This document shows positions 1-64,000 of a stretch of DNA of 64,000 nt, piece after piece. The notes below the pieces were generated by a model. The model did no database searches, had not been told where the DNA came from, and saw only the letters and a list, made by a program, of their open reading frames with translations. A program made the position numbers and the translations under genes. Positions within the stretch are counted from its first letter, which is position 1. Each line of letters opens with the position of its first letter. The DNA comes from Macrostomum lignano (lineage: Eukaryota): the NCBI GenBank assembly GCA_002269645.1, contig NIVC01000632.1, forward strand, positions 1 through 64,000. Direction: 5' to 3'.

Positions 1-365
1 CGATGTCCTCGCAGCGTGATCGATCCAATGACGGGCGTTGGCCTTCTTTACAGTCGACGCACTGCTCGCGGTCGCGCTGACGATGGCGTACTCGGCGCAC
101 TCACGCAGACCCAGCAGCGCACTCGCATGCGCTCGGTGATCTGCTTGGCGCCGACCTGGCAGGCCGGCTGGCAGGCTGACAATGGTGGAGCGGCGGCGCC
201 GCGCGAAACCTCAGCAGGTCGGGCTCCAGACGCAGCCGCTCGTTGTCGTACAGGCCGACCTGGACCCACTCGTAGCCGGAGGGCTCTTCTGAAAATTGAG
301 CACCCTGTAGCGAGGCGGGCCGTCCGAGTTGAACTGAGTGAACTCGAAGTTCATGCCAGTCAGGC
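1..365 (-). CDS. mGluR-like receptor exon 8 (end of flytrap plus cysteine-rich domain), frameshifted, runs off the window
   Basis: GLTGMNFEF...DGPPRYRVLNFQK, then pieces in different frames: YEWVQVGLYDN, SACQPACQVG..CWVC, ECAEYAIV, CVDCKEGQRPSLDRSRCEDI. Confidence 0.85.
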
Positions 366-697
366 CTGTCAATGGGGCATTGTAGAGTTTTTCTAGTAGT
401 ATATTATCTAGACTAGAAGGACGCAGCACTTTCAAATCGTGGAAAAAAATCCAAGGCCGATTATTAGAATGTCTGTATCTCCGAATCGATTCCTTGCAGG
501 TTACTTTTCTCGTCAGATTGTTCAGATATTTGTCCCCTACCAAGCAAGTCATTAATTTATTTTCAAACTAGATGTAGGTGCAAGAAAAATCCTGAACAAT
601 GGAGACACTCTATATTTAGGTGCGTTTGGTAGTCAAGTCTTTAATTTTAAGGAAGCAATAAAGTAGCCGAAAACATAGACTCAATTTTTTGTTAATA

Positions 698-1690
698 TAC
701 CTTTTCACTTCGGAGTCGTCAAAAGTGAGTTCAAATTCGTCAGCGTATGCAAAACTGTATAGCGCTCAAGGGGAAGAGAATGAGTGTCTATGGTAAATTT
801 TTAGAGAAAGTGACTTCGAATTTGTCTAAGTAAGTGAAATTCGTCAGTGCAAATACAGCCTGATCAGAAAAAGTGTTTGCTTTGTCCATGGTAAGAAAAG
901 AAGATTTCTATGGTAAATTTAAGTAAGAAAAAGAGTGAAGTTCGTCTGTGGAAAAGTATCCGAATTTCTTGAAATCTTCATGTCATGCTTTGATTGGTGT
1001 CAGAGATGCTCTACATGAGAATTTCGTCTGTGGATCGCTCTAGATTCGTGCGATGTTTTCAACAAGGACGAGACTGGAGACAACTCGCAATTGAACTGGA
1101 TATGAAGAGGACAACTGCCAGTGACATCATCAGGAGATATGTATATGAGGGTAGGATTGATCTTAACGCGTGTGGCGGTGCAGTGAGACCAAAGTTTTCT
1201 GAGGAGATGCTCGGGGCGTTGACGAGGTATGTGGAAGAGAAGCCGACTGTGACCCTCAAGAAATGCAGCAAAAAGCTTGTTGGAGATTTTCCTGCTGCTC
1301 CTGCTGTGACAACACAGGCAATCAGTCGTCGGCTTGACGGGACTTTGTGCGTTACATTGGCTGTTTGTTGTCATGTAGGGCATCTCTGACAACAATCAAA
1401 GCATGAAATGAAGATTTCAGGAAATTGGGCTACTTTTCCACAGACGAACTTCAACTCACTTTCTTACTTAAATTTACCATAAACACCTTTTCTTACCATG
1501 GACAAAGCAAACACTTTTTCTGATCAGGCTGTATTTGCACTGACGAATTTCACTTACTTAGACGAATTCGAAGTCACTTTCTCTAAAAACTTACCATAGA
1601 CACTCCTTCTCTTCCCCTTGAGCGCTATATAGTTTTGCATACGCTGACGAATTTGAACTCACTTTTGACGACTCCGAAGTTGAAAAGGTA
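698..1690 (+). mobile_element. Non-autonomous Tc1/mariner-type element with ~310 bp TIRs; ORF 994-1389 is only the N-terminal HTH DNA-binding region
   Basis: 695-1010 is the reverse complement of 1380-1693; TATA at both ends (TA target duplication); WRQLAIELDMKRTTASDIIRRY...GGAVRPKFSEE HTH-like; no DDE domain. Confidence 0.8.
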
Positions 1691-3033
1691 TATAATAGTA
1701 CGCTCGTAGTCTCATTACCAGAGACGTGTTTCTGAAAATATTTGAAGCCTAGAGACCATATACAGGAGCCGAACACATTGGTCCATTTCCTTGAAAATCT
1801 GTCTCACAAGATGCCCAGTCATTCTAAAAAATGAGTGAGCAAAAAAAGTCAATAAACACTTTTAAAACAATAAAGACTTCTCTTCTGATTCTGACACGAA
1901 TCCAGAGTGTAACGTCCTTCTGTAACCAAGTGTTCCTAGTGGTCTTTGTACCTACTATGGCAGCTCAAGATGTACTTGAATAGTTCCTCAGTTGAGTGCT
2001 AGCAGTGCAAGGCCATAACTTCGTACTCGTACCGTATCTCGCAGCTCTTCAGATAGCACTCGTATTTCTTCGATCGGGGGGGGCGGCTATTTATTCTTTT
2101 ATCAGCTGCTCTGCATCAATTTTCAGCAATCTGGACTTGCAGGCCTCTATTCAGCTATTGTAGAGATAATCTGCATCAAGCAGCAACTATGGGGATTACT
2201 AAGGGAATTGCGATCGAGTCCCTCTGCTAGCCGTTGCTATTTGTTTCGTTAGGCGCGCGCTCTGGAGAAACAGAATTAGATAATTAAGCCGATATGTTGC
2301 TAGCGATCTGTGTGCTGTCAGCCAGAAATCTATTTTAGTCAAACAGACAAATAAATAACCTGCAGAAAGTCAACCAAATCGAAAAAAACCCTCATTTAGG
2401 AGACGACAAAAACATCTTATTGAAATAGATGATTTATTTGGGTTCGTCGTGCGATTCAAACCCTGAGGACCAACCCCCATGACACTTAGAGTGTACATGC
2501 CTGACGATTAGAAAGTCAAAGGGCCGCTGTACACCCTGTGTGAGCGTGTGTATCATTGCGTGCCTGCGCACAGTATTGGTGCGCTTGTATGTTGCTCAGG
2601 AGTCAGCGGAATGAGCAGAACTGCCGTCAGCGCTGGTTATGGGGCCATTTCAGGGTGCCCGGAGGCCTTCTGCGAATATTTCTTCTCTCAGCTCTCAACA
2701 GAGGATGCGACTCTCAACACCGACACACAAGCGTGGACTTCGTGCATGTTTTCCCTTGTTCTTGCTCTGAAGAAATCGGATTTTTCGTGCCCCGATTTGT
2801 CTATGGCAAATCCTCATCCAGCGCTATGCGCTCTCTGGAGTACACTAAGATACGCAAAACAGGCGTTCCCTATCAGTCTCCAGCCTATTTCTAAGAATAT
2901 CAAGTGTAGCGACGTTCTGCTTCAGCTGACTATGGTTTACTAGTGCGTCTGATGCTGACCCTCTCCTCTCTTTGCTTCTTTGCTATAATACGCAATTCCT
3001 AGAACAGTAAGTATCACAGCAAGTCTAACTCAC

Positions 3034-3145
3034 CCGTGAAGGTGACCGTCTTCAGCTCCTGCAACAATTCGGCCCCATTCGTAGCCAGATGCTCAATGCA
3101 TTGCTCTCTGCTCAGGCCTTTAGTGCAGACCTTCTGACGCATGTT
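3034..3145 (-). CDS. mGluR-like receptor exon 7
   Basis: NMRQKVCTKGLSREQC...NGAELLQELKTVTFTG; TGTAG| acceptor, G|GTGAGT donor. Confidence 0.87.
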
Positions 3146-3224
3146 CTACAATGCATTGCGGATTGATGCTTAAATATCTAGTATTGTTACAAGTGAGTCT
3201 GTGAGATTTGTCCGCCGAGCTTTG

Positions 3225-3595
3225 CCAGCCACAGATGGGACGCCAGCTACAGATGGGACGCCAGCTACAGATGGGACGCCAGCTACAGATGGGACGCCAG
3301 CTACAGAGAAGGCGCCAGCTACAGAGAAGGCGCCAGCTACAGAGGAGGCGCCAGCTACAGAGAAGACACCAGCTACAGAGAAGGCACCAGCTACAGAGAA
3401 GGCACCAGCTACAGAGAAGGCACCAGCTACAGAGAAGGCGCCAGCTACAGAGGAGGCGCCAGCTACAGAGAAGACACCAGCTACAGAGAAGGCACCAGCT
3501 ACAGAGAAGGCGCCAGCTACAGAGGAGGCGCCAGCTACAGAGAAGGCACCAGCTACAGAGGGGGCGCCAGCTACATAAGGGGCGTTAGCTACAGG
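3225..3595. repeat. 18 bp minisatellite (GCCAGCTACAGAGAAGGC) in mGluR intron 6
   Basis: Tandem units; explains the ATEKAP repeat ORFs. Confidence 0.95.
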
Positions 3596-3813
3596 GACAC
3601 AGACTATAAAGGACTCTGTGACTGCTGCTGGAAGCGGGCTGCATCGAGCTGCTTGACAGCGAGTTCACCAATAGGCTTGCTGACTGTCCTCGTCTCAGAA
3701 GATACTGTAGGCGGGAAAATCCCCAGGAGCCAAAATTCACGGCAGCCATTTCTCGTGCTCCCACCACGGATTCCAACTAATTGCTATACGCTAGCCAGAG
3801 CGCTAAAGCTCAC

Positions 3814-4104
3814 CTTCAGAGCCACGGCGAAAGCCATGACGGCATCGCTGACGAACTGCAGCTGCTGCTCGAGCAGGAACTTGCTATCGGTCTCGGCCAT
3901 GCGCAGGTGTGGCGAGCAGCTGCTGTAGTACTGCTGGTTGTAGGGCGTCTCCGTGGCCCAGGGCAGTCGGCATTCGAAGTAGTCTTCCCAGAACTCGGTG
4001 AACCACGGGTTTCGAGTGTTGTCAGCCGGCGTGAGGCCGAGAAAGTAGCGCTTGAACCCTTCGACCTCTTTGGCCAGCGGCTGCACCGTGACGGCGCCTT
4101 CTAC
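3814..4104 (-). CDS. mGluR-like receptor exon 6
   Basis: VEGAVTVQPLAKEVEGFKRYFLGLTPADNTRNPWFTEFWEDYFEC...QLQFVSDAVMAFAVALK; 291 nt; AG/GTGAGC. Confidence 0.94.
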
Positions 4105-4734
4105 CTGGAATTGTGGGGTGTTTGTTTCTTTCGATAGCAGTCTTCACTTGCAGTTTCTGGTTTATCTACTGTAAAACTATGCAGGTATATATAAATATAT
4201 TCGCAGTAGGGCTGCGGGCACCATCGTCCCACAACCAATTCCGCTGACACGTGAGCTCATACTCACACAACTCAAGCGCTCATACAGGGTGTAGAGCTGC
4301 CCTTCGACTTTCCAATCGTCAGCCAAATGAATGCGGCCGCGCACGGAGTCGAAGTAAGGGACGCTTGCCGCTTAGCTGGTTTCTTTCCTATAAATGACTC
4401 TACGCTGGCAGTTTCAAAGCTCACATTTCTTTCCCATTAATAGTGCATCAGTTGTCATGCGAGCTGTCTTGAATCGATAAATCGCAGCCATTCAGAGAAA
4501 TTTGTAGAGCTTTCTATGCTTTACGAAATCGGACGCTAGCTAGCGGGAACATCGCAATGAGTTTCGGTTGAATCAAATCCATCGATCTAAGGGATTTCTG
4601 CCAGGAATCAATTTTAGCTCGTAAGACGAAGAGAGTCCGTATCGAATTACCTGAGTACCGTCTGTCAGGCCTGACTTACTTGGACAGATGAAGCAGAAGG
4701 ACGCTGCTCGTGAAAATCGTGCAACTTTCGCATG

Positions 4735-5690
4735 CGAAATGAGATGGGACGTTTCCGTTTTTCAGCACTGAATCCCCAATGCCTCACCTGCTGGACTTCC
4801 GAATTGCAAATGCAGCCAGCAGGTGTTTTGTCCGAGCTGCGCTCACAAGTTTATCAAGCTGCTTTTTCATGAACTGCTGCCGGAGACCGGCAAGCAAGCA
4901 GAGTTGCGGCGAGATTGCAGCCGCTCCTGTCTCTGCAGTGTTTTGTCTGGACGGATTTGTCTATGGCCAAACCCCACTCAAAGCAAAACTGCAAAATCCC
5001 TTTAGAAAACACAAGTGTCCCTGATCTTTGCCGCTCTCTAAAAATACTTTTTCAAATTTTTCACGACGAACTTGTGAGCGCAGCTCGGACAAAACACCTG
5101 CTGGCTGCATCTGAAATTCGGAAATCCAGCAGGTGAGGCATTGGGAATTCAGTGCTGAGAAACTAAAAAACTTCCCATCTCACCAATGCAGTTCGCTGCG
5201 AAATCTGCGAGTGCAGCGTCCTTCTGCATTTGTCCTCCATTGGATGAGGACAGGAAATGAGTAGCAAAAATGAAATCAAATTCAATCACTGCTTTACGCT
5301 TGCATTGGCGGGAGAGAAAATGCCAGTTTTGCCGGGCTAAATTTGCACGGAACTGTCCTGCTTCTTCTCTAATCGGATTTCGCAAAACGGATATTTGTTG
5401 GCTTTTGACCGAGAAAAAAATACCATTTTGAGAAGTCCTTGAAAGGTACTTTTCTGTAAGTTTGCTAGAGACAGTTCGGGCACTGTGGGGGCCTGAAACA
5501 AAAATGTCTCTTATCTTCGCCGCGCTATAATAATACTTTTTAAAAACATTTTTAAAACGAAATTGTCTACGCAGCTCGGGCAAAACACCTGCTGGCTGCA
5601 TTTGCAATTCAGAAGTCCAGCAGGTGAGATGTTGGGAATTCAGCACTGCTAAAAACTGAAAGCTTCCCATCTCGACAATGCTTTTCGCAA
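4735..5690. mobile_element. MITE-like foldback element: ~125 bp arm at ~4735-4860, inverted at ~5065-5185 and again at ~5570-5690
   Basis: CTCACCTGCTGGACTTCCGAATTGCAAATGCAGCCAGCAGGTGTTTTG and its complement occur three times. Confidence 0.65.
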
Positions 5691-6106
5691 GGAGATCTGC
5701 ATGGTTTGCGAGTCCAGCGGCTTTCAGCTTCAGCTGTCCATGGTGATCCACAAAATTCTCTCTTGCGCTCGTAGTTTATAAGAACTAAGAGACATTTTTC
5801 TGCTTTATTACTAAATATACTGATGGCATCAACTAAGACCAAGCCTTAATAGTTTTGCTTCCGGTGCTCTTGGGGGTTTTGAATAGATAATTAAACCCTT
5901 AATAAAATAGATTCTGTACTGCAGTTGAACTAAATAAATCTTTCAAAATTTATCTACTTTTCATTTCCCCATATCTTTTACAGCTGAGAGCATACTTCAA
6001 TTTTTGTTTTTAATGCGTTGAAGGCCTTGAAGAAGCTTCGATAAAAATCTCAGCAGCACATCCGGGAAGTACAGCATGCATGGCCCTGGCTTCACCCAGG
6101 ACTCAC

Positions 6107-6252
6107 CACTCGCTCCGTGTTGTCCTTGTAGACCAGCGGCCGGGCGCCCCAGCCGTCCGAGCCGATCCAGCTGAACTTGTCCGTGTAGTTCAGGTCGCGC
6201 ACTGCCGACATGAAGTCGCCAACTTCCTGGTCTGAGCCGAATACAACCACGC
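6107..6252 (-). CDS. mGluR-like receptor exon 5
   Basis: GVVVFGSDQEVGDFMSAV...FSWIGSDGWGAR; AG/GTGAGT boundaries. Confidence 0.92.
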
Positions 6253-6309
6253 CTGCGATTTGTCGGTTGGGTGTGCACAGCTGCTGGACTCCGGGCTTAG
6301 ATTCACCCA

Positions 6310-6735
6310 CTCTCCGATGCTTCACCCACCCCACTCCTCCGATGCTTCACCCACCCACTCCTCCGATGCTTCACCCACCCCACTCCTCCGATGCTTCACC
6401 CACTCCAGTCCCGCGATGCTTCACCCACCCCACTCCTCCGATGCTTCACCCACCCACTCCTCCGATGCTTCACCCACCCCACTCCTCCGATGCTTCACCC
6501 ACTCCAGTCCCGCGATGCTTCACCCACCCACTCCTCCGATGCTTCACCCACCCCACTCCTCCGATGCTTCACCCACTCCAGTCCCGCGATGCTTCACCCA
6601 CCCCACTCCTCCAATGCTTCACCCACCCCACTCCTCCGATGCTTCACCAACCCCACTCCTCCGATACTTCACCCACCCCACTCCTCCGATGCTTCACCCA
6701 CCCCACTCCTCCGATGCTTCACCCACCCCACTCCA
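6310..6735. repeat. 25 bp minisatellite (ACCCACCCCACTCCTCCGATGCTTC) in mGluR intron 4
   Basis: CCGAT recurs at 6661, 6686, 6711. Confidence 0.95.
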
Positions 6736-6753
6736 CAGATCCCATGCTCTCAC

Positions 6754-6916
6754 CCGAAGCACCAATTCCCTCGAAAGAGCTCTGGTGCTTAACCAGTCGG
6801 TGAATTTTGGTATAATATTCTTCAATTTTAGCCAGCTTGGAGTCCCTGGGCAGAGTCTCAACCAGAGCTGCGCAGATTCTGTTGCTTCTAAACAGCTTCT
6901 CGATCTCTTCGAACGC
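6754..6916 (-). CDS. mGluR-like receptor exon 4
   Basis: AFEEIEKLFRSNRICAA...KIEEYYTKIHRLVKH; 163 nt, ends in phase 1, matching exon 5. Confidence 0.85.
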
Positions 6917-7008
6917 CTGAGATTGATAGAAAAAAAATAAAAACGAAATCTTATTCTTCTACTCTTCGATTCATTTAGCGACTGTAAGTGAATTTGCTAG
7001 TTGCTTAC

Positions 7009-7179
7009 CTCTCTGCCGTATTTGGAATCCTCGTACACAATAGACACATAAGACCAATTGAATGCCATGATGAGGTCCACAATAACAATGGCTTGGTACT
7101 TGTCCGACGGTATGGTTCGCAGGAAGTAGGGAAACCGGTTCTTGTCCGACAGCTGAGGCGCTGTCGAGAAGAAGCTGAT
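7009..7179 (-). CDS. mGluR-like receptor exon 3
   Basis: ISFFSTAPQLSDKNRFPYFLRTIPSDKYQ...WSYVSIVYEDSKYGRE; AG/GTAAGC boundaries; 171 nt. Confidence 0.93.
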
Positions 7180-7234
7180 CTGCGAGCGGGCAGATATGGT
7201 TGGATGTGAAAGAATGGCGGGTGAGTGAGCGACA

Positions 7235-7910
7235 AATAGGAGGAGAGTGAGAGACAAATGGCAGAGATCGTGAAAGACAAATGGCAGAGATCGTGAGAGA
7301 CAAATGGCAGAGATCGTGAGAGACAAATAGCAGGAGGGTGAGAGACAAATGGCAGAGATCGTGAGAGACAAATAGCAGGAGGGTGAAAGACAAATGGCAG
7401 AGATGGTGAGAGACAAATGGCAGAGATCGTGAAAGACAAATGGCAGAGATGGTGAGAGACAATTAAATGGCAGAGATGGTGAGAGACAAATAGCAGGAGG
7501 GTGAGAGACAAATGGCAGAGATCGTGAGAGACAAATGGCAGAGATGGTGAGAGACAAATGGCAGAGATGGTGAGAGACAAATAGCAGGAGGGTGAGAGAC
7601 AAATGGCAGAGATGGTGAGAGACAAATGGCAGAGATGGTGAGAGACAAATGGCAGAGATGGTGAGAGACAAATGGCAGAGATGGTGAGAGACAAATAGCA
7701 GGAGGGTGAGAGACAAATGGCAGAGATCGTGAGAGACAAATGGCAGAGATGGTGAGAGACAAATAGCAGGAGGGTGAGAGACAAATGGCAGAGATGGTGA
7801 GAGACAAATGGCAGAGATGGTGAGAGACAAATAGCAGGAGGGTGAGAGACAAATGGCAGAGATGGTGAGAGACAAATGGCAGAGATGGTGAGAGACAAAT
7901 GGCAGGAGGG
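7235..7910. repeat. 22-23 bp minisatellite (GAGAGACAAATGGCAGAGATGGT and variants) in mGluR intron 2
   Basis: GACAAAT at 7621, 7644, 7667. Confidence 0.95.
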
Positions 7911-8001
7911 TAAGTGGTTTTTTAATTTAGCTATAATTTTAGATACTATAACAACATTCATCGAAACAGCTTGAGCAAGAGCTACTCAATCCAATAGCTA
8001 C

Positions 8002-8144
8002 CTGTGGTATGTCGAACAATTTCAATAAAGAGGCCACGTGATTCGACGTGATGGACGATGGGGCTCCGACCACTCCTGTGATGATGGGGATGTTGTCGTT
8101 TCGCTTGCGACACTGCACCTGGCCGGAGATGATCTTCGGGGAGG
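8002..8144 (-). CDS. mGluR-like receptor exon 2
   Basis: Read by hand: CCGCAG| acceptor, phase 1 matches exon 1; ITGVVGAPSSITSNHVASLLKLFDIPQ; |GTAGCT donor. Confidence 0.88.
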
Positions 8145-8194
8145 CTGCGGTGTGACGATGGGTTAGCTTGAGTAGGATGGTTGAGTGGTTTTAA

Positions 8195-8620
8195 GATGAC
8201 TGAGTGGTCTTAGGAATGACTGAGTGGACTTAGAAATGACTGAGTGGTTTTAGGAATGACTGAGTGGTTGTAGGAATGACTGAGTGGTTTTAGGAATGAC
8301 TGAGTGGTCTTAGGAATGACTGAATGGTCTTAGGAATGATTAAATGGTCTTAAGAATGACTGAGCGACCAAAGGAAAGAATGATGGGTCTTAGGAATGAC
8401 TGAGCGGCCAAAGGAAAGAATAATGGGTCTTAGGAATGACTGAGTGGTCTTAGGAATGACTAAATGGTCTTAGGAATGAGTGAATGGACTTAAGAATGAC
8501 TGAGTGATCTTAAGAATGACTGAATGGTCTTAGAAATGACTGAGTAATCTTAGGAATGACTGAATGGACTTAGGAATGACTGAGTGGGCTTAGGTATGAC
8601 TGAGTGGTTTCAGAAATGAC
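8195..8620. repeat. 20 bp minisatellite (GACTGAGTGGTCTTAGGAAT)
   Basis: Tandem units. Confidence 0.92.
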
Positions 8621-9204
8621 TTTTAGCTAATTTTAGAAGCAGTTCCAGATCAGTGGCCAACTGTGAAACTGAGAGTCCTTGAAGCTGATTCAGAGTCCGG
8701 AACCAAATTCAATTTTCTACGAGGAATCTGCCTACATTTGACAATTCTTTTCAAAACAGCTCCAGAAAGGCTGAATTAGTTTTGGCACTTCAACAGAGAG
8801 CCAAGAGAGTTCCGGCTCTCCGTCAGTGGGCTCAGTGGACTCATTCTCTGAGACTTAGTAAGAGAATTAACAATCAATCAGTATGCATCACCGCAGTTCG
8901 GGGCTAATATCAACTTCTTTAGGTGAGAACACTCCTAGGGTTTGAGGCGATTTTGGCCTAGAGGGGTGAGAGGCACACAACACTCTGAAGAGGGCTTGGA
9001 GCTTTTTCACCTGCCGTCTGAAATCTGCTTAATTAATTTTCTGGCTGAATATTCTCAGTTGAAAATAGAAAATACGTTTTCCTGAATGTAAAAAATACTT
9101 TAAATGGCTTTCGTGAATGCGAAGCTAGAGAATTTTTTTAATGGACTTTTCTTAGAAATAAGCAGATGGTTTTTTGCTTCTGGGACTTGGAAATTCATTT
9201 CATT

Positions 9205-10135
9205 CATTCACGAGTTGAGATTCACGAGTTGAGATTCACGAGTTGAGATTCACGAGTTGAGATTCACGAGTTGAGATTCACGAGTTGAGATTCACGAGTT
9301 GAGATTCACGAGTTGAGATTCACGAGTTTGAGATTCACGAGTTGAGATTCACGAGTTGAGATTCACGAGTTTGAGATTCACGAGTTGAGATTCACGAGTT
9401 GAGACTCACGTGTTGAGATTCACGAGTTTGAGATTCACGAGTTGAGATTCACGAGTTGAGATTCACGAGTTTGAGATTCACGAGTTGAGATTCACGAGTT
9501 GAGATTCACGAGTTTGAGATTCACGAGTTGAGATTCACGAGTTGAGACTCACGAGTTGAGATTCACGAGTTTGAGATTCACGAGTTGAGATTCACGAGTT
9601 GAGATTCACGAGTTGAGATTCACGAGTTGAGACTCACGAGTTTGAGATTCACGAGTTGAGATTCACGAGTTGAGATTCACGAGTTTACGATTCACGAGTT
9701 GAGATTCACGAGTTGAGATTCACGAGTTGGAGATTCACGAGTTGAGATTCACGAGTTGGAGATTCACGAGTTGAGATACACGAGTTGCGATTCACGAGTT
9801 GAGGTTCATGAGTTGAGATTCACGAGTTGAGATACACGAGTTGAGATTCACGAGTTGAGATTCACGAGTTGAAATTCACGAGTTGGAGATTCACGAGTTG
9901 AGATTCACGAGTTGAAATTCACGAGTTTGAGATTCACGAGTTGAGATTCACGAGTTGAGATTCACGAGTTGGAGATTCACGAGTTGAGATTCACGAGTTG
10001 AGATTCACGAGTTGGAGATTCACGAGTTGAGATTCACGAGTTGGAGATTCACGAGTTGAGACTCACGAGTTGACATTCACTAGTTGAGATTCACGAGTTG
10101 AGATTCACGAGTTGAGATTCACGAGTTGGAGATTG
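9205..10135. repeat. 14 bp minisatellite (CGAGTTGAGATTCA)
   Basis: Tandem units with 15 bp variants. Confidence 0.95.
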
Positions 10136-10626
10136 GAGTCAAGGCCAACGGGGTGCATAATAAATTAAGGACACAGACCCAGATCAGCAAGGAGTTGGAT
10201 TTGTTTTATCTATTAACTAACTAAATTGCTACAAAAAGCAGAATATTTAAAACACGCTAATGCACTTTAAAGCGCTTTGTCTCGCGCTGCATTCGGGACC
10301 CAGAGTTTGCCCCAGTTAGTTACAGCAATAGTGCACATTCAATGCCGGCCGAGTGCTGAGCTAAAATAGCAAGCAAACACAACTCTGTCACTGGCAGCTG
10401 GAGTCGCCCAGTTTCACCCCTCCGGAATCCCGTCTGGAACCTGGGCGCCACCCTCGTACGAGCTACTGTCTGTTGATTCTCCGCGCTTCTCTTCCACCAG
10501 CCAATCCAGTGGAACGGAGCTCCGGTCTCGCTCTCGCAGGCGCGCGAAACCCCCGGCCCGCCAGCCTCCCCCCAGCTCCAGCGCCTGTCAGCGACACTTG
10601 CGGCGCGCTTCACTAAAAATCTGCCA

Positions 10627-10880
<254 letters not shown>

Positions 10881-11739
10881 TCCAGCATGACAGAGCAGCA
10901 CAGCAATCCTTCACCACCGGACTTAAAATTCGAGGGGGAAAATGTTCCTATTTGGCTAACGCTGCAGTTCTGCATCGCTGGGTGCCTCGATAATGCCAAG
11001 ATTAACGTTGTTATCCATTTATTAGGTGCTTGCTCCCAGTGTTTGAGGCGGTAGCGCACAGTTAGGCGGCCGGATGAAGCGATAGAGAAGCTGAGAAAGG
11101 TCCGTGAGAGAGAGAGAGAGAGATAGAAAGTCAGAGACTGAATTCAAAGCCGGTGCGTGCGAGCCCCGCGAGCTGAAAGTCGCGTGGCAACCAAGAAGTC
11201 CATTTCACGGTTGAAGTGGCTTCCCTAAAAACTTGCGCCGTCTTCTCTGGAATCCCCACTCATCATTTTCCCCCTCTCTCTGTCTTCCCCTTAGCCGCAG
11301 AGGCTCGGGAAAATTTCCCACTGCGAAGTGGCTGGGGTTGGTGGGCTTCGTAGGCGGGACTCGTGCCAGTCGGGTTACGCGAGTCTAATGCTACGCACTT
11401 CCTGCCGCCTCAGGCGCATCAAAGGCAGGCGCTGCTGCTACTAGAAGCTAGCTGCTCTGTTCGCGAGCGAAAGGGGAAAGCAGTATCTGGGGAAAAATGT
11501 TTTCTTTTGGAGCGCTGTCAAATGTGCAACCTAAATTTACTGCGCTGCTGTCAGCTGAAGTCGCTTTGCTTCTTTTTTTGCCGATTGTTTCTGTGTGAGT
11601 CAGGGCAGTTTCTATCCGGGATTTCTGCGTTTGAGTAGGCATACCCAAGGGGTTATTGAGAGATCTGCTTTTGCACTCATTGAATTAATTAAAGCTTAAT
11701 ATACTCGTAAGATACCACACATCCTTTTGACAGTGACAT

Positions 11740-12600
11740 CTCTGTATCCTCTCATCTCTCCCTATCCTCTCATCTCTCCCTTTCATCTCATCTTTTTCTA
11801 TCCTCTCATCTCTCCCTATCCTCTTCTCTCTCACTATCTTCTCATCTCTCCTATCTTCTCATCTCTCCCTTTAATCTCATCTCTCCCTATCCTCTCATCT
11901 CTCCCTATCTTCTCATCTCTCCCTATCCTCTCATCTCTCCCTTTCATCTCATCTCTCTCTATCCTCTCATCTTTTTCTATCCTCTCATCTCTCCCTATCC
12001 TCTCATCTCTCCCTATCCTCTCATCTCTCCCTATCCTCTTCTCTCTCCCTATCCTCTCATCTCTCCCTATCTTCTCACCTCTCATCTCTTCCTATCCTCT
12101 CATCTCTCCCTATCCTCTCATCTCTCCCTATCCTCTCATCTCTCCCTTATCCTCTCATCTCTCCCTATCCTCTCATCTCTCCCTATCCTCTCATCTCTCC
12201 CTATCCTCTCATCTCTCCTATCTTCTCATCTCTCCCTATCCTCTCATCTCTCCCTATCCTCTCATCTCTCCCTATCCTCTCATCTCTCCCTTATCCTCTC
12301 ATCTCTCCCTATCCTCTCATCTCTCCCTTTCATCTCATCTCTCCCTATCCTCTCATCTCTCTCTATCCTCTCATCTCTCCCTATCCTCTCATCTCTCCCT
12401 ATCCTCTCATCTCTCCTATCTTCTCATCTCTCCATTTAATCTCATCTCTCCCTATCCTCTCATCTCTCTCTATCTTCTCATCTCTCCCTTTAATCTCATC
12501 TCTCCCTATCCTCTCATCTCTCCCTATCCTCTCATATCTCACTCTATTCTCTCATACCCCTGTATTCTATGGTCTCCCCCTCTACATCTCTCGCATCTCC
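11740..12600. repeat. CT-rich 18 bp minisatellite (CTCATCTCTCCCTATCCT)
   Basis: Tandem degenerate units. Confidence 0.93.
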
Positions 12601-13009
12601 TCGGCTTCCGAATTCAATGAGTGATCTGAGAATAGCAAAACAGCAGCAAGTCTGAGCCTCTTCGAGGCAAATTCAGCTTCATTTGAAAACACACAGCAAT
12701 GAATTTTTCAATGCGAATGGCGGCTACCCCCCCCCCCCCCTTCGCTCTCTGGCCTGCGGTTGCAATCAATCTCATTGCTTGTTAGCGCTGCCTTAATCCT
12801 ATATACCGAGGTATCTGGCCTGGACACGAATTTTTAATTAACGAAAAAACACACGACCGAGAGTCTTCTAGATTTTTGGGAATTTTTCAGTCTATACTGT
12901 CTGTGGCAAAGCTACTGAGAATTGGCTTCTAAATATAAGTCTTTTCTTGTGAATTTTATTTATTACACTCCAATCTGAGTCGCTAGATATTTAGAAGGCC
13001 ATCCTCTGA

Positions 13010-13560
13010 TGGAGTTGCTGAGATGCCAAAGGCTCAATGGGGAGTCGCTGAGATGCCAGAGGCTCAATGGGGAGTCGCTCAGATGCCAGAGGCTCAATGC
13101 GGAGTCGCTGAGATGCCAGAGGCTCAATGGGGAGTCGCTGAGATGCCAGAGGCTCAATGGGGAGTCGCTGAGATGCCAGAGGCTCAATGCGGAGTCGCTC
13201 AGATGCCAGAGGCTCAATGGGGAGTCGCTGAGATGCCAGAGGCTCAATGGGGAGTCGCTCAGATGCCAGAGGCTCAATGCGGAGTCGCTGAGATGCCAGA
13301 GGCTCAATGGGGAGTCGCTGAGATGCCAGAGGCTCAATGGGGAGTCGCTGAGATGCCAGAGGCTCAATGCGGAGTCGCTCAGATGCCAGAGGCTCAATGC
13401 GGAGTCGCTGAGATGCCAGAGGCTCAATGCGGAGTCGCTGAGATGCCAGAGGCTCAATGCGGAGTCGCTGAGATGCCAGAGGCTCAATGCGGAGTCGCTG
13501 AGATGCCAGAGGCTCAATGAGGAGTCGCTGAGATGCCAGAGGCTCAATGCGGAGTCGCTG
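13010..13560. repeat. 30 bp minisatellite (GAGTCGCTGAGATGCCAGAGGCTCAATGCG)
   Basis: About 18 tandem units. Confidence 0.96.
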
Positions 13561-13870
13561 TTAAGATGTCATTTTTTGCCCTCTAATAGAAGCTAGCATG
13601 CAAGGTAGGATATGGGGTTTGGATTACAGAAAAACGTCAAGACGCCCACGCATTCACTTTTCCTACGTTTAAGCAATACATATATGTGGAATTCGGGAAA
13701 CCCTCTTTTACCATAGACATCTGGTATGAATCTTCCCAGTTGTAACAGCAATATATGGCTGCATAAGGCATGTCAAGAAAATGTCAGTCAATAAAATTTA
13801 TTCATCAATTAATATTTTAAGCTAGGATAATTTTACCAACAAGAAAAGCAACCCACAACTAGCAGCAACA

Positions 13871-14308
13871 ATGTACTATTCCTCGCACCTGTTCATCAAC
13901 AGAAGCATATTCCTGCTCAATCTGATCTATGAAGACCTGCACGAGGATTTGGGGCGGTCCAGCCCGCCCAGCCAGCCGCCGACATTCTACAGGGTCGGCA
14001 TGCGCCTGTACAGCGAGCAGTACTACCTGGCTCCTGAGGAGGAGTGCGCTGACACGAAGACCACCCTGCTCGTGGTGACGATCGTGCTCTTGATCGCCAT
14101 GATTGCCATGTACCTGATCCGAGTGGACATGGAGCTGCTGCAGGAGGGCACCGACTCCCCAGCTGACGGGCCAGTCAAGGACCACGTCAAGGACCTCTAC
14201 CCGAACCTGATCGAGCTGGCCTATAGGGACAGGAATTTTGGCGCCAGGCAGAAGCTCAGCCAGTGCATTCGCAACTTTTATCAGGGCCCGAGGGCGAGGA
14301 GCTACTAG
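13871..14308 (+). CDS. Intronless 145 aa ORF with one predicted TM helix, nested antisense in mGluR intron 1; unknown function
   Basis: ACAATG start; strongly G/C-ending codons like host exons; TLLVVTIVLLIAMIAMYLI hydrophobic stretch. Confidence 0.55.
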   Translation: MYYSSHLFINRSIFLLNLIYEDLHEDLGRSSPPSQPPTFYRVGMRLYSEQYYLAPEEECADTKTTLLVVTIVLLIAMIAMYLIRVDMELLQEGTDSPADGPVKDHVKDLYPNLIELAYRDRNFGARQKLSQCIRNFYQGPRARSY

Positions 14309-14759
14309 AGCAGACTTTGAGTGGGAATTCATTTTTCTTGCTAATTATATCTTTGACTATGATTATCATAGATTCAAATTTGAGCCAAAAGTAACATTTG
14401 TTGTACTAGATGCATAAGGTAAGCGCGAAATGCGAAACATTCTCTATTATTGTACAAAAATATGCAATTTCTGTAGCCGTACTAACTGCTTACTTCAAAC
14501 GATCAGTGACTAAAAATATTTGAAGTGCTTGTACCAATGCAATTGTAGCCACTGGTAGCCAATACAATTGAACAATAGTTCACTTTTGTGGTGTGTGTTG
14601 CACAAGACTTTTTGCCCAGTGGAGAGGCCAGCAGCTTTTCAAAAGCCGTAAGGATTTCATGAGCCTTGCTTGTCAGGAGTTGTTGGTGTCAAGAATTATC
14701 GGTGTCAAAGGTTGTCGTACGTAGGTCTCAGGAGTTGCAAAGACATGAGCAGGCAAAGA

Positions 14760-15100
14760 CATGTGTCAGGAATCGGCGGGGTGTCAGGAATTAGCGGGGT
14801 GTCACCAATACGCGGGTGCCAGGAATCAGCGGGAGTCAGGTCAGGAATCGGCGGGGTGTCAGGAGTCAGCGGGGTGTCAGGTCAGGAATCGGCGGGGTGT
14901 CAGGAATCGGTCGGTGTCAGAAATTGGTGTATGTCAGGAATCGGCGGGGTGTCAGGAATCGGCGAGGTGTCAGGTCAGGAATCGGCGAGGTGTCAGGTCA
15001 GGAATCGGCGAGGTGTCAGGTCAGGAATCGGCGGGGTGTCAGGAATCGGGGGGTGTCAGGAATCGGGGGGTGTCAGGAATCGGCGGGGTGTCAGGAATCG
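14760..15100. repeat. ~18 bp minisatellite (GTGTCAGGAATCGGCGGG)
   Basis: Tandem degenerate units. Confidence 0.9.
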
Positions 15101-16664
15101 ACTGGAGTCCAGAATCAGTGGATGTCAGGAGTCAGAAGTGCAGGCACACATTAATAAAATGCATCTATATGGTGGCCCGTCCTAACTCCTCGCCCCAGGG
15201 TCAGCCGCGCACCGCTTTGGCACGCCTGACATGAAATCGGATCGCCAGCTTCGGTCGAACGATCCGCGCCATTCCACTCGGCCCCCTGCCGATCCCTCTC
15301 CAGCCCCGGCAAAAAAAAATCTGACGAGATCAAAATCCCAGAGCGCCTGGGACGCTTCGAGGCGCAGGCGGTGCGGAGATGCCGCGGCAGTCAATCAACA
15401 GGTAGCAACCCAACCCCCCTCCAGTCCATCGACCCACTCGAATATGGCGTGCAGGGCGTTTAGTCTTCGACTGAGTCCAACTGTGGGGCTCTCCTGCCCC
15501 CCCCCCTTCCATGATCCCTGCAAAGCGTTTACAGCCTCCGCCTGTGGCCTGAGCTGATGGAGCATATACGGGTGGACAAGACGGAAATTGCTTATCCACT
15601 TTCTCTCACCGGGCACCGGCGCTCCTTCACGCTTTTTCGCATTTTACCTCCCCCCCTCCCATTACCTTATCTTTCTTTTAGCTGGCTGGGCATCATATAG
15701 CCCTACATATTATTATTATTACTTACCATGTGAGTGGCTATAGGGACCAATAACACCAAAGGTGTCCAATGGCTACGAAGAGTTAAAGGAGAAGTCTATA
15801 AAACTGATCAAGGTGGTCTCTAAGACACCTGACTCTTCAAAATAGATGGCCTGATGCCATGATTAGCTCATGCTGCAGGTAGAGCATTCCAAAATTTGCA
15901 GTAAGTGGTAATGAAGCAACGCTTTTGTCACTGTATTCTAGAGAACGGAAGCCTAAAGGAGAAATGGTGCCGTTTGCTGTTGGAACGGAGACCACATAGC
16001 GTGACTGTGGAGCAAAAGGAGCTAGGGAGGAGCTGCTGGAGCCTGGGTCCTACCCCTAACCCCGCTGAAGTCTATGGACAAAAGCAAATCCACCAACAGT
16101 TCTGCAGGCTTTTTTGTATAGATTTGTACAGATTAGTCTGTTATTTTTTCCCGCACTGTTTCATCTTTTTTCTCTCTCCCTAAGCCGCCCGCCTGTTCAC
16201 AATAGCCAAGTTAAGTCGCCATTGCTCTCCAACTACTGCTCTTTCTGTTATAATTTGAAATCTTTCACTATTCATTGATTGTTGCCCGTTAATTCTCGAA
16301 CAACTGCAGTTGGCTTTGGTTGCAGTTGGAAGGGAAATTGACTTTGGGAATTGGAGGTGAAGGGAGGGCAGTCGGGATGAGCAAAGGGAGAGGAGAGAGA
16401 GAGGGGGGATTCTGGCTGAGTAGGGATAGACAAAGTTTTGCTGCCAACCTACCTGCCTCAGGCAACCGCGCGGCTCATTCATCGGATCCTCAGTGCTCGC
16501 CTGAACTTGTGTGCGTGCCTGAGCTCTACTGTAGTGACTCAGATGAGCAATGCGATGCGCTACTCACTGAGTCGGTGCTGATTAAGTTTTCATCAGGAAT
16601 TTATCAAACAGTCAGAGTTACTATCTTTGATTCCCGCTGTCTGCTCGCTAGTATAGCTCTCAGT

Positions 16665-17325
16665 GACTCAGATAAAGAGTGACACAGATCAGAGTGACAC
16701 AGATCAGAGTGACACAGATCAGAGTGACACAGATCAGAGTGACACAGATCAGAGTGACACAGATCAGAGTGACACAGTGGATCAGAGTGACACAGATCAG
16801 AGTGACACAGTGGATCAGAGTGACACAGATCAGAGTGACACAGTGGATCAGAGTGACACAGTGGATCAGAGTGACACAGTGGATCAGAGTGACACAGTGG
16901 ATCAGAGTGACACAGTGGATCAGAGTGACACAGTGGATCAGAGTGACACAGTGGATCAGAGTGACACAGTGGATCAGAGTGACACAGTGGATCAGAGTGA
17001 CACAGTGGATCAGAGTGACACAGTGGATCAGAGTGACACAGTGGATCAGAGTGACACAGTGGATCAGAGTGACACAGTGGATCAGAGTGACACAGTGGAT
17101 CAGAGTGACACAGTGGATCAGAGTGACACAGTGGATCAGAGTGACACAGTGGATCAGAGTGACACAGTGGATCAGAGTGACACAGTGGATCAGAGTGACA
17201 CAGTGGATCAGAGTGACACAGTGGATCAGAGTGACACAGTGGATCAGAGTGACACAGTGGATCAGAGTGACACAGTGGATCAGAGTGACACAGTGGATCA
17301 GAGTGACACAGTGGATTAGAGTGAC
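16665..17325. repeat. 15/18 bp minisatellite (GATCAGAGTGACACA[GTG])
   Basis: 15-mers on the left, 18-mers on the right. Confidence 0.96.
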
Positions 17326-18640
17326 AAGCGATGATCAAAGTGATCATACAAGGGTAATATTTGCACTTGGCGATCAAGGAACCATGATTCTCTGTCAGAA
17401 AACTTTTCAAAGTGCGAATAGTTGATTTCAGTACCTATACGTTAATGTTCTTAACCTTTCAGGATCTCTGTGAAAGTACCACTTTTTTAGTTGTTCAGAC
17501 TGTAACAGTTCATCTTGCGTTAAATAGAAGACGTTTTTGTATTTTATTTTATCAAAGTGCACCAGCTACTTCAAAAGCCTTGGCGAAGTGGTCAACGTTG
17601 TTTTATAACCATATGACTGGCAATAAGATGGCCGCTTAGTTTGGTTAAGCCTCACGGCGCGGCGGACCTAATAGACCGCAGCAGCTGAAGGATCGGGCCA
17701 GCGGAATCGCCCCGTCCCCCACCACACCCGATTTAGCTCCCCCACTCGCCATGCCTCAGGCCTTGGCTTTGCACGCATGACTTGCTCACTCGAAAGGCCC
17801 AGCCCTGAAACTTATGCAGTATAGCACTTGACCATGTTAAAGGCCAGCGCTCTCTCGTGTCCTAAATATATAATAATTACTTATTAATCTTCATAAACCG
17901 AGTAAATTTAGCTCGAAGTTATTTCCGCAAGTCTATTTTTAGCCACCAGTGCAATGTACATCGGGGAAATTACGTCACTCCGTAGTAGTCTTCTGATTGG
18001 GTAAATTGCTTAACCATATTATGGACTGTTGTTGTTGTTAAACGAGGGTGGGAAGCAGTGCTACCCGCGGATCAGCCCGGAGAAGGGGCATATACCAGGG
18101 GCATCTACCAGGGGCATATAGCCCGAGCGGCCCAGATTGGGACCAGGTCTCAAGGCCTGGAGAGAATACCTCATTGGGCGCTACTAACTCAAGCCTATGG
18201 ACTAAGACACCGCCAAACCATAGTGGAATCAGGGACGGTGCTACGACCGAGTCCACCCAAGCCAACCCAACGACAAAACCCGAGTGTGCGCTCGAAAAAG
18301 TTAGGAAAATTTTTGGTCCGAGAACGGGATTACCCGAGGTCTACGGAAAGAGTGCTTTAGATTGGGACTGTTATGGTTATTGCGACTGAATCGCGCGCAA
18401 CTGCTGATGATAATCGAGAGCTTGAACTGCTCAGGAAGACGGATTCCATTCCTGCTGAGTTTCCAGTTTTCTGTCAAGAGTCGATTGAGAAGTTCAGTGG
18501 CAGCAAGGATTTGTTCAGTAAAAGAACCGAAGATGGGCGATTTTCGAATTTCCCGCTCTAAATTATTTTACGATGAATTCGAGTTCGTGGCAGTAAGACG
18601 AGCCCAGCCTAATCGACCGGTGCCTCTTGCAGTTCTTGCA

Positions 18641-19042
18641 GTATTGGTTTTGTCAGCCTAACTGAGAATAAAGCCATCCAAAGTGAGAATCCTGCCTACG
18701 CTGATTACGAAGGGCCTAGCAGACGACTCTTTGGGCAGTGCATTGAGGGACGGCTATTTTAACTCTTTACTGTACTGTACTGTATCATCCAGTGTGTTCC
18801 TGTTTCCGTTATTCCGTTCAAGCTATTGGCTAGTCATATGGCTCAGAAGGTATAAAAATAAAAGAATACGACGCATAGACCAATCGATTCTCACATTGGA
18901 TGGCTTTTTATCACTTTGCTTGTCCTTTATTGTCTATGGCCCATAGACTAAGGCTGCACGCAGCCAGGCCCTTCGCAGTCAGCGTAGGCAGGATTCTCAC
19001 TTTGGATGGCTTTATTCTCAGTTAGGCTGACAAAACCAATAC
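18641..19042. mobile_element. ~400 bp MITE with ~75 bp TIRs and TA at both ends
   Basis: TATTGGTTTTGTCAGCCTAACTGAGAATAAAGCCATCC... versus ...GGATGGCTTTATTCTCAGTTAGGCTGACAAAACCAATA. Confidence 0.75.
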
Positions 19043-20769
19043 CAGCAGACACCATCAACATAGTCCCGACTAGCTCGACGTTGACAACCACACTGCTGGC
19101 CTGGGCAATGTGGGCATGCCATGGAATTGCGATAGATTTTTCTAACAATGAGCTTTGCTTATTTGCAACGAACCAGTCTGCCACTGAGGTCGAGTTCAGT
19201 GTCAAGATCAAAACTGCTGAAGAGGTCTGTGACAGATTTTCTGTGACAGATCTGATTCTCTGATTCTTCCATTCTATGATTCTTTTGTTCTTCTGTCCTC
19301 TCGTTCTTTTGTTTCCTCGTTTGTTAATTCGTCCGTCGTTATATTTATCGACATACGAGCTATTCTTGGATTTTTAACTTACTTTTTAGTAAGAAAAGCT
19401 GATAAATACACACGTGTTCGTCTTCCTTTCAATCAGCTAGCCCCTATATTTCTTACTCACTAAAGCCGAGTTTCCAGTCCCTTCTTATCTATTTTATGGT
19501 GAATTTGTATCGCAGAAGTCCCTAGTTCAAGTAAAAAGTTTTTTATTTTAAATGTCAATGATATGCTTTAATTCAGCTAACAACCAAACTACATACAGAT
19601 GTACCAAAGACTAAAAAGTACATAAGAATTCACCAGCGCAGCAAAATAATCATCGCTATTTCTGGATTGAAGTTTTTCCACAGCAAAGTCTGGGAACAAA
19701 ACTCTTTGCCTTCAGCATACATAGCCAACATAGTGTTGTCACCCTTCGTTTCCGAGTCTGGGTTTCATTCCACACCCAGCCTGGGTGTTGTGACAAGTCG
19801 GTAAGCTAGTGGCTGGTCTGTAGGAAGGTTTACCTGTCCCGGAGGGGTTTCCAAGCTGCGTATATCAGACATCGGCGCTGAACACTCTTGGGACTGTCTC
19901 TGTCTCTGCCGCTCTCTTTCACCAGGAAGCATAGCTTCATTTAAAAAACTGATACAACGGGAGGCCCAGGGAAACCTTCAGCGGGAATAGCGGGAATTGC
20001 ATTGACAGTCGATCTGATGCTAATCAGGGCTACCTTGCCATGTATAGCGCCTGTACGTAACATTAGGCTTAGGTAAGAAAGGTCTTTTCAATTTCTGCAG
20101 ACTGTAACTGATTTCGTCAGCTGCTCTTTAAGTTTCCCCTTTCTAAGAAATTGATCCCCAGTAGAATATCCCATAGAGAGATGATACTCATTGACGAAGG
20201 CAATCAAAGTGAGGACTTGAAAGTTGGGGGATGAGTCAATCAAAGGCGGAGAAAGATGAAAGCGAGACCTTTTTGGCGGGACTAGGATTCGTCAAAAGGG
20301 GCTATCAATCACGAACTCGGTCTAGGCGCTCGCATGTCTGTGTCCGAGCCGCACGGGTCGCTGCTGATTGCGCCAATATTGCCTGATGTTTAATCTCTAG
20401 GGGTTGCTGGGGAAGGATCGGTCTCGGGCTGAAACTGACGCGAATGCTTTCTCCGAAATTGATTATTAAATTGATCGAACAGTAAAGGGCGCAGCCTAGG
20501 GCCAAAAATTGCGGGTGATTAATGAATTGGCTGGTCTGGAAACTTCCTTATAGTTGGGCAAAAGGGAAATTATTTTGCTCAAATTTATCGTTAAATTTGA
20601 TAATTTTTCAGGAAAACTTTCATCGGATTGTAATCATTCTGGAAAACTTCTGTCTAGACACAGCAAGGTGCCACATTGGTGACTTTCCATTGCACAGAGT
20701 GAAGTGGTGACTCAATTTATTTAGCTTATGCATGTGTAGTGATTTATGTGACTTTGTGGCGGGAATTGG

Positions 20770-22200
20770 CTATTCATTGGTTACATCTGGGTGTGCCGGC
20801 TCATCAGTGTAGCGGGAATGGCTAATTCATTAGCTACATCCGGGTGTGCCGGCTCACCAGTGTAGCGGGAATGGCTAATTCATTAGCTACATCCGGGTGT
20901 GCCAGATCATCAGTGTAGCGGGAATGGCTAATTCATTAGCTACATCCGGGTGTGCCGGCTCACCAGTGTAGCGGGAATGGCTAATTCATTAGCTACATCC
21001 GGGTGTGCCGGCTCACCAGTGTAGCGGGAACGGCTAATTCATTAGCTACATCCGGGTGTGCCGACTCATCAGTGTAGCGGGAATGGCTAATTCATTAGCT
21101 ACATCCGGGTGTGCCGGCTCACCAGTGTAGCGGGAATGGCTAATTCATTAGCTACATCCGGGTGTGCCGGCTCATCAGTGTAGCGGGAATGGCTAATTCA
21201 TTAGCTACATCCGGGTGTGCCGGCTCACCAGTGTAGCGGGAATGGCTAATTCATTAGCTACATCCGGGTGTGCCGACTCATCAGTGTAGCGGGAATGGCT
21301 AATTAATTAGCTACATCCGGGTGTGCCGGCTCACCAGTGTAGCGGGAATGGCTAATTCATTAGCTACATCCGGGTGTGCCGACTCATCAGTGTAGCGGGA
21401 ATGGCTAATTCATTAGCTACATCCGGGTGTGCCGGCTCACCAGTGTAGCGGGAATGGCTAATTCATTAGCTACATCCGGGTGTGCCGGCTCATCAGTATA
21501 GCGGGAATGGCTAATTCATTAGCTACATCCGGGTGTGCCGACTCATCAGTGTAGCGGGAATGGCTAATTCATTAGCTACATCCGGGTGTGCCGACTCATC
21601 AGTGTAGCAGGAATGGCTAATTAATTAGCTACATCCGGGTGTGCCGGCTCACCAGTGTAGCGGGAATGGCTAATTCATTAGCTACATCCGGGTGTGCCGA
21701 CTCACCAGTGTAGCGGGAATGGCTAATTCATTAGCTACATCCGGGTGTGCCAGCTCATCAGTATAGCGGGAATGCCTAATTCATTAGCTACATCCGGGTG
21801 TGCCGACTCATCAGTGTAGCGGGAACGGCTAATTCATTAGCTACATCCGGGTGTGCCGACTCATCAGTGTAGCGGGAATGGCTAATTCATTAGCTACATC
21901 CGGGTGTGCCGGCTCATCAGTGTAGCGGGAATGGCTAATTCATTAGCTACATCCGGGTGTGCCGACTCATCAGTGTAGCGGGAATGGCTAATTCATTAGC
22001 TACATCCGGGTGTGCCGGCTCACCAGTGTAGCGGGAATGGCTCATTCATTAGCTATATCCGGGTGTGCAAGCTCATCAGTGTAGCGGGAATGGCTAATTC
22101 ATTAGCTACATCCGGGTGTGCCGGCTCATCAGTGTAGCGGGAATGGCTCATTCATTAGCTACATCCGGGTGTGCTGGCTCATCAATGTAGCGGGAACGGC
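20770..22200. repeat. 53 bp satellite, ~27 copies, just inside mGluR intron 1
   Basis: ACATCCGGGTGTGCC at 20836 and 20889; no unique spacers. Confidence 0.96.
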
Positions 22201-22358
22201 TAGAGCTAGATTACATCTTCGAAGTTTGGTCGGAAGATTTATTTCTGATTCCACTCTGTCAATTCAGTTGACTATATAAAATATAACTATACACAAGGGC
22301 TGGAGCTGCTAAGCTAGACGTGAAAGAAAACATCAATGAAAGTCTAGCTGTAACTCAC

Positions 22359-22770
22359 CTTTGATGAAGTCAACCGCCTGGTCCAATCCGTAGGTGTCCC
22401 TGTCGCAGTCGTCCTTGATGTAGCTGCCCAGCAGGATGCCGTCGCCAATAACGTCATGCTGGTTGATGTAGTCGATGGTGTACAGCATTGCCTCAAGCGC
22501 CTGCAGGCCACCCTGGTGCATGACCCGACCGCAGACCTTGTCCTCGGAGCGGGAGTGCACCATCATGAGGCCGCCCAGGTAAATGTCGCCTTTAGTAAAC
22601 ACCTTCTGCTCCTGGATTGGCCAATGCTGGGTTCTGCCGTGTCTATCCGTGAAGTTGATCAGCTTCTGGCGCCAGGAAACCTCAACGGTGTCGGAATGGC
22701 AGAGACGCGGTAGCGGAAGTAGAAAAATAATTGGCAACAGCAAGACCAGCGGCTTATGCACTGGCGCCAT
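22359..22770 (-). CDS. Class C GPCR (mGluR family, mXR/mangetout-like), coding exon 1: signal peptide and start of Venus flytrap domain
   Basis: MAPVHKPLVLLLPIIFLLP signal peptide; GDIYLGGLMMVH...CG...GGLQALEAMLYTID...DDCDRDTYGLDQAVDFIKG; donor G|GTGAGT at 22359/22358. Confidence 0.93.
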
Positions 22771-23544
22771 TATAGTTCAGCTGTACTTGAACAGCTTCTT
22801 CGAAAGCGACAAAGAAATATGGGCAATGTTTTGAGCAAAAGGAAGCGGGTTCTTATTGATTGCGCGATTGAGCTGCGTTTCTAGCAGTTAGCTCGGGCAG
22901 CTTTTTCCTTCAAATAGTCGCGACTCCATCAGCTTGATGTCGGAATCGCCAATTCGGACAACCGGCGGGAGGATTGGCGGAGGCTCAGCTGAGCCAATGA
23001 TAGCGCAGCCCAGGTCTGCGTGGTCCGATCCGCCTTCCCGGTGGGCTGCAGCTGTCCTGCTTTTGTTGGCGCGCGTGCTCAAGTGCAGAAAGCGCCGCGT
23101 AGCTCCGGGGAGAAGGCGAGAGGGGAAGGCATCAGGATGGTTTAGCTAGTATTGACTCTGTGCCGCATGCCTAATTGGGCTGCAGCCATGCCGCTTGCTT
23201 GCCCTTTTTGGCTTCTTACTCTGAATAGATCTACTTCGGCAAAACTTTTTGCTACTCTTCACTACTTTGATGATAATGTTTATACTCGAATAAAGCGAAG
23301 CCTGTGCATTGTGTCTGCGTACTCTATTTCTGGACAGTTGTCCACGACCTTATTTCTTCAGGAGCAAGGTAGCTCAGCGATTAAGAGCATCTGACTAATA
23401 TTTTCCCGCATTAAATAAATAAATAAACAACTTCCGGTACTTCTATTCGTAAGCTTTTGAGTCGGGCTCAATGATTCAGTCAAGGTATATCGATACTTCA
23501 AGCATGATAATATGCGTTTTTTATCCTATAACGACATGAACGCG

Positions 23545-23851
23545 AGTAGTATATAAAAAGACGCTTCTAGACCCAGAGCACTTTTTTAATTACCGTTTTA
23601 AGGGTCTAGAGGGGGGACACGGGGGGTAAATAAAAAAACACATCTAATCACCCTTAACACATCTAATCACCCATAATCACCCCTAACAATAAAAATCAAT
23701 CCCAACACTTCCAAACACTCCCCAACACCCCCCTCGCGTCCCCCCTCTTAAGACCTTAAAAACGGCCATTAAAATAAGGTCTGATCTGTAAGCGTCTTTT
23801 TCTATACTACTACTCTATAACCCCTTGCCCGCGCCGCAGGCGCGAAGGGTC
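23545..23851 (+). repeat. Polinton left TIR (~307 bp)
   Basis: Reverse complement of 41148-41452 with a handful of mismatches. Confidence 0.96.
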
Positions 23852-23868
23852 TTTTTCTGTTACTAAAA

Positions 23869-24183
23869 ATGACCCGAGTTTACACCTTTTCTGTTAGTGA
23901 TACTTTTGAGACTGTTGCTAAAAATGCAGAGATAATAAAACAACATATTTTGAATGGAATAATTGATGAAGTTTATTTAAAATATGACGACAAGCATGAC
24001 CTAAAGCTTTATCCATTAGAGCTGGATGAGATGTATGATTTAGAACAAGAGGGTGAGTTAATATTTCAACTTGGAGATTATTTAAATTCGGATGATTGGG
24101 AGGTTAGATCAACAGATTCCGAATCAACAAATAGTTCATATGAAACCAGTGATTCAGAGAATGAAAGTGAAATTTTTATGTGA
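23869..24183 (+). CDS. Polinton hypothetical acidic protein (104 aa)
   Basis: Open ORF, AAAAATG start directly after TIR. Confidence 0.7.
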   Translation: MTRVYTFSVSDTFETVAKNAEIIKQHILNGIIDEVYLKYDDKHDLKLYPLELDEMYDLEQEGELIFQLGDYLNSDDWEVRSTDSESTNSSYETSDSENESEIFM

Positions 24184-24199
24184 AAAAAATATTTAAAAA

Positions 24200-24454
24200 A
24201 TGAATTATTATTCTATAACAGAAACGACATTTATTGTGAAAAATATATATAAAAAAATGAAGGTAAATCGAACCCATGGTTCGCGTGCTTTGCACGATTA
24301 CTCCTACATCGGAAATGTGCCGATTAATGAACTTAATGAAAATTTAAGTTTGATAACAGTTGAACAAATGTCAATAATAATATTAGTAACAATTATAGTA
24401 ATAATATTGTTTTTGTTTGTTATAAAAAATTTACTACCATGTTGTCTCAAGTAA
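24200..24454 (+). CDS. Polinton small protein with C-terminal TM helix (84 aa)
   Basis: MSIIILVTIIVIILFLFVIKNLLPCC; contains an in-frame hairpin module at 24267-24298. Confidence 0.6.
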   Translation: MNYYSITETTFIVKNIYKKMKVNRTHGSRALHDYSYIGNVPINELNENLSLITVEQMSIIILVTIIVIILFLFVIKNLLPCCLK

Positions 24455-24464
24455 TTGTTCGAAC

Positions 24465-25382
24465 TTAGTTCGCTGATATTAGTTGGTTCTCATAAAACGA
24501 ACCCAATATTTCTTCACCGTCCTTATCAGCAATTATATAGGTTGTAGGATTGGTATTTAAAACTTTACTGATAGTAAATTTCTCACTTATCTTCCAATAT
24601 CCTTTTCTTCCTTTTTCAAACTTATCTTTCCATTTATAGATATAAACAGAATCACCAACCTTAAAAGATTTCTTTTTATTTTTTTCAAATTTTCCAAAAG
24701 TAACTTTAACGTTTTCAGGATTGTTATAAGCTTGTTGAGGAGTCATCTTTATAGCTGAATGATATGAATTGTTATAATCTTTCACTACGTCTGGTAATAT
24801 TTTTACCCACTTTTGGTTACCATTAAGACTAAACTGAAACCATAATTTCTTACCTAAAGTTCGATTAAATCTTTCTATTAATGCGTTTTTACTCTCTCCA
24901 TAAATAGAATAAATTTTATTAATATACTCCCCATTCGCGTCTTTTTTCCTTTCTTTTCCTTTTTCAAAATGATACAATTTATACATATGAGGATTGTAAA
25001 ATTCTTTTCCTTCATCAACACACAATCTTTCGCTTTTTTCTCCAAGACTTCTAAAAGCAGCAGCAACCTCCTCTCCCTTTTTGGATTTTAAAGGAATAGC
25101 CCACGCGTATCGAGTAAAACCATCTAATATGGTTAAGATATATTTATATCCTCTTTCGTTCGGCATCGACATTAAATCAGCATACCAAATTTCATTCTTT
25201 TTGAAGTTCATGATTTTTCTATAAAATTTAGGTTTTCGATATTCTTTATGAAGAATCTTTGCCTCATCAGAACTTAACCCACCACCACTTAATAATAAAC
25301 ACTCGACACAATTATTTCCATGTTGATTATAATTAATTCCCAAACCAAATTTAACTTTAGACTGCAAAATCTTTTTAACCAT
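24465..25382 (-). CDS. Retroviral-type (RVE) DDE integrase of Polinton; probably the C-terminal part of a PLA2-integrase fusion
   Basis: EIWYADL, YILTILDGFTRYAWAIPLKSK, CVDEGKEF, IERFNRTL (D-D-E intact), YNNSYHSAIKMTP; no chromodomain seen. Confidence 0.96.
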   Translation of the reverse strand: MVKKILQSKVKFGLGINYNQHGNNCVECLLLSGGGLSSDEAKILHKEYRKPKFYRKIMNFKKNEIWYADLMSMPNERGYKYILTILDGFTRYAWAIPLKSKKGEEVAAAFRSLGEKSERLCVDEGKEFYNPHMYKLYHFEKGKERKKDANGEYINKIYSIYGESKNALIERFNRTLGKKLWFQFSLNGNQKWVKILPDVVKDYNNSYHSAIKMTPQQAYNNPENVKVTFGKFEKNKKKSFKVGDSVYIYKWKDKFEKGRKGYWKISEKFTISKVLNTNPTTYIIADKDGEEILGSFYENQLISAN

Positions 25383-25612
25383 CCACCTAGTTAATCTTTG
25401 CCTACGATAATCCCTGCAAGTTATCTAATCCTTGAATCATTTTTTGATCGGCTTCATGTTTTAATCTTAATGCTTCCTCGGCGGGTTCTTGTCAGCATCT
25501 CTATATGCTAAGTCGTGATAGTATGCTAACCAATCAATCCCATTTATTGGAATTGAATCAGATTTTGGAGTATTGTCAGGATTTAATCGGAGATCGAGTC
25601 GAGTCAACCCGG
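25383..25612 (-). CDS. Parvovirus-type phospholipase A2 (PLA2X), 3' exon, with frameshifts
   Basis: TRLDLRLNPDNTPKSDSIPINGIDWLAYYHDLAY (catalytic HD), then EEALRLKHEADQK / MIQGLDNL in shifted frames. Confidence 0.85.
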
Positions 25613-25937
25613 CCTTTATACCTTTGCTTTCACAAAGGAGTAGACTGTGTCTTAAGCTATCATAAGGATTGACTAAGTCCTTCAAGCCCACCAGCGTACA
25701 GTCGTTGCATCTCAACCATACTCAAGTCATATGAGGTTAGGTTTTCGATTCACTCTTGCCCATATATTTATCTTCAAGCTTGTTACCGTTGGGAAGAGGA
25801 GTTACCTCTGTTCCTTTGTAATCTTTCGAAAACAAAGTGGTACTTGAAGCTTTAGGGGATTGAGTGAGCGGCTGGTGTTGCCACTAATAGTGACTAGCAG
25901 TAGCTTTGCATCTACCACTCGGCACAGCTCGAGCTCC
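25613..25937 (-). ncRNA. Group I self-splicing intron (~325-330 nt) interrupting PLA2X
   Basis: P3 CACCAGC/GCUGGUG; P4 UCACUC/GAGUGA; P6 AUC/GAU; J6/7 GCA; P7 A-(C bulge)-GACUGU/ACAGUC-U; J8/7 UAAGAC; P9 CCUUUGU-GAAA-GCAAAGG; 5' exon ends in U; candidate terminal G. Confidence 0.88.
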
Positions 25938-26063
25938 ACCCGCGAAGTTGTAAGATGGGATGTGTAATTCATTTGTATACCTTCCAGTAGTAAAGATTGG
26001 TGGTAAGCTTGTTAATCCTTTTTGAACATCTAACAATCCTCCTTCAAACACTATTTGGCTCAT
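25938..26063 (-). CDS. PLA2X 5' exon
   Basis: MSQIVFEGGLLDVQKGL...ELHIPSYNFAG, the first half of the HxPxYNxxGPGT Ca-binding loop. Confidence 0.85.
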
Positions 26064-26661
26064 TTTTAATAGCCTTAAAAATACATGAAAGCACCAATTG
26101 TTTTGCAAATTCTTCTATGGTTGGTTGTTTATCATTTTTTGAAATATTATCTACAGCAACTAAGTATCTTTTATTTCTCCAATTTTCAGACTTTTTAATT
26201 TGTTCTTCATCGCGATAATCAAAAGATGAAGCAGGAATAAAATGGTCAACATGCAAAACACCAATATAATCTTTTGGCACATAATAATGTTTTGTGAAAT
26301 TTAACCAATCAGTAAAGAATTCAATTGAGCAACCAAGGTAATCAACAGTATGATTATTTTTTCGAGCATTATTTGATTTTAGAAGAGAATATATTCTATT
26401 TCGTGTGTTTAAAATAAGTTTGTAATTTTCATCAGTTAATCTTCTTTCATTTTGATATTTTCTGCGCCTTTCTATATTATTTTTATCATATTCTTTTTTC
26501 CATTGAAGCTTATATTCACGATTTTTCTCATACCATTCTTTATCATACTTTCTCTCACAAGGTTTGCAAATACTATAATATCTATTTTGATCTCTACGAA
26601 ATCTAAAATAATCCAAAATTTTCTCTTCTTTACATTTATTACAAATTTTTGTTTCATCCAT
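26044..26661 (-). CDS. Free-standing HNH-type endonuclease (NCLDV/virophage-like) with N-terminal zinc finger
   Basis: CNKC..CKPC; YLGCSIEFF; LHVDHFIPASSFD...WRN...DNISKNDK. Confidence 0.82.
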   Translation of the reverse strand: MDETKICNKCKEEKILDYFRFRRDQNRYYSICKPCERKYDKEWYEKNREYKLQWKKEYDKNNIERRRKYQNERRLTDENYKLILNTRNRIYSLLKSNNARKNNHTVDYLGCSIEFFTDWLNFTKHYYVPKDYIGVLHVDHFIPASSFDYRDEEQIKKSENWRNKRYLVAVDNISKNDKQPTIEEFAKQLVLSCIFKAIKNEPNSV

Positions 26662-26684
26662 TTTATAAAAAATAAATTTAACAA

Positions 26685-27338
26685 TTAAACTCCAGTATGT
26701 CCAGCAGCTTTCGCAGCAGCTAAAACAAGTTTTCGCGGTGTTTTAAATCCATCACCAACAGCTGGTTTGTTATTTATAGAATTAACAATCCATTTATACA
26801 AGCTGGTATTTTTAACAGCTCCTCCTAACTCATCATAAAAAATTCTAGCACTTATTAATTCATCCCTAGTATATAAATCGGGGTTAAATTTTACCCTAGG
26901 GTTCGTAATAATATTAAATGCTCCGCCCAATTCTCTATATAGTTCATTTCGATCTTTAACAACGTTACCAATTCGATAATTACCACCACCTAAATCTGTC
27001 ACAGCAATACTAGTTGGTGCAGGTCTCGGATATTGTTCAACTCCACCCCTAATCTCTTCACGTCTAATTTCTGCAACTCTAAATATTGCTTGATCAGTCT
27101 CATAAGCAGGCGGCTCATCCAAAATTTCATCCTCTTTTGGCTCAGTATTTTTAGCAATTTTTTCCAGAAGATCTTTATCTGTTTTTTCTAGTTCACTAAT
27201 TTTCCCAGTAATAGGATTAACAAAAGGAGCAGCAAATCTTTCGCCAGCTAATTGTATTCCTAACTTTCTTTTTTGTAAATTTCTAACAAAATCAGAATAT
27301 CTTTGCTTCTCTTTATAAATCGCTAAACTCTCCATCAA
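26685..27338 (-). CDS. Polinton hypothetical protein (217 aa), ERFxxPFxNPIT motif recurrent in Polinton accessory ORFs
   Basis: Long open ORF; family assignment from memory and uncertain. Confidence 0.6.
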   Translation of the reverse strand: MMESLAIYKEKQRYSDFVRNLQKRKLGIQLAGERFAAPFVNPITGKISELEKTDKDLLEKIAKNTEPKEDEILDEPPAYETDQAIFRVAEIRREEIRGGVEQYPRPAPTSIAVTDLGGGNYRIGNVVKDRNELYRELGGAFNIITNPRVKFNPDLYTRDELISARIFYDELGGAVKNTSLYKWIVNSINNKPAVGDGFKTPRKLVLAAAKAAGHTGV

Positions 27339-27390
27339 CGTCCATAAATTGACTCATTTTTTAACATAAAAACTTTTTTAACTTAAAAAA

Positions 27391-28883
27391 ATGGCTGAAA
27401 CAAAAAACTATGTGGAGTGATAAATTTCATTTCAAAAAGCACGACAGTATATTTAATGAGGTCAGAGCAAGAGATTTAAATTATACCCTACAAAAGTGAT
27501 AATTCAAATAACTTTTACTGGACGGTAACTTTTGGACATCGGCGCAACCAACACTATATTGGATATGAAAATGCGTTTATTCCGCGTTAGATGGTTGTAT
27601 ACTAGAAATGATGGAACTGCTCTTGCAGCCGGAGATATCGCAGATCGATCCGGAATAATAATAGAAATGATTGTTTTATAAATGTTTTTCCCAAGCTCAA
27701 CTAACTGTTAATGGTGCTGAGGTTGAGACATCATCAAACCCCGCAGAGATTAATGGAGTTTTGAAACATTTAAATATACTTATTTATCAAAACAAGTTGG
27801 TGATAATGTTGGGTGGATGCCGGATAAAGGTAACGGTCAAGCAGTAGTTTTCCTAATGCTACAAAACGCAGCTGGTGCAGATACTGCAGCTCTAATTGCT
27901 TACCTTAATACAAACATAGTTCCAGTTGTAACCACTATGACTAATACAAAAGATATTAACACCGCTTTATAGATCGTCAGAATAAATTCCAGTTGCAGTT
28001 TTAACCACGGCAACGGATATGAGCAGGACTTTTCAATCTTCCGCTATTTGGGTTCTTCTCACCAAATCGGGTATGGAAAGGATTAAAATTTGGGATACAG
28101 TTGCAAATATCTGGTGGATATCAGCTAGGATACTTTATGGAACCTCAATTTCAACCGATATAGCAGTTCGTATAGATTCAATTCAATTAGTCGTACCAAC
28201 TATTGAGGTAACAGCCCCACTTTTAAAACACATCGATAATCAGTTAACGCATGATCAGGAAATATTTTATTTGAATCGTCGACATTTTATGCGAACCATT
28301 AATAATAACAGGATTCATTCCAGTGGCAAATACTGACATCAAAACGTCGGGTGAGATATATTTTTGTTTGGTTTAAGATAACAAATAGAAGGAGTAAAAG
28401 AGCAAATGGGGATTTATATTGGCTTCAATCCGGTGCCATAGCAGAACAAGCAGCCACCGCAACAGACAATGCGGCTGCAGCTATTAACGAGTTTAATGTT
28501 CAGAATATCCGCCTGCAGGTTGATGATCAATATTATCCGGTTAAAGACCCCTAAATTTAAATATAGCAAATAATAATGTTAATGATTTTATAAAATATTA
28601 TCAAGATTATGCTAAAAATGAAGCGTATGCCGTCCCTCAGTACACACCCACAGAGTTTCTAAACATTCATCCAGTGGTTGTTTATGATCTAACGGCACAG
28701 AAAGAAAACGTAGCCAATATTGGACTTAATTATATGTTAGAGATTAATAAAACCGGTAATCAGGCACTTGACGCCCACGTATTGTTTCTAGAGGAATATA
28801 TGTCAATTGCTAAAGCTGATGGCACGATTGTTCGGGACGCGCACTTTAGTGTCGCAGTGCAAAGCACGTCGCCCCCGCTGTAA
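27391..28883 (+). CDS. Major capsid protein (double jelly-roll), broken by several frameshifts
   Basis: Pieces across frames: VTFDIG, QAQLTVNGAEVE, IRLQVDDQYYP, YTPTEFLNIHPVVVYDLTAQKE; ~1.5 kb length and position fit MCP. Confidence 0.8.
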
Positions 28884-28931
28884 GCGGTGCAGGTCTCCGA
28901 CCGTCGCGCCTATTTAAATTTTTCTTTAAAA

Positions 28932-29687
28932 ATGGTAAAGGCAAAACACGATAAGATATTTCCAAATGATCCTTTTCTTTGTTTAGTAATCGGAGGATCA
29001 GGTAAAGGAAAAACACACTTTGTTTACGATTTATTAACAACAGATGGAATGTTAGACTATAATAATTTAATAATTTATACTAACAAACCTAGAATAAAAT
29101 ATTATGAATTTCTTAAACATGGATTAAAAAACAAATTAAAAAAGATGTCTTGTTTAGAATGTTAAGAGCATATGAGCAATATGAGGATGATGACGAACCG
29201 CGATTTACACTCGATGACATTGAGGATTTATGTAAAACAATGGCACAACAACCAGAAAACATCACCGAACGAGCCCCCAACTGTTAGAGTATCAACCCGA
29301 TTAGCCTATGATCAAATTCCAAAACATGATAAAACACTAATTATTTTTGATGATTGTATTAATGACGGTGATCAAGAATTGCAAAAGGAAATTTTTGTTA
29401 GTGGTAGAGGAGATGGAATTGGAGCTTTTTATCTAACACAGTCCTTTAGAGAATTAGAATCGATTATAAAAAAGAATGCAAGTTGTTGTGTAATGTTTGA
29501 TTTAGATAATTATGATTTACAAAATATACACGCTAGATTTAATCCTGGGTTGGATACAAAACAATTTAAAAGCTTGTGTAAAAAAATTTGGGATGATAGC
29601 CAATACAAACATATATATATCAACCCAAGGTTAGAAAGGAAAAATCGAATCTTAAAAGATCTGATGAAAGAGGACGATGAGGATTAA
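28932..29687 (+). CDS. A32/FtsK-type packaging ATPase, one frameshift near 29160
   Basis: Walker A GGSGKGKT; Walker B LIIFDD; FVSGR; YLTQS. Confidence 0.92.
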
Positions 29688-29702
29688 TTTCCCACTATAA
29701 AA

Positions 29703-30487
29703 ATGACTACAAATTTAAATACTATAAAACAATTGGTAGATCGAACTAATTCAAAATTTAGTACAACCTTACAGTTTATAATGACAACCAGTGAACAACG
29801 TATTCAATTGCGCGACCCGTTACAACTTGATCAAAGCCTAAGTTATCAAATAGGTTTGATACTATTTTCGGTTTTTAACATGCCTCAATTAATTAATGCA
29901 ACAAATAATCAATTTAGATATTCTAAAGATTCCGGAGCCAATTGGACAACATTTAGCGTTAACCCAGGAGCGTATTCCTATACCGATTTGAATGCTTATA
30001 TAGAAGGAGAATTAACAACTAATGGAGATTGGGTATCAGGCGCAATTGTTATAGGGGTTGATTTACCATCTGGCAGATTCACACTATCACTAGGATCCGG
30101 ATATCAGGTTGATTTCACAATTGCAAATTCACTCAGAACCATACTTGGATTTAATTCCCGAATCGTTACCACATCAAGCACCGGCGATACTGTTGGAAAT
30201 ATTGAGGGTGGTGTTAATACAATTAATATTACAACCGACATATCAAACGGCGGTTATATAACAGATAATAATGGAGTTTTGGTTCAACGTGGAATTATTT
30301 ATTCAATCCCATTTCTTGCTGTTCCAATTGGAGAGAAAATGATTGTTTCACCCAAACCCCAATATATTATCCTTTAAATCAATATAGTGTTCAATCAATT
30401 TATATTAGGATTGTAGATGAAAGCGATAGATTAATAAGTTTTGGTGGGCAGTCAATAACAATAATTTTACGTATAAAACAGGTTTAA
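29703..30487 (+). CDS. Minor capsid protein (penton, single jelly-roll), frameshift near 30370
   Basis: NNQFRY, PGAYSYTDLN, IYSIP..VPIGEK; shifted C-terminus PLNQYSVQSIYIRIVDESDRLISFGGQSITIILRIKQV. Confidence 0.85.
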
Positions 30488-30497
30488 TATTGTAAAA

Positions 30498-30668
30498 ATG
30501 GGTAACAATAGTTTAAAAAAACAAACGGAAAAAGTTCAAAATGCAAAGGATAATTATGAAATCGAACTAACAAAATTGAAACAACTGCAAGCAGAAAAAA
30601 TCCGAAAGGAACTGTTAAAATCCAAACCAACGAAACTAACCAAAACCAAGAGTTTTTCAGGAACATAA
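30498..30668 (+). CDS. Small 56 aa basic coiled-coil ORF starting MGNNS (possible N-myristoylation)
   Basis: Below the ORF-track cutoff; AAAAATG start; fills the gap between mCP and protease exactly. Confidence 0.5.
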   Translation: MGNNSLKKQTEKVQNAKDNYEIELTKLKQLQAEKIRKELLKSKPTKLTKTKSFSGT

Positions 30669-30669
30669 A

Positions 30670-31106
30670 ATGACTATGAATTGGCAGTTGTTCAAACAAA
30701 GATATGGAACAGACACAACAAGCAATATTGAATTAACAAATTGGGCGCGACAACTAAAAATAAAACCATTCAGATGTGTTATGCGAGATGAGATCAAAGA
30801 CTTACCACAATATGGATCTTTCATTGTTAATATTGAAACAACAAAAGAAAACGGGGTTCATTGGTCAGCAGTTTATTCAAAACCTAAACTTGTTTATTTT
30901 TTTGATTCATACGCGCTTCCTCCGTTACAGGAAATAAAAGATAAATTTAATCATACTAAAAATCGTTTATGTGGAGATCATCATGAACAATTTCAAACAT
31001 TTGACAAAAGTTATTGCGGGCAAGCGCGTTGTATTTTTTATATAAAATTAATAACTCTAAGGAAAGACCCGAAGCATTTAAAGCAATTTTAGATTCTATA
31101 AAATAG
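30670..31106 (+). CDS. Adenain-like cysteine maturation protease (C-terminal frameshift)
   Basis: GVHWSAV (His), YFFDSY (Asp), FQTFDKSYCG (Gln, Cys). Confidence 0.9.
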
Positions 31107-31116
31107 ACAGTAAAAA

Positions 31117-33047
31117 ATGTTATTTTCTGGAACACCCTCATGGAACGGAACAACAAGTACTGGTGGAGGCGCATCTGGTGGAATAAGTGTTACATTCGGA
31201 GATAACCGATATATTAATGAAGATGAAGGTTATAAAAAAACTGAAATTGATAATAAACTAAATTTGAAACGGAATGTTGCAGATTCCTATACCAAAACTC
31301 AAATAGATGATTCATTAAATTTAAAACGCAATACAGCCGATTCTTATACCAAAACGAAGTTGATAATTCCCTAAATTTAAAACGGAATGTTGCCGATTCT
31401 TATACCAAAACTGAAGTTGATAATTCCCTAAATTTAAAAAGAAATATAACTGATTCTTATACCAAAACTGAAGTTGATAATTCCCTAAATTTAAAAAGAG
31501 ATATAACTGATTCTTATACCAAAACTGAGGTTGATAATTCCCTAAATTTAAAACGGAATGTTGCCGATTCTTATACCAAAACCGAAGTTGATAATTTAGT
31601 TGGAGGTGGAGCCCCAAAACAGGATCGATTCCAAACGGTTGAAACCGGACACGTACCAACTATGGCAGCTTGGAGTGGAAATGGTTTTGCAATATCCGCA
31701 AGCACAGCATTTAATACAACCGATTTTGCAAGTTGGAAAGCGTTTGATGGTAATGATTCAACAGATTGGGCAACAAATAATACTCAAACTGATTATTGGA
31801 TTCAAGTCCAATGTCCATCCGCGATAATGTGTTATAAAATTGATTTACGTGGGAGACCATCACCATCAACCGAACACCCAGCATCATGGCGATTTGAGGG
31901 CAGTAATGACAATACGAGCTGGGATGTTTTAATACCGGCTGGCAGTTCTGTAGAAATAAATAACTCAACTCAAACAATTAATGTCACACAAAATTTTGAT
32001 AAAACATATTCATATTTCAGATTGTTCTGTCTTACATCAACATCGGGTTCTACCAACCCCGGCTTATCAACTTTTCAGATTTATAGACAGACTTTTACAA
32101 TTCTTGATTTAAATTTGGGAGTTGTTAATCAATCAATTGATATGGGTGGTAACACAATTACTAACATATCTACTATAAACAATAACAGTTCTGTTGTTAC
32201 TAAAGGTTATGTTGATACGCGAGTAACCCAAACGGCAGATGGCCGAATGTCTTTTAACGATAAAATAAAATTGGATGGCATACCGGCAATTGATGCCGCT
32301 TTGTACGAACCCGTAATTTGCAATTGGACTGGGTATCAAAATCCAACCACTGCCGGCGATATTTTTCCAACAGGAAGTTTCGTTGGCGACGCTTCTTATA
32401 TCGATTATCAAAATGGAGCTAGAATTACTCGTGAAACCTCAGGTGTAAGTGGTGCTTTACAATTTAATTTCACCCATTTTCGTAATATATCCGCCTCCTT
32501 CTATTTCCGAGTTGCTAATGCTACAGGAGATGGTGCTGACGCTGTTTGGTTTTATGCATACTGTCATGAACGACCAACAAGTGAATTTGGAACTGGATTA
32601 ACAACCGACGCCGGCTTGATAGTGTTTGCGAGTGAATGGCATGACAGAGTTGGGGTTCTTTGGAGTAATAAAAAATCAGACGGAGCAACAGTTCGTAATG
32701 ATGTTCTTAATGACGCCGATCAAACGATAACTTATGCAAATATTGATAATGGCGATTGGCATTTATTTGAAATTAATATTTTAAATCAAAGAGTTTGGTA
32801 TCAATTAAGATCATACAATGTTTCAACCAAAGTTTATACACTAATTGGGCAAAACTTTTTTACATATGATAGCGGAACTTGGGGAGAGTTGGATAAAACA
32901 GGAACTCTTATGGGGTTTGGTGCTCGAACTGGAGGATCGGATGCTGCACATTTTATTCGTGGTGCCGCCGTTTGTGGTAGCACATCAGCAGGCTATGATT
33001 TTGCTGCGACCGCATATTTGGAACAACCACCCACACAGATCAGCTAA
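31117..33047 (+). CDS. Fibre/spike-like protein: 19 aa DSYTKTEVDNSLNLKRNVA repeats, F5/8 discoidin domain, MGGNTITN..TKGYVD stalk, L-type lectin domain; frameshifts near 31350 and 31620
   Basis: 57 bp repeats at 31339, 31395, 31452, 31509, 31566; WKAFDG..WIQVQ..SWRFEGSND..W; GADAVWF...GFGARTGG...HFIR. Confidence 0.78.
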
Positions 33048-33116
33048 TGCTGCGACCCTACGGGCGATCGCCTAAGGCGCGGACTTCGTCCGATCAGTTA
33101 AATATTTCTATATAAA

Positions 33117-33416
33117 ATGGCTTTTAGTAGAACTCCATCGATGCGGCAAAATAATGTTATTATTCCTATTCCTAAACAAGAATCAAATATAAAAACATTC
33201 AAATCTCATACCAAATTTTTATTTAGTACTGTAAATGTTCAGGATAATAAGAAGCTTCAAGAATTAATTAAGTTATTAAAAAATCATATTATACTTCAAG
33301 AGTTTTGGAAAATAGGATTTAAATGGGAGAAAAAAGAAAGAATCACTCCAATACAATACCTATTGAGCTCGGGACAAATCCCAAAGAGCGCGGGGAATTC
33401 ATTTTGGTGCTATTAA
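33117..33416 (+). CDS. Polinton hypothetical protein (99 aa)
   Basis: Open ORF with TATAAAATG start. Confidence 0.55.
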   Translation: MAFSRTPSMRQNNVIIPIPKQESNIKTFKSHTKFLFSTVNVQDNKKLQELIKLLKNHIILQEFWKIGFKWEKKERITPIQYLLSSGQIPKSAGNSFWCY

Positions 33417-33428
33417 AAATAGACGAGA

Positions 33429-34067
33429 ATGTCGGTATCTGAAGCAGATAAATGGGAACGCGACCGGTTCAACCAACGTAAAGGTCAGATGTTAAGTAAT
33501 GTTGATCGTATTAACTATGATTATGATTTATATACTAAAAAAGTAAGAAGAGTTTCAAACCATATAAGAAATATGGACTTTTTCAATATTGGATTTGGAA
33601 GCTTATCAATGTTATGTGTAATCGTTTTAGGTATTTTACAATCTATTCCAACTCTTAATTTATCTCAATTATTTTTAGGTATTTCAATTGGCTCAATATC
33701 AGGTTTTGAATTGATCAGAAACTTATCAATACTTTTAGCAATTAAATTATATCTTAAAAAAAGAAAGGAAAAATATAAATCATTAAGAGATGTTGCCAAG
33801 CAATATAAAAATCAGTTATATTTATATGTGCAAAAAATATTGGATGACGGAGAGATAACGATTCATGAATTATCAACCGCGGTTGAGTTATATGAAAAAT
33901 ATTTAAAAGATAGAAATAGAATTTTAGATGTTGAAACTTTTACCGATATGGAATTAAAAGAGTTGAGACTCGATAAACCCAAAGCTCCACCGATAGAAAC
34001 ATTAGGCATTTACGAACCTGAAACTATTGCTACTGGGCACAAAGCCCGCGGTCAGGAAGTGCGGTAG
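33429..34067 (+). CDS. Two-TM membrane protein with helical tail (ILDDGEITIHE motif)
   Basis: Hydrophobic segments at ~50-75 and ~80-108 aa followed by a K/Y-rich helix. Confidence 0.7.
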   Translation: MSVSEADKWERDRFNQRKGQMLSNVDRINYDYDLYTKKVRRVSNHIRNMDFFNIGFGSLSMLCVIVLGILQSIPTLNLSQLFLGISIGSISGFELIRNLSILLAIKLYLKKRKEKYKSLRDVAKQYKNQLYLYVQKILDDGEITIHELSTAVELYEKYLKDRNRILDVETFTDMELKELRLDKPKAPPIETLGIYEPETIATGHKARGQEVR

Positions 34068-34564
34068 AACTTCAGGTTGTTTAGTTTTTCTAATGCATAT
34101 GTTATATATTCTTCCCAAAGTGGTAACTCTCTTCTGATCCTAGGTTTAAATTTTTTATCAATACATAAAAATTCCAATGACTTTTTCAGTAACATTTCGT
34201 TAGGTATGTTACCTATCCTTATAAACTTTGTATTCTCTCGAATAAGAAAATTGAAATAATATCCAACTAAAATTAAAATCCTTTCGGAGTCTTTCGAACT
34301 TAATCCCTTTCCTTTATTTAAATGGAAAAAGTTATTATATAAATAAACATTATTTCCGGGAATTAAAATTGGATCAGAAATGTCTCTTGTAAGATTTCTT
34401 AAAATTGTATTTTTAAAATAGTAATATGAGTTTTCAATCTTTTTTGTTTTTTCAAATTGATATATTTTAGAACATGAATAACACATATGATATATATCTC
34501 CGTTTGCTGTTTGCCCTCTGTGCATAGTCACATTACATTTATTACATTCGTAAATGTCTTTCAT
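34052..34564 (-). CDS. Hypothetical protein with N-terminal zinc ribbon (170 aa)
   Basis: CNKC...CYSC. Confidence 0.65.
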   Translation of the reverse strand: MKDIYECNKCNVTMHRGQTANGDIYHMCYSCSKIYQFEKTKKIENSYYYFKNTILRNLTRDISDPILIPGNNVYLYNNFFHLNKGKGLSSKDSERILILVGYYFNFLIRENTKFIRIGNIPNEMLLKKSLEFLCIDKKFKPRIRRELPLWEEYITYALEKLNNLKFYRTS

Positions 34565-34590
34565 TTTTTTGTTATTTTTTTAGATTAAAA

Positions 34591-34923
34591 ATGGAGAGCT
34601 GGTTCAAAACCGATTCTAATGTGATTAATTATCTCACACCCAATATGTTGGAGAATAAAGAATATAATATTATATGTTTGAGACAGGTTAAATTTATTGG
34701 GCTTCAATCAATATTTTTACAATTAGATGGGCAAAAAATTTTATGTCTAAGCGGAGATGATGTTAAAAATTTTCCTGTTTTAGTTATTAATAAACCTAAA
34801 GCGTTTGTTATGAAATACTGCAACGAGGGTGGATTGCAATTTAAACTAAAACAAACAAATAATAAAAAGAGTGATAGGACTGTAAAATTGGCGGCTGTTT
34901 GGGAGGATGACGACGAAGACTAA
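34591..34923 (+). CDS. Hypothetical protein with acidic tail (110 aa)
   Basis: Open ORF, AAAAATG start, ends WEDDDED. Confidence 0.65.
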   Translation: MESWFKTDSNVINYLTPNMLENKEYNIICLRQVKFIGLQSIFLQLDGQKILCLSGDDVKNFPVLVINKPKAFVMKYCNEGGLQFKLKQTNNKKSDRTVKLAAVWEDDDED

Positions 34924-34938
34924 ATTTTTTATAAGAAA

Positions 34939-35274
34939 ATGGATACGATAAAAATCCTTATCACTAAAGAGCGTGAACTTAATGATATTAATAAAAAAAT
35001 AAATATAATTATATCTCAGAAATATCATGAGTATGGGGACGATATGTTTCCCATCCGATATGAAATGGATAAAAGAAAACGTTTTATTAAATCTGCAATT
35101 GCTTATGCTGAAACAGTAATTGAAATCGAAATAGATAGGTTGGTTAGAAAAATAAAAAAACTTAGGAAAAAAATAAAGGATTGTTTAAGTTACCCTGACG
35201 ACTGCGAGGAAATTGGCCTTCAATATTATATGAAATCGAAATGGATATTATGCTTAAACAATTACATGCTTTAG
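34939..35274 (+). CDS. Hypothetical helical protein (111 aa)
   Basis: Open ORF, AAAATG start. Confidence 0.6.
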   Translation: MDTIKILITKERELNDINKKINIIISQKYHEYGDDMFPIRYEMDKRKRFIKSAIAYAETVIEIEIDRLVRKIKKLRKKIKDCLSYPDDCEEIGLQYYMKSKWILCLNNYML

Positions 35275-35302
35275 TTTTTTCCGCCCCGAAGGGTCGCGGA
35301 TT

Positions 35303-38300
35303 TTATCCGATAAGTAATTTTTCTGTTAATCTCTTCCAGTTATTCAAGACTTTTTCCTTATTTAATTTTTTAAGTTCTTTTGGAAATGTTGAATAATAAT
35401 TATCTATATCTTTTTCATATTCTAGAAATGTATTATATTCACAATCACATTCGGATTCACAATCACAATCGTAATAATAATTATTTATTGCCGCTTTGTA
35501 TTCATTATATTTACTTATTATATCTTCTTTTTGTTTTTTATCTTTTATCATATTTTTTATCTCTTCTTTTAAACCATATGGATATGTTTTAATTTTATCA
35601 TCTAAATATCTTTTATCATCAAATGGACTTAATGTTTTTTTATCTGTCTCGATGACAAACATCTGATGCTTATCTGAATTTAATCGATATTGTGGAGCAT
35701 GATAATTTTCAATTGTATTAAGGTAATCTAAAAGTACGTTTTTATAATCATCAAATGTTATCTTTTTAACTGCTGCCCTTGATACCCCTTTTATTTTTTT
35801 TACCTCTCCCTCCTGTCCTAAAACTTTAAATGCATAGCATTTTGATCTTATTGCTATAAACTCGGTTATGATTTTGCTATTTAATTCATCTTTCATTTTA
35901 AGTACAACTTTTTTATTTTGATCTGATTTTAAAGGATGGTTATCCGGATAGTCGGAGGTATCCAATGTATCCTTAATTTTTTCCATATCTTTATAGACAT
36001 CGAACCTTTGGTTCGCGGGCTTTGCCCGATCCTCTGTTTCAACCTTAAATACCAAACTGTCGGTGTCTGCATATATTGGATAGTTATCTGGCCATGTTTT
36101 ATTTATAACATCATAATAATATTCATACATTACCAGCTTTGCATAATCTAAAACAACCATTCCAATAAATATTGGTTTAAGAAATTTTGTTGTTTTATTT
36201 CTCATATGAATACCCATAAAGTTATCATCAAATTTTATAAAGTCTTTAAAGTTAGGTTTTGAGAAATATTTCTTTGCTTTATCAATATCCTTTTCTAAAT
36301 GGAATTGGGTTCTATCTCTAATATTTTCAACCGTTTTTCCATAAAAAGCATTATTCATTAATTTCCAATAATCTTTCTCAAAATTTGTTTTTGACATCTG
36401 TCTCTGATTTGAATTAAAATCAATATATTTAGCTAACCAATCTTCCTCAATAAACGATATTGTTCGATGTACTTTAGACACTTTTAATCCCTGCTTTTCA
36501 TAAAATTGTAGAAGCTTATAATGCACTACATAGTTTTTCTTATCATGTAAATTTAATATTAATTTTTTTGTTGCTAGATGTTTTGCATTATCTACTTTAA
36601 GATAATCTTTTTGTGTTTGTGATAAATCATCTTCATTAACTGAACAATGCTCTGGAGCTAAAGGATATTTATATGTTTTTGCTTTTGCTTCCCGAGTATA
36701 TTGCAAATCCACCTCTACAATACAGCCCCTTCCTTCGGGAATATTTTTGTAATAATCGGGGTCATCTTCCCATTGGAAATCAGCTATTGGTAATTTTTGT
36801 TTCATACAACCACCGTATAAATTGTTTGCATCTAGATATAATACATATGATGATTTTTCTTTTTTATTATAATTTGGTAGATATTTATTATTTACTTTAG
36901 TATATCTATCTCCTAGTACACCCGAGAATCCGCCGCGAATTCCTCTCTCAATCATTAACAACATATCATGATCAGTTAGTAAATCAATCTTAACATCTGT
37001 ATGTTTCAAACCACAAGCCCATGTTAATCCCGGTGCACTGAAACAATATGCGGGATCAATTTTAAAATTCTCATATGTATGATTCCTAAAGTTTTCAAAT
37101 GCATCAGCTAATAGGAGAACATCTGCTTTAAGATATAGATTATGATAATCTTTAAATGTTTTACAATTAAAGTATTTCCATACTTTTTGAGCGTGTTCAT
37201 AATCCGATTCACTTATATTTGATTGTGATAATGTGGAATAAAACTTTTCTATGGGCGGTAATTCGGTATGAAAAAATACGTCTTCAGATGTTACATATTC
37301 ATATGGATAGATGCCCTTACGAGTTAATAGCATTAGTTCTTCCTCGGATAGTTTTTCTTTTTTGAAACGATTCAATAGTATTGGAAAGTTTTTCTTTACT
37401 ATTTCTAAATCCCATGGTTTTGGAACTAATGATGAAACAACATTTGCTAAAGATGTTGATAAGAATCTCAAGGAATCTAGAAAAACTAGATGGGAGTATT
37501 TCTTACCATATGTTATTGATATGTAATTTTCTGATGTTTTAGGTAATATATTTATTTCATATTCATCCTTTCCTAAATGAAGCAATTCTCGAACTAAGAA
37601 ATGAAAATCATATCCGGAACCATTATGAAAAAATACTGGTATTTCCTTACATCCTTTTCCTTCTTTTGCATTACATGATCTACATGCTGCCCCTCGATAA
37701 TTTCCTGTTAGATGACAATGTTCTCGTATCTTATTATTCTTACTTAAATGTCTTTTGCACATAAAACAATTTGTTGCATTTTTATAATTGTCTCTATCCT
37801 TATTTGTCATATTAATATTTTTTGATAATTTATCATATTGATTTTGAATATATTCAAATACATTTACTAATGATTCTGCCATGTGCTTAGCTGCATCATT
37901 ACCGTGGTAAGTAATCATCCTTGATTTAAATATATGATCAGCTACAGAGTGTACATATATACAATAACTATTCGGAAACTGTTGTGCCAATTTTTTTGTG
38001 CATTCGTCCCGTAGGGTCGCGTGCTTTGCACGATCCCCATCATCAGATGCCGTCTGTGATTCTTTTAAGGGAACATTTGTTGCTTCAAAATCAGCATATA
38101 TTACTATTGGTTTTTTAACTGCCATATAATGTTGTTGGAACTTTAGGGTTGCATCTTCAGATGCTGGCATTATAGCATTAGTAAATTTGTGATCTAAACA
38201 AAATCGTTGGTGGTTTTTAAGAGCTGTTTCATCCTTTTTAAATGTAAAACAATTTCTACATAGTGGATATCTATTTCTATTTTCTCTTAAAAAAGAACTA

Positions 38301-39286
38301 ATATCTTTTATGTATATATAATGTGTTTCATTTTCGCGCTGCATGTACAAAAGATCGATTTGATCTGGTGCTGTTATATCAGTTGCTGGCTTAACAAGAT
38401 AACACCTTTTCTTATACCATTCTGGATCGGTTAAAATTTCTTCTAGATCTTTTGGTTCTTCAATTGTAAACACATTAATATTTAAACCATTCATTTTTTC
38501 AATCTTATATATATCATCTATTGCTACTGGGTATGATATGTTTTTCATTATTATTTCATCCTCATATTGTCTATAATTATATATTTTATTAATGTGTGAT
38601 TCTACTTGATTGTGATATTTATGAATTAATAAACACCATAATAAACATTTATTATCTTTATTGTCTGGATTTATAATCATAGGTGATTTAAATTTGAGCT
38701 TCATATGTGATCGTCCTTTAAGAATTTCAATAGGAACAATCTTTACTATTGCTGAATTACAGGATACAAATATAAACCCAGATCCGTTTTCTGTCATCTT
38801 ATCTATCCATTCATCAAACTCAGCTTCTATTTGATCGAATTGATTGTTGTAATTTCCCATTGATAATAATGTTTTATATGATTCTTGTGAAAAGTTATTT
38901 ATTACTTCAATTTCTGAATTTGCATTAAGAATATTTGGTTTTTTAAATTCTGTTTCAACTTCTATTTTATACTTAATTGGCTGTCGTTTGTTATTTGGCC
39001 TTATAGTATAATTGATTAATATGGTCTTTAATTTATCTTTCATTTGTTTAAAATATTCTTTATAATTTGTATTTATATCTATATCTATATATATTACTTC
39101 AGCTCCATTTTGTCCTTGTGGTTGGAGGTTATCAATATCATTTAATTGTCTTTCTAAACGTATCTCATTTTCTGCCCTAATTCTTGCTTCTATTTCAGCC
39201 CTATCGGCAATTCGTTGTGCTTCGATTTGAGCTATTAATTGTGCTCTAAGTTCAGGGTTGTCGATTTGAGCTAAAATTGCTTCCAT
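35303..39286 (-). CDS. pPolB: Protein-primed family B DNA polymerase (1327 aa) with C2H2 finger and endonuclease VII-like zinc domain
   Basis: Exo motifs IYADFE, FFHNGSGYDFH, YLKADV; Pol motifs YLDANNLYG, KLMNNAFYGK, YADTDS; uninterrupted ORF. Confidence 0.98.
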   Translation of the reverse strand: MEAILAQIDNPELRAQLIAQIEAQRIADRAEIEARIRAENEIRLERQLNDIDNLQPQGQNGAEVIYIDIDINTNYKEYFKQMKDKLKTILINYTIRPNNKRQPIKYKIEVETEFKKPNILNANSEIEVINNFSQESYKTLLSMGNYNNQFDQIEAEFDEWIDKMTENGSGFIFVSCNSAIVKIVPIEILKGRSHMKLKFKSPMIINPDNKDNKCLLWCLLIHKYHNQVESHINKIYNYRQYEDEIIMKNISYPVAIDDIYKIEKMNGLNINVFTIEEPKDLEEILTDPEWYKKRCYLVKPATDITAPDQIDLLYMQRENETHYIYIKDISSFLRENRNRYPLCRNCFTFKKDETALKNHQRFCLDHKFTNAIMPASEDATLKFQQHYMAVKKPIVIYADFEATNVPLKESQTASDDGDRAKHATLRDECTKKLAQQFPNSYCIYVHSVADHIFKSRMITYHGNDAAKHMAESLVNVFEYIQNQYDKLSKNINMTNKDRDNYKNATNCFMCKRHLSKNNKIREHCHLTGNYRGAACRSCNAKEGKGCKEIPVFFHNGSGYDFHFLVRELLHLGKDEYEINILPKTSENYISITYGKKYSHLVFLDSLRFLSTSLANVVSSLVPKPWDLEIVKKNFPILLNRFKKEKLSEEELMLLTRKGIYPYEYVTSEDVFFHTELPPIEKFYSTLSQSNISESDYEHAQKVWKYFNCKTFKDYHNLYLKADVLLLADAFENFRNHTYENFKIDPAYCFSAPGLTWACGLKHTDVKIDLLTDHDMLLMIERGIRGGFSGVLGDRYTKVNNKYLPNYNKKEKSSYVLYLDANNLYGGCMKQKLPIADFQWEDDPDYYKNIPEGRGCIVEVDLQYTREAKAKTYKYPLAPEHCSVNEDDLSQTQKDYLKVDNAKHLATKKLILNLHDKKNYVVHYKLLQFYEKQGLKVSKVHRTISFIEEDWLAKYIDFNSNQRQMSKTNFEKDYWKLMNNAFYGKTVENIRDRTQFHLEKDIDKAKKYFSKPNFKDFIKFDDNFMGIHMRNKTTKFLKPIFIGMVVLDYAKLVMYEYYYDVINKTWPDNYPIYADTDSLVFKVETEDRAKPANQRFDVYKDMEKIKDTLDTSDYPDNHPLKSDQNKKVVLKMKDELNSKIITEFIAIRSKCYAFKVLGQEGEVKKIKGVSRAAVKKITFDDYKNVLLDYLNTIENYHAPQYRLNSDKHQMFVIETDKKTLSPFDDKRYLDDKIKTYPYGLKEEIKNMIKDKKQKEDIISKYNEYKAAINNYYYDCDCESECDCEYNTFLEYEKDIDNYYSTFPKELKKLNKEKVLNNWKRLTEKLLIG

Positions 39287-39369
39287 TTTATAGAATAAAA
39301 TTTATATAATGTTTGAATTATTGATTTTTTAATTTTGCGTTTTTGGTGTCCAGACCCTCCCCCAGGAGC

Positions 39370-40364
39370 CTATTCGAGATCTGCTTTTGGTAATAGCAAT
39401 CCATTGCCCATAACGTTTGAATTTAAGAAAATTCCTGAACCTGCTTTTGGTCGCATTTCGAGATATAATCCGCTTCCGTCGTGTTTTTCAATGATATTAA
39501 AATCTTTTCCTAACTTAGTAAAAATCTTCTGAACAGCCGGTCTAAAATTGGATCCAATATTGTCAAAAAATCCTTTAGCTTTCTCACCCGTTTTTTCTAA
39601 AGTTTGGCCAAATTCATGTAGTTTATCTGCGACAACTCCGCTTCCTTGGGTTGTTCCTTTTAGTACCAAACCATTCCCGTGATTTGTTCCTTGCAAGAGT
39701 AAACCTTTTCCAGCTGATAACCTAGCTTCTGCATTTCTTTTTTGCTCGGCTGTTGCTGAACTACTATTAATTGTATCGATAAGTTTTTGTTTAAATTGTG
39801 CGTCCTGCGTTATTTGCTGTCTTTGAAATTCGGCCTCTCTTTTAGCTTTTTCGTCCGCAGCTTTTTTGTCATTTACTGCTTTTGCAATTCCAGCTGCTCC
39901 GCCAGCAACTCCTCCAGCTGCTCCAATTCCTGCAAAAATTATTGGGAGCAAAGCTGCAAGGGGTAAGATTCCCCCTGTTTCGCTCTTAACTCTCCTAGCT
40001 GTTTTACATTATCATGAATTCTTTTTCCGGCTAAACCGACTGCTCCAGCTGCGCCAAGTCCTAAAAGAAGCGGTAGAATGGGTAGTAATCCGCCGTCCTT
40101 TTTAGTGTGAGTCTCCATTAAAAATTTCACATCGGAGTCTGTCAACCTATAATTTCTGCCGCGATTCTTAAAGGATATTGGCCTTCCTTCTTGTGCATAT
40201 TTTGCTGCGAGTTTAAATGTATCGATGTCGTAGTCAAACTTTTTACCTAATCGATCCAATCTTTTTAACATTGTGTGGGTTTGCTTATTATCATCAAGAT
40301 TTAAGGTATCTACAATTTCTCCTATAAAATATAACCGGTTTTCATCATCATTAACTGAGTCCAT
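39370..40364 (-). CDS. Core/cement precursor resembling adenovirus pX/pVII (probably one frameshifted ORF: 39939-40364 plus 39370-39951)
   Basis: KDGGLLPILPLLLGLGAAG and GGILPLAALLPIIFAGIGAAGGVAGGAAG; repeated G-x-G-hydrophobic motifs. Confidence 0.65.
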
Positions 40365-40374
40365 TTTTATATTG

Positions 40375-40773
40375 TTAAAATTTCTTTAATCCTTTTCCAC
40401 CTTTAATAGTATTTAACATTTTATTAAAATCCTGAATATCTTTATTACTTATTGGCGTGGTTTTCGTGGGGGTTTCTGTTGGTTGTGCGGCTTGTGCCAG
40501 CTTTTAATCTTTTATTGCATTTATTTGTGAGAGGGTGTCGTTAAAATCTCTCAATTTCTTTAGTTCTTCTGCCGCTCTAGCTGCTTCAATTCCTCCTTTT
40601 ACAGCATTTGTTATAGAGCCTGCTGCAGAGCCAGCTTGCCCTATAAGCCCCATATTGTCTTTAACAAAATTTGCTGCTGTTCCAACCAAATCAAAAAGTC
40701 CCTCACCTCGGTATTCAATTGGATCTCCTACCTGATACTCATTTATATTTTGCACATGTGTAACGTGTGTCAT
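40375..40773 (-). CDS. pVI-like virion protein (GxG site followed by amphipathic helix), frameshift near 40500
   Basis: YRGEGLFDLVGTAANFVKDNMGLIG; shifted C-terminus ...NTIKGGKGLKKF. Confidence 0.55.
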
Positions 40774-41147
40774 TTTTTGTTCTATTTTTAGTAACAGAAA
40801 AAAAGAATACGAGAACACACAAAAGAATATTTTTCAACCCAAGATGGTGTATATACTGCATTGAGTCATTTTTTTCTGGACGTCCAGAATTTTTCTGGAC
40901 GATTTGTTAAAAACTTATTCATTGATGGTGGGCACCCCATTTTACTTGTGACGCGCGGAGCCTGTCTTCTTCTTCCTGAGAGATGAGCTAGAACTGGGTT
41001 GATGGCTGTGGTTTTTATAGAGTTGGATGGCTGAGTGGGCGTTCAATTCCTGCTACGGCAAGATTTTGCAAGCTAGCCAATAGTGGCTATGAGAGTAATT
41101 TTTTGTTGAGTGTTACTATTACCATGACTCAGTTTAAACTCTTTTGT

Positions 41148-41452
41148 GACCCTTCGCGCCTGCGGCGCGGGCAAGGGGTTATAGAGTAGTAGTATAGAAA
41201 AAGACGCTTACAGATCAGACCTTATTTTAATGGCCGTTTTTAAGGTCTTAAGAGGGGGACGCGAGGGGGTGTTGGGGAGTGTTTGGAAGTGTTGGGAATG
41301 ATTTTTATTGTTAGGGGTGATTATGGGTGATTAGATGTATTAATGGTGTTTAGATGTGTTTTTTTATTTACCCCCCGTGTCCCCCCTCTAGACCCTTAAA
41401 ACGGTCATTAAAAAAGTGCTCTGGGTCTAGAAGCGTCTTTTTATATACTACT
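41148..41452 (-). repeat. Polinton right TIR (~305 bp)
   Basis: GACCCTTCGCG...AAGCGTCTTTTTATATACTACT. Confidence 0.96.
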
Positions 41453-41527
41453 CCTGCACTACACAGAAGAGGAGCCCGCAAAAGTAAGTGATCACTTTAT
41501 TTTGTTCCCAGGCTTAAGTGTCTGGAA

Positions 41528-42787
41528 GTGGGAGTTTTCGGGAGACTGATCACCTCCCGAATCAACTCTTCAGACGGTATAGATATGAGGCACAAAAATA
41601 CGAAATTAATCCTAGATGGCCATCCGCACCACTGCTTTCCAGAGTCGAATGGAGTGCAGGCAAACAATCAGTTTCGAGTGCTGATTCGGGAATTCAGGAA
41701 AGCCCGATCTCAAGCCTCTGAGCAAAACAGGAATCTTCTGGGACAGATAACGCAGCTCAGAAATATGCTGGAGAAGCAGCTGAAAGGCACCAAAGCAGCT
41801 AGCAGCTATCGCAAGCAAAACGGGGTCATCAAGCCAAGAAAGCTACACATCAGAAGCCAATCCGTCACCGAGTGGAACAAACGCTTCCGAGAAGGGGAGA
41901 GAGCGTGGTTGCGCGACATGAGGCGATCCCTGCTTTTCAGATTCCGGATCAATCGAATTAAAAGACACGAACAAGTCGTGGACGAACGGTTGAAACAGCT
42001 CAAAATTCGAATGGCAGCTCTGGCTAAACATAGTAGCATTGCTCAGACAGAGAGAGCTCGCATGAAGCTGGGTGAGAGTAAGTCTGCCAATATCACAAAG
42101 ACTGAGGTTCGGACTTCCCAGCAGCCGTCCAAGCGCATTCTGCTTATTCAACAGGCAGCGCTGCGCCGTCGCATTAGGCGACTGTCGAAAAGGCGGCAAA
42201 TTTTTCGGAGACGAATCGCTTTGCTCAAAAAGCGGGTTCGTCTTCAGCTGGCAGATAGCAACGAGCGATACTGGCCCATGGTACGCTTCATAGAGAGATG
42301 GATGCCATACGACTTGCGACGGCTCGCCAGGTTTAGCATAAAAGACGATCCGATTTCCAGTCGTCGGCACCTGGACGTGACTAGCCGAGCGGATGTGACG
42401 CGCTTTGCTACTCGGATTTATACCTATATGGCTGATTTCAGGCATTTTATAAGAGCTATGCTGCTTTCTCGACGCAAAGTAGCCAATATCGAGACAAAAC
42501 TTGCGCGACTGCGACAGAGTAAGAAAAACATTGGGCAGAAAAGGCTCAACGCCATGAAGACTCATGAGTTGATTAATCAGAAAAAATATGACAAAGAAAT
42601 GCACAAGGCAGTAACAAGGTACAGTACTCTTTTGTCCAGACTTGGGCTGCGTGAACACGTAGAATTGCTAAAGATTGCTCCGAAACCAAAGGTTAAAACC
42701 CACATGACATTAGCTGACCGAATCGACAATCGAATGAAACACATTGAATCGCATCTGCGCTACGAATATAAGAAAACAAGCTGTTGA
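41528..42787 (+). CDS. Intronless Arg/Lys-rich coiled-coil protein of unknown function (~400 aa)
   Basis: 1260 nt open frame, non-repetitive; first ATG near 41579. Confidence 0.6.
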   Translation: MGVFGRLITSRINSSDGIDMRHKNTKLILDGHPHHCFPESNGVQANNQFRVLIREFRKARSQASEQNRNLLGQITQLRNMLEKQLKGTKAASSYRKQNGVIKPRKLHIRSQSVTEWNKRFREGERAWLRDMRRSLLFRFRINRIKRHEQVVDERLKQLKIRMAALAKHSSIAQTERARMKLGESKSANITKTEVRTSQQPSKRILLIQQAALRRRIRRLSKRRQIFRRRIALLKKRVRLQLADSNERYWPMVRFIERWMPYDLRRLARFSIKDDPISSRRHLDVTSRADVTRFATRIYTYMADFRHFIRAMLLSRRKVANIETKLARLRQSKKNIGQKRLNAMKTHELINQKKYDKEMHKAVTRYSTLLSRLGLREHVELLKIAPKPKVKTHMTLADRIDNRMKHIESHLRYEYKKTSC

Positions 42788-42984
42788 AACCCGCGGATTT
42801 TGAACCCGGGGAATTTCAATCCCCGGAACTACTTTTGCATGTATTCTGAAATCTAAGGTCATACACAAACAAAAACTTGTTAATAGTTAGTAGGATAGAG
42901 GTAGACATAAAGTGGACACATTCGTGTAAAATTAGGATTTGAGGCAAACATTGATATTGTTGGCTGTCCCTTGGATCCTTTAAA

Positions 42985-43779
42985 ATTTCTATCGTCTCTT
43001 CTGTTTCCTCTCTTCTCTCTCGTCCCTTGTCTCTCCTCTCTCTTCTCTCCTCTCTCCTCTCTTCTCTCATATCTTCCCTCATCTCTCTTCTCTTTCATCT
43101 CTCTTATCTCTTGTCTCTTCTCTCTTCTCTCCTCTCTCCTGTCTCCTCTACTTTTCGTTTTCTCTCTCCTCTCCTCTCTCCTCTCTACTCTTTCGTTTTC
43201 TCTTTCCTCTCCTCTCTCCTATCTTCTTTCGTATCTTCCCTCATCTCTCTTCTCTTTCATATCTCTTATCTCATCTCTTCCCTTTTCTTTTCTCTCTCCT
43301 CTCCTCTCTCCTCTCTACTCTTTCGTTTTCTCTCTCCTCTCCTCTCTCCTATCTTCTTTCGTATCTTCCCTCATCTCTCTTCTCTTTCATATCTCTTATC
43401 TCATCTCTTCCCTTTTCTTTTCTCTCTCCTCTCCTCTCTCCTCTCTACTTTTTCGTTTTCTCTCTTCTCCTCTCTCTCCTCTCTCTCCCTCTTCTCTCGT
43501 CTCTTCCTTCTCCTCTCTATTCTTTTCTCTCTTCTCTTAACTCTCTCCTCTCTCCTCTCTCCTCTTTCCTCTCTCTCTCCTCTCTCCCCTCTTCTCTCGT
43601 CTCTTCTCTCACCTCTTTCCTCTCTCTCTTTCCTCTCATCTCTTTTCTTGTTTTATCTCTTCTCTCTCCCCTCGTCACTCGTCTCTTCCCTCACCTCTCT
43701 TCTCTCTTGTCTGCGTTTTTATCTCTCCTTTCTCTTCTTTAATCTTTTCTCTCTTATCTCTTCTCGTTTCTCTCTGCTC

Positions 43780-43872
<93 letters not shown>

Positions 43873-44645
43873 CCCATCTCTCTTCTCCTCTCTACTCTCT
43901 CCCCTCTTCATTCTCCTATTTCCTCTTCTCTCTCCCTGTCTCTCCTCTCTCCTCTAGTTTCTGTAATCTCTTCTCTCTTATCTCTCCTCTGTTCTCTCTA
44001 CTCTCCCATCTCTCGTCTGTTCACCCTCATCTCTGCTCTCTCATCTGTCATCTTTACTCTCTAATACGTTCTCTCACTTATCTCCTCTGTACTCTTCTCT
44101 TTCACCTCTTCTGACTCCACTCTTCTTTTCTCTTCCCTCTTCTATACTCTCTCTCCTCTATTATCTTCTCTCGTCTCTCTGCACTCTCCTCTCACCTTTT
44201 TCATCTCTCATCTCTCCTTTCATTTGTCTCATCTCTACAATCTCATCTCTCCTTTCTCCCCTCTTTTTACACCCCTCTCTTATTTCTATCTCTTCTCTTC
44301 TCACTCCTCTCTCCCCCTCTTATCTCCTCTCTTCTCTATCCTTTCTACTCTCTCCTCTCCTCTTGACCCTCTGTCATCTTCTTTCTGCTCTCTCATCTCT
44401 ACTCTCTTCTCACTCTTCTTTACTCTCCTCTCATCGATCCTCTGTCTCATCTCTCCCCTCTTCTCACCTTTACTCTTCCTCTCTACACCTCCTCTCCCTC
44501 CTTTCTCCCCTCCTCTCGCTTCTTCCTCCCTTCTTCTCTGCTCTCTCCTCACCACTTGTCTCTCCTCTTATCTTCCATGTTTTCTCTTATCCCCCTCTCG
44601 CCTCTCCTCTCTTCTAATAGTCTATTCCTTCTCCTTTCCTCTCTC
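42985..44645. repeat. CT-rich low-complexity tract with (CT)n core
   Basis: Pyrimidine-only strand; explains the S/L-rich ORFs. Confidence 0.96.
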
Positions 44646-47600
44646 ATCTGGCCCGCACATAAGCTGGATTCTTTATCTGGCTTTTGAAGTAAAAGTCTGC
44701 CGATCCCTGCTTCGAAAGCCAGTTTGTGGGACGTACTACTCTCATCGTTATTCTCATGCTTTGATCACGTCATCTTTCTTGCCAATTTGCAGCCCTGAAA
44801 GGAATTTGTGTATCTTCAGCTCCACTGCAGTCTGCATCAGTCTAACAACCAAGGAAATACGCATTTCTTAGGCCATTTAAATTTCAAAGTACTTTTAAGA
44901 GAAACTTAAAATTTCCATGGTGTGCCTAATTTAGTAGGGTTGTATTTCATTGCATCGCATCGCCTTTTCATAAATATTTCGCTTTTATAAACCATGCTGG
45001 ATTGCCTCGATTTGCCAATTGCCATCCAGTGTTAAACTGCTGCAGAGTTTGCCAATACAGAAGAGGGGAGGGCAGTGGTTAGAATTTCTCACTAAACTGT
45101 TATGGCTAAACGTAGCCTCTCCACTCTCGGGGTGCAGAGAAGTCTATAAATAAAGTTATTCCAAAACACTGTACATTTGCTATGTACATTCAGTCCTATC
45201 GCCTGTCTTCGTCTGGCTCTGGGGGAATGAGTGAGTGAGTGGCACAAACAACAGAAAAAGCAGACAAACTTCACATGCTTACAGTTTCTGTTCTGATTGA
45301 GTTAGAGAGTTGAAACTTTACATTTAGACAGAGAATGAATCAAAGAAGAATTGTGTTAAGTTAGAAGTCAATCGCTTCACGTGGAGCAAACTTATGGCAG
45401 CCGAAAGTTGGTCATTTTAAAACCCATTTACACCCTTTGCCCAGATCGGGAAAGAGGCAGGCGGGCGGAGGTTGGGGTGGCTGTCTCGCTGAAAAAACAG
45501 CCAAACTTTAAAAGTGCACAGCGCCGTTCAGGATTAACTTTGAGACTCGAAATTTTACACGATTGTGTCAAAATAGTTGAAAATTGATTGTGTCAAATTT
45601 GAAGAGGATCGGTAGAAGTGGAGCGGCGCTAAGGCGGCTTTAGTAAAAAAATCGCGCATTTTGAGCAGTTTTTTGCACTTTTAGGTAGGAAGACTCAAAT
45701 TTAGGAAATTTAAAGGTAACCTAAGACATTCTCCGTAGTGAGTTTAGGGTGGGTGTAAAATTTGGTGTCATTTGGTTGAGCGGTTTGGGAGTCCATAGCG
45801 ATCAAAATTGTCCACACACAGACAGACACACACACACACACACACAGAGTTTTGATTTTTATAGGTAGAGATAGACTTACTTAAGACCCGCAAGATTTAC
45901 ATCCGGCATCGGCAGTTTCGTTTGCGGCGTAGGCTGTTCCGACTCCGCGTAAGACGTCGACAACTTGAACGGCTAATTGACGCAACGGAGACAGGACAGA
46001 GGAGGACTTTGGGAAGCTTCATAGTTTTTACCAAAGCACCCAAACAGAAACAGGTGCGTGAGGTCGTTAAAATGTTGCAAACCGATAGCTTCTGTCCCTC
46101 ATCTTTTAAGTTTATGTCGAAGCAAGATCCTGAATAGTAGCCGAAGTAAAGTTCCCGACCAAACAGACTGCTCACCTCATTATCAATGCATTTCGACCAC
46201 TATCAGGACGAAATGGCGCGATTTTCACCCAAGAAAACCAAAAACGTATCTAGACATACTCGTAGCATATTATGCTATTTAGTAGAAGGTTTGCTCTGAC
46301 GATGACCATTTTTAGTCGAAAAAATGCGTCAACAGTTTTGGTTCTAATACTTTTAATTTTTTGTTTACGGTACGTGTTGCAAAGAGGGAGCCTTCCGAGT
46401 TGCACTGAGCATTAGCTAGCTGAACTTTGGCAATACAGAATTCGCTTGTCAATAAGGAGCTTACAAGTCGGAGTTTTCATTTTTCGAAAATGATTAACTA
46501 TCCATTTTCCAAAGGTACCCTCATCAAAAGCCATAAAGCGAGGCGCCCGAGTCAACGCTACCAACAACGCCAGTTTGCGTATTCAACGCGACAATCTGGT
46601 CAGTCGAATCCGCGCCATCGCGGCGAAGCGCCGACGCCTCGCTCAGCGGGCCACGGCAATCCGGTGCCGAATTCGAGTGCACAACAGGCGGCTACGGCAA
46701 CTGGCAGCTCGCAGGCAGCAATTCCTTCGTAGACTGAACCGCAATGGACTGAGCAGCCCTTCAAGTGAGGCTGCGTGAAGCAAGGAGGCAGTTTGAAGAT
46801 ACAAGACACAATTTTTCGAGTGTTCAATCGCTCTTGACTATGGAGTCGGTCAATTAGGCTAACAGCTGAATACTGTGCTTTTCCTCTTTCATCGTTTGGG
46901 TTTCTATTTCCTCACTTTAATTTGCTTGATAGTTTTATGATCCATTTAGGAGAGATGCATTGGTTCTTCAGAAATTTATTTTTTGACATTGCAATGAATA
47001 TTATATTAGAAAATTTCTTAAACTGTTTGGGTTTTTTAGCTCGTATTCCTTAGTAAGGTGGCAAATTTCTAAAACTGTTTTTTGGCTTTTTTAATCGAAA
47101 AAGTTTTCTGCATTCCAGACTGTCAATTTCCTTTTGAAGTGATCTTAATTTAAGCATGTTATGCCCAATGTTATTTTTTAGTCTAATGCGAACTTCAGAA
47201 GGTTTTTCTATCAGGAAAGTACAGCACATGCTTGTGCACCAGTAAAGATCCTATTGCGTGAAGCGAACACCAATGAAATGCGTTATAGAAATCATTTATA
47301 TACTAGCGTTCAGTGAGAATGAAGCCTCTCTCCAGTTTTTCCCGGTTCTCGGCTCTCCGCCTCTTTGCCTCCTCAACTGCGCCGCTAGCTTGCCCCAACA
47401 ATCGGGCCTGAACTCTAATATCCTGATTTAACAGAGATAAATCCGGACAAACGTCAATTCGTGCAACAATATCGATAAGTAGCCTGTGGCTCCATTTTCA
47501 CTGAATTGCTTAACAAATTTGCGTAATTGCGTGATCAATATCCTATTAGGAATTGCTACTAACATTGATTAGTAATAAAAATCTTGTTGAAGGTTAGAGA

Positions 47601-49923
47601 TCGAGAGAAACAAATCGAACCTCCGACTTATTTGATTCAACAGAAACATCAACGATCATAATCATCGTCAGAGGGGCACACCCCCGCAACACATTATTCT
47701 AAAACATTTGACTTTCTCTTGCTGGTTTCAGATTAAAAGAAGCGTTTTGGTTTTGGAGAAATATAACTATTGATATTGTGATGGGTCTTTCATTTTGAAA
47801 AGCAAACAAAGAAAACGACTTTTAACTGACTTTTTAAATCACCTACTCGACTGAGTACTAAGTACCTTGTATTCTTTTTAAAAGAGACCTGCTAAAGTTT
47901 TCTTGCAGACATATCTCGATTAGAGTGAAGGGCTTTCTAAGAAAACAATAACTGAAAAGCTACTGCAAGGCAGTTCTAGCCAGACGGCGTGACCCGAAGA
48001 ACAATAGACTCGTGAGCTTTAGAAGGGGTGCATTGATAAGTAACTCACAAGCAAGGGAATTTCAAAGTTCATCATGTAAGTCCCAACTTATAAAGGGAAG
48101 TGTCTCGTCACAGCAGGCTGAAAACTCGACTTTTGCATAGTCAAAGCCATTTATTTTTGTTTGCGCTGTGCGAAACCCTTGGCTGTTTGCCCCGCCATAA
48201 GTCTGACCTAGGCGATCGATCGATTCTGACTGGATGCAGTATGCCAATTGCTTGAGACTTGCTTTTAAAAGCCAGTTAACTGTTTTCCCGTCAGCTCCTG
48301 GCTCGGACAGATTCATTTTAGTTCGATCTTGAACTTCGCCAGCCTCAAAAACCTTCATGGATGCTTACTGAAATTAGTAAGTCGCAGAGGGGGCTTTCGA
48401 AGCATTTTGCATGCAAGTGTTTACGTAGTAGGCACACGCTCACGTAGAGTAGCTCATACAGCAGCTCTGACTTTCTCATGTTAAGGCGTGTGCTCCTATA
48501 CATTCTGTGCCTTGTGGTTTGGCACACAATCGCAAAATCGCACGACAAGCCTCCGGCCTATTTCCGGATACGGGGGGGGGCGTTTTACAAGCTCGAAACT
48601 TCAAAAGCTGAGTTTTGCATGCTTTCTCCAGGTCTGTTGGACTTCTTGGAGACATAGTATTGATGGGCCACGCGGCCAAATCGCGTCTGTGCCCCCGCCA
48701 GTAGTAAGTCCCCACAACTCATATGTACGAGCGAGCGAAAGTTGGAAGATTTCTGAGACTTTTTTGGCTTTCTTAATCCAATTAAATTAGCTGCGCTTCA
48801 GACTGTCACTTTACTTTTTTTCTTGATGGTCTCAGGTTAATAGAAGCGTCCCGGTTCTATATAGAAGGCTTTTCTAGAAGGCTTTTCTAGAAAACCGTTC
48901 TGCAAGGCTACCGCTAGGCAGTTCTAGCCAGATAGCCAGACAGCGTGACCTGAAGAACAATAGCGACTCGTGAGCTTCAGAAGGGGTGCGCCGATAAACA
49001 GTTCACAGCAGTCTAGGAATTTCAAAGTTCTACGTGTAAGTCCCAACGTAAAGGGAAATGGCTCGGACTGAAAACTCTAGCTCAATTCACATAGGGTCAA
49101 CACGCCATTTATTTTTGTTTGCGCTGTGAAATCCTTTGTTGTCCGCCCCGCCGATGGACTTTGACTGTATGCAGAATGCCAATCGGTCGAGGCTAGAATT
49201 TATTACCAGTAAACAGTTCCTCGGTCTGCTTCTGGCTTGGACAGATCCTTTTCAGCTCGATCTTGAACTTCATTATCTCCAGAAAGCTCAATGAATGCTT
49301 ACTTAAGTTAGTTGGTCCCAGAGGGCTTTGGACGCTCAGCCTGCAGCCAGGGAGGAGGCAATTGTTACGCAACGCCAATTTCGCTTTGAGTCTTAAGAAA
49401 AATCTCAAGGCGTTGCACAAGCAATCCAATCGTCGAAAACTTTTTGGCCTCTACTTTTTTGTGAAACTCTGTTTCTCATCAAGTCTGTGCGCCCAAATGG
49501 GCTCAGGGAGCGGTTTTTGGCGAAATAAATTAATTTATGACTCACTAAATTTGATAAATCGAATGAAAATCAGGTTTGTAGGGCCAGTGTGAAACAATAG
49601 TAGAAATTTTCATGGCTAATCGCTTTCAAGTTTATTAATTTTTTGGTTTTAGATCTTATGAAGTTAGTCTCTTCGACAATGTGACATTCCGAGCTTGTGA
49701 AAGCGAACCTGCGCACGAACTCCAAAGTAATGTGGCCGAGCTTCCGTTAATGAAGTTAGATAGCAACCGCAAATGCTTCTCGTTGCCTGAGTCGTCTTCA
49801 CCTTTACAGGCAAGTAAAATGCGAGAACCTTCCAAAATTCGTTTATTTCGAGACTCTAAGGAATCAAGTTCACTTGGGTTTTCTTTACCAGTAGCTTCTG
49901 CTCTATTTTGTTGCTCCGGAAAG

Positions 49924-52752
<2,829 letters not shown>

Positions 52753-53802
52753 GTTTGAGTTTCAGACTTTGACTGGCTACCGATTGCAAGACTGCTGCAT
52801 GGGATGCTATGTGGTGGACTGTGACTGGCTGGCTACCGATTGCAAGACTGCTGCATGGGATGCTACGTGGTGGACTGTGACTGACTGGCTTCTGATTGCA
52901 AGACTGCTGCATGGGATGCTACGTGGTAAGCTGCCGGATAGTCAGCAGAGCTGACCACGGACCAACAACCTTTACTGATGGTAATTTTTTGGAGTCTATG
53001 GTAAAAGAAAAGTTATGAGCTGCACAGTAGCCGCTCCTGCCGAGCATGATCAGCAGCGCTGATCATACGAAAAATGCGTGAAAAAAGTCATACTTATCTG
53101 CAATGGAATGCAGCGACTTGGTTTCAGCATTCTCTGTGATGACATCGCTAGTCTCATAATCCGATGTATGCAAAATTTCCATGGTTGTAGCTGATTTACT
53201 TTTCAATAAAATGATGCACTACTCGTATTAAGGAAGTGCAGTGCGTTCTATTTCAAAAAGGCCTGTTTGCAGATTTTAAAGTGAACTGTAGTGTCTATTG
53301 CTAGATATCGAGTGTACACACTGCATAATCTAGATAGTGAGCATTAAGTGAAATGCACTTTGAAACTGCTTTTTTCGACCCTAGCTAGATCTGTCCAAGC
53401 CGAGTAGTATAAAATGCTCCCTTCTCGGCTAGAAAGGCTTTGCACAGAGGCGCATTAAGATTCTAGCTATAGTCTATGGCCAGCCCAGCTGACCATGTCG
53501 GCAGGAACGGAGCTGCGTTTAGGACGGAGCCGGACGGAGTACATCCAGTTTGCTTATCAAGATGACCTCATTGACAACCCTTTGGTGAGCCACTACCGCA
53601 CTGACCCTAAAAACAGCTTAAAAGCACAAAATGATAATAAAAAACAAGGCTGTATCATGAACATTTTAATTAAGAAAGAGAGATGAAGGCAATCAAACAA
53701 AATGCTGTCATCATTATTTAAAAACAATCGTTTATTGACTGCAAAAGCGCATTGAAACCAAGACAATAAGCTAAGAATGTCAGCGAATCAGGGAGTCTTA
53801 AA

Positions 53803-56281
53803 TCAGGCAGCTGCCTCTTCAGCCGCCGCCATGAGGCGCCTCTTCTTAGCTGTATTCATGTAAGGCCTAGCAACGAACTCGGTCTCAGCTGTGTCCACCT
53901 CGTCTAGCGGTCCTTGGACGATACGGTACAACTGCAGCTCCATCCTTGGACCGTGCTCAGTGAGCTCAGGTTGACCAGAAACGGTCTTATAGCTGTACTG
54001 CCTGAAGCTTACATAGTCGTGCTGAACAATCGTGAAAGAGCAGACCCGGCGCGAGTCGGGCTTGGGCACCGGGAACAGGTGCTTGAGAATTGAGGCCAGT
54101 CGTTGGGCCAGATTACTGCCAAAGCCGTGCATGACCAGCTGGGGCAGCTCCTGCGGCTGGTGGCCCACCCCGGGCATGTCGTGACGCATGAGAACATTGT
54201 GCAGCGAGAAGAACGCTGTGGGGCCTGTGCAATTGGGCAACACAGATCAGAGCATGAATTGTTGCATTTTTCAATTATCACTGGCTCAAAAAACTTAACA
54301 GTCGGGGAAACAATGGAACTCAATGATATTGGATCCCAAACCATATCGGGACAAGAATTGTTAAAAAGTCTAACCATCAGTCTATCGACTTTTGTGCGAC
54401 TCTTGTGACTTTTTAACGACTCAAACGTGCTTAATGCGGCGGAGAGGCGACTGTTGCGTCACAATCACGTCACGCAAGTTGTAAAATCGTAAGAGCCGCA
54501 AAAGAATTGTCCAAGAAACGATATGTTGGCGCCTAACTTTCTACTACTCGTAACTCAGTAGGCTACACTGAGTAGGCTGTAACTCTGACTGAAACGCGTC
54601 CAGAGCGTCTCAGAAGTGACGTGCAAGCGATTCTAAAGTGACGCTAAAGCGCTTTTTCTGCAACTTTTTAGCGACGGAAGAGTGCCACTAAAACGCCGAA
54701 GATGCGACTCTACGGCCCCAGAGTCGTTTCAGAGTCTCCGACAGTAAAACGCTTTAAAAAGGTCCTTAGACGACTCTTTGTACTGTGACATCTCGTTTTA
54801 ACATCTTGAGAGTCACTACTTTTCTGCTATTTTACTTACGAGTATGTCATCTGCAACGGCTCTGGGGCGATGCAAGTGATTTTGGGACCTTTTTTGGGCT
54901 GGGCCGGGATAGGGATCGTCTTAAATAGGAAAATAAAGCACAAGACTTGCGCTTACCGAACGGTAGATGGGACACAATCAGACCGTCTGGGACGCCGCGT
55001 GTCTCGCTAACCAACAGCAAATCCGTGACAGCGTTGGCTTTGCAGGCTTTGACCAGATCGGCAGTTTGATAATTGCCCCGATTGACTCGCTGACAGTTTG
55101 GGAATAGGAAGCGCAGCTCTTTGGCGAACTGCTTTAACTTGGAGCTGGGATCGCGCGACGTTGTCAGCACCAGCTTGGGGTCTTCAACGCCGGCCCAGCG
55201 GTACTCGTCATCTTGGCTGCTCTGCTCCAGGTCCGGGTCTGCGTCTTCGCCGCCTGCTCCGTCCCAGTCCAGGTGGCTGCAAATTGGTGACGGTGTGTTT
55301 AGCGAGTGTGCAGCAGATTGGTGACGGTGTGTTTAGCGAGTGTGCAGCAGATTTATGACGGTGTGTTTAGCGAGTGTGCAGCAGATTGGTGACGGTGTGT
55401 TTAGCGAGTGTGCAGCAGATTTATGACGGTGTGTTTAGCGAGTGTGCAGCAGATTGGTGACGGTGTGTTTAGCGAGTGTGCAGCAGATTTATGACGGTGT
55501 GTTTAGCGAGTGTGCAGCAGATTTATGACGGTGTGTTTAGCGAGTGTGCAGCAGATTGGTGACGGTGTGTTTAGCGAGTGTGCAGCAGATTTATGACGGT
55601 GTGTTTAGCAAGTGTGCAGCAGATTGGGTGACGGTGTGTTTAGCGAGTGTGCAGCAGATTGGTGACGGTGTGTTTAGCGAGTGTGCAGCAGATTGGTGAC
55701 GGTGTGTTTAGCGAGTGTGCAGCAGATTGGTGACGGTGTGTTTAGCGAGTGTGCAGCAGATTGGTGACGGTGTGTTTAGCGAGTGTGCAGCAGATTGGTG
55801 ACGGTGTGTTTAGCGAGTGTGCAGCAGATTGGTGACGGTGTGTTTAGCGAGTGTGCAGCAGATTGGTGACGGTGTGTTTAGCGAGTGTGCAGCAGATTGG
55901 TGACGGTGTGTTTAGCGAGTGTGCAGCAGATTGGTGACGGTGTGTTTAGCGAGTGTGCAGCAGATTGGTGACGGTGTGTTTAGCGAGTGTGCAGCAGATT
56001 GGTGACGGTGTGTTTAGCGAGTGTGCAGCAGATTGGTGACGGTGTTCAAGTTCAGTTGATAAGCCAAATACGGTAATGTATTTAAATTACAAAATTGAGT
56101 TATAAACTCACCGATGCAGGCGCAGGGCCTGTCGCTTCATGGCGTCTGGAAGCTGGGAGCTGCCACCAGCCGCCAGAGTCTCTCGCAGCTTCTGTTTCCT
56201 CTCGGCAATCTGCTGGTCCCGCTGTTCAATGCTCTTCTTGTAGACGAACTCACGCCTGAGTCGGTTCTGCCGGCGCAGCAT
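53803..56281 (-). CDS. IMP4: U3 snoRNP protein IMP4 (Brix domain); exons 56112-56281, 54957-55276, 53803-54224
   Basis: MLRRQNRLRREFVYKK, DDEYRWAGVEDPK, TTSRDPSSKLKQFAKEL, HLPFGPTAFFSL, GPRMEL, RPYMNTAKKR; splice phases agree. Confidence 0.97.
55277..56045. repeat. 34 bp minisatellite (GCAGATTGGTGACGGTGTGTTTAGCGAGTGTGCA) in IMP4 intron 1
   Basis: AGCGAG at 55301 and 55335; about 22 copies. Confidence 0.96.
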
Positions 56282-56599
56282 ACTGGTGCTGGCTGAAGAT
56301 AATTTAATCAATAAACAGAATGCAGCTAACGATACAGTCCAATCCCTTGAGTTATATTGAATATATTAGTCTTGTTCATTTCTACCCATTCCAGTACAAA
56401 TACAAATATCATAAATCGCTTAAATTTTTATGCATAGTTCATAGTCATAGCCAAAAAGTCTTTTTGCCAAAACAGGCAATTATTTTGCTAAAATAGATAT
56501 GTTATGCATAATGCTGGAGCTTGGATATTAAACTGTTGTGCTCTAGATCTCACTCAGTGTCTACCTAAGATTGAAATTAGCATTTGAATATACATTCAT

Positions 56600-59500
56600 A
56601 CTGTGCTATATACATATGCTTAGGACTGTCAGAGATGTACATTGATTGCTACTTTCATAGCTAACTCAATATGGCAACCAACACTCAATCAAGTCAGGGC
56701 CAAATTCTTCCGATTCTTGCATTCTACTTGTGTCAGTGGCTACCAATCTAGCCAATTTCAGAAATATGCCAAATGGAAAAAAATTACATGTAGAGTGCAG
56801 AAAAAGTATGTCTGCTTTGTAGAAGGGCTTGTACTAAATTTGTTTGGTAGCCAATTTTTCTGCTAAGGATTATAATCCTTAATTAAGCATCATTTCATCA
56901 CTATGAGCAGATGGTAGCTGGCCTGCAGAGTCTACCTCCATCAATGAGAAATAACCCATATTGCTCTTGCAAACTGTGCAAACTTAGCAGATTAAAGAAC
57001 AACAGCAAGGTGACACTTCCATTATCAATTATAGTACTGGCGCTGCTGCATTTTGTCTAGATTGATCTTGAGAACATCCACTGTTGGCAGCTGATGCAGC
57101 ATAACCACAGCTTATTAGCTCTTTCTGTCAATTAGAGATTGGCCATGGCAAGAAGCATAACTGCACAAGAGCAATGAGACTGACCAACCTACAGAGAATC
57201 AGAGATGCTCTAATGGGCTGGAGGTAAAGAGCCTCTGTTGCTTCTGGTTTGATTGCCAAGCCTAGCCTGCCATTTCCATTTTCAGACATCAATATCTCAT
57301 TGCAGATCGCGCCTACCTGTGGTGCCTGTTTTAACTAGATGGCAGGCAAACTCTCTTCATTATTGCCTGTCACCACGGCTTCATTTGGGCATGCTCTGAC
57401 ATTTGCATTCCTATGGAATTGAAGGTATAAAAAATTAACTGAACCTTTAATAGACAAACAGAAAGGCTCTGGTTTAAGAGTTGAGATATTTTGATACAAT
57501 GTCTCAATACCATCCTTGTCACATTTTAGTCTATCTACTCAAAGACTCTTCTCCAATCGGCAGTTCAACATATTGGAGTTCCAGAAGAGTCTGTTACCTT
57601 GGTCTACAATGTTGTGTACAAGCTGGGCAACCAAGTGAAGGCTAAACTAGCAGTGCCCATTTTTCATGGCTACGGCCATGAGTCAAAATGTTGGGTAAAT
57701 AGTATTAGCCATGCATGGGATTTCCTTTAAATGTTTAACAGTAGGTATATCAAGTCCTTTAGCCCTTTCAACCTTGTCAAAATCATGAAATATGTCAACA
57801 GCCTGGAAGGTTGTGACATAGTTTTTTTATAAAGTGCACAATAGAAAGCTCTATTATTGAATTTTGTGTCTGCATTACTTAGTCAAGGCACAGAAAAAAC
57901 AGCCTAACCTTAACATTACAAAAGGATGAATCCCCTGTTGGTACTCCTACTGTTTATTTTATGAGGGACAGTTAGCCTGCTACAAATACTTATTGCATGA
58001 TAACTGCAATATGTAAATTATTATCTTCATGCTTATTGCAATTGTATATACAAATACCATGTAGCAATACCCTATACCATAGAGACCACTTTGCAGAAAT
58101 TCTGTTTTCATCTCAGTTGAACAACTCTATCTGCATTGCATCTGGAATAGGCATCACTGATGGTGAGATCTGTGAGCAGATTTTTTCACTTTTTAGACCA
58201 TTTGGGCATATTCTTATCACACACATAATTGGAATGCATCATTTGCGCCTAAATCCTAGTAAGTGAATAGACAATGATAGTATTATAATCATTAATTTTA
58301 TTATTAGTATGCATCTAGTTAGGTACTGATTTTATTCATTTACTAAGATATTATTGATCTCAAAATTTTTATATCATACTGTTGAATGTGATAGTTACTA
58401 CCTTTCCACATTCTCTATTTCAGACTCCTGGTTATAGGCCAGATGAAAGCTTCTCTCCAAAAAGGAAGAGCTCATTGTTCAATGTGCCAGGTAGGCTAAT
58501 TAGCTAGTGCCTCAGTTGGGTAAGTCAACTCTTTCACTTCACTCACTCATTTCACTTGTCTGGTTTTACAAATAGCTATTAACTTTTTACAAATAGCAGT
58601 TACTGCAACTGGATGAGCAGTAGCTTTGAGAAGATGTCCTTGTTTCTACTATTATCCAAAAGTGCCTATTGGCTGCAGAAGACATGTTGGCTAGCAGTAG
58701 AGAATAAGCAGACTTTGAACGAACTGAACCATTGCATTTGTATTATATGCTTTATCAACTTATTGTCTAAAGGTTTAGTTGTTGTAGGATAGTTGCAAAT
58801 ATATCAAGTATGGGTATATACTGCATTTCTCTTTTGTGTACACCTTTCCCTGGTAGAGTATTCAGACAAATTGGACAAAAAGGTTTTTTTCATAACCAAA
58901 CAAGAACAAGTAGCCTTATCATTGCTTACAAATGCTCAGACTCCCACCAAAGTCAGCTACAAACTAGGAAGGTGGACAAAATTAACCACAAAAATGAAGT
59001 GACTGCTTTTGTCCAATGGCAGCCAATATCCATTGAATCTATTCTAGGATGCAACATATTGTTTATGATTGCCTTAACTATTACTTTGCCCAACCATTTC
59101 CTATATTGGTCCAGCTTACTATTATTGACATTTTCATCTTGTCTATCTGTTTGGCTAAAGAAGTTCAGTGCATTAGTGCCAAGCAGCAAGTGCTTTGCAA
59201 TCTGCCATAGTCAATTCTTGCACCTAACTGCAAATACCTCAGTTTTTCCAAGTGTATAACTTTGTCTTTGGAATCTGACTATGGCAGTGACAACTGAACT
59301 AAGTCATTCTATTCAATTCAATTTAGGTCTATTGCAATTATATTAAATGCAATGTTAAATTTAACATTTGGCTAGTCTTAAAGTAAGAACTTTATCCAAA
59401 GCAAAAACCTATTGAAGAAGCAAGCAAAAGGTTCTACTCAACCTTGCCTATTGCAGAAATGTTTGTGTTCTTATATAGATATATAAAAAGTGCTAGATTT

Positions 59501-59600
59501 TACACTTTAATTAGAATTAGAATTCTACTACTAAAATATAATAGTATTGAATATATTCAACCTGACTTTAAATGAAATTTGTTGTATACTAATAATATTT
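56600..59600 (+). mobile_element. Degenerate KDZ (Kyakuja-Dileera-Zisupton) transposase relic; boundaries approximate
   Basis: YNVVYKL (~57605), HGYGHESKCW (57665-57694), GIGITDGEICEQIFSLF (58144-58195) match KDZ YD..C, HxYGH..C and GxGxTDGExCE motifs. Confidence 0.7.
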
Positions 59601-61994
59601 CTAGATTAATGTAGCATGCATTATGTAATAATTCTAATAATGCTTTTTATTATATGCATATACAATGCTAACGAAATAAATACCTATTGATGCCATGGCA
59701 AATTTCTATGGCTTAGTTATATCAATTATGACAATGTGACTTACTCGCACTTCATGGTAAATATTTTTTTATTTGAATTCAATAGTTTATATTTGCATTT
59801 ATAGCTATAATGAAATAAATTATTAAAATAATTATTAATTATTAAAATTAATTATTAATTATTAAAAAGACAAACCAAAGTCAAAGAATGCTATTTAAAG
59901 AATTAATGAGCACAACTACAAGGCTTAGTCTTTTAAAGCCAAGTCCATACTATTTTATACTATTTTAAAAGTAGATATAGAGAGCTACTTTCAAAATTTT
60001 AGCCTATACTAGGCTTAGTTATAATGTCTATCTACTATAAATGCTGGATCTTACCTTAAACAATATCATTTAATGTAATAATAGGCCTAGCAATTAGCTA
60101 GTTGTTAGGCATACTACAAACTAACTAGCTATTGAAAAAATATAAATATTATAGAATAGAACTTTTGTTCACTTAAAAGATAGGCCTAAGTGCACTAGGC
60201 CTACAAAATTTTTCTATGCTCTTTGATGCCTAGCATTTTGGTGCCCTAGTTTGCTTTTCATTGTCGCAATTTATAATGACTAAACTTATAATAAAAAAGT
60301 AATAAAATTACAACTAGGCCCTATAATAAATAGGCCTCCTTGAAAAATATTTTATCTTCCTAAGGAAAGCAATATCCATTTATTAAACTGACATATTTCT
60401 TAAATTTTGAAAAAATCTATTTGATTTAATTGCAAGCATTTATTGTATCTTGTAGTAGCTCATATATACAAGGCTGTACTTAGCATGCTAGTTAAGCTTA
60501 AGTAGAGTTTAGTTTCGTAAAGATGAAATCCATCAAGTATGCTACATGTATAGTATAGGCCTAGTTTTGATCAAAATTATGAAATGTGACAAATCCATTT
60601 TAGTTGACCCCTACTGATTTATTTAGTCATAAGACATAAGTCATGATTAAGTTTTTTTGAGAAGTTGAGTGGAGACAAAATTTAGAAGAAACGAGACTTT
60701 TGTGGCAGTCGAGTGCCACTGATGAAAACTTAATGAAACAATTACGCTAAGTTGCATGCACAAGGACACCCGACGACAACCGGCTAGCCGGGCCAAAAGC
60801 TTACAAAATCATCGGGCTAACCGGCAGGAAAGCGCGCTCTCGAGCTCTCGCTTCTCCCGGCTAGACGGGCCCAAAGCGCGCTCCCATACAATCAAATGGG
60901 AGTGTATAAATTGAAAGCTTTCACGGGTGTTTAATAACAATTTGCAGTAAAAAAATCGACGTTTGTTAATATTAATTCGCTTGCATGTAATTTGAAAACA
61001 AAATTTACAGGAATGAGGGTCCCTGTGTTCAACGTTCAACAAAAGCTTCTAAGGCATATATTTTTGCTGTGCTACTGTCCATTGCTGTGCTGGCCTATGC
61101 ACTAGACTAAACAAGTGAAGGCTTCGTGTACAAGATAAATGAAAGGAGCTTTTCTTAAATTTCTTGTGCATTATTATGTGATTGCTTAAGTAATTTTGTT
61201 CTTTAGTTTAAAGCCTGTCACATGTCAGTTAATTAATAATACAGGCATTTGAAATATAAATGTAGGTCTAATATTATGAGAAGTAACTTATAAGCTGCTT
61301 TTATTCAATTATAAAAAGGCTTCAATTCAATTAAATTCTATTATTTAGCTATAGCCCTTATGTATGTAGGAAAGCCTATTGAGCATTAAGCCTAGCTTAT
61401 TGACTTGGTCTTAATGAATAGATTTAGCTAACTCTGCTTCTTCGCCCTCTGCTAAAGTAGTCTCGTAAAAGTACCAAGCAGCACAGCTTATTGAAAGCAC
61501 ATTCTTCCTTCAGAAAAAGCTACCGGTGAAGCCCAGCTGCTGTCCCATTGGCACCTTTGCTTTGGTCTCCGCCTCGAACAACGCTGCTGCGGCCGGGACT
61601 GCCGCTGGTTCTGCCTAAGCAGCCGCCTCGAACAACGCTACAGTCGGTGCAAAGCGTACCATAACCTTCAGCAATGCGGTGATCGTATCAAAGTTAGCTC
61701 AGAATGGAACGGTCGTTGAAAGGATTTTGTCTTGAGTTGTCAGCAAATGGAAATTCGTTTCATTGACAGTTCATGTTAGCTTTATTTACAGTCAATTTTT
61801 TACTTTGTTTAACTGTACCTTTTACCCTTGCTCTACTTTTATCCATAACTTTAGTTTCTTGCTCATGTACTCTATGCATGCACATATACATGCATTAGTA
61901 CTTCCGATCACCGTTAGGGAGGTTTCACAAGTCACCAATAGCCATAACACAAAAGCCATGCATTGACAAGCCATATCTAATTTTGGCAGAGGCG

Positions 61995-62385
61995 AGGAGA
62001 GCGGTAAGGTGGCATGAGCTGAGAGCGGGAAGGTGGCGGGAGCTGAGAGTGGGAAGGTAGCGGGAGCTGAGAGCGGGAAGGTGGCGGGAGCTGAGAGTGG
62101 GAAGGTAGCGGGAGCTGAGAGCGGGAAGGTGGCGGGAGCTGATAGCGGGTAGGTGGCGGGAGCTGAGAGCGGGTAGGTGGCGGGAGCTGAGAGCGGGTAG
62201 GTGGCGGGAGCTGAGAGCGGGAAGGTGGCGGGAGCTGAGAGCGGGTAGGTGGCGGGAGCTGAGAGCGGGTAGGTGGCGGGAGCTGAGAGCGGGAAGGTGG
62301 CGGGAGCTGAGAGCGGGTAGGTGGCGGGAGCTGAGAGCGGGAAGATTGGCGGGAGCTGAGAGCGGGAAGGTGGCGGAAGTTGAGA
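61995..62385. repeat. 24 bp minisatellite (GCTGAGAGCGGGAAGGTGGCGGGA)
   Basis: Tandem units; explains the SAPATFPL ORF. Confidence 0.95.
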
Positions 62386-62789
62386 GCTGAGAGGTTTGAC
62401 CAAAGGACTGTCGTAGCGCTCTAACAGTGTTGCTGAACTGACCACTTGTACCTTCTGCATATTTTATATTTTGGTCAAAAAATCATAAGTTGACTTGTAG
62501 GTGTTCACGTCGTGGTACGTTCGTTTTTGCGGCTGTTGCTAAGTCTTGTGGAATTGTTAAATCGAATTGTCCGTGTTCTTTTCTCGTTTTTTATTATAGT
62601 GTGCCATTTAGTGTACCTGAATTGTGCCATTTTTTAAAAAAAGAACGACAAAGGGAAAATACTAGTAGCTGACAATTCCATTCTTTGGAATTGGAATTCC
62701 ATTCCAAGAAAAAAATAAAGGATATGTTGTACGAAAACTGAGAAATAATTGTTCTTTTTTGTTTGCAATAAAAAAGCCAATAAAAGGAA

Positions 62790-63175
62790 GAGAAGTTTAA
62801 GTGGATGAGTCCAATTTTTTCATCGCAAATACCACCAGGGAGCTTACCGCGAGGGCCACTGGGTGCTTGGGATGGTCAAGCAAGGTACACGCAAATGCAT
62901 GATGGTACAAGTACCCAACCGTTCTGCTGAGTCACTTATTCAGCAGTGTGTTGCCTGGGACACGCATTTTAACTGACGGCTGGCAGGTATATAGTGCGCT
63001 TCCCCACGTGTTTGTCAATCACCGTCTGCATTTCGTTGATCCGAACGATCAAACTGTGCCCACAAACAACATCGAAGGCACCTGGGCACTCGTGAAGGCA
63101 AAGTTTTGCAGCCAGCATGGCGCTAGTGATGACCTTTTTTGAGTCCCATCTTAGCGAGTTCCTCTGGCGCCAACT
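62790..63175 (+). mobile_element. Merlin/IS1595-like DDE transposase pseudogene fragment
   Basis: VDES..HRKYHQG...WVLGMV, LPGTRILTDGWQVY, VNHRLHFVDP, TNNIEGTW, EFLWR with stops and frameshifts. Confidence 0.85.
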
Positions 63176-64000
63176 CTAGCCAGAGAAGTGCTTTGGGAAC
63201 TTCCTGTACTAGGGGAATATAGCTGTGTAACGCTATTTTTAAGACCTTAAGTATGCTCAAATAAACTTGTTTTAGTTCGTTTGTTAAAAAAACTAGGACA
63301 TGCTAAAAAGCCTTATTGATGAAAGCGCCACATACAATTACGTATGTGATGAGGACGCACTTTTTCGAAACCCCGCGCTAGCACATGGGCTCTAAACTTA
63401 CTAGCCTACTAACAGTGAGGAATGGGCATTTTTATCATTTTCCTGCGAATAGTCTTAGAATCTATACTAGATATAATGTCTGGCCATACTAGTAGTCATA
63501 ATAACATAGGCGCAGCTTTTTGGGTCATAAATCATCGCTTTCGAAGCTGGTCTGACAGCCACCTGCGCCTCACTCAGTGCTGAGGCGGGCGCCAGATGGT
63601 CTGAGAGGATGCGGGCGGTAGCTTTTTTCTCATCATTTTGACAGGCCATCAAGATTTATGAGGTCAGAGCCTATTGTTTGGGTTCACTCAAGCGTGTGAC
63701 AGCTTTGACAGCTATACGTTTTACCCCTAAAAGTACTTCGGGATTAGCGATTAGCGGTTTCTCTTCATTATCTTCACTTTCTATTTAATACGAGCTAAGA
63801 GCTTTCTAATGTATATTTTTTCATTTATTTCTGTCAACAATCCTACGCGAAAAGTCAAATCATTTTGTTGCGATTTTGATTGATTTATGGCCGCACCTGT
63901 CATCTTTTTACGACCCTGTGGGAACTGATAGGATCTCTCGGTCACGTGATTCTGGGTAGCAACACGCTTAGCCAATCAGAAAATTCGGCGCTCCTTCTAA

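Follow-up and report, generated by a model that had tools for sequence, protein, structure and literature searches.

Collaborative and trans homing have both been described from phages. In cyanophage S-PM2, the nuclease F-CphI is free-standing, lies beside the ORF-less group I intron of psbA, and takes part in collaborative homing with it; the accessible part of the same source gives the DHHRN family, which includes F-CphI and Endo VII, a second His and an Arg, and no central Asn (PMC6083498). In phage T4, the free-standing HNH protein MobE mobilizes the nrdB intron and, according to the available portion of that article, does so without cutting at the insertion site (PMC2790892). Protist PLVs harbor group I introns of approximately 300 nt as well as free-standing HNH genes, with the introns placed upstream of the capsid gene and, in the sections available from the source, without a nuclease partner (PMC12220804). 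For PLV and poxvirus helicases and replicases, collaborative homing is put forward only as a hypothesis in the accessible parts of two reports (PMC11296320; 10.64898/2026.10.13.758929). A search of the mainly open-access literature, supplements excluded, returned no paper describing group I introns in Polintons of animals or a GGNCC enzyme carried by an intron.

The locus compared here with these systems belongs to a Polinton integrated in the 764-Mb assembly of the eukaryote Macrostomum lignano, and was analyzed within a window of 64,000 nt (positions 1 to 64,000 of contig NIVC01000632.1; Table 1). Outside the element, the host ORF at 22333-22770 looks like exon 1 of a gene for a metabotropic glutamate receptor, suggesting that the host is probably an animal. 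The polymerase ORF of the element (35303-39286) contains an endonuclease VII-like domain (PF02945, E 2e-6), and such a domain has been reported in some nematode Polinton polymerases (10.1101/2023.08.22.554363). The Pfam matches of the element included no evident methyltransferase.

Table 1. Features of the Polinton and of its nuclease slot (window coordinates)
Feature	Position	Strand	Remarks
Polinton/Maverick element	23544..41453	.	17.9 kb; terminal inverted repeats (TIRs); integrase and A32 ATPase matches
TIRs	23544-23851 and 41148-41453		paired ends of the 17.9-kb element
Exon 2 of the PLA2-integrase gene	24465..25613	-	remainder of the parvovirus-type PLA2 domain, followed in frame by the rve integrase, apart from the break near 25480
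Group I intron, type A	25614..25937	-	324 nt, ORF-less; 3′ end inferred from the L211 alignment and the frame
Exon 1 of the PLA2-integrase gene	25938..26063	-	42 codons, last base U; start overlaps the HNH end
HNH-type nuclease ORF	26044..26661	-	free-standing, 205 aa, unbroken; occupies the swappable slot
AT-rich leader	26662..26684	-	common to all slot genes; upstream cassette boundary
Conserved gene	26685..27335	-	flanks the slot on the upstream side; no function assigned

The slot ORF encodes an N-terminal Cys4 finger followed by long helices and a site composed of D139-H140, N163, and N172. An earlier note on this DNA had described an intact HNH ORF overlapping the PLA2 start and ending ~105 nt from the intron insertion site, and both statements hold: the overlap amounts to 20 nt (ATG at 26063), and the distance from the ORF end to the 5′ splice site (25938/25937) was measured to be 106 nt. 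The protein has no match in Pfam; among PHROG families, it matches endonuclease VII (E 1.7e-11) and HNH endonuclease (E 5.3e-8). Across 82 HNH sequences, H140, N163, N172, and K175 are invariant, and D139 and the four cysteines are nearly so. In the predicted model (pLDDT 96), residues 136-140 and 164-168 form strands and residues 169-175 a helix. Thus, the residues, the modelled motif, and the PHROG matches together identify a putative beta-beta-alpha-metal nuclease. Fold searches with the model gave nothing significant—the best Foldseek rows being HNH domains of Cas9, none with an E below 0.065—and a match to the Hpy99I finger (Z 4.0, rmsd 2.4, 40 aligned residues) was below significance. 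DHHRN membership was ruled out, with the protein reading D-H-F-I-P without the second His, and with its central N163 invariant.

The neighboring gene is a PLA2-integrase fusion, encoding 424 aa in the intron-less copy L061, and the intron is regarded as an insertion because the two exons are contiguous in three sister copies. The absence of an internal ORF, as claimed earlier, was borne out, the longest ATG-started frames being 19 aa (sense) and 38 aa (antisense). A P3-P7 core, an exon U-guide G pair, and a terminal G were all found in the sequence, as expected of a group I intron. Rfam RF00028 matched at E 1.3e-6 and 32.7 bits, under the 50-bit cut-off, when a 551-nt stretch was searched; a scan of the whole 18-kb element missed the intron, and the type-B intron of copy L026 yielded no Rfam report at E ≤ 0.01, with RF00028 relatives of the window intron scoring above the cut-off (88.9 and 85.2 bits). 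Furthermore, the intron guide covaries with the 5′ exon end, reading CGGGT/GCCCG in 22 of 24 type-A copies and CAGGT/GCCTG in 105 of 114 type-B copies (matches listed), and P7 differs on both sides between the two types. Intron A (25614-25937) has the same P2/P5 periphery as type B, with the P3-P4-P7 core rewritten and both strands changed, and its 3′ half resembles the intron of the metagenome contig L211. The P2 of the window intron is a minimal hairpin, the position at which the introns of a second Polinton family (family 2) hold a nuclease ORF.

A terminal A, not the canonical G, is found in 84 of the 114 type-B introns among the matches listed (e.g., L048, L075, and L105); the coral ND5-717 intron is a precedent for the lack of a terminal G (PMC6545197). 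Exon 2 of the window contains a frame break near 25480, which may be an assembly error because contigs from four public runs differ from the window at this place; the same place is open in 20 of 24 listed type-A copies. At the predicted junction, for which the splice site is inferred, the exon-2 start is altered in type-A copies, to Gly-Ala-Gly-Leu-Thr as opposed to Gly-Pro-Gly-Thr. No exon-joined contigs were found for intron types A and B in five runs (X1, X2, X5, X9, and X16), which are not recorded as RNA and therefore do not bear on splicing. Introns broken by insertions of ~0.8 kb and 7 kb occur among L024 and G000:C986. A short insert able to form a hairpin, with CGAACC...GGTTCG as its core, is found repeatedly, both at slot edges (L014, L021, L022, L048, and L070) and inside intron P5 of L075 and L159; it may be a tiny mobile palindrome. 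In addition, at least 150 further uninterrupted PLA2 matches (PF08398) belong to another repeated element (G000, e.g., C3584, C2724, and C172), and GGNCC is present in three 10-kb stretches around such matches, host DNA included.

Sister copies were compared in a census of 142 family-1 loci among the matches listed, with 13 duplicates and two deletion derivatives without PLA2 left out and all counts being lower bounds; L042 and L043 are deletion derivatives that kept the HNH gene and lost PLA2. Within this census, the slot holds an HNH gene at 102 of the 142 listed loci, 99 of them with the intron (83 of type B and 16 of type A, like the window) and three, from two independent lineages, without it. 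A 167-aa Eco47II/EcoO109I-like nuclease gene with the same slot boundaries fills 37 of the listed loci, all with the intron, and an acidic ORF accompanies the intron at two; one locus was left unassigned. The acidic ORF encodes 153 aa (L022:987-1445, and L097) without a Pfam or PHROG match, and L022 retains a short 3′ HNH remnant. On co-occurrence across copies, which the earlier note had named as one check of its proposed HNH-intron partnership, the outcome was negative at the family level: HNH presence is not correlated with the intron (99, 3, 39, and 0 loci for HNH with and without intron and other genes with and without intron; Fisher p = 0.56, at low power with two intron-less lineages).

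Strict collaborative homing, in which the HNH protein—at least that of the window allele—would cut intron-less or type-B insertion sites, only the intron and its co-converted exon edge would protect, and both would spread together, is improbable. In its favor, among the matches listed, the window allele is accompanied by intron A at 13 of 13 loci and is found at none of the 83 HNH loci with type B; intron A occurs with other slot genes at 11 listed loci, and the reciprocal, the window allele without intron A, was never found among the loci listed. Nine copies have a 1.1-kb block in common, comprising HNH, exon 1, and intron, at 0.1-0.5% distance, amid flanks at 3-7.5%, and an intron-borne HNH relative exists elsewhere. 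However, the 13 copies reduce to about three sublineages, and import of a block from a diverged element would leave an identical pattern. All three intron-less copies retain an HNH gene with the catalytic motif (ORFs of 189, 189, and 165 aa, two of them full), albeit as alleles differing from that of the window, and one of these copies is a full-length element with TIRs 97-98% identical and intact capsid and ATPase genes. One identical intron A adjoins three different slot genes: the window HNH, the 167-aa gene, and an HNH with only 53% identity to that of the window. For 52 de-replicated copies with HNH and type B, intron distance follows the far-side gene (rho 0.70) over HNH (0.46), with a bootstrap difference of 0.07-0.39. 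The intron-less HNH copies, the shared intron A, and the rho comparison thus indicate that the intron does not depend on the HNH family as a whole, and that this family also occurs apart from the intron. In 53 type-B copies, HNH sites are no more strongly linked to the exon sequence near the insertion site than elsewhere (r2 0.03-0.06 throughout), and other HNH alleles do not retain their own exon and intron as the window allele does.

The 167-aa gene encodes a putative PD-(D/E)XK nuclease, with a weak match to Pfam Eco47II (E 0.0011) and with a predicted model matching EcoO109I (E 3e-4) and AvaII (E 8.7e-4). The recognition sites of the latter two are RGGNCCY and GGWCC, respectively. Homologs of Eco47II cleave GGNCC (PMC10305163). 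In family-2 Polintons, of which 30 of 41 matches and L159 were examined, an ORF 62-66% identical to this gene lies inside an RF00028 intron (the relatives scoring 88.9 and 85.2 bits) at the same codon, in eight of nine intron-bearing and in none of 22 intron-less loci; the independent contig L211 has the same arrangement, with the PD-(D/E)XK ORF within the intron. The insertion site of type-B and family-2 introns is a Gly-Pro codon pair, split as GGN|CC. In the 17.9-kb window element, GGNCC was observed zero times against 8.7-14.3 expected, the strongest depletion among 2304 gapped words, and its sole occurrences in 134 loci among the matches listed (368 kb) are the three junctions without an intron and a single foreign insert. 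Two family-2 10-kb stretches contain GGNCC once (at the junction) and not at all; the host flank contains 78 GGNCC in 46 kb. The nuclease and an intact site occur together in none of 37 family-1 loci, a count not significant alone, and in none of 22 intron-less family-2 loci (matches listed).

Never being found with an intact site, and with an intron that splits its predicted site, the PD-(D/E)XK gene would form with this intron a pair of the collaborative-homing kind, judged from the sequences, and it fits such homing better than HNH because it is intron-borne in family 2, because GGNCC is split, and because GGNCC is absent element-wide. This shield argument is weakest for the window copy, since the type-A junction would contain no GGNCC even without an intron. 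At three intron-less family-2 loci (L179-L181), the junction encodes Gly-Gln, not Gly-Pro, and the GGNCC word is lost; at another (L158, G000:C1874), a duplicated exon 1 and then a remnant of the intron 5′ end lie upstream of an intron-less gene. For the HNH protein, GGNCC was rejected as a target because HNH genes survive in copies whose GGNCC junction is intact, as was the next most depleted word, CCNGG (seven sites against ~23 expected), which is exposed in exon 2.

Relatives elsewhere provide a further link between nucleases and intron. The top-scoring HNH relative among 1.8 billion representatives, P0013 (43%, E 2.4e-36), ends in a tail that is a translation of the core of the window intron lineage (E 1e-13), and the tail is found in five of seven members of its cluster, the other two being shorter fragments. 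It is identical at 46 of 47 positions to the tail of P0176, a relative of the PD-(D/E)XK gene, so that one intron appears to carry either nuclease elsewhere, like the slot here. Such a tail was found in only one of 150 HNH representatives, namely P0013, which, in a tree of 50 relatives (P0035 dropped), belongs to the same subfamily as the slot HNHs (support 87/84) and is not their sister, with P0015, P0020, and P0036 being closer. As a hint only, a 2489-nt contig is given for P0186, an intron-less PLA2-integrase, and likewise for P0020, an HNH fragment. IMG/VR contains 19 distant HNH loci (best-segment identity 26-52%); RF00028 gave no match in the 10 of them scanned, and IMG/VR searches with the PD-(D/E)XK protein, P0013, and P0187 gave no match. 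Also set aside were 80 IMG/VR matches of a 16-base intron motif, which are without intron, PLA2, or PD similarity, and four extra matches of this motif in the same genome, attributed to chance.

The explanation favored here, to which we give a little less than an even chance, is that the HNH protein is of the homing type and cuts rival Polintons near the intron site, carrying the intron, and that the intron shields against a predicted GGNCC cutter. In this view, the intact HNH gene is one of the optional nuclease genes of an exchangeable position ahead of the intron-split PLA2-integrase gene, and its product would recognize a longer, allele-specific site through the fast-changing finger, cutting other Polinton copies near, but not strictly at, the insertion site. 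Its own copy may be spared through local differences in exon sequence and not via the intron, as in MobE trans homing, and breaks would be mended from another copy of the element, with the intron carried along when repair tracts allow. Both nucleases would be active, the intron shielding against the restriction-like slot gene. The relatives of both nuclease families whose ORFs enter the core of the window intron lineage argue for this explanation, and if, as with MobE, no cut is made at the insertion site, HNH genes in intron-less copies would be allowed. Against it, a 4-base cutter would also cut the GGNCC-containing host DNA, and the words and exon sites analyzed yielded no target for HNH. 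The missing exon linkage of HNH sites in type-B copies, the single intron tail among 150 HNH representatives, and the lack of a significant fold match for HNH also count against it, as does the type-A junction of the window with respect to the shield. Of the F-CphI-like partnership first proposed, the idea of a homing-type partner, the intron tail of P0013, and an allele tied to intron A stand; the strict pairing is improbable, with HNH also beside intron-less alleles and uncorrelated with the intron, and with the PD-(D/E)XK gene of 37 of 142 listed loci fitting the shield logic.

By analogy, the system in the window most likely resembles MobE trans homing more than it does F-CphI. Like F-CphI and psbA, as described in the accessible source, it has a free-standing beta-beta-alpha-metal nuclease, here predicted, adjoining a group I intron that lacks an ORF, and the population also contains alleles free of the intron, but it resides in a eukaryotic integrated element, its HNH gene also lies by intron-less alleles and shares the slot with an unrelated nuclease, and its putative nuclease is not of the DHHRN family. 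It has in common with MobE and nrdB, again from the available text, a free-standing HNH gene adjoining an intron-bearing gene; the partner copies here are integrated Polintons, and a restriction-like nuclease uses the same slot. That alternative slot gene, not HNH, is like Eco47II, EcoO109I, and AvaII in its weak Pfam family match, its fold matches, and the avoidance of GGNCC by the element, and unlike them is intron-borne or intron-adjacent in its sister versions. Unlike in protist PLVs, the intron lies in the PLA2-integrase gene of what is probably an animal element, with nucleases inside or beside it. A broader reading, which we consider rather unlikely, is an intron-centered arms race of nucleases among the integrated Polintons of one animal, with the intron replacing methylation as protection against the GGNCC cutter and the window HNH allele driving intron A through co-resident copies; one self-splicing intron lineage would recruit a restriction enzyme or an HNH nuclease, in its P2 loop or in the adjoining slot.

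It is likewise improbable that the slot genes are interchangeable as weapons or accessory nucleases—directed at other elements in the same genome, at a virus infecting the same cell, or at host DNA, or serving genome processing—with HNH taking no part in the mobility of the intron, which would guard against the GGNCC cutter only. The element-wide loss of GGNCC does resemble restriction avoidance more than homing to a single site, most members of the very large HNH family (15,606 clusters at E ≤ 0.001) have no intron tail, and PLV HNH genes have been read, in the portion of the source available, as packaging or restriction-like (PMC12220804). However, HNH and PD-(D/E)XK ORFs that elsewhere end in one intron core represent the arrangement of a homing endonuclease gene, and HNH is not needed in cis, being absent from 39 of 142 listed loci.

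With respect to selection, dN/dS was estimated from random subsets of 32, blurred by recombination, at 0.39 for the HNH nuclease half, 0.94 for the finger, 0.57 for HNH overall, 0.09 for the integrase, and 0.26 for the PD-(D/E)XK gene; judged from these rates, the nuclease half is under purifying selection, and the finger is near 1. The least probable explanation, that general recombination among copies moves HNH about as selfish or neutral cargo and that its closeness to the intron is historical, draws on free recombination among all locus segments (pairs identical in one are identical in another 12-66% of the time) and on an overall dN/dS far above that of the integrase, but is opposed by the constrained nuclease half, by catalytic residues kept in 68 of 68 intact ORFs from alleles 53-100% identical, and by HNH ORFs remaining unbroken as frequently as those of PLA2-integrase (68 of 101 and 94 of 140 intact, respectively, and in 25 of 37 for PD-(D/E)XK; matches listed).

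Nuclear group I introns are, in the accessible part of one account, described only in rRNA genes (PMC3679873). The first reading of the locus was partly supported. With approximately 140 listed copies in one eukaryotic genome in which a nuclease adjoins the intron, with one of these nuclease types placed inside the intron in another family, and with natural intron-less alleles, the proposed route from a free-standing nuclease to a mobile intron becomes testable. A ribozyme masking the only unavoidable site of a restriction-like enzyme would amount to self-protection free of methylation, and, if the arms-race reading is true, the free-standing and intron-borne stages of a homing endonuclease would coexist in one genome.

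What the first reader, a model, noticed from the sequence alone, without database searches (positions are those of the whole stretch)
25608..25937. Group I self-splicing intron in a protein-coding gene of an animal nuclear Polinton
Seen on the minus strand: the PLA2 Ca-loop motif is split, YNFAG then ~325 nt with stops, then (PG)..TRLDLRL..HDLAY. The insert has the full ribozyme core in the right order: P2 GGUAG/CUACU; P2.1 GUCACU/AGUGGC; P3 CACCAGC (25877-25871)/GCUGGUG (25695-25689); P4 UCACUC (25867-25862)/GAGUGA (25755-25750); J4/5 AA and J5/4 CAA; a P5 extension with CUUCAAG/CUUGAAG and a GAG-GUAA-CUC tetraloop; P6 AUC/GAU; J6/7 GCA; P7 GACUGU (25703-25698)/ACAGUC (25648-25643) with an A-U pair and bulged C at the G-binding site; P8 GGCU/AGCU; J8/7 UAAGAC; P9 with a GAAA tetraloop. 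The 5' exon ends in U (25938). The terminal G is uncertain: 25613 gives GPG but needs a nearby indel fix; 25608 gives in-frame FAG-LTRL with a 4 bp P10; 25614 gives in-frame FAG-AGLTRL. Known: group I introns occur in protist/fungal rDNA, organelles, bacteria, phages and some giant viruses; in animals they are known from mitochondria of early-branching groups. Inference: a ribozyme hosted by an animal endogenous virus, splicing an mRNA without the spliceosome.
Basis: partly seen in the sequence, partly recalled or inferred. Interest (0 to 1): 0.97.

Follow-up and report, generated by a model that had tools for sequence, protein, structure and literature searches.

The report
Group I intron in Polinton integrase gene
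A roughly 325-base self-splicing-type (group I) intron really does interrupt the phospholipase-like front end of the integrase gene of an integrated Polinton-like virus element, next to a phage-type HNH nuclease gene, but such introns are already reported in protist Polinton-like viruses and an animal host is not shown.

Summary
On the minus strand, Rfam RF00028 (group I intron) matches 25954-25621 over the full model. The score is 43 bits, E 1.3e-9, below the curated cut-off of 50, and the hit is lost in larger scans.

Uninterrupted relatives read straight through the insertion point (...YNFAG|PGT...), and all 55 aligned family members are contiguous there. In relatives the PLA2-like domain (Pfam PF08398) is fused to an rve integrase, and the window's copy is collinear with them.

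A 205-aa phage-type HNH/endonuclease VII gene lies immediately upstream. This suggests an intron plus free-standing homing endonuclease unit; that link is inferred.

This copy is partly decayed: four in-frame stops in the PLA2/integrase frame and one in the packaging ATPase. P1 is weak and the terminal G is unsettled.

'Animal' is not established. A flanking IMP4 exon is equally distant from human and plants. RF00028 introns were reported in 2025 in integrated Polinton-like viruses of protists.

The parts
23544..41453 (.). Integrated Polinton/Maverick-like element, about 17.9 kb, GC 0.33 against 0.46 in the flanks
   Evidence: Terminal inverted repeats. GC step. Genes for pPolB, rve integrase and an A32-like ATPase. 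No target-site duplication seen.
23544..23851 (.). Left terminal inverted repeat
   Evidence: two arm pairs, 189 nt at 97% and 111 nt at 100% complementarity.
41148..41453 (.). Right terminal inverted repeat
24465..26063 (-). PLA2-like (PF08398-type) / rve integrase gene, interrupted by the intron. It is broken in this copy: four in-frame stops in the frame shared with uninterrupted relatives, and possibly one frameshift, depending on which terminal G the intron uses.
   Evidence: tblastn of uninterrupted relatives: P0184 (397 aa) covers 24561-26033 in two pieces split only by the intron, 61% identity. P0184 has PF08398 plus rve. rve in the window ORF. Stop count.
25613..25937 (-). Group I intron, ORF-less. 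These are the bounds favoured by protein homology and a 2-bp P9.0. The cmscan envelope is 25954-25621.
   Evidence: RF00028, 43 bits, E 1.3e-9, model 1-253. Helices verified. Exon 1 aligns to P0028 residues 3-35 and the downstream ORF to 38-76.
25871..25877 (-). P3 5' strand (pairs with 25689-25695)
   Evidence: 7/7 Watson-Crick.
25862..25867 (-). P4 5' strand (pairs with 25750-25755)
   Evidence: 6/6 Watson-Crick, fully compensated relative to the Rfam consensus.
25698..25703 (-). P7 5' strand with the presumed G-binding G-C pair (25703-25643). Pairs with 25643-25648. J8/7 lies just upstream of the 3' strand.
   Evidence: 6/6 Watson-Crick. The J6/7-P7 and J8/7-P7 stretches align to the conserved Rfam consensus.
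25621..25637 (-). P9 hairpin with GAAA tetraloop
26044..26661 (-). Free-standing HNH / endonuclease VII-type gene (205 aa, intact ORF). Its end overlaps the start of the intron-bearing gene by 20 nt.
   Evidence: PHROGs phrog_1035 endonuclease VII E 1.7e-11 and phrog_2255 HNH endonuclease 5.3e-8. tblastn to 38 phage records at 26-34% identity, annotated endonuclease VII / HNH endonuclease.
35303..39286 (-). Protein-primed DNA polymerase B (1327 aa) with an inserted Endonuclease_7/HNH domain (aa 491-553)
   Evidence: Homologues at 27-37% identity, many carrying PF02945 and a few PF03175.
28887..29687 (+). A32-like packaging ATPase gene, broken by one in-frame stop
   Evidence: Two same-frame ORFs match Pox_A32 profile positions 10-55 and 96-172. 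Stop count.
31662..33047 (+). 461-aa protein with an N-terminal F5/8 type C (discoidin) domain
   Evidence: PF00754, E 1.5e-11.

Best explanation
The insert is a genuine ORF-less group I intron of about 325 nt. Its anatomy is IC-like: P2, P2.1, an extended P5, and GNRA loops in P5b and P9. It sits in the sense strand of the PLA2-like/rve-integrase gene of an integrated Polinton-like element. It lies in the codons of the most conserved motif of the PLA2-like domain, between ...FAG and PGT....

Proposed mechanism (inferred, not shown):
1. In the transcript the P3-P9 core folds.
2. A free guanosine bound at the G-C pair of P7 attacks after the U that ends exon 1.
3. The terminal G then takes the same site.
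4. The exons are ligated, giving the uninterrupted motif seen in relatives.

The phage-type HNH endonuclease gene directly upstream is most simply read as the intron's mobility partner. It would cut insert-free copies of the gene in co-replicating elements, and the intron would protect its own copy ('collaborative homing'). This link rests on adjacency only.

This genomic copy is partly decayed, so the intron here is probably a well-preserved relic of an element that was active not long ago, given its 97-100% matching TIRs. The host is a eukaryote of unresolved lineage.
For: - RF00028 full-length match, E 1.3e-9.
- P3, P4 and P7 are perfect helices, and the other helices are recovered by unconstrained folding.
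- The conserved J6/7-P7 and J8/7-P7 sequence is present.
- The strand is the same as the gene's.
- U precedes the insert and G ends it at the homology-defined bounds.
- Exon 1 aligns to P0028 residues 3-35, ending exactly at FAG. The downstream ORF aligns from residue 38.
- All 55 aligned family members are contiguous over the junction, which is the most conserved stretch: G 96%, P 91%, T 98%.
- Uninterrupted relatives P0184 and P0186 are collinear with the window apart from the insert.
- Two close relatives have ORFs that begin or end exactly at the junction. P0026 is 96% identical to P0186 from the Pro onward. P0097 is 91% identical to P0184 up to FAG. This hints at alleles with and without the insert.
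- HNH ORF identity.
- The literature reports RF00028 introns of 309-376 bp in integrated Polinton-like viruses (PMC12220804).
Against: - The score is below Rfam's gathering cut-off (43 against 50), and the hit disappears in larger scans.
- P1 is weak and ambiguous. cmscan's P1 is 7 nt off the homology-defined junction.
- The terminal G that reproduces the relatives' motif does not leave the frame open as the sequence stands.
- The gene frame carries four in-frame stops, so selection for splicing may have ceased.
- There is no RNA evidence and no covariation evidence, because DNA of relatives was not fetched.
- The HNH-intron link is adjacency only.
- No nucleotide similarity to any phage record.
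Confidence: 0.75

Rival explanations
1. It is a dead relic. The insert descends from a group I intron but no longer splices, in this copy or in this lineage, and it contributes to inactivating the gene.
For: Weak P1. The register at the 3' end is unsettled. Four in-frame stops in the host gene and one in the ATPase show decay. The score is below the gathering cut-off.
Against: Every core helix is intact, with no mismatch in P3, P4 or P7. The TIRs match at 97-100%, so there has been little time for decay.
Confidence: 0.35
2. It is an ordinary spliceosomal intron, or an unrelated insertion, that merely resembles a ribozyme.
For: A GT...AG pair near the two ends could give an in-frame product with three extra residues (read). 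The host has spliceosomal introns: its IMP4 gene is split.
Against: E 1.3e-9 against a structure-aware model, with the full model aligned. No other gene of the element shows an intron. The GT-AG product does not reproduce the family motif.
Confidence: 0.04
3. The HNH gene is unrelated to the intron. It could be an independent selfish endonuclease or a genome-processing nuclease of the element, with the intron spreading, or having spread, by other means such as reverse splicing or a lost intron-encoded enzyme.
For: Free-standing HNH genes occur in Polinton-like viruses without introns (PMC12220804). The polymerase carries its own, unrelated HNH insert. No target-site evidence exists.
Against: The gene abuts the intron-bearing gene about 110 nt from the insertion site. 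This is the same layout as known pairs of an ORF-less intron and a free-standing endonuclease in phages.
Confidence: 0.4

Closest known systems
RF00028 group I introns in integrated Polinton-like viruses of protists (Rhodomonas lacustris cluster C3, Paulinella micropora, Desmodesmus armatus; PMC12220804)
   Same: The element class is the same: rve integrase, TIRs, and a GC content well below the host's. The intron size range matches (309-376 bp), it is ORF-less, and it interrupts a gene seen as roughly 50-aa ORFs. The window's two exon ORFs are 42 and about 48 aa.
   Different: In that report the host gene is unannotated and lies just upstream of the capsid gene. Here it is identified as the PLA2-like domain of the integrase gene, with an HNH gene beside it. 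Whether these are the same intron lineage was not tested, and the window's host is unknown.
Collaborative homing in phages: ORF-less psbA group I intron with the adjacent free-standing endonuclease F-CphI (Zeng, Bonocora and Shub 2009; Bonocora and Shub 2009; both listed in the references of PMC11296320; the details are from my own knowledge)
   Same: An ORF-less group I intron in a conserved coding site, with a free-standing phage-type HNH endonuclease gene next to the interrupted gene.
   Different: No cleavage or target-site evidence exists here. The carrier is a eukaryotic Polinton-like element.
Tetrahymena-type (IC1) nuclear rDNA introns (comparison from my own knowledge)
   Same: P2 and P2.1, an extended P5, a J8/7-P7 sequence close to the consensus, and a bulged nucleotide next to the G-binding pair.
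   Different: This intron is in an mRNA rather than rRNA. It is shorter, with no P9.1/P9.2. The subgroup was not tested with subgroup models.
Group I introns in giant-virus protein genes (for example the RNA polymerase gene; PMC10675990)
   Same: A group I intron, associated with endonuclease genes, inside an essential gene of a eukaryotic DNA virus.
   Different: There the endonuclease ORFs lie inside the intron, and the carrier is a giant virus.
Parvovirus VP1-type PLA2 domain, and PLA2X of Alpha adintoviruses (PMC8502044, PMC3671162)
   Same: The Pfam family is the same (PF08398) in uninterrupted relatives. The HD catalytic motif and the G-x-G loop are present.
   Different: Here the domain is fused to an rve integrase, not to a capsid protein or a pX-like domain.

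Membership tests
Group I intron (Rfam RF00028) | Covariance-model score at or above the curated gathering score | tested here: not met
   43 bits against 50. E 1.3e-9, full model 1-253. No hit at gathering threshold.
Group I intron (Rfam RF00028) | Conserved core P3-P4-P6-P7-P8 with the P3/P7 pseudoknot order | tested here: met
Group I intron (Rfam RF00028) | G-binding G-C pair in P7 with an adjacent bulge, and conserved J8/7 | tested here: met
   Sequence at 25705-25698 / 25648-25642 and the J8/7 alignment. Binding itself is not testable here.
Group I intron (Rfam RF00028) | 5' exon ends in U, paired with G in P1 | tested here: inconclusive
   U25938 is present. The best P1 options are 5 bp with a 3-nt loop, or 3 exon bp. 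cmscan places P1 7 nt upstream.
Group I intron (Rfam RF00028) | Terminal G at the 3' end | tested here: inconclusive
   A G is present at each of three candidate ends. Homology and a 2-bp P9.0 favour 25613.
Group I intron (Rfam RF00028) | Insert-free homologues are contiguous at the site | tested here: met
   P0028, P0184, P0186, and 55 of 55 aligned family members.
Group I intron (Rfam RF00028) | Guanosine-dependent self-splicing | not testable with these tools
   No RNA data available.
Polinton / Maverick-like element | Protein-primed PolB, rve integrase and terminal inverted repeats | tested here: met
Polinton / Maverick-like element | Capsid genes, maturation protease and packaging ATPase | tested here: inconclusive
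   Only weak A32-like ATPase matches. No capsid or protease family match.
Polinton / Maverick-like element | Target-site duplication (usually 5-6 bp) | tested here: not met
   The flanks at the TIR ends do not match.
Parvovirus-type PLA2-like domain (PF08398) | Profile match above the cut-off, with the G-x-G loop and HD motif | tested here: inconclusive
   The window's two exon ORFs give no Pfam hit when searched separately. Uninterrupted relatives pass: 38, 43.8 and 34.1 bits against a cut-off of 23.9. HD is present in the window. The exons were not joined.
HNH homing endonuclease | HNH/EndoVII-fold nuclease | tested here: met
   PHROGs and phage tblastn matches. No Pfam or PDB sequence hit.
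HNH homing endonuclease | Cleaves the insert-free allele near the insertion site | not testable with these tools
   Adjacency only.
Animal endogenous virus (adintovirus-type Polinton) | Host genome is an animal | tested here: inconclusive
   Flank genes found: IMP4, an FMO-like gene, and weak ANF_receptor/NCD3G matches. IMP4 is about 50% identical to human and 46-49% to plants and a red alga.

The most novel reading that the evidence does not exclude
The flanks belong to an animal. If so, this is a group I ribozyme, paired with a free-standing homing endonuclease gene, carried into an animal nuclear genome by an endogenous Polinton. It would be the first group I intron in a nuclear protein-coding gene of an animal, and it may still be able to splice.
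Probability: 0.25. Interest if true: 0.85.

Novelty: new member of a known kind. Interest (0 to 1): 0.55.

Why it matters
- It ties a ribozyme-type intron to a named gene and a precise, highly conserved site in a Polinton-like element. The only earlier report gives counts of Rfam hits in an unannotated short gene.
- It adds a candidate mobility partner, the adjacent HNH gene. It also brings to light a PLA2-like/integrase fusion that I did not find described in the papers I read.
- It shows that gathering-threshold Rfam scans and long-window scans miss such introns, so they may be under-counted in eukaryotic virus-like elements.
- If the host proved to be an animal, it would extend group I introns to animal nuclear DNA.

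Tried and rejected
- A second intron carrying the HNH ORF: no RF00028 hit in 25930-26800.
- More introns in gaps of the element: none in 27340-28340, 28300-29250 or 30350-31700.
- Stop-codon reassignment as the cause of the in-frame stops: rejected. All three stop types occur, and the 1327-aa polymerase ORF is open.
- Kinship between the HNH ORF and the polymerase's HNH insert: none.
- Nucleotide similarity of the intron to phage records: none.
- A second copy of the element in the window: none.
- Naming the host: Pfam on 50 flank ORFs, PDB searches and one protein search gave IMP4, an FMO-like gene and transposase fragments, but no lineage. The ORF behind the weak ANF_receptor/NCD3G hits was not located.
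- Cluster look-up for source names: no names or accessions.
- NCBIfam on element ORFs: nothing useful.
- P1 search: no convincing helix at any candidate U.

Full report
**1. Observation**

All of this is on the minus strand. An ORF ends ...LHIPSYNFAG with a U at 25938. About 325 nt with stops in the frame follow. The sequence then resumes as ...TRLDLRLNPDNTPKSDSIPINGIDWLAYYHDLAY.

The Rfam gathering scan of the whole window finds nothing. An E-value scan of 25450-26100 finds RF00028 (group I catalytic intron) on the minus strand at 25954-25621: 43 bits, E 1.3e-9, model positions 1-253 of 253, not truncated. An 18-kb scan of the element loses the hit because the speed filters are stricter for longer input. 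The match is therefore statistically strong, but it is below the curated cut-off of 50 and easy to miss.

- P3 has 7 Watson-Crick pairs, P4 has 6 and P7 has 6, with no mismatch.
- P2, P2.1, a long P5 extension, P6, P8 and a P9 hairpin with a GAAA loop fold on their own. They also appear in the centroid of an unconstrained fold of the whole insert (z = -2.0).
- The J6/7-P7 and J8/7-P7 stretches align to the conserved consensus of the family.

**2. What is interrupted**

I searched each exon by reference and did not join them. That step is left out.

The ORF downstream of the insert found three proteins. One, P0028 (90 aa), is uninterrupted:
- Exon 1 (26063-25938) aligns to its residues 3-35 and stops exactly at FAG, at 58% identity.
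- The downstream ORF aligns from residue 38, at 72% identity.
- Residues 36-37 of P0028 are PG.
- P0028 matches Pfam PF08398 (phospholipase A2-like domain, the parvovirus VP1 type) at 38 bits against a cut-off of 23.9, over residues 25-76, which spans the junction.

A search of 1.84 billion representatives with P0028 gave 693 relatives at E up to 0.001. I aligned 55 of them. All 55 are contiguous, with no gap or extra residue, across the junction. This is the most conserved part of the family: G 96%, P 91%, G 71%, T 98%.

Cluster mates show the full gene:
- P0184 (397 aa) and P0186 (227 aa, on a 13-kb contig) run from the PLA2-like domain straight into an rve integrase core.
- P0184 has PF08398 plus rve plus rve_3.
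- tblastn puts P0184 on window 24561-26033(-) in two pieces separated only by the insert, at 61% identity over 394 columns. P0186 aligns at 65%.

So the host gene of the intron is the element's PLA2-like/integrase gene, 24465-26063(-), and not a stand-alone PLA2.

**3. Hints of alleles with and without the insert**

- P0026 (48 aa) is 96% identical to the uninterrupted P0186, but it begins exactly at the Pro that follows FAG. P0027 begins at the same point.
- P0097 (42 aa) is 91% identical to P0184 and ends exactly at FAG.

These look like exon ORFs of insert-bearing relatives. They could also be fragments at contig ends. Deciding needs their DNA, which I did not fetch (section 8).

**4. Splice sites**

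Protein homology places the exon-1 end at U25938. The codons for F-A-G are kept in frame.

At the 3' end, the G at 25613 is followed by codons for P-G as in relatives. It is preceded by two bases that can pair with J7/9 to form a P9.0. This is my reading. With that end, however, the reading frame as it stands is not continuous with the conserved downstream part. I do not take this further.

P1 is weak at every candidate U. cmscan's own P1 is 7 nt upstream of the homology-defined junction.

**5. Neighbours and the element**

Directly upstream lies an intact 205-aa ORF, 26044-26661(-). Its end overlaps the start of the intron-bearing gene by 20 nt.
- It matches PHROG families annotated endonuclease VII (E 1.7e-11) and HNH endonuclease.
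- It matches 38 phage records at 26-34% identity.
- It is unrelated to the HNH insert of the polymerase.
- It is not inside a second intron.

The layout is an ORF-less intron with a free-standing HNH gene beside the interrupted gene. It recalls collaborative homing in phages. Here that is an inference from adjacency only.

The element spans 23544-41453:
- It is bounded by inverted repeats of about 310 nt that match at 97-100%.
- Its GC is 0.33 against 0.46 in the flanks.
- It encodes a 1327-aa protein-primed polymerase with an Endonuclease_7 insert. That architecture is described for Polintons of oomycetes and terrestrial nematodes (10.1101/2023.08.22.554363).
- It also encodes an A32-like ATPase and a discoidin-domain protein.
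- No target-site duplication is visible.

- PLA2-like/integrase gene: four in-frame stops, no frameshift seen by tblastn, and possibly one at most, depending on the intron's terminal G.
- ATPase gene: one in-frame stop.
- The stops are of mixed types, so a variant genetic code is not the cause.

**6. Host**

The flanks are dense in minisatellites. They carry a split IMP4 gene, an FMO-like exon and transposase fragments, so the host is a eukaryote with spliceosomal introns.

The IMP4 exon is about 50% identical to human IMP4 (my count) and 46-49% identical to plant and red-algal proteins. Because it is equally distant from both, it gives no support for an animal origin. Weak ANF_receptor/NCD3G matches could not be located.

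PLA2-like genes are typical of animal adintoviruses (PMC8502044). On the other side, discoidin-domain genes, rve integrases, a GC gap of about 14% and RF00028 introns are all described for integrated Polinton-like viruses of protists (PMC12220804). I put an animal host at roughly one in four to one in three.

**7. Comparison with what is known, and novelty**

PMC12220804 (2025) reports RF00028 introns in integrated Polinton-like viruses of Paulinella micropora (53), Rhodomonas lacustris cluster C3 (44) and Desmodesmus armatus (2). The introns are 309-376 bp, in an unannotated gene of about 50 aa. The kind is therefore known.

New here:
- the identity of the interrupted gene and the exact site;
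- the PLA2-like/integrase fusion;
- the adjacent HNH gene;
- the fact that the hit falls below the gathering cut-off.

I file it as a new member of a known kind. If the host is an animal it would be considerably more notable.

**8. Steps left out, and a slip**

The finding calls this an animal endogenous virus, and I cannot tell whether the relatives are virus-like elements of animals. This leaves the covariation test and the direct check of insert-bearing relatives undone.

Slip: while working I reasoned briefly about where the junction register and one of the stops lie relative to relatives. No change that would undo a break is recorded, and nothing was deleted.

Noticed in passing
window 24465-26063 (-); relatives P0184, P0186: In uninterrupted relatives a parvovirus-type PLA2-like domain is fused to the N-terminus of an rve integrase. 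I did not see this architecture described in the papers read.
   Followed up: partly
window 37628-37816 (-), within the polymerase ORF 35303-39286: Endonuclease_7/HNH domain inserted in the protein-primed polymerase. Many of its 27-37% identical homologues share it. It matches the 'pPolB2 with HNH' type reported for oomycete and terrestrial nematode Polintons.
   Followed up: partly
window 31230-31596: A 57-nt unit (19 codons) repeated 6.5 times, just upstream of the discoidin-domain gene. It could be a repetitive fibre-like coding segment.
   Followed up: no
window 27339-28886 (+): A 1.5-kb stretch of the element with only short ORFs and no family or Rfam match. It is possibly a decayed gene. 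No capsid gene was identified anywhere in the element.
   Followed up: partly
window 28887-29687 (+): The A32-like packaging ATPase is read as two same-frame ORFs separated by one in-frame stop.
   Followed up: yes
window 23538-23545 and 41452-41459: No target-site duplication flanks the TIR ends, which is unusual for an rve-integrase element with near-identical TIRs.
   Followed up: partly
window 1-23500 and 41500-64000: The host flanks are packed with minisatellite arrays (units of 14-57 nt, arrays up to 1.5 kb). One stretch, 42995-44550, is strongly strand-skewed and CT-rich.
   Followed up: no
window 53806-55332 (-), 51394-52026 (-), 57976-58263 (+), 994-1386 (+): Host genes and transposon fragments: a two-exon IMP4 (Brix) gene, an FMO-like exon, a KDZ transposase fragment and an HTH_23 domain ORF.
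   Followed up: partly
window 41185-41214 / 41426-41455: An inverted repeat inside the right TIR, which gives a weak, meaningless miRNA-family hit. The TIR can fold back on itself.
   Followed up: no
window 25450-26100 compared with 23400-41600: The same RF00028 match is reported in a 651-nt scan but lost in an 18-kb scan. Routine scans would miss introns of this kind.
   Followed up: yes
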